From Hamiltosporidium tvaerminnensis FI-OER-3-3 (taxonomy: Eukaryota > Fungi > Microsporidia), in NCBI GenBank assembly GCA_022605425.2, contig CM061248.1:248001-312000 (forward strand): a stretch of 64,000 nucleotides of DNA, given 5' to 3'. Positions within the stretch are counted from its first letter, which is position 1. Each line of letters begins with the position of its first letter. This document shows positions 1 through 64,000 of the stretch, piece after piece. Made by a program: the position numbers and the translations under genes. The notes beneath the pieces are model-generated. The model searched no databases and was not told where the DNA came from. It saw only the letters and a program-made list of their open reading frames with translations.

Positions 1-2
1 GG

Positions 3-1526
3 GGTGTTAACGACTGTACTAATGAACAACAGGGTTTTAACACTAGTACACATGAGAAACACCCTGTTAACAAGACACCATATGAACAACACCCCTTTAA
101 TACCAATACTACAGATGAACAACACCCCTTTAATAACACTATATATACACATCAGGGTATAACACCCTTACAGCTTTGTATTTTAAGGTATTTAGAATAT
201 TTAGGAATAAATAACAATATCTTTAATAATAACAGGGTGTTAAATTACTGTAAATGGTTAGATATGTGTAATTATAGTATGTGTTGTTATCTTATGAATG
301 AAATAAGTAGAATAATTACAAGTAATGGTTATAACAGAAGTATAAAGGATACTAAGGATAACAGTATTATAGATCATGTATTGAATACTAATTGTATTGT
401 AAGTAATATGAACTCTAAGACTACTGTAGATATCAAGTCCAACCCTACCCTAACCCTAGACAATTGCATAAACAATTCTTCCCTAACCCTAGACACATCT
501 GTTAACAATACTACCCTAACCCTAGACACTTGCATAAACAATTCTTCCCTAACCCTAGACACTTGCATAAACAATAACCCTTCTTATGTAATATCTACTG
601 TTATAAAAAGTATAACAAGTCTTATGTTTACTAAGAATATACATTGGGAAAGAGGAATGATTTGTTTAAAAAGAATAAGTAATTGTATAACAGTAAATGA
701 ATATAAAGATTATTTGGATTGTTGTTATAAAATATTTATTGAAGATAAAGTTAAAGGAGAGGTTAGTTTTGAGAGGAAAAGAGAAAGAATTTTAATTCAG
801 TATATTGGTGTTTTAGAGGGTGTTATTTATAGGATTTTAGATTGTTATAAGGAAAAGGAGGTAAGGGGTGTTAATGATATAAGGTGTGATGTAAAGGGTG
901 TTAATAAGGGTAGTAATAAACAACAGGGTGTTAATATAAGTACTGATGAACAACAGGGTGTTAATATAAGTACTAATGAACAACAGGGTGTTAATATAAG
1001 TACTAATACTTATCACCCTTTAGATATAAGTCAAGATGAACAACACCCTTTAGATATAAGTAGTAATATTTATCACCCTCTTAATACCAATACTACACAG
1101 CACCCCTTTAACAATAACAATACTACTTATCACCCTCTTAATTACAATTATAACTTACATGATGATGTTAAAAGAACATTTTTATTGTTAGATAGCATTT
1201 GTGAGGGGGAGGTGTTATTTAGAGACAAATTATCTTTAAGAGTTATAGGGGTGTTATTTAACCATACAGAAATATTAGAAGTAAGAGAAATGGTATGTAG
1301 AAGGGTTAGTAGGGTGTTAAGAAGGTATGTTAAATGTGTTGTTAATCAGTCTATGTCTTATAAGGTAAGAGATATGTGTGTAAGAGTGTTAGAGTGTATG
1401 GAGAGTGTTAAAGATAAGAGTGTTATTGAATGTGTTAAGAAAGAGGTTTTAGATTGTTTGGTTGGAATGGAATGGAGGGTTGTTGATAGTGTTAGAAGGG
1501 TGTTAAGTATAATGTTTAGTGAGTAG
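3..1526 (+). CDS. 3' part of a large hypothetical protein with low-complexity repeat insertions (starts upstream of the window)
   Basis: The frame of ORF 237..1526 is open from base 3 (GVNDCTNEQQGFN...), so the GTG at 237 is not the true start. Contains TLTLDT, QQGVN and QHPFN/HPLN repeat blocks between helical-looking segments. Confidence 0.7.
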   Translation, partial: GVNDCTNEQQGFNTSTHEKHPVNKTPYEQHPFNTNTTDEQHPFNNTIYTHQGITPLQLCILRYLEYLGINNNIFNNNRVLNYCKWLDMCNYSMCCYLMNEISRIITSNGYNRSIKDTKDNSIIDHVLNTNCIVSNMNSKTTVDIKSNPTLTLDNCINNSSLTLDTSVNNTTLTLDTCINNSSLTLDTCINNNPSYVISTVIKSITSLMFTKNIHWERGMICLKRISNCITVNEYKDYLDCCYKIFIEDKVKGEVSFERKRERILIQYIGVLEGVIYRILDCYKEKEVRGVNDIRCDVKGVNKGSNKQQGVNISTDEQQGVNISTNEQQGVNISTNTYHPLDISQDEQHPLDISSNIYHPLNTNTTQHPFNNNNTTYHPLNYNYNLHDDVKRTFLLLDSICEGEVLFRDKLSLRVIGVLFNHTEILEVREMVCRRVSRVLRRYVKCVVNQSMSYKVRDMCVRVLECMESVKDKSVIECVKKEVLDCLVGMEWRVVDSVRRVLSIMFSE

Positions 1527-1990
1527 GGTTAGAGGGTGTTAAGTATAATGTTTAGTGAGGAGGGTTAGAGGGTGTTAATATATAGTAGTATAGTTAGTAT
1601 TATAAAGGGGTGTTAATATATAGTAGCATAGTTAGATGTTAAAGGGGGTTTAATATATAGTAGTTTGGTTAGTATGATAAAGGGGTGTTATTATAAAGAG
1701 TACTATCTTATTATAAAGGGGTGTTAATATATGGTAGTACTATCCTATGATAACGGGGTGTTATTATAAAGAATACTATCTTATTATAAAGGGGTTTTAT
1801 TATTAATGGTAGTATAGTATGTAGGATAACGGGGTGTTATTATAAAGAATACTATTCTATGTTAAAGAGGTGTTAATATATAGTAGTTTAGTTAGTATGA
1901 TAAAGGGGTGTTATTATAAAGAGTAATATCCTATGATAAAGGGGTTTTATTATAAAGAATACTATCCTATAATAAGGGGGTGTTAATGAA
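1525..1990 (+). repeat. Degenerate ~35-bp minisatellite with (A)GGGGTGTTA core
   Basis: Repeated aaaggggtgttaatatatagtag / ggggtgttattataaag units immediately after the stop codon at 1526. Confidence 0.85.
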
Positions 1991-2149
1991 GTATTTCCTC
2001 TTTAGTGTTGTTATGCTTATTAAGACAATCATACTTTTATTTTTACTTCCTTAAATAAAAAATTATAAATAATACTGTTGTTTAACAGCCTTTTACTTTC
2101 TTTATAAATTTTTATACAAATTAACATCTTTTTACACAATACTATCATT

Positions 2150-2290
2150 TGCTATATTTAACACCCTTTAATAAATATTTATCAATTTACTATATTTAAC
2201 ACCCTTTAATAATACTATCATTTACTATAATTAAAACCCTTTAATAATTCTATCCTTATCTATACTTAAAACCCTTTAATAATACTAATC
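2150..2290 (-). repeat. Same minisatellite core in the opposite orientation (TTAACACCCC on +)
   Basis: ttaacacccttta / ttaaaacccttta units downstream of the minus-strand glutaredoxin. Confidence 0.75.
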
Positions 2291-2348
2291 TATTTAAAGA
2301 AGCAAATTATTAAAAATCTGTTTTTTAAGAAAGAAAAGTCAATTTTAT

Positions 2349-2768
2349 TTATCCACAGACAATATTAAACCTAGAAAAATTTACTGGTCTTAAAGCCAGT
2401 GTTTTATATAACATATCACTAAAAAAAGTATCTAAATGATATCTTTTATAAAAATCATGATAATCTCCGATATACTCTCCACACACAAAAACAACAGGAA
2501 ATTCTTTATTATTGTAAGTTAAAGATATATGTTGACGCATATTTAAATTAGAATTTAAATCTATCTCTTTAAACTGTAAATTAATATAAGAAAGTACTTT
2601 CTTAAGTCTGTTAAAATCTGGACATGTTTTGCTTCCTACAATTACTATTTTATTCGTTTTTATATAATTATTAAATTCTTCTACGGTAATATCTTTTTTA
2701 AAATCATCTGTGTAGAAACGTGTGTAGATTATATTTGTAATAAGTATAAGAAGTGTTATTATTATCAT
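2349..2768 (-). CDS. Glutaredoxin-like protein, monothiol-type (CPDF), N-terminal signal peptide
   Basis: SKTCPDF active-site region, FPVVFVCGEYIGDY (cis-Pro/GG region of the Grx fold), hydrophobic N-terminus MIIITLLILITNIIYT. Confidence 0.8.
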   Translation of the reverse strand: MIIITLLILITNIIYTRFYTDDFKKDITVEEFNNYIKTNKIVIVGSKTCPDFNRLKKVLSYINLQFKEIDLNSNLNMRQHISLTYNNKEFPVVFVCGEYIGDYHDFYKRYHLDTFFSDMLYKTLALRPVNFSRFNIVCG

Positions 2769-3593
2769 TTCTGGTTGCTGTGTTTGTTTTTTTATTTTGT
2801 GTTTTATTTTGTTTTAAACGTGACATGTTTGTTTTGTTTTGGTGTGACATGTTTATTTTGGTTATATGTTTTAAATATTTCTTTGAATGTGATGTTTGAT
2901 TTGTTTCTGTTTTTTTATTTGGTGTTATATTCATTTCTTTGAATGTGATGTTTGTTTTGTTTCGTGTTTATTTTATTTTGTTTTAAATTAATTTTCTTAT
3001 CTAATATTTGATAAATTAAAATTTTTAATTTAAAATTTTATTTATGGTTTTATATTAAAATACTTTCCAGGAATATTTTATATTATTTGTGAATTGGAGT
3101 TAATGTTTTTATTATTTTGAGATTAAAGTATTCTATAAAGAGACAAGATTTAAGAGATTTCAATTAATCTTGAAAGTATAATTTTGATATCATGTTTCTT
3201 TGTACTGATTGATAAGTTTCGAAGTTTAAAAATTAAATGATTTTTTACTGTATTTGTTGTATTTGGGTTGTATTTATAAAATAGTTTTAATTTTCGATTT
3301 ATTAAATCAGAGGATATAAATATTATTATTTTGAAGTTGTGGAAATAATAAATCGAAATTTAAGTTTTACACAATGAATGTATCCAGAAATTTATTTATT
3401 TTATTCATCTTAAAATTAAATAATTTTAGTTGAAATAAGTTATACATTATGTATACGTCGGAATTAACGATTATTAGTTATTAAGTATTTATAGTTTAAA
3501 CTAAAATTTAGTCTTGAATATATTTATAATGCAAAATAAATTAATTTAATTACTAAATATGGCAATATTTTAAGAAAATAAAAATAAACAGAT

Positions 3594-4010
3594 TTATTTA
3601 TTGGTGCAACCGACCACGCCAGTTTGAATCATTGGCTTTTTTACATTGAATGTATTGTCAAATACACTATTGTCATCAGTGGTCAGATTATACTTTTCGA
3701 GAAATTTATCGTAACCGCCAATAAATTCACCACACAGAAATATAGCAGGTACATACTTATATCCATAGACTATTGTCATCAAATCGTAAAGAAGAGGATT
3801 TGCTCCTAATTCAATATCTACGTACGGTACTCCCATTTTGTTAAGTGTATTTTTAAGAGCCAAGCAATATTTACATGTGGGACTCGTGAGAATGGTAATT
3901 TTATTATTTTTTGCTATTTTTTCGAATTCTGGGACAGTCAGATTGACATATTTCGAATGTGCAGCTGTAATTATTTCCGTCACTGCAAATATAAGAAAAT
4001 AAAAAATCAT
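3594..4010 (-). CDS. Glutaredoxin, dithiol (CKYC), N-terminal signal peptide
   Basis: SPTCKYC, YVPAIFLCGEFIGGYD; signal-like MIFYFLIFAVTEIITA; clear paralog of 2349..2768. Confidence 0.88.
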   Translation of the reverse strand: MIFYFLIFAVTEIITAAHSKYVNLTVPEFEKIAKNNKITILTSPTCKYCLALKNTLNKMGVPYVDIELGANPLLYDLMTIVYGYKYVPAIFLCGEFIGGYDKFLEKYNLTTDDNSVFDNTFNVKKPMIQTGVVGCTNK

Positions 4011-5449
4011 AAAAACAAAATTCTAAAAGTATTTATAGTTTAGTTTATTTCAAAAGTGTTTTATTGCTGATTATTTTTAAGTTTAATTAATTTAATTAGT
4101 TCAAAAATATTTAATATGTGATTTGTTAGAAAATATTAATGAATAAAGTTGTTGGGTGATTATCATTAATGATTGTTTTAAAAGATTAATTTTAATTTTA
4201 TTTGTAGATTAATATTGTATTACATCATGTTTGAATATTAGATTTAGAAACAGAAATTATTATGATTATATATCTTAGTATTTATATTATTAAATGTAAC
4301 AGATTCTTATCTCTAATATAGGATGTTAAACATATAGATTAGTTGATATTTTCTTAATAAGTTTAAATTTTTCGAATATTTTTTCCATTATAAAACTAGG
4401 ATGATATACTAGCAGTTATATTATTGATGAACTAAAGAATTGTCATTTATTTATTTATCTCACCATAACAAAATGCATTTATAAAAAGAGGAAATATTCT
4501 TAGATATATTATTATTTCGTACATCCTATCTATATATAATGATACCAAATCATAATATTTAATCAAGAATAATCCTTTAATTTTAATCATCTATACCATT
4601 TCCTAGAAATATATTAACAGAGCGACAAATTTATATATGAAAGACTTTGGAAAAATATTCAAAAAAATATATAATTAAAAAGTATGGAAAATCTTGAGAA
4701 GGCTAACAGAATGAAAAATCTCATTGCAATAGAATAGAAATTTAAGGGTGAAATACTTACATGCGTTATAGCCTTAAATTGATAATCAAACATACCATAA
4801 GAAGTAATTTGACCGCTACAAATATCCATAAAGATAGGAAAACATATACGATTCGAAGTACTCAAATACTGGAATACGTTTTTTAGGATTGAACGGAGAA
4901 GACAAAGGTATATCCAAATACAAATGGTAATCGCGCGTAAAAAACACCTATTTACATTGAATTGAGATAATTATCTAGGGAGCTATTAGCTATGCAAAAC
5001 ATGCTAAGATAATGAAGAACGTGATAGGACATATAGGAGATAAAAGATTTGGTTGTGTTTTCGATGTTGCGACTACAAACAGAAGCTAAAACTACTAAGA
5101 AATTTGAGCAAAATATAAAAAAAGGCAAATAAATCTGGTAAAGAATTACTTTTTCGAATAGTACATAAAAATGTAGTTAAAGAATATTTTATAAATTGAT
5201 TTTTTAATCGTTCGGCTATTTCTCTTGCTTATAGTGCGCCGTATTCCATCATTCTTTTCTTTTAATAAGATCTGTTTTTAATATCTAGCACATTTTCTTA
5301 AGTTTCTGAGTTAATTTTGGTTTTTTTCATATATTTTATAGCTTTGTGTCTTATGATTTTGGTTTTTTTTGACACATTGTTCTTTGTTTAGTTCATTAGT
5401 AATGATATTGCATGTAGAATATGGTTTTTATAGTGTTATATGGCATAAT

Positions 5450-7300
5450 CCGAGCCTATTCGACTCTCTAATCCGCTTATATTTGAAACTTTGAACTTCA
5501 TCGAAACACTGAAATAATAGTATGAATAATTTTTTGAATACTATCAACGAAATACTTGTCTTAAATTTCATAAATATAGGCATTTTTGGGGGAACATATC
5601 TTATCATATCTTGTATGTCTGCATTATGACATATTACATTATAGTTTATTTCTGGGTTTTGCTTCTAAGAAAAACCTAATTCATAAGCAGCTAGTTTTAA
5701 TTCCTTAAATTCCCTATTTCTAGCCCAAAAGGTAGCATAATATATAATAGGTTCTGATCCCAGAAATTATTGTTTAGAATGTTTACTGACCAAAATATAC
5801 ATTTCTAAAACAATATTCACAGTTTAGACATCAACTTTATATCCTTGTATCACTATAATTTTGAGATACTCTTTTTAAAGGTTTCGTTTACTGATGTTAC
5901 TAGTAATTCGTTTTGCACATTTAAATTTGTATATATTCAAATTAAGCAAATGGAGATATTCTCTATTTTACTATGTCTTCTCGTATGGTGATCTAAAAGC
6001 TGTTTCTCACATCGAGCCGCCAAATAAATCACAATTTTACCAGACTGTTTGCAAACTCGGATTTCTTTCTAGATTTATAATTTATTTTATTTTAGAGTCA
6101 AGAAAACCATTTTTATTTAAGATGTTATTGTCTTTTTCAGTCTCGTCCTTTGGAAGAATCGGAAATAAATAGGGACATTCTCTATTGTATAATACACTAT
6201 AAAATCATCTTTAGAAGGCTTTTATTTTTCAAATAAATAGAGTTTTATGAGCTTTTAGAAATCATTCCGATGGATCACTTTTGAATCGTATTTTATTAGA
6301 AAGTATCTTTTTCAGATATATACTATCTATAAGATTATGGCTTTTCTGGTTATGATTTTCTTCAGATTTCGATTTAGCTCCGAGTTAGATGCATACGTCC
6401 TTAGTAATTTACTAACATGTAAGTTTCTTTAATATTCTACATTAGGAAGAAACAGAAGTATTCTAGAACTTAAAATATGTTCTGTTCCTCCTATATTAAA
6501 ACAGATGCACCAAGTCTTAAAACCCAGATATATTAGTTGGTTGGACTCGAAGCCTTCTTATATGATGTTTTGTTAGCAATGTCGCATGTAGATCATTTGA
6601 TTAGATAGTTTTTTTGAATTAAATCAAGGAAGAAATGTCTTTTAACTCTTGCTATATCTTTGCAAAATAAACCTATAAATTAACTACATATTTAATTTAT
6701 CTGCTATCTTCTGTTATCTTCACATATTTATTAAAACCAACACATTTTATATGAATAGCGGTATATTCGTTCCACGTATCTTTTTTGCTTATATAAATTC
6801 CACCTATCCGAATCTAACAACCTTTGATAGCTTGATCACACTTGGCTGCCAAATATTGTAACTTTGTTCTGTTTTTTAACCAAAAATAGCAAATCGCTAA
6901 TGAACAAGAGGCGATTATTACTGTGAGAATTTGCATCATTATGTATTGTCATTTTGTGTATTTCTCATTGCGTTTGTGGCTGAATGGATTTATATACAAC
7001 AGAAAAGCAAATGTGAAAACCCATTTCTCAGCAGTATACTCATCTCATTTTTTCGTTCGGCATTTTTTAAGCCTCTATTTCTTATCAAGATTTATTTAAA
7101 TATTATTACCTTGAAATTTTGAATCGAATCAGGCGAAATGAATTTTTGTTAGACTTGATTCAAAAACATGACCTATGGAATCATAAACTTTTTTTGCTTC
7201 AATTTACACAGCTTTAATATCATTTCAGCACTCTATTTTAGTAGCATTTAATATGACTTATCTTTTGCTCTTTTTAAACTACATACAGCCTATAATTAGT
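5450..7300 (-). mobile_element. Possible heavily decayed LTR-retrotransposon pol relic
   Basis: Only short remnants on the minus strand, resembling RNase H (AICYF..K.EQSYNI near 6855-6900) and integrase SD(Q)G (~5850); no intact ORF. Confidence 0.25.
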
Positions 7301-8039
7301 TTTCTTAACAACAAACGCCTGTTTACTTCTATTTGAACCACTCTCATGAAAAAATTCGTTAAATTTTAGAGAATTACAACAAGAGATTGACGGTTACTCA
7401 TTACCTCTTTATGGAATGCTTTTTGGAACGAAACAGATATGGCCATATATAGATCAATCTGCCTGCGGTTATTCCTTTAAAACATATAGTTTTACAATGG
7501 AAAAAAGATATTTTGACACGTCGTAAGTTTTTTACATGAAAGTTTTTAAATAATTAATTTAGAGGGCTTTCCGGTTGAGAAGTCAAATAATCATACTAAT
7601 AATTCATCAAGCGAAGTCAGCGTGGTCTGGTGAGTATATGATAACAAAATAACAGGTATATCAAATGTGATTGTGTTCTTATTTTTTTCCAACGTTGTTG
7701 ACCGAAAACTCACGGTTTCATTCTGGATAAATCATATAAAGATGCAACTTTCTGAAAAAGAAATAATGAAAACGACTCCACAACGGCCACACATCGATTC
7801 TGTTGTCGGCTTGTATCCTACTTTCCTAAATTATAAGTTTTTTACGCAGATACTCTAAGAAGGGTTCTGTTTTTTAGAGCCTCAATGTAATTTGTTTACG
7901 CGGGAAAAATTTAAATTGCACTCTTTCATGAATTTGCGGGGATTTTTGTTTACAAAGGAAAGTTATCCTGTTTATGGGGTTTCGTAGAGATATCTTTTCT
8001 TTGTTTCAAACAAAAATTTTACTGTAAATATTTTCTCTT

Positions 8040-8450
8040 CACACCAATCTAGATTTTCTTGGTATTCTTACTCGTAATAGCATACTTGCGCCGCTTAAAT
8101 AATTTCAGCATTAAATTTGGTGATTGTTACATGAGATTCGGCATATTCATCTCTGGTTCAATCTATTTGTTTAAGATTCTACTATCAACCAATTCACTTG
8201 GAAATTTTCTAGTTCGGACCACTACATCTAAAATTCCTTCTTCGTGAGTTTCTTGACTTTACACAAGAACTTCTCTCTCTGCTTAATATTGAGCGTGTGT
8301 CAGTTAAGGAACATGGTTCTGCGAGACAAATGGCGTTGCTGAGTCGCTTTTCGTTCGCTAATTGCCTTGTGTGGTTTTCTGCTCATTCTATGTTAATTTT
8401 TTTAACACATCAATATCAACAGTAAAGTCAAATTTTTACTTAAGGTACCT
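8040..8450 (-). mobile_element. Decayed fragment of the N-terminal region of the RLE non-LTR element family
   Basis: agttcggaccactac and gtcagttaaggaacatggttctgcgagacaaatggcg align with 34715-34845 of the intact copy. Confidence 0.75.
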
Positions 8451-9009
8451 AATAATAATAAACAACCGTGTCAAAACAGGCTTCTAGATCTTTTCGCAGA
8501 TCAGGAAGAGCCCTTCAATACCATTTCCGCCATACAGCTGTTACATAATTTAGTGTCAAATGTAATGATTAGTTGTTGTTTTTTTCGACAATGCAACGGC
8601 GTAAGAGTTTCTTTAACATTATCCGAGCGTCGGGCGAGGAATTTGAGCAGGAAGACGAGTATATAGTGTCAATCAAGAAAACTAAAGGTAGTTAAGAAAT
8701 ATTTCTCGATACTAAAGGATATTTTATAGATGGCCGGTTTTGATGGAAGTTTCTTGTTGTTACCAAATACTGACACAACTTTATCTTCTTTACAGTAGTT
8801 TCTGGCTTGTTTACAACCTGTAATTGTTTATTTTTATATTTTTCGGCCAACTATTTTTTTTCTACACAATTTATTCTATAAATTCTGGGCTAAAAATTCT
8901 CTATGACGTTTAGAAATTTCCTTCTACCTCTTTAATTCCAATATTTTTCTCTTCTAAATTTATTTTATTTAATATCTATTGTCGGTTCCTACATCGTAAA
9001 TATGTGATT

Positions 9010-9350
9010 AAAAAAAATTGTATGTAGTCATTTACCACCATCTTCCTTTTTAGTCGCTCCTTGTAAAACTAAGGTTAGTTCCTCTGGTATTTCGGTTTTT
9101 TAATTACACCAAATGACGCCTCCTCTAAGCTCTTTTTCTCATTTGGTCCTCGACTCAAGTCCTCTTTTCGAAAAACGAAATTTTTTGGACTATCTTATTA
9201 AGTACTTTCTTCTGAATGTATGCTTCTATATTCATGGATATTTGAAGTTTTTAAGGTATGACTTATGATATTTTATCACAATACCGCCCTAGGTAATCAC
9301 ATAAGGGATTGTCTCAACGTTACACGTATTAATAACACCTAAATCATGCA
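9010..9350 (-). mobile_element. Decayed 3' (RLE/C-terminal) fragment of the same non-LTR family
   Basis: gtatgcttctatatt...gacttatgatattttatcacaataccg...atcacataaggga aligns with 31970-32070. Confidence 0.75.
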
Positions 9351-11445
9351 TTCCTCGTATTATTTTTTTTATAGCTGAAAATATTGGAAAAAAGTAGGTG
9401 AGTATGAAAGAATAGAATATAAAATACATTCAAGACTTGTTTTCTCGTCTGAATGTTCTACTTTTTATTTAACCACATAATTATCAAAATTTCTGCTCTG
9501 TTCATGGAATCTTTTTTTAAAAATTTTCGGAGGATAGGAGAATGTCTAGGCTTACGTAAAACACTTTAATATATGATATCTGGAATATTTTAGTTCCTAA
9601 TTTTGCTTAAAATACCATTAATTACCTCATAGTGAGGTATAGGTAGTACAAAAATTAATATTGAAGAAGCATTTTTCATAAATTGACATAAAATCTAAGA
9701 AGTTCTTAACCCGCAAAACTTTTATAGGAGTCAATGTAATCCACGAGCCAAAAGGGTGGCGATCCTTAAACTAATTAATTAAAAACAATATAATGATCAA
9801 TTTTTGCTGATTTAATGCCATATTTTATATACTGCAAGGTTTTATTGGTTTTTAGGTCTGTTGAATTTAAATAATTTTTGAAATGTAATGGATTAATGCA
9901 TTGTCAAGGAGTAACTATTTAAAAATTCACGATAGTTTAAGAATCTTGAAAGTCAAGGCATAGTTGAATAGTAAACTAATTTTAGGAACGGCTTTTTACA
10001 GAGTCTTTGTTTGATAATGGACTAAAAATAGTTAGATCATGTAAAGAGTTTTTCATTGAAAAAATAAAAATAATAATTTAATGAAAGAAGTTTATTTAAT
10101 CTTTTATAAAATGCACGTAGTTTCGAGTTTTGTATAAATAACATCTCTAAACATCATCTAGTCTTTTAAATAGCAACATCCTAATCTATTTAGATCCAGA
10201 AGATATTTAGAATCTATCTGATCGCCAAGATTGTTGCTTAATATGATTATAGGAGGGGAACTAAATCCTGCTCTTCTCTCATAAGTCAAGCTGTATTCTT
10301 AGATAGTCTACACTTCCTAATAAAAAAAACTTCTATCTAAGATATATTGCGAGGGCTTAAATAAGGTTTATCTGGACGTGGCAATTTCATTGTATCCGAT
10401 AATGCCAGCTACTTGGGTTTCATCTCAATGTCGTTAAATCTTCAATACGATAGACTAAGGTATGTGTTAGTGGTTTGTATGCTAATTAGCTATATATATG
10501 AACCATGAAATATGATATAGTTCGATAAGCAAATCCACCTAACTTTGTTAAAATTCACTTCCATATTCGAATTCTATCGAAGAATCGAAACTGTTGAGTG
10601 TATTCATTTCACGAAAATTTGAAAAAAATAATTTCGGCTAATAATTTAACTGTTTTTATGAAACAGATTTTTTCGCTGGGTTAATCTTATTCACTATCTA
10701 AGCCGCTAAAATATACCAAAAAAATCAAAATTCTTTACCGAACGAGTAAATTTTTTGATTATGGGTTGTACGATTTTGATTTTAATTATGATTCTAAACC
10801 GGGAAGTTTAAAAGAATAAAAAAAGGAAGAAGAAAATACACCGAAAAATTCGTGTTTTTTCATTGAGAAAATACGCCAAAACAAGTAATACATTTTAATG
10901 ACAATTAAAGCTTTAGTACAAAAAGCTTTAGATTATAAAATAAGTCAAAATTAATCAAATTCATAAACACTGATTTATTTCGACATGTGATATATAGAAT
11001 GAATCATAACAGTTAAATATGTCCAAAATCAATATTTTTTAAAAGACCAAATGAAACCCGAGATGTTTTAAGACTAAAATTCACATATTATTTATATCAA
11101 CTCAATCAATAATTTATATTTGTCGATTATATAAATTTAAAATCTAAATTAATAGAAATTTAAGTATAAAACTATATTTTTTTAATTAAATTATTTCTAC
11201 AAAACATATAAGGTGAAATAAAATTGTCTTTCGAATATTTGAATCCGCAAAAAAAATTAGCATGAAGCTGTCATATTTTGAGACTTTTTTTTACATGTCC
11301 ATATTTTCTTTATTAAAATTTACTTCTTTTGTAAATTTTTTCAGAATAAGATTTTGCAAAAAATAATCAAAATCAAATGTCTTTTTTTTATATCGTCGTG
11401 TCAACTAAATTGCAGTATTTATATTAAATAAATAGATTTGTATCC

Positions 11446-13015
11446 ATGTATTCGCAGAGAGTTTTATCGATTAAATATTTTGATTTGATAATTTCATTAT
11501 TCTTAATGTGTAAATCAAGCAAAATTGCAAAGAATGAAAACCGGGGAAATGTTTTGAATCAAAGAAATCCGATGCCTACCTTTCTTTCATACGATAATTA
11601 CGCTTATGAACAGCATCAGAATGTTCAAAATACTTATTATCCTCGTGCATCTGATAATGGATATCCAGGGCATCTTGTAGCTGACAATCAAATTTTTTTA
11701 TACGACCAATCTCAAATTATATCATGGTTCACATAATTTTGGTATATGGTTGGCTCCATGCCTTCTAAAAAATCCATATAGTTTAGATTGCGAAGAATAT
11801 TTATACCCAGAACCAATTTATTTAGTTTTAAAGCCAGTCTATTTATTTTCATTTCACCATAGTACATCGAATTTCAATTCAAATATAGCTCTGTTTAAGT
11901 GGCTGACTATTTTGCGAATAATCAAGCATACAAAACCGATACAAATCTACCAATACAGACCGAGTTTTCCCAAAAAATGACTAATATTTTAAACGACATT
12001 TTAAAATATCAAATAGGAAATACATTACCAGATATTTCTATACTTATGAAATATGACTATTTTTTTAATAATATTCTTTGTCAAGAACAATTAGAAATTT
12101 TATTTTTTGATATATTCAAGATTGATTGAAATTGAAAGGCGTATTTTAGACAAAAATCCTTCCCAAAAATATGAATTTAAGCAAGCTTTTTTTTAGCATA
12201 TAAATCAAATCAATTTTTTAAGTTTCAATTCAAATATTATTTTTAATGTTCCAATGCTTATTTCACTAAAAAAACTTTCTTGAAATAAAAATTAAACTTA
12301 AGAAATCAAATACAAAAAATCATATTGCAATATGTTTTGGTTTGAAACTACATACCAGTGTTATAATTAAAACAGTTCAAGAGATTAATAATATTTTAAA
12401 TCAAGGAACAAGCATTTATTCACATGATCCCGAGAAAAAAATTGATTATATTTCGAATTTGAATTCAAACATTATTTCAAAAATCATTTCTAAGATTTTT
12501 TCTACATTTAGTTTTAGTAGAAATTTTAGATGTATATTCGTTTTGAGTATGGAATTACAAAAAAAAGATGTCCTGATATTTTTAAAGATAAAAAAATTAT
12601 GTTCAAAGAACATGATATATCATTCTTACCTGACATTCTTTTATACTTAAAAGAATCTGATATTATTGAGATCATTGCATTTAATGAGCGAAAAATCCTA
12701 ACATTAAACGTAAAACATAGTCATAGAAGTCCTGTATCCGTAAATTTTATTACTCAAAATGAAATTGTCTTAAGTAAGGAATTACTTATAAAAATAATCG
12801 CCTGTTATTTTTTGATCTTTGAAGATGATGAAATAAACTTCTTAGAAGCATTTAATTATGTTGATATAGTTAAACACGGCTATAAAATTCTAGAAAAAGA
12901 TTTGAAGCGATTAAACGAGATTTTATTCTATTTGATACATGTGATAAAACTCTTTTACGAAGACTTCTTTACGATACTTTTTATTTCTTTCATTATGGTA
13001 ACGCTATCGTCATAA
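11446..13015 (+). pseudogene. Fragmented paralog of the 18033..19715 gene
   Basis: Five ORF pieces share motifs with the 565-aa ORF: MCKS, ILKYQIGNTLPDISILMKYDY vs ILNYQKGNIIPDISIIWKHDY, DISFLPDILLYLKESDIIEII vs DLSFLPDIFFYLQESDIIEII; stops and frameshifts lie between them. Confidence 0.85.
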
Positions 13016-14289
13016 TACTTGATATTTTATCGTAAAATTCTAGACTAAAATTTGAAAAATATTTTAACGTTTTTTATTAAAGTAATATTTGCTGGGTATA
13101 TTTTTGTTTAAATTTTTATGGATTTTTATGAGTTTAAGGAATACATTCTAATGGGGTGAATTGTCTACTTTGGTTTTTGTGTTTGTACGGATCTGTTGAG
13201 TCACAGCCTCATAGAATATATATAAATGAACAATACATACATACCTTGTTTTTCAAACTAATAATCATCTTTAATATTTATAGCCTCTGAGATATACAGT
13301 TACATTGCGAATCTATGAAAAATAAGGAGAATGAATTTTTATGTTTTGATGATTATTGGCAAAAAAAAAAGTCCGCACAAATAATAGCTTATGTAGAGAT
13401 AGGATTACTTTTTAGACGTGTTGGCTGTTATAAATATTTGTGAAAAATAGAACAAATAAAAATAGCATGAAATATTACATTTGAAGAAGTATACAACAAA
13501 TCTATATCAATATTCTAAACCACATATAACTGGAGATCAAATACAAAAAAATATTTTTTTTTGGATTTACTAACCTAAGATATCGCTATTAAATATCCTA
13601 TAGAAGTACTTCGACTTACTTGTTTAGTTTCCTAATTTAATTAGGGTTTAACTTGCTGGGTTATAAAGCATTTTAAACATCTCTTGAGTATGTAAATAAT
13701 ATTTAAATCTTTATAAAAATTTAATTTAAAAAAATACCTCAGAAATAAGTGCTGAGTAGTGTAAAGCACAATTTTTCTGTAATTTTTAAATTTCCCGACA
13801 AAAATCAAAGGTGTAACACCTGTAATATTTACCACTATCAGAGTCGAAAACATCAACAAACTTCCATTTTAGGCAAATTAAAAGGTTTCTTAGAAATAAA
13901 TATGGGTTTTGAAGAAGAATTCAAAAATAACAATAAATCTCAACATTCCAAATATACAACGAAATATAAAAGGAAACTTAGTTCAAAGTAATATAACGCT
14001 GGAAATATAAGCCTGTGTATTTTGATGGGACTGTTCAAGGTGACTCAAAAAAACCTTTGGCCAAGTAATAAAATAGTATTTGTTTGTATTTATTATAGAA
14101 ATAAACTTTGGGGAGCTAAGGAAAACGATCAAGGCTGCAATCGAGTAAAAATACAGCATAATGTCGAATGACTTTCTTTTAAAAATTTTTAGAAATTATC
14201 ATACCAAAGGACATAAAGAATTAATTATAAGTGTACATATTCTACCGCTAGATATGTATAAAGTTTAAGCGAAAAAATGATTTGGTACT

Positions 14290-14790
14290 TATAAATTCAA
14301 GAAACACGCAAATTAGGATGTAGAACTCAGAATGAACGCAGGATAAGAGCTATTTATAGTTTGATCCCATATATTTTCTTAGACAATAGTAAAAATCAAA
14401 TAACTCATATTGAAATAGGAATTACTCAATAAGATTCACTGGAAAATGTTTGAAACTAAAAATAAGAAAATATGATTATTTACAAAGGATTTAGATAAAA
14501 TTATATGTAAGGTATTGAGATAATTCCTTATAGGATACTCTTGGATAGTATTGTACCAATGTACCAAATGTGTATCTTGATAACAGTAAATACACATGAA
14601 TATACATCCATATATACAGTCGATGGATCAAAAATGGAATCGAACAATTCTTGCTTGAGTAAGAGGACCTAGGTCGGGAAAAAATGCGGAAGAGGGTTAG
14701 GAGAGATGACTAATGAGTGTCATACAAAGAGCTTGAATAGACACGAAAGTAATACTCTTATAAAACTAATTAAAGCTAGTGAAGGTATTG
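14290..14790 (+). mobile_element. Decayed RLE-domain fragment of the non-LTR family, plus orientation
   Basis: aatcaaataactcatattgaaataggaattactcaataagattcactg resembles NKITLIEVGITSQDSL of the intact element; the downstream part resembles EIIPY..TWD.IV. Confidence 0.7.
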
Positions 14791-17700
14791 TTAAACAAGT
14801 CAAACTAACAAATTTTCTTTTTGTTTTATACCGCTTAGGAAATTTGTCGGAACCCAAAAAAACCAAAGATTTACATTTATAGGATTAAAACAAAGTTGTT
14901 AACATCGTAAATAAAATATTTAAGAGAGAGAAAATTCCTTTATACTTCGAATTCTTAAAAATGATTGTTTCTGTGATGCAAATCAGGAATAGAAGTATAA
15001 TTTGACCTTCCTTGAGCCTATATCTTATAGGACGTTCGAATAATGAAAAAATATTTGCTTAGAAATTTAATAACAAAAGATACAATTTTAGATTTATACA
15101 TGAATTTTTTTATACTGAAAATGCGTTGAAGGCCATTTTTGAATGGAACAAGCTCCTCTTGAGTTTGATAGAGAAGTTTTTAGAATCTAGAAATATAGAA
15201 ATTTTAAGGAATATTAATTTAAAGATTAAGCATTTATTTTTGGAATATTAAATTATAAAGCTAAGAATTTATGAATCAAATAGTAAAAATTAAAAAAACT
15301 AATGTACAGATAAAATACATTTCTTACTTATTTAATGAAAATTTTAGTGAAGAATAAAAGCAAGTTTGTAAAATAAAAATAAATAGTTTATGAGTTTCAA
15401 AGCTTCTTGACTAAAAAAAAACTCTTTAAAACTTCATTCAAAGTTATATAAAGCACCAGAGTATAATTTAAGAAACTTGAATAGTTGGAGAAAAATCAAG
15501 ATAGAAATAGTAAATATGTAATAAATCTTAGTATGGTAGTGAAAAAGGAATTTTTGTGATTACTCTTAGATTCGACTAAATTAAAGTTTAGTTAATACGC
15601 ATGATAGGTTTTCGGGTTTAATGCCTTTTTCTCATGACAATTGGCATATATTATTTCTAGATTGGGTTTTTTTTAATTAAATTCCAAGATATAGAATATA
15701 ATTTTTTTATATTCGAATATCTAATCTGATCTTCGAAATCAAATCAGCGTTTAATATTTCTATATCAGGAATATAAAAATCTATATGAAGGTTAATAATT
15801 ATATAATTTTAGCATTCTAGTGTTTTATGTACTTTATTTCCAAATTATATAGAATTTGCAGACGTAGGACTGCATTCATCACAAAGTGTTGCGTCAGACA
15901 CTTTATTTTACAATTAAAAAATTATTTTATTAAAAATTCGAGTCGAATCTTAAGGAAAGATTTAAGAACGTATGTAATTTAAAATTCAGTATATGTGCTG
16001 ATCATAAGTATATATAGCATCAGACTAACTTGGTACATTAATAATAACAAGAATTACATTAAAAAAGATTTTGTTTAAATTTTTTAGAAATTTTAAATCA
16101 ATAAATCATTTGAAGTTATGTTTCTTCGAAATTTAAAAATCTTATCGAGAATTACCTTTATTATTTTTTTGGTGATTACTTCCATCAAGTTGTTTAAAAA
16201 CCAATTTTATAAAAAAAACCAAGTCTTGGCCAGGATTTAGGTTAATTTAAAAATTAACTTTAAAAGATGAGCAAACAGTTTTTTTAATAAAAAAAAGATT
16301 ATTTCATACAAAATTAAATAAGAGAAGATAACTTGTGCATTAAAATTTAACAGATAACTAAGATAAAAGTATAAGTGTAAAATATGTATGTACAGTTATA
16401 GATTTTTACCTGTATAAGATAAAGCTTGTAGATATGAAATTAGTAGCACAAAAATCCCGGGAATTTCTTGCCACTCTTTCGATTACGTGTTATAAGGATT
16501 TTCCATGATAAAGTGATCTTAAGCTAAATAATCTTACATGAGATCTTCTTTAATATAATTAAATATTGTTAAAATTTTAATAGAATACGTAATTCTTATA
16601 CATATCACATATAATAATATTGAAAATATCTAAAAAGTTTGTTAAATTGGCCTTAATTCTATAAATTAAATTTTTAGAAGATAATAATCCCGAGTTTTTT
16701 GACCTAATCTTTTATTCTTTTCGTGTTTATCACGATTTGGTATTTTTTAGAGAATCTAACATATAAAACTTCTAATAAAGAGTCATTTATTCAAAAATAA
16801 ATTTTAATTTTCAAGATCTTAGATTGGTTTTTTTATTACATCTATCATGTATGTTTTCCAGTGAAATGTTTTTACAAAAAAATTATATAATATATCGCTT
16901 GTTGAAGTATAAATTCTTCAAAATATTCAATTAAAATGTTAAATATTAAAAACCATAAGATACTTATTATTGGTCAATGATATTGGGTCTTGTTTAAACC
17001 TAATATATTAAGACAAAGGCTTGTGTGGATACCCTAAAGTGCTACTGTAACCAAATACCATAAAATATTACTACAAGAATCTTATATATTTATAGGATGA
17101 TAGGCATATGTTATTAATAGTACTCAAAAATACCTTTAAGCATTTTGCTCTCGGCAAAAATTCTTGAGACTCAAAATGAAAGCCGATAGAAGCGATCGAT
17201 AATTCTAAATTTTTCGACAAAAAGAACGATACTTGAATAACACAGAAGTCTATTAGATATACAGGCCGTGTAAGTAAATTTTTTTAGGATATAAAAAGAA
17301 GATTTTATTTATATTGAAGTATGAATAAAAAAACGATAATATAACTTATCGCTTATTTGCCACCTGCTTGCTTTAGCCAAATAAACGAGTAAAGGTAGAC
17401 ATCAAGCACTTAATCTACTATCTTGAATATTTGGATGTTTAAGAAACCGAATCAAAATTAAATAACCCAACATTTCGATAGATAATCTCAGTTCGAAATA
17501 TAAGATTGAAAGATCGTTTAGCACGTCTGAACTCTTTGAATCATAGCGCCGCGAAGTATATAAGTAATTACTTGATAAAATGATTGAAAATACTTTAATA
17601 TGTGGAATTATAAAAATGTGTTAAATTAAATGCGAAGAGAAAAGATAAAGCAAGAATAAAGAGAAAAATGACTTAATATTAGATACAGTTTTTTCTTTAA

Positions 17701-18032
17701 TTGTACTATGCATTAAAATGGCACAGGTTTATGTCGTACATAGTTTGAAAAAAATGAATTTTTAAATTAAATTTATGAATTTTTTTTTCATAGTCTAAAA
17801 TAATTATTAAATATCAAAGTCGAAATTTTTTGTATGATAAATGGTATCTTTGATATAAAAAAATATTTTAGTGAAATATCTATTAAATTACATTGATTTT
17901 CTATTAAAAGAGTTTTTTGTGAGATTTAATTTGAAAAAAAAATCAATTTATGTCAAAATATAATATAGTTTTTTTTTAATTTATCCTTTTTATTTAATTT
18001 GCAGTATTTAATCGAATTTGGAATTTATTCCC

Positions 18033-19715
18033 ATGTATTTTAAATTTTTTTTTGCAAAGAATAGTTTCTTATCGCGATTTCTTTTACTTCATATGTGTAA
18101 GTCCTGTAGAAAAACACCAAACGAATTTTATCCTCGTTCAAATAACGATACATATAATAATGTTCAAGGTTACATTTTACAAAGTAGATATGATGACAAT
18201 GAAGTTATTTATGGGGCAAATATCTATGGTACTCTCTACCAAGCTACTTCTTCCATGAGTAATTCGGAAACAGAAAATATATATTATCCAGTAATTACGA
18301 ATCCAACAGCTTTACATAGCCAACCTCAAACATTATATTTTAATCCCCAGACACCAGGTACATTATTTACATCCGGGTTGAGAGAATACCAAGATAACTT
18401 TTATAAAAACAGACAACTGAACCAAACACAGGGGGATTTTGTTATAAACTCTTGTGATTCCCATTCCCGTCAACTCAATACATCAAATTTTGATTCTGAT
18501 ATAGCATCTTCTCATGATAGTATCTCCCGTGCAGATAACCGAGTAGATGACAGCCATATACACTGTTTTCCTAATAATACACAAGGAGAAACTCTTTTTT
18601 ATTTTCGATTCAACACTCTTTTGGCGGCAATTTTAAATTACCAAAAAGGAAATATAATCCCGGATATTTCAATAATTTGGAAACATGACTATTATTTAAA
18701 TGATATTCTTATTTCAAATCGTTTAGAAATGTATCTAAATGTTTTTAAAAAATTGATTGAGATAGAGAGAAACATCTTAGAATTTTATCCGTATGAAAAT
18801 CAAGAATTAAAGCAGATTTTATTTGAATATGAAAATCGAATCGAGTTTTTAAAATTTAATTCAAATCTTACTCCTACTATTCCTATGCTCATTTCTCTAA
18901 AAAGATTTGTTGAAAATCAAACATATTCTGACGAATCAAATCTAAAAAACCATATTGCTGCTTTTTTTGGCTTAAAATTGATCCGAAGCGTTATGGTTGA
19001 AACACATCGACAGACTTTGAGTATTTTAATTGATGCTAAAACCAATAGTCTAATTGACGCAGATGAGAAGATCGATTCGCTTTTGAAAGATTCACACGAC
19101 GTAATTTTGAAAATAATTTCTACAATTTTTTTTTCCGCGTTTCAGTTCACGAAAAATTTTCAATATGTTTTTTCTTTGAGTATAGATTTGATGAAAAGAA
19201 GGTTTTCAGTTGTTTTTGACGATGGAAAAAATGTTCTCGGGGAAAATGATTTATCGTTCCTACCCGACATATTTTTTTATTTACAAGAATCTGATATTAT
19301 AGAGATCATTAATTCATATGAGCGAAAAAATAGAGAATTTTATATATCATCTGCTATCTATACAACCTTTTCGACTGATTGTTCAATTCGAAATGAGTCT
19401 TTTTTAAGCAATGAGTTAATTTTAAAAATAATTGGCTATTATTTTATGATTTTTGATGATCCTAAAATCGAATTCTTGAAACCACTTCAGTCTGCTTTTA
19501 TCATTAAATACCAATACATGTCTCTAAAGGAAGCTTTTAGTCAAATGAAAAATGAATCTTTTTTTTGTGATGACTGTTATAGAATTCTTTTACGTAGACT
19601 TTTTTGTGATACTTATTATTTCTTTCATTTTTGTAACGAGTATCGTCATAATCCTGGTATTCTATCTAAAAGTTTCAATAAGAAAGTATCCAGGAGATTT
19701 TTAGATTATTATTAA
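18033..19715 (+). CDS. Lineage-specific hypothetical protein, probably secreted; low-complexity N-half and helical C-half
   Basis: Intact ~560-aa ORF; ATG at 18033 preceded by CCC; weak signal-like segment ending FLLLHMCKS; pseudogenised paralog 6.6 kb upstream. Confidence 0.8.
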   Translation: MYFKFFFAKNSFLSRFLLLHMCKSCRKTPNEFYPRSNNDTYNNVQGYILQSRYDDNEVIYGANIYGTLYQATSSMSNSETENIYYPVITNPTALHSQPQTLYFNPQTPGTLFTSGLREYQDNFYKNRQLNQTQGDFVINSCDSHSRQLNTSNFDSDIASSHDSISRADNRVDDSHIHCFPNNTQGETLFYFRFNTLLAAILNYQKGNIIPDISIIWKHDYYLNDILISNRLEMYLNVFKKLIEIERNILEFYPYENQELKQILFEYENRIEFLKFNSNLTPTIPMLISLKRFVENQTYSDESNLKNHIAAFFGLKLIRSVMVETHRQTLSILIDAKTNSLIDADEKIDSLLKDSHDVILKIISTIFFSAFQFTKNFQYVFSLSIDLMKRRFSVVFDDGKNVLGENDLSFLPDIFFYLQESDIIEIINSYERKNREFYISSAIYTTFSTDCSIRNESFLSNELILKIIGYYFMIFDDPKIEFLKPLQSAFIIKYQYMSLKEAFSQMKNESFFCDDCYRILLRRLFCDTYYFFHFCNEYRHNPGILSKSFNKKVSRRFLDYY

Positions 19716-22700
19716 AAAATAATTGGTTTCTAATTCTCTTTGTTTCTTATATTTTCTTTAAACTGGTTAATATTTTACTTAAATAAATTTTTATATCTTA
19801 TCTAAAGTAAAATTTATTTGAATTCTAGAATCGAAGTTTATAATGTACAAAAATATGATAAATGAATAAGTCAAATTTCTTATTTTATCTATAACTTACT
19901 ATAGTTTCGTTGTAACTTCACAGGTCAAATGTATAACTGTAAAATACTATTGGTAAGTATTTAAACTTTTTGCTTGATTAGCCTTTTTTATCTTTCTTTT
20001 ATTTTATAGAAACCGTTAAAAATATCTAAATATAGATTAAGAAATCCTAATTTTAGGATTTTAAAGAGAAAATCGGAACTTAAATTGCAGAAAATGACGA
20101 AGCTTCGTCCTCCATCCCTTCATATTTGTCCATACTCTCCTCTTTTAAAAATTTAAGTAACTAATATAAACTTTTTTACATCTTTAGTTTCTAAAAATAG
20201 GTATTAGAAAAATATAATCGTAAAATAAAATATTTTTGTTTTTGAAAAAAGTTCTCATATTATTTCTTTAAAAGATTTAGATTTCTATTTACCGTCTTTT
20301 TTGGTTCAATCCAGAATAATCATCGTTAAAATATTTAAAGATAGCCTAATTACTATCCTAGAAAAAAAGTTATTGTTTTAGTCTTTTTAGTATACGAAAG
20401 TGGCATCAACTTGTTTTAAATCAAGGAACAAATTTTAGGTTTGTAAGTAATTATTCTTAATTTTATGACGGTAATTAGCTAACTAAGCAGCTAAAATAAG
20501 CAAAAACCTTAGAAAAATGTAGATTTTTTTTTAATAAATCTCGCTACTGGTTGATCATGAAATAATTCTTTCGCCTTAAATACATGTCTAGACATATTTT
20601 TAGTCAGTCAATTTTATTGGTTTGTAAAATCTGAGTAAATAATGAATAAAATTGTATATAATTTACATCATATAATACTCGATTTGTGTTGTTCGGGCTT
20701 CATATTAATCTCTTGTTAAAGTAATTATATTTAAAAATTTAATTGGTACTTAGTCTATCACTTTAAACATCTTATATTTTATTGATATATAATATTATTG
20801 AGTGTAAAAATTCGGGTTAGAACGGGCAATTTTGATATCTCACTCGAAAGAGTTTATATGATATTTGATCTGCCTGATTTATTCGCCCATAATTTTAGAA
20901 TAGCAAGTTTATAAATACATTCTTGTATTTTGGAAAGTTACCTGAATCCTTAATTGCTTTCAATGAACACTAGACGTTCTCAAAAAGCTGTTTTCGCATC
21001 AAAAATTTTTATAATACAATATAAAATTATATTTTACAATTAATATGACGTATTTGTTTTCGTTTTCATTTACAAATAAATTTTTCCAACCACAAACAAC
21101 TTCTTAGAATTATATCAACTCTAGTTTTAGTTTCATGTTTTTTATTGGGTATGTAAGTCAATCTTATTATTTTTCCAGAGTTTTTTTTCCTTTGGTAATT
21201 CAAAATAGTTTGAAAAGTGTTAAGGAGTGATATTGTTGTCAGAGAATATATTTTACAACCTCGTAATAAATTTTCACATGTGTTCTTTATGATATTCCAT
21301 CGAAATATATCGGAACACAGGGTTATTATATCTTAAATTCTTAATTAAGCTCAATAAATATTCTCTTGGCAACTTATTACTAATAATTGCAAATTCAATA
21401 TAGCTTCTAATTTTTAGTTTAGATAGAGGGCTATTATCAAACTACACCAACTCTTGGGTTCCATAGTAAAATTCTTACTTATAAATTTGTAGTTTACAAA
21501 TTCTAACTTATTTAATGTATAGATGTTCTATTTTTTTTATATTTTTCCAAAATCGTAGGTTTTACCTTTGGATATATTCAACCGGCTGGTTTAAAATATA
21601 TTTTTTTGATAAATTGCCGCTTTAAATGCGCTTAAATACCCGAAATTTAGGTAAATAATTTATATTCTTATCTTTAAAATATAATACCCAAATGTTTATC
21701 TAGTTCAATTTTCTTTATTTTAATAGTATGTAATATATAAGATGGAGACTATACACGCACTTGATATCCCGAACTAATAACCTTAATATAAAACAAAATA
21801 TTCTTTATTTTCTATGCACACATCTGATTTTTTATAATACCTATTATCATTATAAATACTTCTATTTCCATCCCCGGTGCCCTATTCATCTTCTCTTTAT
21901 TTAATACATCTTCGAGTATTCATTCCTTCTGGTTATTTCTTATACTTTATTACAGATCCATTTTTGTATGACAAAAATAAAGAACTGAATAGTAAAATTA
22001 TTTCCAATAGTTTTACTTGTTTCTTTTCTACTTTGTTTTGCAGTTTTCTTTATATTATTTTTTACATGTTTGCAGGCAAAAAATGATATTTTAAACTTCT
22101 AGATGACAGCATTCGACATAGAATTTAGAATATAGATTTATTACAAGTAGTTTATTCTGGTTTTTCTTTTTCTTTTTAAATTTTACTTTAGACGCAAAAA
22201 TGAATCTAAATGACTCAAAACCTCAGCAGTGTAAATTGTAAAAACAGCAAATGAGATTCTAAAAATATAATAAAAAGCTTTTTAGTATCTATTATTTCGT
22301 AGATTGCGGGGATAATGTGATCAAAATGGCTTATTTTTCTGTTATTTCAATTCATTAGCACTTAAACAAAATTTGTATTGTTTAGGCGGTAAAAGCTAAC
22401 AAGACTTCGGAATCAGTAAAAAGATGCTTTGGAATTATTTTTAATATTTTTTTCCAAAAGAAATCCGATCTGATAACAAGAGGTGTTTAAAATGTTCTTG
22501 TTGCAACGTTTTTGAATGACTTCAGTATCTGATTTATAAATAGAAAACCATGCACTCAAAAGCGCAAAACGACATTAAATGTGTTAATCAAACTATAAAA
22601 ATATGGCTGGTAAAGAAATTGAACTGAAAATGTGCGAGAAAGGGAATATAGCAGCTTTAAGATATTGTCTAGATATATAACAAATATTTAAGGTAAAAAA

Positions 22701-25433
22701 TAGTTCTTAGGTTATGCTTTGTTTCGAAAAATCGAGTTATAATAATCTACTTTCGGAAAGCATTTTGATCAAAGCAGAAGCTAGTATATTCTTACATGCT
22801 GTCCGAGTAAGTGGCGTTAGGCTTTTACATAAGTCATTATGAGGGAGATACATACTATGGCTTATATATTGCTTCGGATGTATTTGTAGAGACAATTTAT
22901 GTTGAATACTATAATGAGTAGTGCCAGAAAAGATGGTGAAATTTTAGAGAGATAATCGTTTTCTAAATTTTTAAAAAATAATTTCAGAGTATCTAAGTTT
23001 AAAAATTAATCCGAGAGATTTTGTATGGAATAAAAGGTTTTACAAAAAAGACTTGACATGATCTAAAACAACAGAATATGTTTTAACCATTTTTATAATA
23101 ATTCTGTTTTCACAGTTACAGCCATTTTAATCAACTAAATTATTAAGCTAAAAAACAGTGAAGGTAACATATTAAGTGTTCAGAGGCTTAATAAAACGCG
23201 TGTGATTTAACTTTGTTTTCATTTCTTTATTTTTTTTGCATTTTTTACTTTTTAAATGTTAATAGACATGATTTTACCTAAATTCTATGGCAAATATGTG
23301 AACCGCTTAGGTATTATGTGTTTTTTTGTGTAAAAACTCTATTAAATTTACACGAAACCCAATCTCTTTTTAATGTCTCGAGGTACAAAAGTGGACGAGT
23401 AGGAATATCCGAACGTATAAGATATAGCGATTTATGAAGGATTTGAAAAAATATTACATATAAAGAAAGTTTATAAAAATAACATGAATTCTACTTGAAA
23501 TGGAATTCTTATTACATTGTGTTGTTTACTTACACAAACAGATATAAATTTGATGTACAGAATTAATTAAGAATCATTAATTTGAGAAATTCAAAGAAAT
23601 AAGCATGCAGAAATAAAAATGTATATCAGTTTTTATTCTGATGCCTAAATTCGTAACAATAGTACTGATATAATGATTTTAGATATGTATAAATAACATA
23701 ACATTTATTCAGGTAGATATGTCTTTCCAAGACATATTTTAATTCGTTGATTTTGAAAAATCAGGAAGTATGACTTATAACCACAGTTTAGATGTTTTTT
23801 TGTTAAATCTGTTCGTAGAATATTTTATACGATAGCCAGAATTAGCATTACGACGGAACGCTTTATCATTTATATAAAACCACTGTAAATATTCCTGAAT
23901 TAAAAGCATATGTTCAGACAAAGATGCTAAAAATTTGATTGAAACAATCATTGATTGACAAATAGGACTTTATTCAGACCGAATGTGAAAATTAACGGCA
24001 TGGTTCTTTATCTAGTATTATAGAAATCCTCAGGATGCTCGATGAACTGATATCTTCTTTAAAATCATTCGTTAATCAAAAATGTTGTCAAACAAGTATA
24101 AATTAAGAGATTAGTATAACCTGTTTCGCTTAGCTACTTTAGAAGAACAAAAAATTACCAAAAATGAAGAGTCAGTTTTAAGAGATAAAATAAAGTCTAC
24201 AAGAGGCAGTAAATTTATAAAACAAGGCGTAGATAGTTTATAATAAAAAATTAGCGTATATAATCTCACAGTTAAATTTTTATTTTATTTAAATATTTTT
24301 GAAAAATCTGATCGTAGGTATATATTTATAATATTTGAATAGAAAAAAAATATTTTCTGACTAAACGTAGTATAATATTCTACCTTCCGTGTCAAAAACC
24401 TTGCAACGCTGTAAAAAATTAACATTATTTCGGGCCAAAGCTTGAATCTCTGCAAATTATAAATTTTCCATTACTTTTTTCTATCAGAATATAATTTATA
24501 TATTCTCGTTTTGGTAAATATTTTTACTAAAAAATTATGTGATTTTTTATTTTTATTCTATTCTGTTCCTTATGTTTTATACTCTCATTTCAGTTTTCTT
24601 TGGTATTATTTAATGTTGAATAACATAAATTAAGATAAACGGATCTCAATTAAAAGTATAAAAAATTTAAAGATTTCTTAAAGCGTTTAAGCTAAGCTAA
24701 TTAACATTACTTGGGCCTTATTATTTTTTTTTATAACCTTTTCTATTTCTAGATATAAAATATAAAATACAGCTGTACAATAAAACATTAAAAACCTCGA
24801 AGTAAGATGTAAAAATAGGAATGGATAGAAACCAAATTAATATCAAAAGTAATCTGTTTTATTGGATATTTATATTTTAAAACTCAATTTTTCTCTTTTT
24901 TGTTTTTTTTTTCATTTGTATATTTTATTTTTTTGATCCATTTTTGGTTTAAAATTTTAGTTTCTATTAAAATACTTTATTTCGCGCGCAGTGGTCATTT
25001 TTTGGGGAACGGTTATTTTTCTTCAAACACTATATTCTTTAGCAGTTGAGATGATTTGCTAGATTCTACTTAAGGCCGGGAATAAAACTCAGCGAAATAA
25101 ATGGAGTTCGTTTAAAAATATGACAATAATTATAGATTTGATTTTGAAGACACCCAAAACTGTATAATTAGCAAGTTTTTCTATTTTATATATGCCAACA
25201 CTCGTCTAAATTGGTCTTTTTAAGAATTGTGAATTGAAGATCATAGAGACTCATGTTAATGACAAATATAAAATAGAAAACTGCGAACATAAAATAAAAA
25301 CTTTTGATTTTGCTTGATTATTGTAAATCCAAATCTCATAACAAAAGCCTTGCTTGCTATTGTTTAAACCCATCATTATATTTAGTCTTAAAGATATTTC
25401 TTTTATCTAATATTCTTAGATGCATACTTAGCT

Positions 25434-25574
25434 ATGTTTAATATGTTTAATATGTTTAATATGTTTAATATGTTTAATATGTTTAATATGTTTAATATGT
25501 TTAATATGTTTAATATGTTTAATATGTTTAATATGTTTAATATGTTTAATATGTTTAATATGTTTAATATGTTT
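25434..25574. repeat. Perfect 9-bp tandem repeat (ATGTTTAAT) x ~15.7
   Basis: Directly visible; explains the spurious MFN/KHI ORFs. Confidence 0.97.
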
Positions 25575-26719
25575 GGAGAAAATTACACAAATATTCAAGT
25601 AAACAATATACAAGCATTTCGAAAAGAACAGTTTCGAATTTTGATGTTTTCCCTCTTATTGTTTGTAAACTGATGGATTGTAGTAAGTACTTAACTTTAA
25701 ACCACCAACCATTTAAAGAGAAATATCTAAAATCTCCTATATTCAATTGGCAGAAGCTTTTAATACCCGACTTTTTGTTAAACCAGTTGAAAAACAGCTA
25801 ACGAAAAAGATATTACATTTTAGGTATGACTAAGGATAGCGATGTACATCAAAAATATAAAATATTGAAAATAGTTTATTCTATCCTTTTCTAATTGATA
25901 TAAAACCAAAATAAAAAGTGTAATTCCTATATTGAAACATATATGATATACAAACAGCTAGTTTTGCAAACTGTTCATATAATCTAATAAATACATCATA
26001 GGATTCGCTTCAAATATATAAATAAACAGTAGAGATAACTCATTGGTCTATATGACACAATGTATAAACATATTATATCGTAAAGTACGCGAAATCAATA
26101 GAGCATAACAATAATTCTAATGAGATAATTACTAAATCCTTCAATATTTAGGATGTTCAATTAGAAATCGAATTCGTATAACACAAAGGCATTTAGTATG
26201 AATCAAAATAAACACTTTCAATACTTCTAAAATAATATTTGTGGTCATCTGAACTCTTAAATTGATTGTTATTTTTTTGATATTAAACCTCGTTTTGAAC
26301 TATTTTGCTGTTTCTGAATATCAAATGTAGTATAATTTTGCGCAAATTGGCTCCCGGAACATAACAAAATGCGTACGTTTTTCATAAATAGAATTAAAAT
26401 GTGTTGATGGCGACACACAATTGAATATAATTAGATTGTAAGTGCTTTTTTAAAAATTTCGTTCCAAACCTCAATTTTTTTTATCGAATCGAAGTATTTA
26501 TTTCTGAAAGTTTTACTTGAAATATGAGTATAATGTTTTTTTAATTTATAAAAATAATAATTGTAAAATCCTATAAGTTAGATGTTGATATAGAACTGGG
26601 TTAATGTCATAAAAACAGAAATAACTTATGCCACTGTTTTAAAAAGATGTGATATTTTTCGATAAAAATATTATTTAGTAAATGCTGCAAAATATTTTAT
26701 ACTCTGTTTATTTTATACT

Positions 26720-27467
26720 CTGTTATTTTATATTCTCTTTATTTATATTTAAAGATTATTAGGAATAAATAAAACCAAAACGAAAGCAATGATTATATTT
26801 AAGAAGTACACATAGCACTCAATTGGACTAGACGAAGTCTTTTTAAAACAAGTAGAAGAGTTTAAATACCTTGGAACAACTCTGAGAATCGATGGAAGAC
26901 CTGATAAAGATCTTAACGCCAGGAATATCAGCCACCGGAAGACCATATGGAGCAATTAGTAAAGCTTTTTAGGTAAGAAAGTAATATCTACTAAAACCAA
27001 GATGGCTGTATACTCCTCAATTTATGTTCCTACTTTTACATATGGTTGAGAATCATAGGCACTCTCATTAAGCAGGTGTAGCAGAATACAAGCTACTGAA
27101 ATAGTATTTCTAAGGCGTATATTAGGGAAAAATAGAAGAGACCTAATCAGAAATTAGACAATTGTGCAGTTTCTTCAAACGAATCATTATCAGAGAAAAT
27201 AGATAAACAAAAATTGCCTTGGTACGAAAATATTAGCAGAATTGAAAATGAATGAATTTTTAAACGAACATATGAAGCAAGATGCGAGGGAAAATGACTA
27301 AGAGGGAGACAAGGGCTTAAATTCTTTGACTCATCGGAACTGGCCTTCCAGGAAAAAGAAATAGACTCGGAAAATGCTAAGGCATTGACCAGCGACAGGA
27401 TATGTTCGCGTTCGATTTGTTTATCAGTGACACCCAGATGTACAAGAGTACTTGAATAAATAAATAA
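26720..27467 (+). mobile_element. 5'-truncated, decayed RTE-clade LINE (RT C-terminal region and TAAA tail)
   Basis: Translates to LKQVEEFKYLGTTL, KTKMAVYSSIYVPTFTYG*ES, IQATEIVFLRRILGKNRRDLIRN; ends aataaataaataa; candidate 12-bp TSD ttattttatact at 26708-26719 and 27468-27479. Confidence 0.8.
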
Positions 27468-28576
27468 TTATTTTATACTTATGATTATTGTACCCAAATC
27501 TGAAAACAAAATAGAGAATCAATAAAGTGCATTCAAATTATTTTACATATAATAACTTAACACTATAATAAATTATCAAATTGAGTATAAAAAAATTTTA
27601 TATAAATATAAGTAATGTAGGATATAATTAATTCTTTTACAATTTTAAATGATTCTATACAATTGAAATATCTAAGTTCTATCGGAAAATTTGTATAAGT
27701 TACAGACAAAAAACAAAACATATAATTTCTAACGGCACCAAATACAATGATATATTTACAATATGATTCGATAAATTAAAAAGGCTTTTTATATAGAGAT
27801 TTAGACGGAATAATTAAAACAAAATATTTTTATTAAAAAATTACATTGCTGAAATATAAAGCATCTATAAATAGAGTTTCAATTATAGAAAAAATATTTT
27901 TGTTTACAATTGTTATGTGAATATGAAAATTAAAAAAATGGTTTTGATTTAAAACAACATTTCATTTGTTTGTAAGAAAAATAATTTTTTAGTCTTTTAA
28001 AAACATCATAGAACAAATAATTATCTTAATTTTTCTTTAATTAGCACCATAATGGTAAATATGATATATGAAAGGTTTATTTTTTTTAAAGAATCTAGAA
28101 CGATGAATCAATCAACCAATAATGTTTCCATTGCTTTAAAATATATATGTATTTTAATAGAAATCTTAAAGATTAGAAACTATTGATTAAAATGAACAGT
28201 ATAACTGTTTTTTTGAAATATCAGAGCTTAATTTCGAGTTGTGATACCCTTCATCATTTAAATTAAATGTGGTGTGATGTTTAGAATTCGAGCTAAAAAT
28301 TAATCAATGTCAAAATCTTCCTAAACAGTTTATCCTGATTATACATATAGCATTTATGATTTGATTCTTTCTAAGAAAGATTTGACAAATATAGAGCCAA
28401 TCTATAACTTCTTTTATATTAAATCGTATTGATTGTCTAAATTATGTTCTAATAATATTTAAAATCTATTAGAATAGTTCATAAATATTTATTATTTCGG
28501 CGAACTAGAAATCGAATATGGTTATAAATAGCAAATTAATTTCAATGTATAAATATTAGAACTCTTTCTAAAATTC

Positions 28577-30930
28577 ATGAAAAATATACAGTGTCTTTCT
28601 TTCTTAAATTCATTATACTATTACTTAAGTTTTTTTGCTTTGATTTATACGGGGTTTTCATGTGAAAGGAAAGTGGTATTCAATATTGTAAATACAAATG
28701 TTGAACAAACTTGTGATTTTAAGATCCTTAGTTCGAAACGCAAGTGTATGTGTCAATTCAATAGAGATTTATTTATTGCTACAACAAATAAATATTATTT
28801 TCGTAAATTATTTGCCAGAAACGAAAATATGAAATACGATAGATACATTATAGAAGTCATCGATAATTTCGGTCTAAAATTTGATATATTTGATACTTTT
28901 GAAAAATTTAATGATAAAAATTCAACTATTACAATATTTATATGTGATCATATAAAGAAAGCTGAATTCATAACTTTTTACGAGTTTCTGACTTCTTATT
29001 ATTTGCCAGATTTTAGTGTAACAACAGAAAATTTTTACAGATTCTTGTATTTTTTAGAATATTTAAGAGTAAAACATGATGAAAATCTAAGAAAATTTCT
29101 AGGAATGATTTGGTTTTCAATAGTAAAATCTAAAGATTTAGAAAATTTAGATATCAAAAAAGTTTCTTTTCATTTTCGAAAGCAAGAAATATTTTCACAT
29201 GAGTTTCACGAAATATTATCCGAAGAATATTTCGGAAGAATTATACCACAAATTAAGAAAAATTATATAGTTTGTCCCAATGAAAAATTGTTTAAATATC
29301 CAAAAGTGTTTGATTTGTTGTATAATAATGTTAAAAGACATATTATGCATTTCGAATTCGAATTTCTTTCCTTAATTCATAATAGGATAGCTATCAATGA
29401 GAGAAGCAAAAATTTATTTATTTTGTTTATGAATACATTAGATCTGAAGTATTTATATAACATGATTATAGGATGGGAAAATTCCAAAGGTTTTTGTTTT
29501 ATTTTAGATAATCTAAAAAAGAAAATTGACGAAATTGTATTTTATATAGCGATATATTTGATGACGTGGTTCTATCTCTAAATAAAAATCAAAATTTTAT
29601 ATTTTTAAAAAAGATTATTTTTTTAGATTGTCGTATAAAAACAGATTTTAAATTTTCAGAGCGTTTGAGCAAAGCAGTGAAATTTATATTCTGCGATAAT
29701 AGATTTTTATTTAAACAATATCATCAAATCAACGATATTACGATTATTGATAAAATTAAAACAGTTACAAGCATTATAATGAATGTAAAACAAGAAGGAC
29801 AGAACTTTTGTAATTGAAAATGTAGGAAAATAATTCCATATTTTGAGAAACAATTCAGAGAAACTATTAATTTATATTATAATCTATTCATTGTTAATTT
29901 TATTGGTAAAACGGTTGAGGTTTTTATAAATCTAGATTTAAAATATAAACTATGGGAAATTGAGTGTTTGATAGGATATAATATTGATTTTGATAATTGT
30001 TCAATTACTTTCAAAGAATTAGATTTGAAACTGTTTACAACTAAGAATATTACGAAGGAAAATAAAATTGGTAAAATTGTCATCAGAAAGTCAAGAGTTT
30101 ATTCTGATTTTTTGAAAGACATTTTTGCCATCAATGAACTTATAATCTTCAATTTTATCGACTCTAATATAATTTTTGACAAAAAAACTGAATTAGAAAA
30201 CGAATCTATAGAATATTTTTCTTTCGAAGCCAAAAAAAATCAAAATTATGAATACTTTTATGAATTACTAAATAAGATGAGATTCTTGAAAGAAAAAAAG
30301 TTGGTTTTCACCAATAAAGACAAGTTTTCCTCATTTGTACCAAAGAATTTGGTTAGTACGAAATTATATCTTTATAAAATTTCTTTATAAAAATCTTTAT
30401 TCACAAAGCTGAAATAAAATTGCTTTCTGGCTTTGATCCAGGTAAAGAATTCAAATTAATAGCAAAGTCCGAACCAGGTTCCTTGAAATTGTTATTTTCC
30501 AAAAACAAGTATCGAAAGGTAGGAAATATGGATTTTTCTTTGCTATCTATTGATGAAAGAGACAGTAAGGTATTAGTAAGTTTTCATATTTAAAGAAATT
30601 ACATTTTGCCCGAAAAAATGTAAAAAAATGTCATTATCAGGATTGTTTTGTAATTCTAAAGAATATATTATTCAAACATTAGAATTTTGGGAGGTATGTA
30701 TTCAAAGATCTGATTTAGAATTCATATTGAAAATGAAACAACTTACATTTTTTAACGTTTTATTTTTGTAATATTCCAGATAAAATTTCTTATACACAAA
30801 ATTTTCGGTTATAAACAAACTATTTATTCGAATTTCGGCTTCTAAAAAAATTTTGAACAGTAAACTTTTAAAAAATCTTAAAGAAGTATTTTCGTAAAAC
30901 AATTTAAAATTAAGTGATTGTTGATACATA
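28577..30930 (+). pseudogene. Frameshifted lineage-specific gene with signal-like N-terminus and LRR-like C-terminal periodicity
   Basis: Consecutive same-strand ORF pieces (28577-29581, 29566-29817, 29968-30390) with uniform F/I/L/K-rich composition and LKKIIFLDC / IEYFSF-type repeats; 3' limit approximate. Confidence 0.55.
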
Positions 30931-31599
30931 AGATTTTTAAATAAAACTGTTCGACTTTTAACACTAAAAATACGCTCTATGTATTAAAATGGAAATTCTT
31001 CATAATTCTTTTGTAATAGCAAAGTATATGATTAAATTGAAGCATTTTTAGTTTAAATCAGTATCTTTGTTGTAAAAAGATATAAATTTGTCAAAATAAT
31101 TAGAAAAGTAGTAGAACAAAAGTATTCATTTAATCTTTTTTAATAATACTATATTGGCTAGTAAAATGATTTTGATTCGCCCAAGCAATATGAAATAAAA
31201 CAAAAAAGTCGGTTTATTCTCCTTTTTAAACAACAAATAATATATTATATTGATTAAAAAAACATATAAAGGTTGGTTTTCTATTTATTTAAATCACATT
31301 TACTGTTTTCATGGATTTTTTGTAGGAAATAATCTAAATCCCGAAAAATTATAGCTTATCAAACTATTAAATAAAAATATGTTTTAAAAAAAAGATTAAA
31401 CATATTTAATTTTGCAATCTTTAAATTTAAAAGAAGAGATAAATCTTCCTTTAAAATTTTTTTCGTTTCTATCAAATCTCCGGTCCAATAAATGTCTACC
31501 TAGCTAAAAAAATATTTGATGTACAGGAAATGTTTTTTCTTTACTTCTTATACTTTGTTTAAGATTTCAATTAAGGATTTATTCTTACAAATTTTAATC

Positions 31600-34500
31600 A
31601 AAATATTTATTTAATAAAATTCTGAGTTAACAAATTTTCTCTCGTTTAACTAATTTCTTCCATCACTTTAACCACTTTATTCTCTTTTTCTACATCCGAC
31701 TTATCATTAATGTCTATCGTCGGTTCCTCTGGTCTGGTTACGTCATCTAAAATAAGGGGTAAAATATTTTTTGAATTTACTTGTTTAACACTATCTTCCT
31801 CGTTCTTCACTTCTTTTAAGGGGGGTGTTGGCTGTTTATGCATCTCAGCTCCTATAATAACACTTAATGACGCTCTCTCCCAGCTCTCTTCGGCACTTGG
31901 TCCTGACTCAATTCCTCTTCGTCGATCGAAGGAAATCATTTCGACTGTTTTCTTAAGTACTATGGACTGAATGTATGCCTCTACATTTATGGGTATTTGT
32001 AATCTTTTAAGATAAGTCTTATGGTATTTTGTCACAATACCGTCCCATGTTATCACATAAGGAATTATCTCTACACTACATTTGTAAATAAGACCCAGCT
32101 CATTTGCTAATAGGTCATACTTCCTAAGTTTCTCTGTTTCAACTATTTGAAGTGAGTCTTGGGAGGTGATTCCTACTTCAATGAGGGTAATCTTATTTCG
32201 TCTCTTGTCTAAAACGAATATATCTGGCCTATTATTTCGAATTTTGACATCAGTTTTTATTCTGGTGTCCACTCTTATCTCTGCATACTCATTATCAAGA
32301 ATTTCTTGAACTGAGTGGCTTCTGATTCGTTTTGAAGACTTGAATTTATATTTATTTAACAAGAGCAAATGTATACATCGTACCACTTCATTGTGTCGTC
32401 TAGTATAGTCATGACCAAGCATTTTTTCACATCTCGTTGCTAAATGGTCTACTGTTTTTCTAGACGTGTTGCAGTGTTGACACACACCTTCTGCTCCCCA
32501 AAATACGTTTCTATCCTGGATATAGCAGAACACTGCTTCATCACGCGGTCTTACACTTCCTTTCTTTAACCATCTTGAGGAGTCATTTACGCTTACTAGC
32601 TCGTTGTTTCTAGCATTATATAACTTTGAATGTAGTTTTCGTTTTTCTATTTCGTTATATAAGTTAGCTAGTTGAGCTTCATCTAATTTATTTTTAGTGA
32701 CCTCCTCTGCCGTCCCGTATTTTACTTGTAAAAAGTCTTTTATTAGTGCAAGATGGGTTTTATTATCATTCTCCACCTTAAGGATTGCTGCTCTTCTGGT
32801 CGATGTTTCTTTAGATTTTTCCAGACAATCCAAGAGTTGCAAAAGCATATGTTCGCTTTTGAACTCAACACTATGAAGACCTCTCCCAAGTTCTGTTCTG
32901 GGAAGGTACAGACGCTCTTTACATCCTGGGCGAAGGTGTATCTTGTTCTTTATTAAAACTGCACGTACTGCGTCATCCAACTTTGAGAAGTCGCCAGGTT
33001 CAAGTCGAAGTACACCTATATGATAGTTTATTAGAGATATCGCATGTTGATTGATAGCTTGAAATAAATTTCTTGCATTCAATCTCGTGCGGCAAAGTCT
33101 CTCTACCCTCGCTATCAGTTTGGTTTGTACTTCCTCAAACGACTTACGTGTTGGAATTCCTCTGCTATCTTCTATTATTCCGAGGTATTTGTAAACACCT
33201 ATTCCTTCAAGAAGAGTAGCAGTATTCTCACAACACGAATCATTTGTGGCCGACTTCTCTCTGTTTATTTCTAATCCTATATTTTTCATAAACATTTTTA
33301 CTTCCTCCGTCATCTTTTCAAGCGTTGTTCCATCTTTGGCAAGGAGCTTAAGATCATCAATGAACAAGAGATGATTGGTAGAGTGGGATGCATCCTCCGT
33401 TTGTATTGTCACCTTTGCGTATTCTTCATTGAGTTTACGGCTCAATGGATCCATACACAGCACAAACAATAAGGGTGACAAACTATCTCCCTGTAGAATC
33501 CCCTTATCAATCTTCTTGTTCATAATTTTTTCAGACCCTACCGAAATATCAATTTTCCATTTTGATATTGTTACCTTAATAAATTTCAGGATCCAATCAG
33601 GTAAATTAAGGTTTTCGATGACTTGTGTCAAATAAGCATGATCTATTGAATCATACGCTTTTTTGACATCAATCCACGTTGCCTTAAGATTGTTTCCATA
33701 CTCTTTATTAATAGCAACATTTAGCAGGGCCTGCTCCTTCGCTCCTTGCGCACCTCTCACTGCACCCAATTGATTATCTGCTAGTAACCCTCGCCTCTCT
33801 ACCTCAAGCTGAACAACTTTTGTAACACACTTTGTCGTCAGCTTGTAAAGGTTTGACATACAAGTTATTGGCCTATAGTCGGAGCCTTTTTGTGGTACGC
33901 TTTTTGGAATGAGATACGTTAGCCCATGATAAAACCAATTAGCCTGTGGTGTTCCTTCAAAACATATGGCTTTCACAATATCATAAAGATACTTGTGAAG
34001 AGTCGTAAGTTTCTTGATATAAAAATTGTAGATCCCATCAATTCCGGCAGCTTTCCAGTTAGGAAGCCAATTGATAATAAATACAAATTCATCAAGTGAA
34101 GGAAACGTGGCCTGGTGAGTATCCGGCACGAAAGGTATCAGATACTCATCATACGTAACTATTTCATTATTTTTGTTCCACATTGTGGACCAAAAACTTA
34201 CAATTTCGTCACGATTAACCACATGCTCGGATTCCACACGCTCAGACAGGCCACGATAATATCTACCTCGGAACAACTCAAACATACGATTCTCTTTTCG
34301 GAATTGCTTCCTACTTTCGTACATCGTAACTTTTTTTTCGTAAACAGTTATCAGCTCATTCTTCTTAACTACAGCCTCCGATAGATCATTTGTTTTGTTT
34401 AGGTCTAAATTAAACTCTCGCATAATTTTTTTAAGACTTTTAGTTTGAGAAGAGGAGAGTTCTTCCCGTCTACGTGCTTTCTCGAGGATATCTTTTGAAA

Positions 34501-35410
34501 GTTTTAACACTGAAATTTTACTCTCAATGCTTTCTTTCCACGCTGATCTTGGCCTCTCTTTACGTGTTTCATCGTCATAACATACCTGTGCTGTCTGGAT
34601 AATTCGGGCAACGTCTGTTATCGTCATAGGTACATGAGAGTCAGCATATTCACCGACTATTCGATTAATAAGATCAAGAACTGTAGTGTCAACCAATTCA
34701 TTTGGAAGCTTTCGAGTTCGGACTACTACTTTTCCGATTTCCTCCTCAGATATTTTTTTGATATTACTCAAGTATTTTTCTCTCAGGCTTATAAATCGAG
34801 TAGCATCGGTCAAGGAACATGGCTCGGCGAGACAAGTGGCGATTCGACGTCGCTCTCCATTCTCTTCCTGCCTAATTTCCTCTTCCGTCTTATTGTGTGC
34901 CATTCTTTTTAGCACATCGATAGTTTCGGTACAGGAGAACTTCTCATTATAGTAGCTCTGTATCTCTTTCCATCCATTTCTAGGCATTCGGTCAAACCTT
35001 GTTTGTACTGCAAAAAGAACACATCGAATAAATTCTTGACGCTCGGCCTCTATAGATCTGAGTATGGATCGGAGTACAACGAGCCTTTCGGAAATAGGTA
35101 TGGTACAAAGGTTTGGCCAACTAGCAGCTATATCTGGCCTAGGGTTCACGGTGCTTGAATGCATAGGGTTAGATGGCGAGGGTATGGTATTAAGCAAGCA
35201 TACCTTTGTGTTTGTGTTTGCTTCGCTTGGTGGTATAGAAATGTTATTTATGATGGTGGATGGTGTGTATGAGCTTGGCTGTGGAATTCCCTGGTCGTTT
35301 TTACACTCTCTAATTACCTCATCCACTTCACTTGCCCTGTTTGCAGCCTTTATTATTTTTTCTTCTTGTTTTTCGCTGCCTACATATTTTCTTATACCCA
35401 TTTTAATCAA
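31600..35410 (-). mobile_element. Apparently intact single-ORF non-LTR retrotransposon (RT + restriction-like endonuclease; R4/Dong-like)
   Basis: Long uninterrupted ORF; the short 3' UTR is shared with the fragment at 37826-38135; 5' boundary not resolved. Confidence 0.92.
31646..35401 (-). CDS. Reverse transcriptase / RLE endonuclease polyprotein
   Basis: KAAGIDGI, YRPITC, WIDVKKAYDSIDH, GILQGDSLSPLLF, LFIDD, YKYLG; CQHC..DHLATRC zinc knuckle, YTRRHN, RPDIFVLD..LIEVGI..EKLRKY (PD-(D/E)xK). First ATG at 35401. Confidence 0.95.
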   Translation of the reverse strand: MGIRKYVGSEKQEEKIIKAANRASEVDEVIRECKNDQGIPQPSSYTPSTIINNISIPPSEANTNTKVCLLNTIPSPSNPMHSSTVNPRPDIAASWPNLCTIPISERLVVLRSILRSIEAERQEFIRCVLFAVQTRFDRMPRNGWKEIQSYYNEKFSCTETIDVLKRMAHNKTEEEIRQEENGERRRIATCLAEPCSLTDATRFISLREKYLSNIKKISEEEIGKVVVRTRKLPNELVDTTVLDLINRIVGEYADSHVPMTITDVARIIQTAQVCYDDETRKERPRSAWKESIESKISVLKLSKDILEKARRREELSSSQTKSLKKIMREFNLDLNKTNDLSEAVVKKNELITVYEKKVTMYESRKQFRKENRMFELFRGRYYRGLSERVESEHVVNRDEIVSFWSTMWNKNNEIVTYDEYLIPFVPDTHQATFPSLDEFVFIINWLPNWKAAGIDGIYNFYIKKLTTLHKYLYDIVKAICFEGTPQANWFYHGLTYLIPKSVPQKGSDYRPITCMSNLYKLTTKCVTKVVQLEVERRGLLADNQLGAVRGAQGAKEQALLNVAINKEYGNNLKATWIDVKKAYDSIDHAYLTQVIENLNLPDWILKFIKVTISKWKIDISVGSEKIMNKKIDKGILQGDSLSPLLFVLCMDPLSRKLNEEYAKVTIQTEDASHSTNHLLFIDDLKLLAKDGTTLEKMTEEVKMFMKNIGLEINREKSATNDSCCENTATLLEGIGVYKYLGIIEDSRGIPTRKSFEEVQTKLIARVERLCRTRLNARNLFQAINQHAISLINYHIGVLRLEPGDFSKLDDAVRAVLIKNKIHLRPGCKERLYLPRTELGRGLHSVEFKSEHMLLQLLDCLEKSKETSTRRAAILKVENDNKTHLALIKDFLQVKYGTAEEVTKNKLDEAQLANLYNEIEKRKLHSKLYNARNNELVSVNDSSRWLKKGSVRPRDEAVFCYIQDRNVFWGAEGVCQHCNTSRKTVDHLATRCEKMLGHDYTRRHNEVVRCIHLLLLNKYKFKSSKRIRSHSVQEILDNEYAEIRVDTRIKTDVKIRNNRPDIFVLDKRRNKITLIEVGITSQDSLQIVETEKLRKYDLLANELGLIYKCSVEIIPYVITWDGIVTKYHKTYLKRLQIPINVEAYIQSIVLKKTVEMISFDRRRGIESGPSAEESWERASLSVIIGAEMHKQPTPPLKEVKNEEDSVKQVNSKNILPLILDDVTRPEEPTIDINDKSDVEKENKVVKVMEEIS

Positions 35411-36699
35411 AAAATATAGAAAGATCTATATTGTTAAAAATAACGAAATTTATTTAAAAACCACTAATTTAACTAAAGATGTTGAAATTCTCCTGCTATA
35501 ATAGCTAAATCCTAAAAAATATCAAATGACGTTTACTAAACTCCAAGATCGTTGTAAAATATTTACTCAGGGAGATTAAATTCTTATATCAAATGCATTC
35601 TGTTATTGCGTGTTTTAAATTTTAGATAAAACGCACAATAATAGCAGGACTCATAAAAAACGAATGATTTGTCATGGTAAAATGGACATAGAAATATGTC
35701 TTGATACGCATGCATATTGAGGACAAAAAATAAAATCTCTTTTTAAAAGTCTAATAATATTTCCTTGCAATGCTTTCCAGAAAATATACTTTCTACCGCC
35801 AAAACAGAATATTTGAGAAGGTAAAGAATGTTTAATATAAAATGAGACAGAACAAACGAAAAAATTGCTTTTGATAAGAAAATAAATATATTATGGTGCT
35901 ATTTATAGATTAATGTATATTTCTATATTTAGTAATTATAACTATACCCGTATATTTGACCTATTCACCAGTATTTAGAGGTACTGAATATAAAAATTCA
36001 AACTTCAAAATATATTTAAACACATAATAAATATAATAATCACAATCTACAATAAAGAAACACTTGTTCCACAGATTGCATAGAAAAATAATAAATAGTT
36101 TTATTAATATAACAATTTTTCTTGTTTTTAATATAAATTTAAAATATCATTAATCAGTATTTATATTTAATTTCCTAGTTATATCTTCTATTTGAATTAA
36201 AATAAAACCAGGAGTAATTCATATCTTTGTCTCATTTTTTGATAGAATTTCCATACAATTTTATTTAAAAAAATATCCCACTTAATGATAATCACTGACT
36301 ATACAAACACAAGAATAAAGCCAATATAAGATTACACTTGTTTTTTAAGAGATATTTCTGTCATCCTAACAACCAAATTATTTGTTCTTTTGTAAAATCA
36401 AAAACATTAATAAATTAAACCATTTAAAATGTAAAAACGAAATCAAATATAAAGACTTACTAAGAATAACACAAAAATAGCTATTATTTAATCTTAAGTA
36501 TTCTATGAATCTATTTTTATTTAATAATTTATTTTTTGAATAATTCCTTCTTAGTTATTAATATTTATAATTATTTTCAAAGTAATGAAAAAAAATATTA
36601 ATAAATTTATTTTAGGTATTTATAGAAATAGAAATCCGTTTTTTTTCTTTTTGAGTAACTTTATATGGTAAAATAAATAATCTTAAGCCTAATAATAAG

Positions 36700-36920
36700 A
36701 TTTATTTATAGTTTTATTTTAAAAATATTTTATTACTAAAATAACACCTGTCTTATACCTAAGCTTGGGATTTATTAACCTTTTTATTTTAAAAATATTT
36801 TATTACTAAAATAACACCTGTCTTATACCTAAGCTTGGGATTTATTAACCTTTTTATTTTAAAAATATTTTATTACTAAAATAACACCTGTCTTATACCT
36901 AAGCTTGGGATTTATTTATA
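36700..36920. repeat. 61-bp tandem repeat x3 upstream of eIF4E
   Basis: ttattactaaaataacacctgtcttatacctaagcttgggattt repeated three times. Confidence 0.92.
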
Positions 36921-37002
36921 GTTTTGCTTTAAAGACCCTTTCACCTCTAAAATATCACCCTTCCTACCTCCATATAAAATACAATACTAACCCCTTTACT
37001 CA

Positions 37003-37554
37003 ATGAATATTTTATTCACAACATTTGAAATAACAACTGTAAACAAAAGTGGATTTACAAAACCTTTAAACGATGATTTTAGAAGTACAATACGTCATAT
37101 CTGTACATTAAAGACAATAGAAAACCTTGGATACTTTTTAAGATATTTAAAACCAATAGAAAGTTGTGAGTCTGTTTGTGACATAAATGTATTTAAACAA
37201 GGGATACAGCCATTATGGGAAGATGAAAACAATTTAGGTGGGGGTAAATGGATAATAAAACTTAGAAAAGAAGTAGGTCACAGATTATTGGAAAGACTTA
37301 TTATACATCTTATTAAAGGTCCTTTTTCTACTACTGATGTCAACGGTGTTGTAGCTAGTATAAGACCTAAATTTTTTATTTTATCTATTTGGACACGAAC
37401 GTGTCCCAAGACAAATGAAGTTAAAAATATTATTAAAGAAATACGAAATTTACTTAAAGTAGGAAATGAAGTAGAAGTGTGTTTTAAGGATAATGATGAG
37501 TCATTGAGAGATAATTCATCTTTTAAAAATACAACGAGGTACACTGAAAATTAA
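37003..37554 (+). CDS. Translation initiation factor eIF4E family protein (class II/4EHP-like)
   Basis: FKQGIQPLWED..N..GGKWIIKLRK, GVVASIR, ILSIWT; CCCC at 36991-36994 before the ATG. Confidence 0.92.
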   Translation: MNILFTTFEITTVNKSGFTKPLNDDFRSTIRHICTLKTIENLGYFLRYLKPIESCESVCDINVFKQGIQPLWEDENNLGGGKWIIKLRKEVGHRLLERLIIHLIKGPFSTTDVNGVVASIRPKFFILSIWTRTCPKTNEVKNIIKEIRNLLKVGNEVEVCFKDNDESLRDNSSFKNTTRYTEN

Positions 37555-37825
37555 AGTATTTTTTTTTAATTTTTTATTTTGTGAATAAATTGTATTTCTT
37601 AAGAGTATCAGGTTGTCTTTTATTATTTATTAATCATTTTTTTATTTATTTTAATTTCTTAAGAGTTTCAGGTTGTATTTTATTATTTAGTATTTTATTC
37701 TTTATTTTTTAGTTATATTTAGGTTTTTTTAGTTATATTTAGATTTTTTTTCAAGTTTTATATTCTTTTTTCCAGTTTTTTATTCTTTTTTCAAGTTTTT
37801 TATTCTTTATTATTTATTATTTATT

Positions 37826-38135
37826 CAGGACTAAATGTCGAAGAGAGCTGGGAGAGAGCGTCAATGGGTGTTATTATGAGATCAGAGATGCATGAGGAAC
37901 CAATACCCCCTTTAAAAGAAGAGAAGAGAGAGGAAGATGGTGCAAAAAATTTTAAACCAAAATATAAAGCCCCCTTTATTTTACAAGGAGAATCCACGTT
38001 AGAGGAACCGACCAATAACATAAATGAAGAGTCGGATTAGGAAGAAGAGACAAAAGTGGTTAAAGAGGTAGAAGAAAACATATAAAAAATGGTAAAAATA
38101 TTTTAACCCAGAATTTTATTTAATAAAAATTTTAA
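37826..38135 (+). mobile_element. Short 5'-truncated copy (3' end) of the RLE non-LTR element
   Basis: Translates as EESWERASMGVIMRSEMHEEPIPPLKE vs EESWERASLSVIIGAEMHKQPTPPLKE; 3' UTR ttaacccagaattttatttaataaa matches the intact copy. Confidence 0.9.
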
Positions 38136-38629
38136 TTTAGGTTTGATATAAGTTATATTATGAAAAAAATATTATTAATCTTAAAATACCTTAAATATTT
38201 TGTAATTTTTTAACTAAAAATAAAAATATTGACATGTTTGGGTAGATAGAGTACAAAAAAAGATGGTTTAAACTATTATTTGTAACTTATTGAGAAGATA
38301 GAGATTAAGACTAAATTCTAATTATTTATAGCTAGAGAATATCTATTATGTAATAAAAAGTACTAAAATAAATGAAATGCATATTATCTGTTACGAAGAG
38401 ACTAAAAAGAGAAATATAGTGTTGTTTTGGTAAATATAAAGATTCTGTATTTCCAATGACAAGTAAAGAGTCAAAGAATTATGTATGAATTTAATGTATA
38501 GAAATGCAGTCAAATATAAAAAACAGGTAATATAAACTAAGGGAGTTAACATATATTAAGTAACAACAACAAAGCAAAGAAAAGAAAAATAAATTTGAAA
38601 TAAAAATATTTGTACTTTAATTCGTATAG

Positions 38630-39130
38630 AATTTTAACCTTTTAACAATACGAAATATAAATCTTGGTATTAACATCCTTTAATTGGTCTTTATATTTAC
38701 ATTATATTTTAACACCCTTTAATAATAAGAAATATAAGTCATAAATTAACACCCTTTAACTATACGAAATATAAGTCATAAATCAACACCCTTTAACAAT
38801 AAGAAATTTATAACATAAATTAACACACTTTAACTATACGAAATATAAGTCATAAATCAACACCCTTTAACAATAAGAAATTTATAACATAAATTAACAC
38901 CCTTTAACAATACGAAATATAAGTCATACATTAACACCCTTTAACAATACGAAATAACATATATATTAACACCCTTTAATAATAAGAAATATAACATATA
39001 TATTAACACCCTTTAACAATAAGAAATATAACTTATAAAACAACACCCTTTAATACTAGAAAATATAACCTATATATTAACACCCTTTAATGATAATAAA
39101 TTTATAACATAAATTAACACCCTTTAATTA
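38630..39130 (-). repeat. ~34-bp minisatellite (TTAACACCCC core on +) downstream of the MYST gene
   Basis: More than ten units like ttaacacccctttaacaatacgaaatataa. Confidence 0.9.
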
Positions 39131-39144
39131 GTCTTTATTTTTAT

Positions 39145-40413
39145 CTACATTTTAAGCCTTTCTTTAACAGGTCCTTCCCATTTAAGAAAATGTTCATTAA
39201 CACGGGTTTTCTTTCCTTTAATCATTTTCTCAAATATTTCTCCTTTAATGATAAATATAGGATAACCATGATAAAATTTAATAATTCCGTACGCCACCAA
39301 AGTAGAAAGAATATCATCTTCAGTAATAGAAGTCAATTTACTTATTTCAGAAATACTTGTTTTTTTCTTATTTTGTATAATTTCTATAATTACTTCTGAC
39401 CAGTAGGATCTATAAGAAAGCAATCCAAGATCAGAAAGTGGTTTTTCTGGTGAAGCTATTGCATTCTCTTTTTTAGAAAGTAAATAAGAAAAATCTATGA
39501 GAACTTTCCCGTATCCTTTTTTCTGTTCATGGGGAAGTGTAAGAAGACAAGCTAGATTATATCCTTGTAGACTGTCTTTTTCTTTAGAAAAATAACCAAC
39601 AATTTTATATCCATTTTCGTATCTACAAAGAATATAAAACATGAAAGGATCGACATCGAAGTAAAGAGTTTTATGATCAAGAAAAAGTTTACTGAGTAAA
39701 CAAAGATTTCTACAGTAATTTTTATGAGAATAACCGTCAATTTCAAAAAAAGAAATATCTTGATTTCTGTATATTTCATTTCCTGGTGGATGTTTTAAAT
39801 CGCATTTTTTTGTATGAATTTCGTATTGTTTTTGTGTAGCGAAATAGAAGAGACAATACTGACAAATATAAATAATTTCAGATGTTGCTATTTTTTCTGG
39901 ATATGGAGAAAAATACCAAGCATCTACCGTATAATTTCCTATTCTGATTTTTCTTACATTTTTAACTTTATTGGATTCATCTGTAGCTAGAGATTGGTTT
40001 TTATCTAAAATTTCTTCATTTATTTCTGAATCTTTAAGATTTGGTGACATTTCTTTTCTAAATGGTGTTTTTTTTAATGCTACTGTTGTTCTTTCATCTT
40101 CATAAACTTTATTTGGTGTAATTTCTTGGATGAGACTTTTGTTGGTTACAATACTCTTTCTTTTGGTTATTACTTTTCTCTCAATCACTGATTTTTTTTT
40201 CTTTTTTGGAATTTCTATTTCTTCTATATTGTCAATTTTAAGACAAGATTCGTCTACCCATTCATCTAATCGTTTGTTAAAGTCAGTATAATGAACATAA
40301 TATTCTTTTCCTGTTCTTGTTTTACGAATGCCTAGTATTTCTGCTTTTTGATATATTTCCCCATTTTTCATGTCTTTTTTAACAGGAAGCTTATAACCGA
40401 TTTCTATATCCAT
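39145..40413 (-). CDS. ESA1: MYST-family histone acetyltransferase (Esa1/Tip60-like) with N-terminal chromo/Tudor-knot domain
   Basis: YYVHYTDFNKRLDEWV; WYFSPYP, CQYC..H...C zinc finger, HPPGNEIY, LFLDHKTLYFDV, GYFSKEK, QKKGYG, SPEKPLSDLG. ATG at 40413 preceded by CCCC. Confidence 0.95.
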   Translation of the reverse strand: MDIEIGYKLPVKKDMKNGEIYQKAEILGIRKTRTGKEYYVHYTDFNKRLDEWVDESCLKIDNIEEIEIPKKKKKSVIERKVITKRKSIVTNKSLIQEITPNKVYEDERTTVALKKTPFRKEMSPNLKDSEINEEILDKNQSLATDESNKVKNVRKIRIGNYTVDAWYFSPYPEKIATSEIIYICQYCLFYFATQKQYEIHTKKCDLKHPPGNEIYRNQDISFFEIDGYSHKNYCRNLCLLSKLFLDHKTLYFDVDPFMFYILCRYENGYKIVGYFSKEKDSLQGYNLACLLTLPHEQKKGYGKVLIDFSYLLSKKENAIASPEKPLSDLGLLSYRSYWSEVIIEIIQNKKKTSISEISKLTSITEDDILSTLVAYGIIKFYHGYPIFIIKGEIFEKMIKGKKTRVNEHFLKWEGPVKERLKM

Positions 40414-41292
40414 GCGGGGTATTTTTCTCACTTTTTTTTTAACAACCCATCACACTTATTTATGCAAATAAAAAATTTATTCCGAAAAAAAAGGGGGAAA
40501 TTGTATAAAAAAAACTAAAAACTTACTAACCAATGAAATTTACAACTGATTAGAAAAAAAAAATTATAAATTTTAATAAATTTGGATAAAAAAAATTTTT
40601 GTAAGAATTTTACATTCCTCATTATTTAAGAGTTTAGAATTTTTTAGAAACATTTCTAAATATTCAAATCTTTTATATATTTAATTCTAAAGTTTACTTC
40701 TTATTATAAACTATTATTAACAATGTAATATTTAGATTTATAATATTTAAATCTGATGTATTTAAAAGAAAAAATATTTTTATTTCTTTTTTAACATTCT
40801 ATTACAATAATATAGAAAGTAAAATACTACATCTTAGATGTGAATAAACCCAATAAAAAATAATTAAATATTAGTTCTATTACAATAATTAAGAAAGTAA
40901 AATACTACATCTTAAACGTGCATAAATCAATAAAAAATAATTAAATATTAGTTCTATTACAATAATAGAAATACAGAAAATTCTTATAAAATTTAAATTT
41001 ATAAATATTTTTATATTGATTGTTATGTGAAATACGATTTAAATGTTGAGATTATAAATATATTTTAAGTCTTTTTTTTTATTTTAATAAATTCAAATTA
41101 AAAAACGTATATTTTAAAACGAACAAAAAATTATTTTTAAAATATTATGATTAAGGAAATAATCTGTACTAGTACTTATTAATTATATAAGTTCCTTTTA
41201 ATATGTATATTTTAAAATATTATGATTAAGAAAATAATCTTTACAAATACTTATTAATTATATAAGTTCTTTTTAATACTTTATTTAAAAAT

Positions 41293-42013
41293 ATCACATC
41301 TTTTTAAAACAAAGGCAAGTGCTATATTTGTTTTTCATGACATTAACGCAGTTCTAGGTTTAACATAAATAACTGCTACCCTAAAACCCCATCAAGTAAC
41401 CCCTGCGATTCCTACGTCCCAAAGCCTTTCATCTACCAGGTGTGTAGAACCTAATTAATAGGCGAGGCAGTTGCCCGGAGTTCGTTAATGTCCTTTGCAT
41501 GGAGTGTGATCGAAGGCCGAAGCCCCCCCTGGGCTCCCCCAAGACTATGCAGCATTCCCACTTACTCTACACTTTCTGAACCCAATAAACTTCTAGCTAA
41601 GATATATTTCAGAGATTTACATGGGGTCCACCTAGACAGTGCAATGTCATACCAACAGGTATAACCTGCTACTTAGCTCTCCCGGCTTTTAATGGGTTTT
41701 ATTTTTATATCTCCCAGGCGCTAAGTCTTCTAACCCGAGTGAGCAAGGCTAGGTTTCCATGCTTTTACATGGCAATTACATACATGTTCAGCTGTGGTCT
41801 GCAATCTGGTTACATAAAAAACTACAAATAAATTCGTAGAAAAAGTTTCACCATTTCTTAGACCTCTCCTCCTCATAACAACTTCCATGGAACAACCGAA
41901 GATGTAGTGTGGTTGTATTCCCACCAAAAATCCAAACAATGATCTCACACCAGTTTCACACACTCATTGCCAAGCAGAAAGTTTTTTATGTGGTTATCCT
42001 CCCTCCACTATTA
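41293..42013 (-). ncRNA. Candidate large structured non-coding RNA, copy A (family unknown)
   Basis: Reverse complement of 45279-45989; GC-rich island; no conserved ORF; several differences from copy B preserve pairing through G-U on this strand. Confidence 0.6.
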
Positions 42014-42019
42014 AGTCTG

Positions 42020-42610
42020 TAAATTAAAATATTAAATACATTAAAAGTAATTTTTCTAGAAATTTATTTCTTTATATTTAACGTTTTTAAAATATTAAAT
42101 ACATTAAAAGTAATTTTTCTAGAAATTTATTTCTTTATATTTAACGTTTTTAAAATATTAAATAAATTAAAAAGACAATTTTCAAGAAATTTATTTCTTT
42201 ATATTTAACGTTTTTAAAATATTAAAATATATTTTTATTTGTTTATATTTTAAGTGAGAGATTTCAAATTTGTTTCTATTTTAAAGTAAATAGCTTTAAA
42301 ATTTATATTGAATATATTAGCTTTTAGAGGATTTGAAATTAAATTGTTTTTAATAGTATTTCTAAATTTATTAGATAAAAAGTATGAAAATATATTTCCA
42401 CAGTATAAGATAAAACTACAAGTTTATTTCTAAATTTATTAGATAAAAAGTATGAAAATATATTTCCACAGTATAATGTAAAATTACAAGCTATTTCTAG
42501 ATTTATAAGGTAAAAAGTATGAAAATATATTTCTATTTTATAATGTAAAATTACAAGCTATTTCTAGATTTATAAGGTAAAAAGTATCAAAATATATTTC
42601 CAGAGTATAT
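42020..42610. repeat. Two adjacent AT-rich tandem repeat arrays (~63-68 bp units)
   Basis: gaaatttatttctttatatttaacgtttttaaaatatta x3; aaaaagtatgaaaatatatttc x4. Confidence 0.85.
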
Positions 42611-42640
42611 TTTAAAATTAGAAAAGTATTTTAAATGAAT

Positions 42641-43174
42641 TTAATTATCGACATATATAAATTTCACATTAAATAAGCCTACCGTTAAAATAATTACTAA
42701 GACACAGAACACCATGATCATAAACGGTGTGACAAAAATATTTAAAACTTCAAAAAAGCATTTCAAATAATTGATTTTTCTGATTCGGAAAATGCGATTT
42801 CTTAATCTAATATTTCTTAAAATTTCAGTTTCTGTACCAATAAAAAAACAATGATACATATTTTGTCTATTGGGGGCTTTTTTTAGTTCAAAATACCATA
42901 TGGTGTCTACTTTTAGGCGGGTTTTTGGTTCATAGAGAGAATAGACGAACATATGTTCCCTATACGTAATGCTTCCATATCTTAGGCGTGCTATATCTCT
43001 TGCAAAATAAGGAAATATTTGGTTTTGACATATCATCAACCCGATTACAAGTCTTCTAAACCGATTATTATACGTTTGGATTATATTTTTATAAGATTCT
43101 AAAGATATTGGATCTATATAATCTCCAGGTAGTCTGTAAAGTAGTTTATTTTCTTTTATAAAATATATCATCAT
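42641..43174 (-). CDS. Hypothetical protein with C-terminal transmembrane segment
   Basis: 177-aa ORF in a gene island; hydrophobic IFVTPFMIMVFCVLVIILTVGLF near the C-terminus; no family recognised. Confidence 0.6.
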   Translation of the reverse strand: MMIYFIKENKLLYRLPGDYIDPISLESYKNIIQTYNNRFRRLVIGLMICQNQIFPYFARDIARLRYGSITYREHMFVYSLYEPKTRLKVDTIWYFELKKAPNRQNMYHCFFIGTETEILRNIRLRNRIFRIRKINYLKCFFEVLNIFVTPFMIMVFCVLVIILTVGLFNVKFIYVDN

Positions 43175-43945
43175 GTTATGTCTCTATCGCTTTCCTTTAT
43201 TTTGAAACTTGGTTTCTTTTTTGATATAACTTTATTATCCAATCAATTTGAAGTAAAAAAGTAGATCATTTGATCATTGGATTCTCAAATAAAACAAAAT
43301 TTTATTTATAAATATACTTCAAGTTTTAGATAATTTATTTAAAGATCTTTATATATTTAGATTTTAAAATATATTGATAGAGATTTATACTTAGATTGAG
43401 TTTCATATTGTATACTTCGTTTTAATTATAAATAATTATTTTATCTATACTAGGAATGATTTAAAGTAAATACATTTAAAGATATTAAGGTTATTTGTTG
43501 TATAAAGTCACTTAGATAAAAGTATTCCTTGAATAAATTCAAAGTTAAGATAAAGAATATCTTTAGAAATTTAAGGTTTATAATTTATAAATATTTTTTT
43601 TAAAAAAACACTTATTTTATCTGAAAATATCTATTAAATCCGAAATAATTTCTCCTTTATTTTTGATTGATTCATTTTACTTTTCCCCGTATAGATTAAC
43701 CAATATTTTAGATCAAATTATTTTTTCTATATTTTTTGTCGAGTATGAAATGAAAGTTAAAAGAATCAAAAAAATATATCAACGTACAAATATAAAGAAT
43801 AAAAAATAGATAAAAGAAATTATAATTTTATTTTAAGTATTTAGATTAAGGTAACTTTTAAACACAAAGAATAAAAAATAGATAAAAGAAATTATAATTT
43901 TATTTATAATTAAAGTAACTTTTAAACGATAAGAATATGTGTATT

Positions 43946-44221
43946 TTATTTCACTTTATTTTTTTGACTTCTTTTTTCCAAAATTTCTTGTTTGTTCATT
44001 GCATTTTCTTTAAGTTTGACAAATTTAATAACACTTCCTTTTAAGAAACAATCTTCTAAAAAGTATGGATCTTTTGATAATGATTTTACTACAACAGTTG
44101 AAAGATGCATATTCATTAATAAATCACATTCAATTAATTGCCCTTCGTAAATGTCATTGTTTTTTAATTCTACTTCTATATTTTTACCTTTTGAAATTCT
44201 TATAAGTGTTAAAGGATACAT
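43946..44221 (-). CDS. LSM4: Sm-like protein Lsm4
   Basis: MYPLTLIRISKGKNIEVELKNNDIYEGQLIECDLLMNMHL (Sm1) and FLKGSVIKFV (Sm2); ATG at 44221 preceded by CCC. Confidence 0.82.
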   Translation of the reverse strand: MYPLTLIRISKGKNIEVELKNNDIYEGQLIECDLLMNMHLSTVVVKSLSKDPYFLEDCFLKGSVIKFVKLKENAMNKQEILEKRSQKNKVK

Positions 44222-44287
44222 TATTGAGGGTATGTGTTTCAAAGATGAAAATTATATAAAAATTTGGTTTTTATGCCTGGGTTTGTA

Positions 44288-44660
44288 CATCAAGGAAAAT
44301 AGAGATTAAAAAAAATTGAAATTTAAAGAACTTATTGATGTAGTTTTAAACCAAGGAAAACCGAGATTTAAAAAATTAAAAATTAAAGAACTTATTGATG
44401 TAGTTTAAAACCAAGGAAAATCGAGATTTAAAAAAATTTAAAATTAGAGAACTTGATTGATGTAGTTTTAAACCAAGGAAAATCGAGATTAAAAAAAATT
44501 AAAGAGTTTAAAGAACTTGATTGATGTAGTTTTAAACCAAGGAAAATCGAGATTAAAAAAAATTTAAAATTAGAGAACTTTTTGATGTAGTTTTAAACCA
44601 AGGAAAACCGAGATTTAAAAAAATTAAAGAGTTTAAAGAACTTGATTGATGTAGTTTAAA
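44288..44660. repeat. ~60-bp tandem repeat x6 upstream of LSM4
   Basis: aaaccaaggaaaa(t/c)cgagatt...gaacttgattgatgtagttt units. Confidence 0.93.
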
Positions 44661-45278
44661 TAATGAAATGTTAAATTATGAGAAAAAAAATACGAAAAAA
44701 ATGATTTAATTATAAAATACTTCAATAAAACACAGAAAAGATCAAAGAAATATTTTAAATTTCAAAGGATATTTAAAAGGAATAAATGGGTTACAAATAA
44801 TATACAAATAGCAAAAAAATTAAACCTGGTAAATTCATGAATATAACTTTGTAAACCAAATAAATAAATATTCAATGAATTAACTAAGTAAGTAAAAGTA
44901 TTTCAAACTATTAAATATTATTCGCTCGACTTAATTTAAGATAAACATTTATATATAAATAGAAAGAATCAACATATTTAACAATTTTTAATCTTACCGT
45001 TTTGTATATTTTTGATCCCACGGATAATACTATTATGGATGATTTTAAATCAAACGATGGTAAAAAATTTTATTGATACTCATATGCCATTTTAAACTTA
45101 CAGATGGATAAATTAGAAACTGTAAAGAAATAATCGAAATTTTTAAATAATTTCGTTACAGTATTTAATTAAATTGGCTTTATCATGGTAGATAAGGAAA
45201 CAGAGTAATGAATATAAACATCAAACGTAAATTATTGCTTGTTTTATTCATTAATTTAATGTATTATGATATAAATTA

Positions 45279-45989
45279 TAATGGTGGATGGAGGATAACC
45301 ACACAAAAAACTTTCTGCTTGGCAATGAGATGTGAAATTGAATTAAAGGTCATCGTTATATTTTAGTAGGAATAAACCTCACTACATCTTCGGTTATTTT
45401 ATAGGATTTGTATGAGGAGGAGAGGTCTAAGAAATGGAGAAACGTTTTCTACAAATTTATTTGTAGTTTTTTATGTAACCAGATTGCAGACCGCAGCTGA
45501 ACAGGTAGGTAATTGCCATGTAAAAGCATGTACCTAGCCTTGCTCACTCGGGTTAGAAGACTTAGCGCCTGGGAGATACAAAACGAAATACCATTTAACA
45601 CCAGGAAAGCTAAGTAGCAGGTTATACCTGTTGGTATGACATTGCACTGTCTAGGATAACCCTGGTTATGCCTCTGGATAATGTCTTAGCATGGAAGTTT
45701 ATTGGGTTCAGAAAGTGTAGAGTAAGTGGGAATGCTGCATAGTCTTGGGGGAGCCCAGGGGGGGCTTCGGCCTTCGATCACACTCCATGCAACGGACATT
45801 AACGAACTCGGCTAAATGTCTCGCCTATTAATTAGGTTTACACACCTGGTAGATGAAAGTCTTTAAGATGTAGGTATCGCAGGAGTACTGTATGAGTGTT
45901 GAGGTAGTAGTTATTCATGTTAAACCTAGAACTGCGTTAATGTCATGAAAACAAATATAGCACTTGCCTTTGTTTTAAAAAGATGTGAT
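45279..45989 (+). ncRNA. Candidate large structured non-coding RNA, copy B (family unknown)
   Basis: cUUCGg hairpin 45760-45775; helices 45301-45312/45465-45476, 45560-45566/45609-45615, 45795-45804/45935-45944; conserved blocks shared with copy A. Confidence 0.6.
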
Positions 45990-47091
45990 CTTCTTAAATG
46001 CATATAATGGATACGTGTTTTTTTTCTATTTTCTTTGAAATTCAATTAATCTTAATACTAAGTAGTAAAACAACTATTGATTGAATAGTCTAATAGAATT
46101 TTATAAACGGATTAAATTAAAGGATTGTGATAATATTAACCAGGAATTTAAAGAACTAATGAATGGAAACTTACTTCATTTTGCTAAAGAGAGCTGTTTT
46201 TTTCAGACAAAGATAAAGCTTATTATGAAAATTTACAGACAGTAAAGACGACGGAATAAGATTAACATGTGGGATTAACAAAACGGGAAATAAGATGCTG
46301 AAGCCCTGGGCGAATTAAAAGCAAGAAGATCGGAAGCGGAAAATATGAAACTAAACAATATTTTAAGTTTATTTTTAAAATTACTTACCAATGCATCAAA
46401 ATTGTGATATGAAATCCTAAAAAAATATACAAGTATACAGATCTAGTGAAGTTATAAATTTCTGATAGAGAAATCATGATATTGAAATCGTGTTTAGGAT
46501 GATATATTTGCTTTTTTTACAATGTAAAATTTAGTCTGGTTCTACAGGCTTAAAGGGTTGTATAAAAATAAAAAATCAAAACCAGTATTTTTGCTTATTC
46601 CTCATATTTTTAATTAACTTCTATTAATTGCATAATTTTTATTAATCACAAATTAAGCTTCTCAATGTGCGACCTTCATCTGTTTTATAAAAATTTTAAT
46701 ATTTTAATAATCAGAAAGAGTAGCTTCTGGTATTTATATCTAAATATTGATTTGAATAATAATTTTAAAGAATACTAAAAAAATCTTTTGTAAAATTATA
46801 AAAAAAGATCTATTTAAATTTAAAAAGAAGCATCTCTTATTAATAAATAAGCTGTATGGTATGTTTTAACAATTAATATTCTAATATATTTTCAAAAGAT
46901 AAATAATTTTTAAGTTATCGTTATCAAAATTTTTCAGCGACAAATTAAAATACATCTAAATAATATTTTCTTAAAAATTTGACGAAAATAGAAAAATTTA
47001 ACTCAATCTAAGATAAAGAATACAAAAATAGAAATATTATCGTTATCCTGTTTTATAAAAAGTATTTAAAAGGGAGTTTTTTTCTAAAAAA

Positions 47092-48333
47092 ATGAAAATT
47101 TCAAAGTTAAAGATATTTTATTTTCTGTGCATATTTTTCGCTATTTCAATTGTTTCTTATGAAATAATATTCATGAAACAATATATAAATGATCTTTCTA
47201 ATTCAACTGAAATATTCCAGGAATCGAAAATTCTAACACAATTATATGATTTAGTAAAAGATATCTTTAAAATCGAACAAAAAAATATAACAGAAAAATA
47301 CATAGCTCTTTTATGGTTACAAATATACGAAATATTAACATGTTTGGTGATTTCACTCATATTTATTTCAAAAAAAGCACGAAAAATTATATTTAAAAAG
47401 TTAAATGAAAACAATACAACTGAAATACCATTTCTAACTTTAAAAAAATCAGAAATATCGTATTTTACACTTTTAGTAATTCTCATTTTCACATCTAAAA
47501 TTATTAAATACTTACTCTTTAGTTGTAAAATAGGATTCGATGCTTTTGATTTTCGATCTCAAATCAATAACCTCATATGTGAAATTATTTTTAAATCTTA
47601 CGCCGGTTTGTTTTTTGCTACATTTTTTCTAAAATTTTTCAAAAGAAAATATATTTACATTACGATAATAGCTTTTGGTCTATTCCTATATTTTAGTATA
47701 TCTTTTAAAGAAATGGGAGATCCTACAATCGCAGGATACGAGAGAATAGACCCAACAACACTAGATATTCAAATACAAGAAGCAATAGCTAAATGCAAAT
47801 TAGGAAATGATATTTTTGTAAAGCAAACCGGTAGTTTTTTTACGAATGCTTTCTTTGCCATAAATTTCGTTACAAAACGTATAATATTAGACGGTGAAAT
47901 TTTTAAAGGAAAATATTTTACACAAGGTATATTATCTCACGAACTTGGACATGCCATGGATGGGAGAAACATTCTATTTGCAAAAATTACATTAGAAATA
48001 CTCAGCTTTGTTTTTATTTTGTTCTTTGTTGATTGTTTGGTTTCGAAATATTTTGTAGATGAAAATGTTTCAAGAGATTGTTCAAGTGCGGTTCTTTTTT
48101 TATTTTATTTAAGCTATTTCCACGTCTGTTTAAAACCCATGAATAATATTTTGTCACAAATATTCGAATTTAGAGCAGATTCTTTTGCTAAATCGCTCTC
48201 TCAGCATATTCCTCTAGCTAATTTTCTTTTTATTATCTCGTTTAACAAAGCACCCTTTATATCAAGCAAACTGTACAGTTCTTTGCTTTACACACATCCA
48301 AGTATTTATGACAGACTAAAAAAATTTGATTGA
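47092..48333 (+). CDS. M48 zinc metallopeptidase (Ste24/CAAX prenyl protease-like), multi-pass membrane; copy 1
   Basis: NAF, HELGH (HExxH), EFRAD, THPS..DRL motifs; several TM segments; GGG motif at 47072-47074. Confidence 0.92.
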   Translation: MKISKLKIFYFLCIFFAISIVSYEIIFMKQYINDLSNSTEIFQESKILTQLYDLVKDIFKIEQKNITEKYIALLWLQIYEILTCLVISLIFISKKARKIIFKKLNENNTTEIPFLTLKKSEISYFTLLVILIFTSKIIKYLLFSCKIGFDAFDFRSQINNLICEIIFKSYAGLFFATFFLKFFKRKYIYITIIAFGLFLYFSISFKEMGDPTIAGYERIDPTTLDIQIQEAIAKCKLGNDIFVKQTGSFFTNAFFAINFVTKRIILDGEIFKGKYFTQGILSHELGHAMDGRNILFAKITLEILSFVFILFFVDCLVSKYFVDENVSRDCSSAVLFLFYLSYFHVCLKPMNNILSQIFEFRADSFAKSLSQHIPLANFLFIISFNKAPFISSKLYSSLLYTHPSIYDRLKKFD

Positions 48334-49414
48334 AAATAAAAAAAATAAAGTTTACTATTTCTATTATAAAGTATTTGATTTTGATTATTTCAATAAAAAA
48401 TTTTGCTGATTTTTTACAACTAACTTATTTATAGATGCCGTTTGGGTGAAAAATCAGTATCTCAACCGAAAATACAAAGACCATATGTACTCACTTATTT
48501 CTAAACTTTGAAGATGTATTCTCTATATTACCTCAAAAATAAAACATATTATTTTGCAACCTTTGAATTCTTTAGAAATGATGAAATTTGAACCAGGGAA
48601 GCAGAAATTTTATAAAGTTAGAGATAATAACAAATCCATATTTTTATACGGAAATCCTGAAATTAAAGAGATATAAAATATAAAAAATTTTCTTCAAAAA
48701 AAAACATAAAACACACAATTTGCAAATTTTTTTATGAAATTTAAAATAAAAAAGAATTCATTCAAAGACATTAATGCAGAAGATACTGAGCAGCATTTGG
48801 ATTTCTTTCAGACGGATCGTGAAATACAACAATAAAATCCATGAAAAAGAAATTCCTTGTTAGAATAGAAATGAATTTAAAAAAAAAAATAAAGATTTTA
48901 ACATTATGTGGACAAAACAAAATCGATAAGTATTGCAAACTAAATGTAAAAAACAAGATACTCTGTCATTACTATACAATACAATGCAATAAATCAGAAA
49001 TTACATCTATTTATTCAATATACATATAAATTCAAGTCTTCAAAACGAATTTAAGATCTCGCTGACAATAATTCTTAAAAATTAATATATAAAAATAAGA
49101 ATAAACACTAAATATCAAAACAGATGTCGAGTGTACAAGAAAAACTCTGATACATTTATTTTTGATAGAACTATTAGTTAAACCATATCTATCTGGATTG
49201 GAAAAACGTCCCACAATATTCTTTAAATCGTTGAAACTAGGAAAATCTAAAAATGGAAGACTTTTAGTCAATCAAAAAGTTATTTTTATTTTATTTTATG
49301 TGGATTTCATTGTATATATTACAATTATATTACAGTTTATTGTAATTTATAACATATAATATATTTTAACAACCTTCAAATACCAGTAAGAATATTCGCA
49401 TTTTTTATGTCAGA

Positions 49415-52400
49415 TTAGCTGCCCTATCCGGTTGCGTGATCTAAACAGCAAAAAAAACTTCACATTTACATTTATAAATTTTACTAGTATTTATCCTTAT
49501 ATCTGAGAGCCTTTGCGTTTATAATATTTTTTGCTTTTTTTCTAGAAAGTATACTAATAAATCGGAAGGTTTTCCACGTCGAAAGAGCCCATAGAGGTGA
49601 CAATGCTGGAAATCGGAATCTTTATATCCATTCCACATATATGCACCGATTTTCTTTGAGCTTTGTTTATTTTCATCACAAAGGCGAGTCGCACAGGAAC
49701 TGTAAACGTTTAAATTAAAATGGCATATTTGTTGGATCTATTTGAATTCGTGGAAAAAGTACATCTTCCCTTTACATTTAATATTCAAAATAGTGGCATA
49801 ATTAACACTATTTATAAGTTTTTTCACCGAAAGTCTCACACAGTTACAAAGTTTTGAAGAAGAATGATAGACACATCTATTTTTAATTTTAAAACATGAA
49901 GTGGGGTACCTGGAAAATCCAGTAAATTTAAAAATTCCGTTTGATACGCGACTTCTTCTTTATCGATTCCGGTATCTATAGAATTATATGTTTTAATTTC
50001 ACCTGTTATTAGATTTAGAACTTTAAAATCAATAAAATTCACATAATTGTTGGTATCAGCTAAAATAGCACGCACCACGACATCAAACCACTTATAGTTT
50101 TTGCAATTTTCTGTAATATTTGGAAAAATGTTTTAGATCAATTGTTTTTAGTTGATATTATGTTAAAAAAATTTGCTAGGAATTTGATGCAATATATAGA
50201 TTTTCCGAATGGCAAATTCGCATATCTCAAAAGCTTTTATTGTTTTATGAAGCGTTTTAACAGTTGCATCATTTTGTAGTTAACATGTATATTGGTTTAT
50301 GAGTCAATTTTTTTATAATTCTCCATGAAACAACAATTTGTGACACGCACATAGATTATCAGTCAGTGTTGAACGTGGAATTACTTGCAATGTTTGAATA
50401 AAATCGACAGAAAATGAAATCAGCAATCCATCGAAAAGTAGTTATTTTCTCGCAAATCTTGCTGTGTAAGATCAAGCGCTTCCGATGTTTTTTTAGTGGG
50501 ACATTTTGTATTCTTCTCGTATAATAATTTTACATGTTTGAAGAACTTTATCATTGTGGAATTTTTAGTGATATTACACGTTTGCATCTCACTTGTTTGT
50601 AAATTCAATGGTGATTTTAGCACTGACTGTGCTTCTAGACTAATTTATAAATGTTTTTTTCGCATTTCAGATGTCGATCGCAAGTGCAATTTTATTCTGG
50701 TATCATATAGAAGCCCGAATCAATAAGACAAAAAAAAGTTTTTCTTATACCTTCTAGCGCATCTATAAAAAACAATCCACCGTTTTTATCCAATATCTGA
50801 TAGTTTTTTGCAACAAATGCTCAAATCCTTTACATTTGGGTTTGTTTTACGTTCTAAATCCGCGCTCAATAAATATCATTTTGAGTTGATTTCCCAAAAT
50901 ACTCAATTGCATACATCTTTGTGAACGATTGCGACATATATCTTCAATCGTAACTAAAGCGGGGATTGTATAAGCTTAAAGATAAACGCATATCAGAGTT
51001 TTTTATTCTCAAACTAATTAAGATGTCTTCATTCCTTATATCTTTGTATTTTCTCAATTTTTTTCGGATATGATGAGAAACTCGAAGTCAATATTTTCGA
51101 AATAGAGTGTTTTTTCTCGAAGGTTTGATTTTTTTACAAGCTTCTAGATAGGTTGCGCATCCTTAAACAGCTACTTTTTTATGCTCTTGGAAAGATTTCA
51201 TCCGCGATGTTAACTAACAGCAGCTGCAAGTAACAAGTTTCTAGATTGTTTGGTTAGACTGTATAAAGAAAGCCTAACGAATCGATCACATACATATTAA
51301 AATTTCCCTTAACTATTTCCCCTAGTTTACGACAACGAAAATTTTTAGTCACTACATTCCATATGTAAAAATGCGGCACTTCAGAGTAAAGTAACGTTTC
51401 TGGTTTGAAATCTTAAATGTATAATTTAAAGAACGCGGTTGATGTAGTCTATGGTGGAGACAATGTTTTTGTATGTATATTTTCCTTTGTAAAATACAAA
51501 CGATGCCCATTTTTGAGATAAACAACTAAATGAACACTTTTGGATGCGTTTAGGAATTGCAAATGAAAAAAAATGCTAAGTAGCGTCTTGATACTAATGA
51601 AATCTTTTAATTTATATTTTTTGATTTTAATAATTGGTGGTTGTATATTTTGTAAAGAAAAAATTGCCATATTGCTTTTTTTGTCGACATATTTACACAT
51701 GTATTTGATTTATTTAACTGTTTGCAATTCTCGATATTAATATGGGTTTTGAATGTTTTTGGAAGTAATGAAGAATATGGCACAACCCAACGATTATCCA
51801 CTTAAAATTTATTCTTTCAAACTTTAATGATAATGACTCTTCCACCTTCTTCAATATATCGGAGACTAAATTTTTCAAATCCATCATTTCCTGTTATTAT
51901 CTCGGCGTATAAGTCTCTTAGATAGCTTTTCGTGCATTTTGTATTTTTCATACACGAAGAATCTTTGTTAATCGCCTCCCCTAATCCATAAATCATGTTT
52001 TTTGTAATACTTTACACAAACGAGATCATTTCTGAATGGGTATTTCTGCTGAAATTATATTATCAATCGACCATATAATAAGTACATGGGGTAATCCTAT
52101 TTTTTGAGCGTTGATAGAGTACATCTGACAGCGCGTGTTTTCAAAAACATGATGTTTTGAAATATTACCTATCCTTGATTTCTATTTTTGTTTAAATACA
52201 CGTGCAATGATGTCATGACGATTCGAAGAAGATTACAGGCAACAGAAGTTCCTTTATTTCATCCCAAGTAGGATTGCACGTGAATATTATGAATAAATCT
52301 GAGAACCATATCTAGAACATAAGTTATTGCATGTTGTGCGCATTCATGCAAGTGTCGTAGACTTCCGTTAATTTAGCAGGCGGTATGATCATTTTTTCTA

Positions 52401-54036
52401 GTTCGCCGAGATCGCTGCAGTAGAAACAGCGTCTCTTAAAGGTATATATTCCCAGGGCTTAATTTGATTTAATTTAATCGAATGAAAACTAGTTGTTCGG
52501 TTTCGATTTTTGGCATATATATCGACAATGCCTTGATGAAACAATTGCAACATTTAAAAATGTGATTATTTTGGTTTTTACGGATCACCAATCGATATGA
52601 ATAGTAATTCATAGCACTGACTTTCTTATTGATCTCTTCATGTATTGTTTGATTTTTCATTTTTATGTTGAAATGATATCTATCTCTTCTTTCGAGAATA
52701 AAATTGGATATTGTAATGCGTCATAAGAGCGATAAGTTTCGAACACTCGCCTAAACATTACCGTCTCTTCGAAAGAAAACTATATCTCAAACGTTAAATC
52801 CAGTTCCAATGATAATAGTTACATCTTCATCAATTTTTTGATCGTTATTTTTCTTTCGTGTTCGCCGGCTGTTGTTAGTCTGCTCTAAGATAACCATAAC
52901 TGTCAGCTGGCATTCGTTCAATATTTGTCTTAAACAGAACGACTAGATAGTTGTGTGGATCAAATAAAATTTATAATGCAGCAATAATTTATCAATAAGT
53001 GTTAGTATTTATCCGACAACGTACATCCATTTCTTTATCCCTGGTTCCCATAAAATAAATTTAAAGGAAGTTATGATCTAAATTTGATATTTATAGTAAT
53101 AATCCAGCTCGATTATATATTTGTCCTGGACTTTGTAAGTAACATATAATTTTAACGTATAATTAAAGTTGCACTCAAATGATGATATTTGAAAACTTAA
53201 ATATGCATAAATATATATGGAAAGAAATGTTTTGATTGTATTGTATCGCATGACAAATCGGTAGATGATGGTTCCGGTTAAGAATTTAATTCCGGTAATT
53301 TTACTTTTCACCTGCACAGCACATTCCTGGGTTTCGGTCGCAAATTTCAGTGCAAAATAAAACGCACAAACATTTTAATTTTTCTAAAAAAGACATAACC
53401 ATAATGACCGTAATTATAATTAGCCTAATATTGAACGAAGAAAAATTTATTTTAGCGTATAATGTTCTTCTAATTCAAATATTACGTTACCATTGGTTCA
53501 CAGTCTTGCTTTTCGTCGTTCTTTTGTTTCATTAGAATGAGCGTGGGCAGTATATAATTGACCGAGAGCTGATCTTAATTGTCGAGACTCTTCTGTTTTA
53601 TTAGAGCGAGGTTATGTATTTAGTAATCAAGTTTTATCCAATTTTTGTTCCCTTTGTTCTTCTGTTTTAATTTAACGGACATTTGCAGATACTTTTAGAA
53701 TGGTGCACAATCTTCGGTTTTATTTCTATTTCCCCCAATTACTCACCATGTCGGGTGCAGAATTGGCTTGGAGTATTCTCTGCTTATCGTAAGAGGCGAC
53801 TAAAAGGAACTGGTCCTCTATGTTGGGGTTGGGCGTAGGGCTTAAAATCACCCTTTAAAACCACCTTATTACGAAACCCGAAAAGGTAAACAAATCCACT
53901 AAATAGAAGACCAACGGGTGGCATTACTGAGGGAGGCCAAGGCTCTTGTAGGACTTTAGTACCGAGGATAAATAAATAAAATAAAAATTGTTTCTCAAGC
54001 CTATAACAACATTTTCTTTCTTTCCACCTTTATAGA
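49415..54036 (-). mobile_element. Decayed Helitron (Rep-PIF1 helicase pseudogene), copy 1
   Basis: Remnants DLFIIFTCNPTWDEI, QKIGLPHVL, DNRWVVPYS..HINIE, EFLNLLDFPG..HVLKLK, PVRLAFVMKINKAQ. Putative 3' end gggcagCTAA|T at 49415 and 5' end A|TCTATAAAG at 54036 (termini tentative). Confidence 0.85.
53740..53988 (+). mobile_element. Short non-autonomous RTE-like element (5' UTR-like part joined to 3' end and TAAA tail), copy 1
   Basis: GC-rich island; ctgcttatcgtaagaggcgactaaaagg and ggtcctc..gttggggttgggcgtagggct resemble RTE 5' UTR motifs as I recall them; gaggccaaggc...(taaa)n 3' end. Confidence 0.5.
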
Positions 54037-54702
54037 TCAAGAATGTTTTTCCGTTTTTTAGGCATAACTTCTTTAGTCACAACTTCCTATCTATTATTTT
54101 TAAAAAAAGTAGAAAAAGAAAGATTGAAGGTAAAAACCAAATAAAAGCTATAAATAAAAATTATAAATACTAACACTCTTTTAATCGATAAGCACTTTAA
54201 TAACACCTCTTTAAACTAGTAACACTTATTTTAATAGCATTCTTTAAATACTTCAATTCTGATTTAATCCTTTGCATACATCGCTATATATTAATATTAT
54301 TTGGAATCACCTCCTTTTATTAGCGTCTTTAAAAGAAATCTAGTAATAAGCACTTTTCTCAATTTACCTAATTATAGAAACTATACCCCTTTATTTAAAA
54401 AAATATATTCCCTTTTTGAAAATATATTTTTTTTTGAAAATATCATCCCTTTTTTTGTAAAAAAATTTCTTTATTTACTGTTTAAGACACACATAATATA
54501 CATTTTTATCTATAAAAAATAATATTTTTCAGTTATCAAATGATAATTTCCAAGGAACAAATTAAAATGCATTTAAACAATATTATATAAAAATCTGACA
54601 AAAATGGAAAACTATGATATAATCATCGAAAATTAATACAAAAATGGAAATTGCAAAAATCTTGTTTGAAAAAAATATAAAAGGGAGTTTTTTCTAAAAA
54701 AT

Positions 54703-55944
54703 ATGAAATATTCAAAGTTAAATATATTTTATTTTCTGTGCATATTGTTTGCTATTTCAGTTGTTTCTTATGAAATAATATTCATGAAAAAATATATAAA
54801 TGATCTTTCTAATTCAACTGAAATATTCCAGGAATCAGAAATTCTTAAAAAATTGTATGAAAGAAATGAAAAATCCTTCAAAACTAAACAAATATATACA
54901 ACAGAAAAATACATAGCTCTTTTATGGTTACAAATATACGAAATATTAACATGTTTGGGGATTTCACTCATATTTATTTCAAAAAAAGCACGAAAAATTA
55001 TATTTGACAAATTAAATCAAAACAATACAACTGAAATACCATTTCTAACTTTAAAAAAATCAGAAATATCGTATTTTACACTTTTCGGAATTCTCATTTT
55101 CACATTTAAAATTATTAAATACTTACTCTTTAGTTGTAAAATAGGATTCGATGCTTTTGATTTTCGATCTCAAATCAATAACCTCATACGTGTAATTATT
55201 TTTATATCTTACACCGGTTCTTTTTTAGCTTCATTGTTTCTCAAATTTTATAAAAGAAAATATTTTTACATTACGATAATAGCTTTTGGTCTATTCATAT
55301 ATTTTAGTATATCTTTTAAAGAAATGGGAGATCCTACAATCGCAGGATACGAGAGAATAGACCCAACAACACTAGACATTCAAATACAAGAAGCAATAAC
55401 CAAATGCGAATTAGGAAATGATATTTTTGTAAAGCGAACCGGTAGTTTTTTTACGAATGCTTTCTTTGCCATAAATTTCGTTACAAAACGTATAATATTA
55501 GACGGTGAAATTTTTAAAGGAAAATATTCTACACAAGGTATATTATCTCACGAACTTGGACATGCCATGGATGGGAGAAACATTCTATTTGCAAAAATTA
55601 CATTAGAAATACTCAGCTTTGTTTTTATTTTGTTCTTTGTTGATTGTTTGGTTTCGAAATATTTTGTAGATGAAAATGTTTCAAGAGATTGTTCAAGTGC
55701 GGTTCTTTTTTTATTTTATTTAAGCTATTTCCACGTCTGTTTAAAACCCATGAATAATATTTTGTCACAAATATTCGAATTTAGAGCAGATTCTTTTGCT
55801 AAATCACTCTCTCAGCATATTCCTCTGGCTAATTCTCTTTTTTTAATCTCGTTTACCAAAGAACCCTTTGTATCAAGCAAACTATACAGTGCTTTGCTTT
55901 ACACACATCCAAGTATTTATGACAGACTAAAAAAATTTGATTGA
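54703..55944 (+). CDS. M48 zinc metallopeptidase, copy 2
   Basis: 413 aa, same motifs as 47092..48333, catalytic core identical. Confidence 0.92.
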   Translation: MKYSKLNIFYFLCILFAISVVSYEIIFMKKYINDLSNSTEIFQESEILKKLYERNEKSFKTKQIYTTEKYIALLWLQIYEILTCLGISLIFISKKARKIIFDKLNQNNTTEIPFLTLKKSEISYFTLFGILIFTFKIIKYLLFSCKIGFDAFDFRSQINNLIRVIIFISYTGSFLASLFLKFYKRKYFYITIIAFGLFIYFSISFKEMGDPTIAGYERIDPTTLDIQIQEAITKCELGNDIFVKRTGSFFTNAFFAINFVTKRIILDGEIFKGKYSTQGILSHELGHAMDGRNILFAKITLEILSFVFILFFVDCLVSKYFVDENVSRDCSSAVLFLFYLSYFHVCLKPMNNILSQIFEFRADSFAKSLSQHIPLANSLFLISFTKEPFVSSKLYSALLYTHPSIYDRLKKFD

Positions 55945-56284
55945 AAATAAAAAAAATAAAGTTTACTATTTCTATTATAAAGTATTTGATTTTGATTATT
56001 TCATTAAAAAAATTTTGCTGATTTTTTACAACTAAGTTATTTTAGATGCAGTTCGGGTGAAAAATCAGTATCTCAACCGAAAATACAAAGACCATATGTA
56101 CTCACTTATTTCTAAACTTTGAAGATGTATTCTCTATATTACCTCAAAAATAAAACATATTATTTTGCAACCTTTGAATTCTTTAGAAATGATGAAATTT
56201 GAACCAGGGAAACAGAAATTTTATAAAGTTAGAGATAATAACAAATCCACATTTTTCTACGGAAATCCTGAAATTAAAGAGATA

Positions 56285-58040
56285 CTCCCTCTGTCCGGAA
56301 ATAGGGTATACATTTTAGCGATTTTTTTGTCCGGAAATATGGTATACATTTGCGAAAAAAATAAAATAAAATAAAAAATATACAGGACAAGTTTATTATA
56401 TTATCTTTATTTCGAACATTAAATAAATATTAATGTAAATATTAAATAAAATTTAAAAAAACATATCTTAAAATTAATAAGTTCACTCGAAATTTGATTT
56501 AGGTTTAACGTTGCTTTTTTAGAACATACATATTTTTCTAGCAGTCGACCTTCGCGACGAAGTTTTCCTTTACTTAAATGAGGTATTTTATAGCAATTTC
56601 CACCATCTGCTAGCATAATTGACTCCATACATGCTTGCAATGTTGTAAAAACGTTATCGAGAGTATTCGCTTCTAATTGATGAAATGCATCTTGAACACA
56701 ATTTATTAATTCGTCAATTGTGTGTGGCGAAGCTTGATGTTGCAGCGATTGTATGGAGATGAAAAAACCTAAATTAAGAACATTTAAATCGGGGCTATTT
56801 GCCGGTTGCACCTTAAATTTGATATTCCGGTCATCAGCAGAAAGAAGAGCGACAATATCTGCATCATTATCAGAAAAATGGGGTTCTGCATTGTCTTGTT
56901 GTACGTAAATTGTTTTCTTTTTGTATGCTGGCGGAAATTTAGATTTAATTTCGGGAATTACATTATCAATGATCATGTTTTTGCAATGACTGCTGTAAAA
57001 GATTCCACATTTTTTTTATCATTGTCCCTTTATCCCTATTCTTAGAATTTTTTTGAGCTGGTTCTTGATAAACAAATGGCTATATTCCAATTTTCCCATC
57101 AAAATAAAGCTTTCGATGTGCATCATAGCGTGGTCGAGCTACTGCCGCCATGAACATTATTTTCGTAATAAATCGCTTAGTTTTGCAGTTTCTCACCGGT
57201 TTTTCTTCGTTTAACATTTAGTAATAAGAGCGCTTAACTTTAGTTAGATAAAACCACTTTTCATCAATGTGAACGTAGTCCTACAAATCATCAAAAAAAA
57301 AGTCTCCATTATTAGCAAGATTTACTTTAACAAGCAAAATTCCAATCTGTATATGTTATTTTAATCTGTTTTAGTTGGTTTAACTGTAGAAGATATTCTC
57401 TTGATATACTTTCCCGACTTGAATATATCAAACAAAGTTGATTTTGGAATATAAATTGCAAAGTAAAGACTGCGGAGCGTTCCTCGACGATTTAATGGTG
57501 TATTCCTTATTTGCGCTAAATTGTTCGAATATTCTTTAGGTTTTCTTCTGCATCTTTTATTCTTTTTTGAAGAAACATCGGCACATATCTTGCCTTTTCT
57601 GTATTGAGTTTGTGCTGCATGCCAAATTCTGCTAACAGTTAGCCGGGAAACTTGGAAGGCAGAAGAAACTTCGTTGATGGCACCGTGTTTTAACTTATTC
57701 TTCTTCATCTGCCGTAATAATTTTTCTAAAATACTTTGACGTTGTTCTTTAGTTAACTCTTTATATTTTGAATCTCTGCTTTCTAAATTCAACAAATTTC
57801 CTTCAAAATTTTCTTTATTATTCGTCTTGTAGCGGTACTGATTTATTTACCTTAAGAAACACTGATGTTTGAGCGGTAACTTTTTAACTAAGAATGATAT
57901 TACTAAAGTTAAATATTTTAGGTTATATTGTCATGAATATTTACTATGACAATTTCATGACGGTTGCCTATTTATTTTTTATATTCACGATAATCTATGA
58001 TTTTTTTTGAAATGTATACCATATTTCCGGACATAGGGAG
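56285..58040 (-). mobile_element. Tc1/mariner DNA transposon, DD39D ('plant mariner'-type), defective
   Basis: ~31-bp TIRs ctccct(c/a)tgtccggaaata(g/t)ggtatacattt; TA TSD shown by the empty site gagaTAtaaaata near 48670 in duplicate copy 1. Confidence 0.95.
56419..57795 (-). pseudogene. Frameshifted DD39D transposase
   Basis: HTH N-terminus (57361-57795), HIDEKWFYLT (~57245-57275), QQDNAEPH...QPANSPDLNVLNLGFF with 39-aa spacing and the third Asp replaced by Asn. Confidence 0.9.
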
Positions 58041-58782
58041 TATAAAATATAAAAAATTTTCTTCAAAAAAAAACATAAAACACACAATTTGCAAATTTTT
58101 TTATGAAAAACAAAATAAAAAAGAATTCATTCGAAGACATTAATGCAGAAGATACTGAGCAGCATTTGGATTTCTTTCAGACGGATCGTGAAATACAACA
58201 ATAAAATCCATGAAAAAGAAATTCCTTGTTAGAATAGAAATGAATTTAAAAGAAAAAAATAAAGATTTTAACATTATGTGGACAAAAGAAAATCGATAAG
58301 TATTGCAAACTAAATGTAAAAAACAGGATACTCTGTCATTACTATACAATACAATGCAATAAATCAGAAATTACATCTATTTATTCAATATACATATAAA
58401 TTCAAGTCTTCAAAACGAATTTAAGATCTCGCTGACAATAATTCTTAAAAATTAATATATAAAAATAAGAATAAACACTAAATATCAAAACAGATGTCGA
58501 GTGTAAAATAAAAACACTGATACATTTATTTTTGATAGAACTATTAGTTAAACCATATCTATCTGGATTGGAAAAACGTCTCACAATATTCTTTAAATCG
58601 TTGAAACTAGGAAAATTAAAAAATGGAAGACTTTTAGTTAATCAAAAAGTTATTTTTTTTATTTTATGTTGATTTCATTGTATATATTGCAATTATATTA
58701 CAGTTTATTGTAATTTATAACATATAATATATTTTAACAACCTTCAAATACCAGTAAGAATATTCGCATTTTTTATGTCAGA

Positions 58783-61700
58783 TTAGCTGCCCTATCCGGT
58801 TGCGTGATCTAAACAGCAAAAAAAAACTTCACTTTACATTTTTAAATTTTACTAGTATTTATCCTTATATCCGAGAGCCTTTGCGTTTATAATATTATTT
58901 GCTTTTTTTCTAGAAAGTATACTAATAAATCGGAAGGTTTTCCACGCCGAAAGAGCCCATAGAGGTGACAATGCTGGAAATCAGAGTCTTTAAATCCATT
59001 CCACATATATGCACCGATTTTCTTTGTGCTTTGTTTATTTTCATCACAAAGGCGAGTCGCACAGGAACTGTAAACGTTTAAATTAAAATGGCATATTTGT
59101 TGGACCTATTTGAATTCGTGGAAACAGTACATCTTCCCTTTACATTTAATATTCAAAATAGTGGCATAATTAACACTATTTATAAGTTTTTTCACCGAAA
59201 GTCTCACACAGTTACAAAGTTTTGATGGTTTGATGTTTTGAAGAAGAATGATAGACCCACCTATTTTTAATTTTAAAACATGAAGTGGGGTGTACCTGGA
59301 AAATCCAGTAAATTTAAAAATTCCGTTTGATACGCGACTTCTTCTTTATCGATTCCGGTATCTATAGAATTATATGTTTTTATTTCACCTGTTATTAGAT
59401 TTAGAACTTTAAAATCAATAAAATTCACATAATTGTTGGTATCAGCTAAAATAGCACGTACAACGACATCAAACCACTTATAGTTTTTGCAATTTTCTGT
59501 AATATTTGGAAAAATGTTTTAGATCAATTGTTTTTAGTTGATATTATGTTAAAAAAATTTGCTAGGAATTTGATGCAATTGATAGATTTTCCGAATGGCA
59601 AATTCGCATATCTCAAAAGCTTTTATTGTTTTATGAAGCGTTTTAACAGTTGCATCATTTTGTAGTTAACATGTATATTGGTTTATGAGTCAATTTTTTT
59701 ATAATTCTCCATGAAACAACAATTTGTGACACGCACATAGATTATCAGTCAGTGTTGAACGTGGAATTACTTGCAATGTTTGAATAAAATCGACAGAAAA
59801 TGAAATCAGCAATCCATCGAAAAGTAGTTATTTTCTCGCAAATCTTGCTGTGTAAGATCAAGCGCTTCCGATGTTTTTTTAGTGGGACATTTTGTATTCT
59901 TCTCGTATAATAATTTTACATGTTTGAAGAACTTTATCATTGTGGAATTTTTAGTGATATTACACGTTTGCATCTCACTTGTTTGTAAATTCAATGGTGA
60001 TTTTAGCACTGACTGTGCTTCTAGACTAATTTCTAAATGTTTTTTTCGCATTTCAGATGTCGATCGCAAGTGCAATTTTATTCTGGTATCATATAGAAGC
60101 CCGAATCAATAAGACAAAAAAAAGTTTTTCTTATACCTTCTAGCGCATCTATAAAAAACAATCCACCGTTTTTATCCAATATCTGATAATTTTTTGCAAC
60201 AAATGCTCAAATCCTTTACATTTGGGTTCGTTTTACGTTCTAAATCCGCGCTCAATAAATATCATTTTGAGTTGATTTCCCAAAATACTCAATTGCATAC
60301 ATCTTTGTGAACGATTGCGACATATATCTTCAATCGTAACTAAAGCGGGGATTGTATACGCTTAAAGATAAACGCATATCAGTGTTTTTTATTCTCAAAC
60401 TAATTAAGATGTCTTCATTCCTTATATCTTTGTATTTTCTCAATTTTTTTCGGATATGATGAGAAACTCGAAGTCAATATTTTAGAAATAGAGTGTTTTT
60501 TCTCGAAGGTTTGATTTTTTTACAAGCTTCTAGATAGGTTGCGCATCCTTAAACAGCTACTTTTTTATGCTCTTGGAAAGATTTCATCCGCGATGTTAAC
60601 TAACAGCAGCTGCAAGTAACAAGTTTCTAGATTGTTTGGTTAGACTGTATAAAGACAGCCTAACGAATTGATCACATACATATTAAAATTTCCCTTAACT
60701 ATTTCCCCTAGTTTACGACAACGAAAATTTTTAGTCACTACATTCCATATGTAAAAATGCGGCACTTCAGAGTAAAGTAACGTTTCTGGTTAGAAATCTT
60801 AAATGTATAATTTAAAGAACGCGGTTGATGTAGTCTATAGTGGAGACAATGTTTTTGTATGTATATTTTCCTTTGTAAAATACAAACGATGCCCATTTTT
60901 GAGATAAACAACTAAATGAACACTTTTGGATGCGTTTAGGAATTGCAAATGAAAAAAAATGCTAAGTAGCTTCTTGATACTAATGAAATCTTTTAATTTA
61001 TATTTTTTGATTTTAATAATTGGTGGTTGTATATTTTGTAAGAAAAAATTGCCATATTGCTTTTTTTGTCGACATATTTACACATGTATTTGATTTATTT
61101 AACTGTTTGCAATTCTCGATATTAATATGGGTTTTGAATGTTTTTGGAAGTAATGAAGAATATGGCACAACCCAAAGATTATCCACTTAAAATTTATTCT
61201 TTCAAACTTTAATGATAATGACTCTTCCACCTTCTTCAATATATCGGAGACTAAATTTTTTAAACCCTTCATTTCCTGTTATTATCTCGGCGTATAAGTC
61301 TCTTAGATAGCTTTTCGTGCATTTTGTATTTTTCATACACGAAGAATCTTTGTTAATCGCCTCCCCTAATCCATAAATCATGTTTTTTGTAATACTTTAC
61401 ACAAACGAGATCATTTCTGAATGGGTATTTCTGCTGAAATTATATTATCAATCGACCATATAATAAGTACATGGGGTAATCCTATTTTTTGAGCGTTGAT
61501 AGAGTACATCTGACAGCGCGTGTTTTCAAAAACATGATGTTTTGAAATATTACCTATCCTTGATTTCCATTTTTGTTTAAATACACGTGCAATGATGTCA
61601 TGACGATTCGAAGAAGATTACAGGCAACAGAAGTTCCTTTATTTCATCCCAAGTAGGATTGCACGTGAATGTTATGAATAAATCTGAGAACCATATCTAG

Positions 61701-63419
61701 AACATAAGTTATTGCATGTTGTGCGCATTCATGCAAGTGTCGTAGACTTCCGTTAATTTAGCAGGCGGTATGATCATTTTTTCTAGTTCGCCGAGATCGC
61801 TGCAGTAGAAACAGCGTCTCTTAAAGGTATATATTCCCAGGGCTTAATTTGATTTAATTTAATCGAATGAAAACTAGTTGTTCGGTTTCGATTTTTGGCA
61901 TATATATCGACAATGCCTTGATGAAACAATTGCAACATTTAAAAATGTGATTATTTTGGTTTTTACGGATCACCAATCGATATGAATAGTAATTCATAGC
62001 ACTGACTTTCTTATTGATCGCTTCATGTATTGTTTGATTTTTCATTTTTATGTTGAAAAGATATCTATCTCTTCTTGCGAGAATAAAATTGGACATTGTA
62101 ATGCGTCATAAGAGCGATAAGTTTCGAACACTCGCCAAACATTACCGTCTCTTCGAAAGAAAACTATATCTCGAACGTTAAATTCAGTTCCAATGATAAC
62201 AATTACTACTTCATTAATTTTTTGATCGTTGTTTTTCTTTCGGGTTTGCCGGCTGGTGTTAGTCTGCTCTAATAAACCATAACTGTCAGCTGGCATTCGT
62301 TCAATATTTGTCTTAAACAGAACGACTAGATAGTTGTGTGGATCAAATAAAATTTATAATGCAGCAATAATCTATCAATAAGTGTTAGTATTTATCCGAC
62401 AACGTATATCCATTTCTTTATCACTGGTTCCCATAGAATAAATTTGAAGGAATTTATGATCTGAATTTAATATTGATAGTAATAATCCAGCTCAATGATA
62501 TATTCGTCCTGGACTTTGTACGTAACAAATAATTTTAACGTATAATTAAAGTTGCACTCAAATGATGATATTTGAAAACTTAAAAATGCATAAATATATT
62601 TGCCAAGAAATGTTTCGATTGTATTGTATCGCATGACAAATCAGTGGATGATGGTTCCGGTTAAGAATTTAATTCCGGTAATTTTACTTTTCACCTGCAC
62701 AGCACATTCCTGGGTTTCGGTCAAAATTTCAGTGCAAAATTAAACGCACAAACATTTTAATTTTTCTAAAAAAGACATAACCATAAAGACCGTAATTATA
62801 ATTAGCCTAATATTGAACGAAGAAAAATTTATTTTAGCGTATAATGTTCTTCTAATTCAAATGTTGCGTTCTCGATTGGTTCTCAGTCTTGCTTTTCGTC
62901 GTTATTTTGTTTCATTAGAACGAGAGTGTGCAGTATATAATTGACCGAGAGCTGATCTTAATTTTCGAGACTCTTCTGTTTTATTAGAGCGGGGTTATGT
63001 ATTTAGTAATCAAGTTTTATCCAATTTTTGTTCCCTTTGTTCTTCTGTTTTAATTGAACGGACATGTGCAGATACTTTTAGAATGGCGCACAATCTTCGG
63101 TTTCATTTCTTTTTCCCCCAATTACTCACCGTGTCGGGTGCAGAATTGGCTTGGAGTATTCTCTGCTTATCGTAAGAGGCGACTAAAAGGAACTGGTCCT
63201 CTATGTTGGGGTTGGGCGTAGGGCTTAAAATCACCCTTTAAAACCACCTTATTACGAAACCCGAAAAGGTAAACAAATCCTATAAATAAAAGACCAACGG
63301 GTGGAATTACTGAGGGAGGCTAAGGCTCTTGTAGGACTTTAGTACCGAGGATAAATAAATAAAATAAAAGTTGTTTCTCAAGCCTATAACAACATTTTCT
63401 TTCTTTCTACCTTTATAGA
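58783..63419 (-). mobile_element. Decayed Helitron, copy 2
   Basis: Near-identical to 49415-54036, including most disabling mutations. Confidence 0.85.
63122..63369 (+). mobile_element. Short RTE-like element, copy 2
   Basis: Duplicate of 53740-53988. Confidence 0.5.
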
Positions 63420-63784
63420 TCAAGAATGTTTTTCCGTTTTTTAGGCATAACTTCTTTAGTCACAACTTCCTATCTATTATTTTTAAAAAAAGTAGAAAAG
63501 GATAGATTGAAGGTAAAAACCAAATAAAAGCTATAAATAAAAATTATAAATACTAACACTCTTTTAATCGATAAGCACTTTAATAACACCTCTTTAAACT
63601 AGTAACACTTATTTTAATAGCATTCTTTAAATACTTCAATTCTGATTTAATCCTTTGCATACATCGCTATATATTAATATTATTTGGAATCACCTCCTTT
63701 TATTAGCGTCTTTAAAAGAAATCTAGTAATAAGCACTTTTCTCAATTTACCTAATTATAGAAACTATACCCCTTTATTTAAAAA

Positions 63785-63985
63785 AAATATTTCCTTTTTT
63801 GAAAATATATTTTTTTTTGAACATATATTCCGTTTTTGAAAATATATTTTTTTTTGAACATATCATCCTTTTTTGAAAATATATTTTTTTTTGAACATAT
63901 ATTCCGTTTTTGAAAATATATTTTTTTTTGAACATATATTCCCTTTTTGAAAATATATTTTTTTTTGAAAATATCATCCCTTTTT
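63785..63985. repeat. ~30-bp minisatellite, about six units
   Basis: tttttgaaaatatattttttttgaacatatattcc units; only one to two units at the paralogous site 54400-54450. Confidence 0.9.
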
Positions 63986-64000
63986 TTTGTAAAAAAATTT

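Follow-up and report, generated by a model that had tools for sequence, protein, structure and literature searches.

Organization of the locus

The DNA analysed here, hereafter the window, is the whole stretch of 64,000 nucleotides taken from contig CM061248.1 of Hamiltosporidium tvaerminnensis FI-OER-3-3 (positions 248,001 to 312,000), and coordinates below refer to it unless they are given as element positions. The window has a mean GC content of about 27%. On its plus strand, positions 45284-46002 are occupied by what we consider, with high confidence, to be a SINE-like retroposon of about 728 nt; we refer to this element as copy A. It can be aligned over its whole length with 56 other copies, and is bracketed by the heptamer TATAATG, which is found at 45277-45283 and recurs directly after the element at 46003-46009, forming a target-site duplication (TSD). 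The preliminary description of this DNA had delimited the element as 45279-45989, an extent corrected here to the interval between the two heptamers.

A second copy, copy B, lies at 41279-42008 on the minus strand. It is a typical young member of the family and shares 96.3% identity with a canonical copy across element positions 1-729; no clean TSD was found for it. Copies A and B are homologous in opposite orientation, with 88% identity over 711/724 nt (88-90% by MAFFT and BLAST), which agrees with the relationship to the region 41293-42013 proposed in the preliminary description. Both copies are non-coding and GC-rich (42%, versus 26.6% for the genome), and their inverted placement, 3.3 kb apart, is coincidental. 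Two smaller pieces of the same family are present in the window: a severely 5'-truncated copy on the plus strand at 26591-26666, which retains only its final ~77 nt with the canonical 3' end (element 652-728, 86% identity), and a 46-nt internal fragment on the minus strand at 10304-10348 (element 401-446, 83% identity).

The window also contains a full-length non-LTR retrotransposon (LINE) of 3.8 kb on the minus strand at 31606-35404, the putative autonomous partner of the SINE-like family; its single ORF is listed as 31646-35410, with the ATG at 35401. On the plus strand, 37819-38127 is a 5'-truncated remnant from a related LINE subfamily (75% identity to LINE positions 3493-3799); it has the same tail motif, and shows very high summed depth in a DNA-like public run. 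Three tandem AT-rich units of ~62 nt occupy 42020-42200, directly upstream of the 5' end of copy B when the minus strand is read. Between copies A and B there is a 177-aa ORF on the minus strand (42641-43174), with a sub-threshold match to DUF5092 (E = 0.004).

Copy number and distribution in the genome

The assembly comprises 21,638,905 bases in 17 contigs. When it was searched in full with 45279-45989, a first look gave 1267 candidates; among the best 41 matches, which are distributed over nearly all contigs, 40 are full-length. Copies were then counted by matching two conserved 24-nt motifs, one in the core and one in the 5' head of the element, with one mismatch allowed and with the reversed patterns as controls. 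The core motif has 424 matches in the genome (210 forward, 214 reverse) and the head motif 463 (235 forward, 228 reverse), while the reversed control yielded none in either case; matches are found on every contig, and about evenly on the two strands. The description of the element as being present in two copies was thus wrong. At ~450 copies of 0.73 kb each, the family amounts to ~0.33 Mb, or ~1.5% of the assembly. The published H. tvaerminnensis genome (21.64 Mb, 17 contigs, 26.60% GC) was reported to contain 39.56% interspersed repeats, with 'other' or unclassified repeats making up 25.45% of the genome (PMC10542269).

We collected and aligned 56 distinct full-length copies, which range in length from 715 to 732 nt. 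Their median pairwise identity is 96.6%, a few relics falling at 70-87%, and the GC content of the copies is 41.7%. Most members of the family are full-length, as the similar counts for head (463) and core (424) indicate and as is usual for short elements. On contig C1, the head and core motifs are found together, ~475 nt apart, at 14 loci; another nine loci have the head without the core, and ten the core without the head. The core-only loci are consistent with 5' truncation, and the head-only loci suggest diverged subfamilies, or another family, that have kept the conserved head.

Among the indexed public sequencing runs, the four that contain this stretch behave like DNA, and no RNA run is one of them. 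In one such DNA-like run, unique sequence is covered at ~1000x, and the summed contig depth over copy B reaches 1-3 million, a value that is not a copy number although it agrees with a high-copy repeat. Three RNA runs which carry another species label than those four gave 0-3 reads over 5.4 kb that include two housekeeping genes, for eIF4E and a MYST acetyltransferase, and contain essentially no reads of this organism.

Termini, target-site duplications and truncation

We aligned 34 copies together with 80 nt of flanking sequence on either side. The copies share sharp common 5' and 3' ends, beyond which their flanks are unrelated. They start with GTGGAGGGAGGATAACC and finish with CTTTTAAATAAA, the final G being optional, and no terminal inverted repeats are present in the family. 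A TSD of at least 8 nt was found in 26 of the 34 copies; most are 10-17 nt long, and the median over all 34 copies is 12 nt. A clean TSD is absent in copy B and in seven other copies. A control in which the 5' and 3' flanks were taken from different copies returned TSDs at a rate of 2.2%, which argues against an origin of the TSDs in low-complexity flanking DNA. The TSDs mostly start with ATT, TAT or TTT and thus offer the tail no A-rich microhomology. In ~40% of copies (e.g. L002, L005, L009, L010 and L025-L027), 6-14 nt of AT-rich filler separate the tail from the 3' TSD, and just before the 5' end of the element there are often one or two additional bases.

Several copies with the canonical 3' end lack 5' portions of the element. 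In addition to the piece at 26591-26666 in the window, we found copies that span element positions 264-729, 450-727, 452-728, 631-724 and 658-728. The combination of variable TSDs with polar truncation points to target-primed reverse transcription, and excludes both a solo LTR of an LTR retrotransposon and a non-autonomous, MITE-like DNA transposon. The size of the element is typical of LTRs, and its dispersed distribution and lack of coding capacity would suit either of these; however, TSDs that vary between 10 and 17 bp match neither the fixed 4-6 bp of LTR elements nor the fixed length expected of a DNA transposon, the termini are neither TG...CA nor inverted repeats, truncation affects the 5' end only, and among the loci examined no pairs of copies in direct orientation surround a gag-pol region. 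We therefore give these two explanations practically no weight.

The preliminary description favoured a cellular non-coding RNA (ncRNA) gene in two copies, and listed an RNA-based mobile element among its other options. The first of these proposals is refuted by the hundreds of dispersed copies with TSDs, which that description had itself set down beforehand as a refuting outcome, and by their 5'-truncated relatives; the second is correct. We have little doubt that the element is a single insertion from a family of non-autonomous non-LTR retroposons, ~728 nt long, 42% GC, non-coding and SINE-like. In target-primed reverse transcription, RNA of a master element would be copied into DNA at the nicked chromosomal target itself, presumably by the protein of a LINE supplied in trans. 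This enzyme would most likely come from the 3.8-kb LINE with a single ORF in the window, which ends in the same TTAAATAAA. The expected product is an insertion with a target duplication of 10-17 bp, sometimes with a few filler bases at the 3' junction and occasionally with a truncated 5' end.

Coding capacity and polymerase III signals

The longest ATG-initiated ORF in each of 58 copies encodes between 35 and 79 aa (median 58), which bears out the earlier remark that no ORF is conserved. Box A- and box B-like motifs are absent from the family copies, and ARAGORN detected no tRNA. A comparison with Rfam, which had been proposed at the outset, gave no matches at the gathering score over the whole window and none at E ≤ 10 over 45150-46100; as microsporidian RNAs are divergent, this result is weak when taken alone. 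On the sense strand, runs of four to six T residues are found at element positions 79, 165, 188, 622, 698 and 718. The internal T6 run on which an argument against transcription by RNA polymerase III (Pol III) had been built is indeed present, and the argument is right, since there are six runs of at least four T residues. Given the lack of an Rfam match, of a tRNA-, 5S- or 7SL-derived head and of Pol III boxes, together with the six internal T runs, we describe the family as SINE-like rather than as a canonical SINE.

RNA structure and sequence constraint

Some properties of the element are of a kind that might be expected of a family of genes for a structured cellular ncRNA, such as a telomerase RNA, an RNase P/MRP-like RNA, an RNP scaffold or a ribozyme. 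Besides being GC-rich, the copies contain long invariant blocks, and the hairpins listed in the preliminary description are present in the sequence, including two with C(UUCG)G loops and a perfect 10-bp helix that closes the 3' domain. The pairing claimed for a 12-bp helix in the 5' domain, perfect in copy A and with one mismatch in copy B, is the reverse of what we found: copy A has 11 of 12 pairs (C/A at 45304/45473) and copy B all 12. When a typical copy was folded and compared with shuffled sequences, the z-score was -2.25 for the sense strand and -1.27 for the antisense strand, which is a modest signal, with only 20 shuffles for each strand.

The covariation term returned by RNAalifold for 58 copies is -0.18 kcal/mol, and at this level of divergence the family is too young to inform. 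Among ten diverged copies (mean identity 78.5%), we counted 21 compensatory pairs on the plus strand, against 9-17 in slid controls; on the minus strand of the same copies there were 17, against 3-10 in slid controls, a similar excess. The clearest compensatory changes affect a C(UUCG)G hairpin and the 10-bp helix that closes the 3' domain. Covariation is weak and not strand-specific.

It had further been proposed that changes between the two copies that preserve wobble pairs mark the sense strand. This does not hold across the family: at Watson-Crick pairs in helices predicted from a single sequence by minimum free energy (MFE), transitions that lead to G-U and to A-C pairs are about equally frequent, both among shared variants (22:20) and among private ones (72:73). 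The sense strand is nonetheless the plus strand of copy A, as had been claimed, but the evidence for it is the polarity of truncation and the 3' tail, not wobble pairs. We also discarded a test in which shared variants appeared to keep pairs more often than private variants (odds ratio 6.3), as the reverse strand gave an odds ratio of 6.7 and the test is circular: the alifold procedure favours columns that are compatible with common variants. When the 5' end of the element was inspected by eye for an HDV-like ribozyme, only a weak, wobble-rich candidate for P1 was seen (nt 1-7 with 29-35).

The GC content, UUCG hairpins, invariant blocks, folding score and few compensatory changes thus stand against ~450 dispersed copies with TSDs and truncations, the empty Rfam comparison, the covariation term of -0.18 kcal/mol, the equal numbers of wobble-preserving and wobble-breaking transitions, and an excess of compensatory pairs that is similar on both strands. 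On this balance we consider a cellular RNA gene family very improbable. For the SINE-like retroposon, the conserved blocks (including the UUCG hairpin and the helix of the 3' domain) most likely represent a constraint on the master RNA, through its transcription, its stability or its recognition by the reverse transcriptase (RT); they do not indicate a cellular function.

Lineages within the family

Copies A and B differ in their relationship to the rest of the family. Copy B is typical, with a mean identity of 95% to other members, whereas copy A is diverged and atypical, with 89% identity to a canonical copy and a mean of 87.5% to the family. None of the best 40 genome matches listed for copy A is closer to it than 89%. 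In searches seeded with diverged copies, copy A and the copy at L024:2447-3154 are singletons among the matches listed, their nearest relatives being 89% and 82% identical, respectively; both are members of old or minor lineages. Copy A is an insertion of an old or minor lineage, and copy B a recent insertion.

Copy A departs from the family majority at positions that cluster strongly (index of dispersion 3.5, versus 0.86 for shuffled positions; P < 0.0002), which supports the earlier observation that long perfect blocks alternate with diverged, indel-bearing patches. Patches that are hypervariable between lineages tend to vary among young copies as well (rho = 0.6), and the long blocks are invariant. 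Simple decay does not explain such clustering of differences between lineages; distinct master lineages, or conversion, are needed.

A candidate LINE partner

The ORF of the LINE at 31606-35404 encodes an RVT_1 domain (E = 1e-28), and its RT is similar to L1 ORF2 and R2 proteins. No APE domain was detected in the first 500 residues of the protein, even at E ≤ 10. By eye and by regular expression, the C-terminal part contains a CCHC motif (C-x2-C...H...C) followed by RPD...E...K; no profile matched this region, and a PDB sequence search for an R2-type nuclease returned chance matches only. On the basis of these motifs, the LINE appears to carry a restriction-like endonuclease (RLE).

Like the SINE-like family, the LINE family is young and abundant. 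Among 1161 candidates, at least 44 LINE 3' ends show 86-100% identity, and the 5' end is found at 26 places; this difference indicates strong 5' truncation. The 3' boundary of the window copy is set by more than 40 copies with 97-100% identity. About 20 full-length copies, which set its 5' boundary, start within a few bases of window position 35404, at the ATG, and this leaves the LINE practically without a 5' UTR. A TSD is present in each of the eight 5'-truncated LINE copies in which one could be tested, and in the seven that were read out its length is 10-19 nt, the range seen in the SINE-like family. Old relics of related LINE subfamilies, with 66-69% identity, are present in the window at 6899-8415, 8870-9347, 14369-14706 and 23585-23778, and point to a long history of this LINE lineage in the genome.

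Every LINE copy ends in TTTTATTAAATAAA. The last 9 nt of the LINE are identical to the tail of the SINE-like element before its optional G; at the background rate of the window, this terminal 8-mer occurs 4.8e-4 times per position. Similarity past these 9 nt is not significant when the last 30-100 nt of the two elements are aligned locally (P = 0.06-0.4). A BLAST comparison at word size 7, of the SINE-like 5' end with that of the LINE and of the SINE-like body with the LINE, likewise found nothing beyond the tail. With neither a LINE-like body nor a LINE-like 5' end, the SINE-like element is not a deletion derivative of the LINE.

Because the two families share the same terminal 9 nt and the same TSD length, and because both are young, this LINE is the likely driver of the SINE-like family; as the similarity of their tails stops at 9 nt, the partnership is circumstantial, and we regard it as plausible and rather probable. 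The alternative is that the retroposon was moved by the RT of another, or of a now-extinct, LINE family. Such a source would account for the lack of significant tail similarity beyond the 9 nt in common, and the diverged relics in the window show that other LINE subfamilies have been present. It is opposed by the identity of the 9-mer at the exact 3' end, by the equal ranges of TSD length and by the youth and abundance of both families, and no LINE with a better-matching tail was found among the loci examined; we therefore consider it unlikely.

The LINE (~37-39% GC) and the SINE-like copies (42%) are both far richer in GC than the genome (26.6%). Copies of the two families are also found nested or abutting (L049:788-1502, and the 5' flanks of L022 and L030). 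One LINE sits inside the tail of a SINE-like copy, with SINE sequence as its TSD, and some SINE-like copies begin a few bases past a LINE tail.

Comparison with known retroposons

The closest analogue of this pair is EhSINE1/2/3 with EhLINE1/2/3 of Entamoeba histolytica. EhSINEs are not known to have a tRNA-type head. Both systems comprise a long, non-coding retroposon that generates TSDs in the AT-rich genome of a parasite. They differ in that no sequence similarity is seen between them and in that one host is a microsporidian and the other an amoebozoan; moreover, the tail shared by LINE and SINE-like element is just 9 nt here, the LINE is 3.8 kb long, has a single ORF and hardly any 5' UTR, as against 4.8 kb for EhLINEs, and the Hamiltosporidium retroposon is markedly richer in GC than its genome. 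According to PMC3716655, the EhSINEs of Entamoeba histolytica are non-coding elements of 0.5-0.7 kb which insert with TSDs into an AT-rich parasite genome; a paper referenced there (Mandal et al. 2004) states in its title that LINEs with a restriction-enzyme-like endonuclease mobilise them.

Canonical Pol III SINEs resemble the family in being non-autonomous, mostly full-length and, as is probable here, dependent on a LINE, in having TSDs, and in having a tail that matches the end of a LINE, here over 9 nt. The family departs from them in its lack of similarity to tRNA, 5S or 7SL RNA and of A and B boxes, in its six internal runs of at least four T residues, which would stop Pol III, and in its length of 728 nt, which is greater than usual. 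The trypanosomatid RIME/ingi and NARTc/L1Tc and the R2 'SIDE' elements are non-autonomous partners of LINEs in protist or insect genomes that are not known to have Pol III heads. These, however, are deletion derivatives in which both LINE ends are preserved, whereas only the tail of the element described here resembles a LINE.

The LINE itself appears to share several traits with R2-, R4- and NeSL-type elements that carry an RLE: a single ORF, a central RT, no detected APE domain, a CCHC motif in the C-terminal part ahead of a PD...(D/E)...K-like motif, and 3' junctions with untemplated filler. In contrast to such elements, it is dispersed over unrelated AT-rich sites rather than site-specific, and its putative endonuclease region has no sequence match in the PDB.

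A more far-reaching proposal is that these two families form the first characterised LINE/SINE-type pair in Microsporidia, comprising a long, GC-rich retroposon without a Pol III head whose structured core (5' head, UUCG hairpin and 3' domain) is needed for two purposes: to define the 5' end independently of a promoter, for example by R2-type self-cleavage from read-through transcripts, and to recruit an RLE-type RT by means of little more than a 9-nt tail. We put this forward as speculation, and think it quite doubtful.

Novelty and significance

The SINE-like family seems to be undescribed. The literature that we searched yielded no description of a SINE in Hamiltosporidium, and term counts on two surveys of microsporidian transposable elements (PMC4202319 and PMC7313128) did not return the word SINE. 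The family is probably one of the repeats left unclassified in the genome paper (PMC10542269).

The family is ordinary selfish DNA, and its recognition removes a false lead, since the element does not represent a new class of cellular RNA. Some of the unclassified repeats that were reported to fill 25% of the genome (PMC10542269) would now have a class, the family amounting to ~1.5% of the assembly. The occurrence of a recently active LINE/SINE-like pair in a microsporidian with a large genome bears on how such genomes expand, and the insertions can be used as presence/absence markers in population work on this Daphnia parasite.

Other repeated features of the window

The window contains two ORFs of equal length (413 aa), at 47092-48333 and 54703-55944, both of which match Peptidase_M48. 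Two LINE-like fragments, at 49020-49128 and 58390-58498, score identically. Together, the pair of ORFs and the pair of equal-scoring fragments look like the result of a local segmental duplication.
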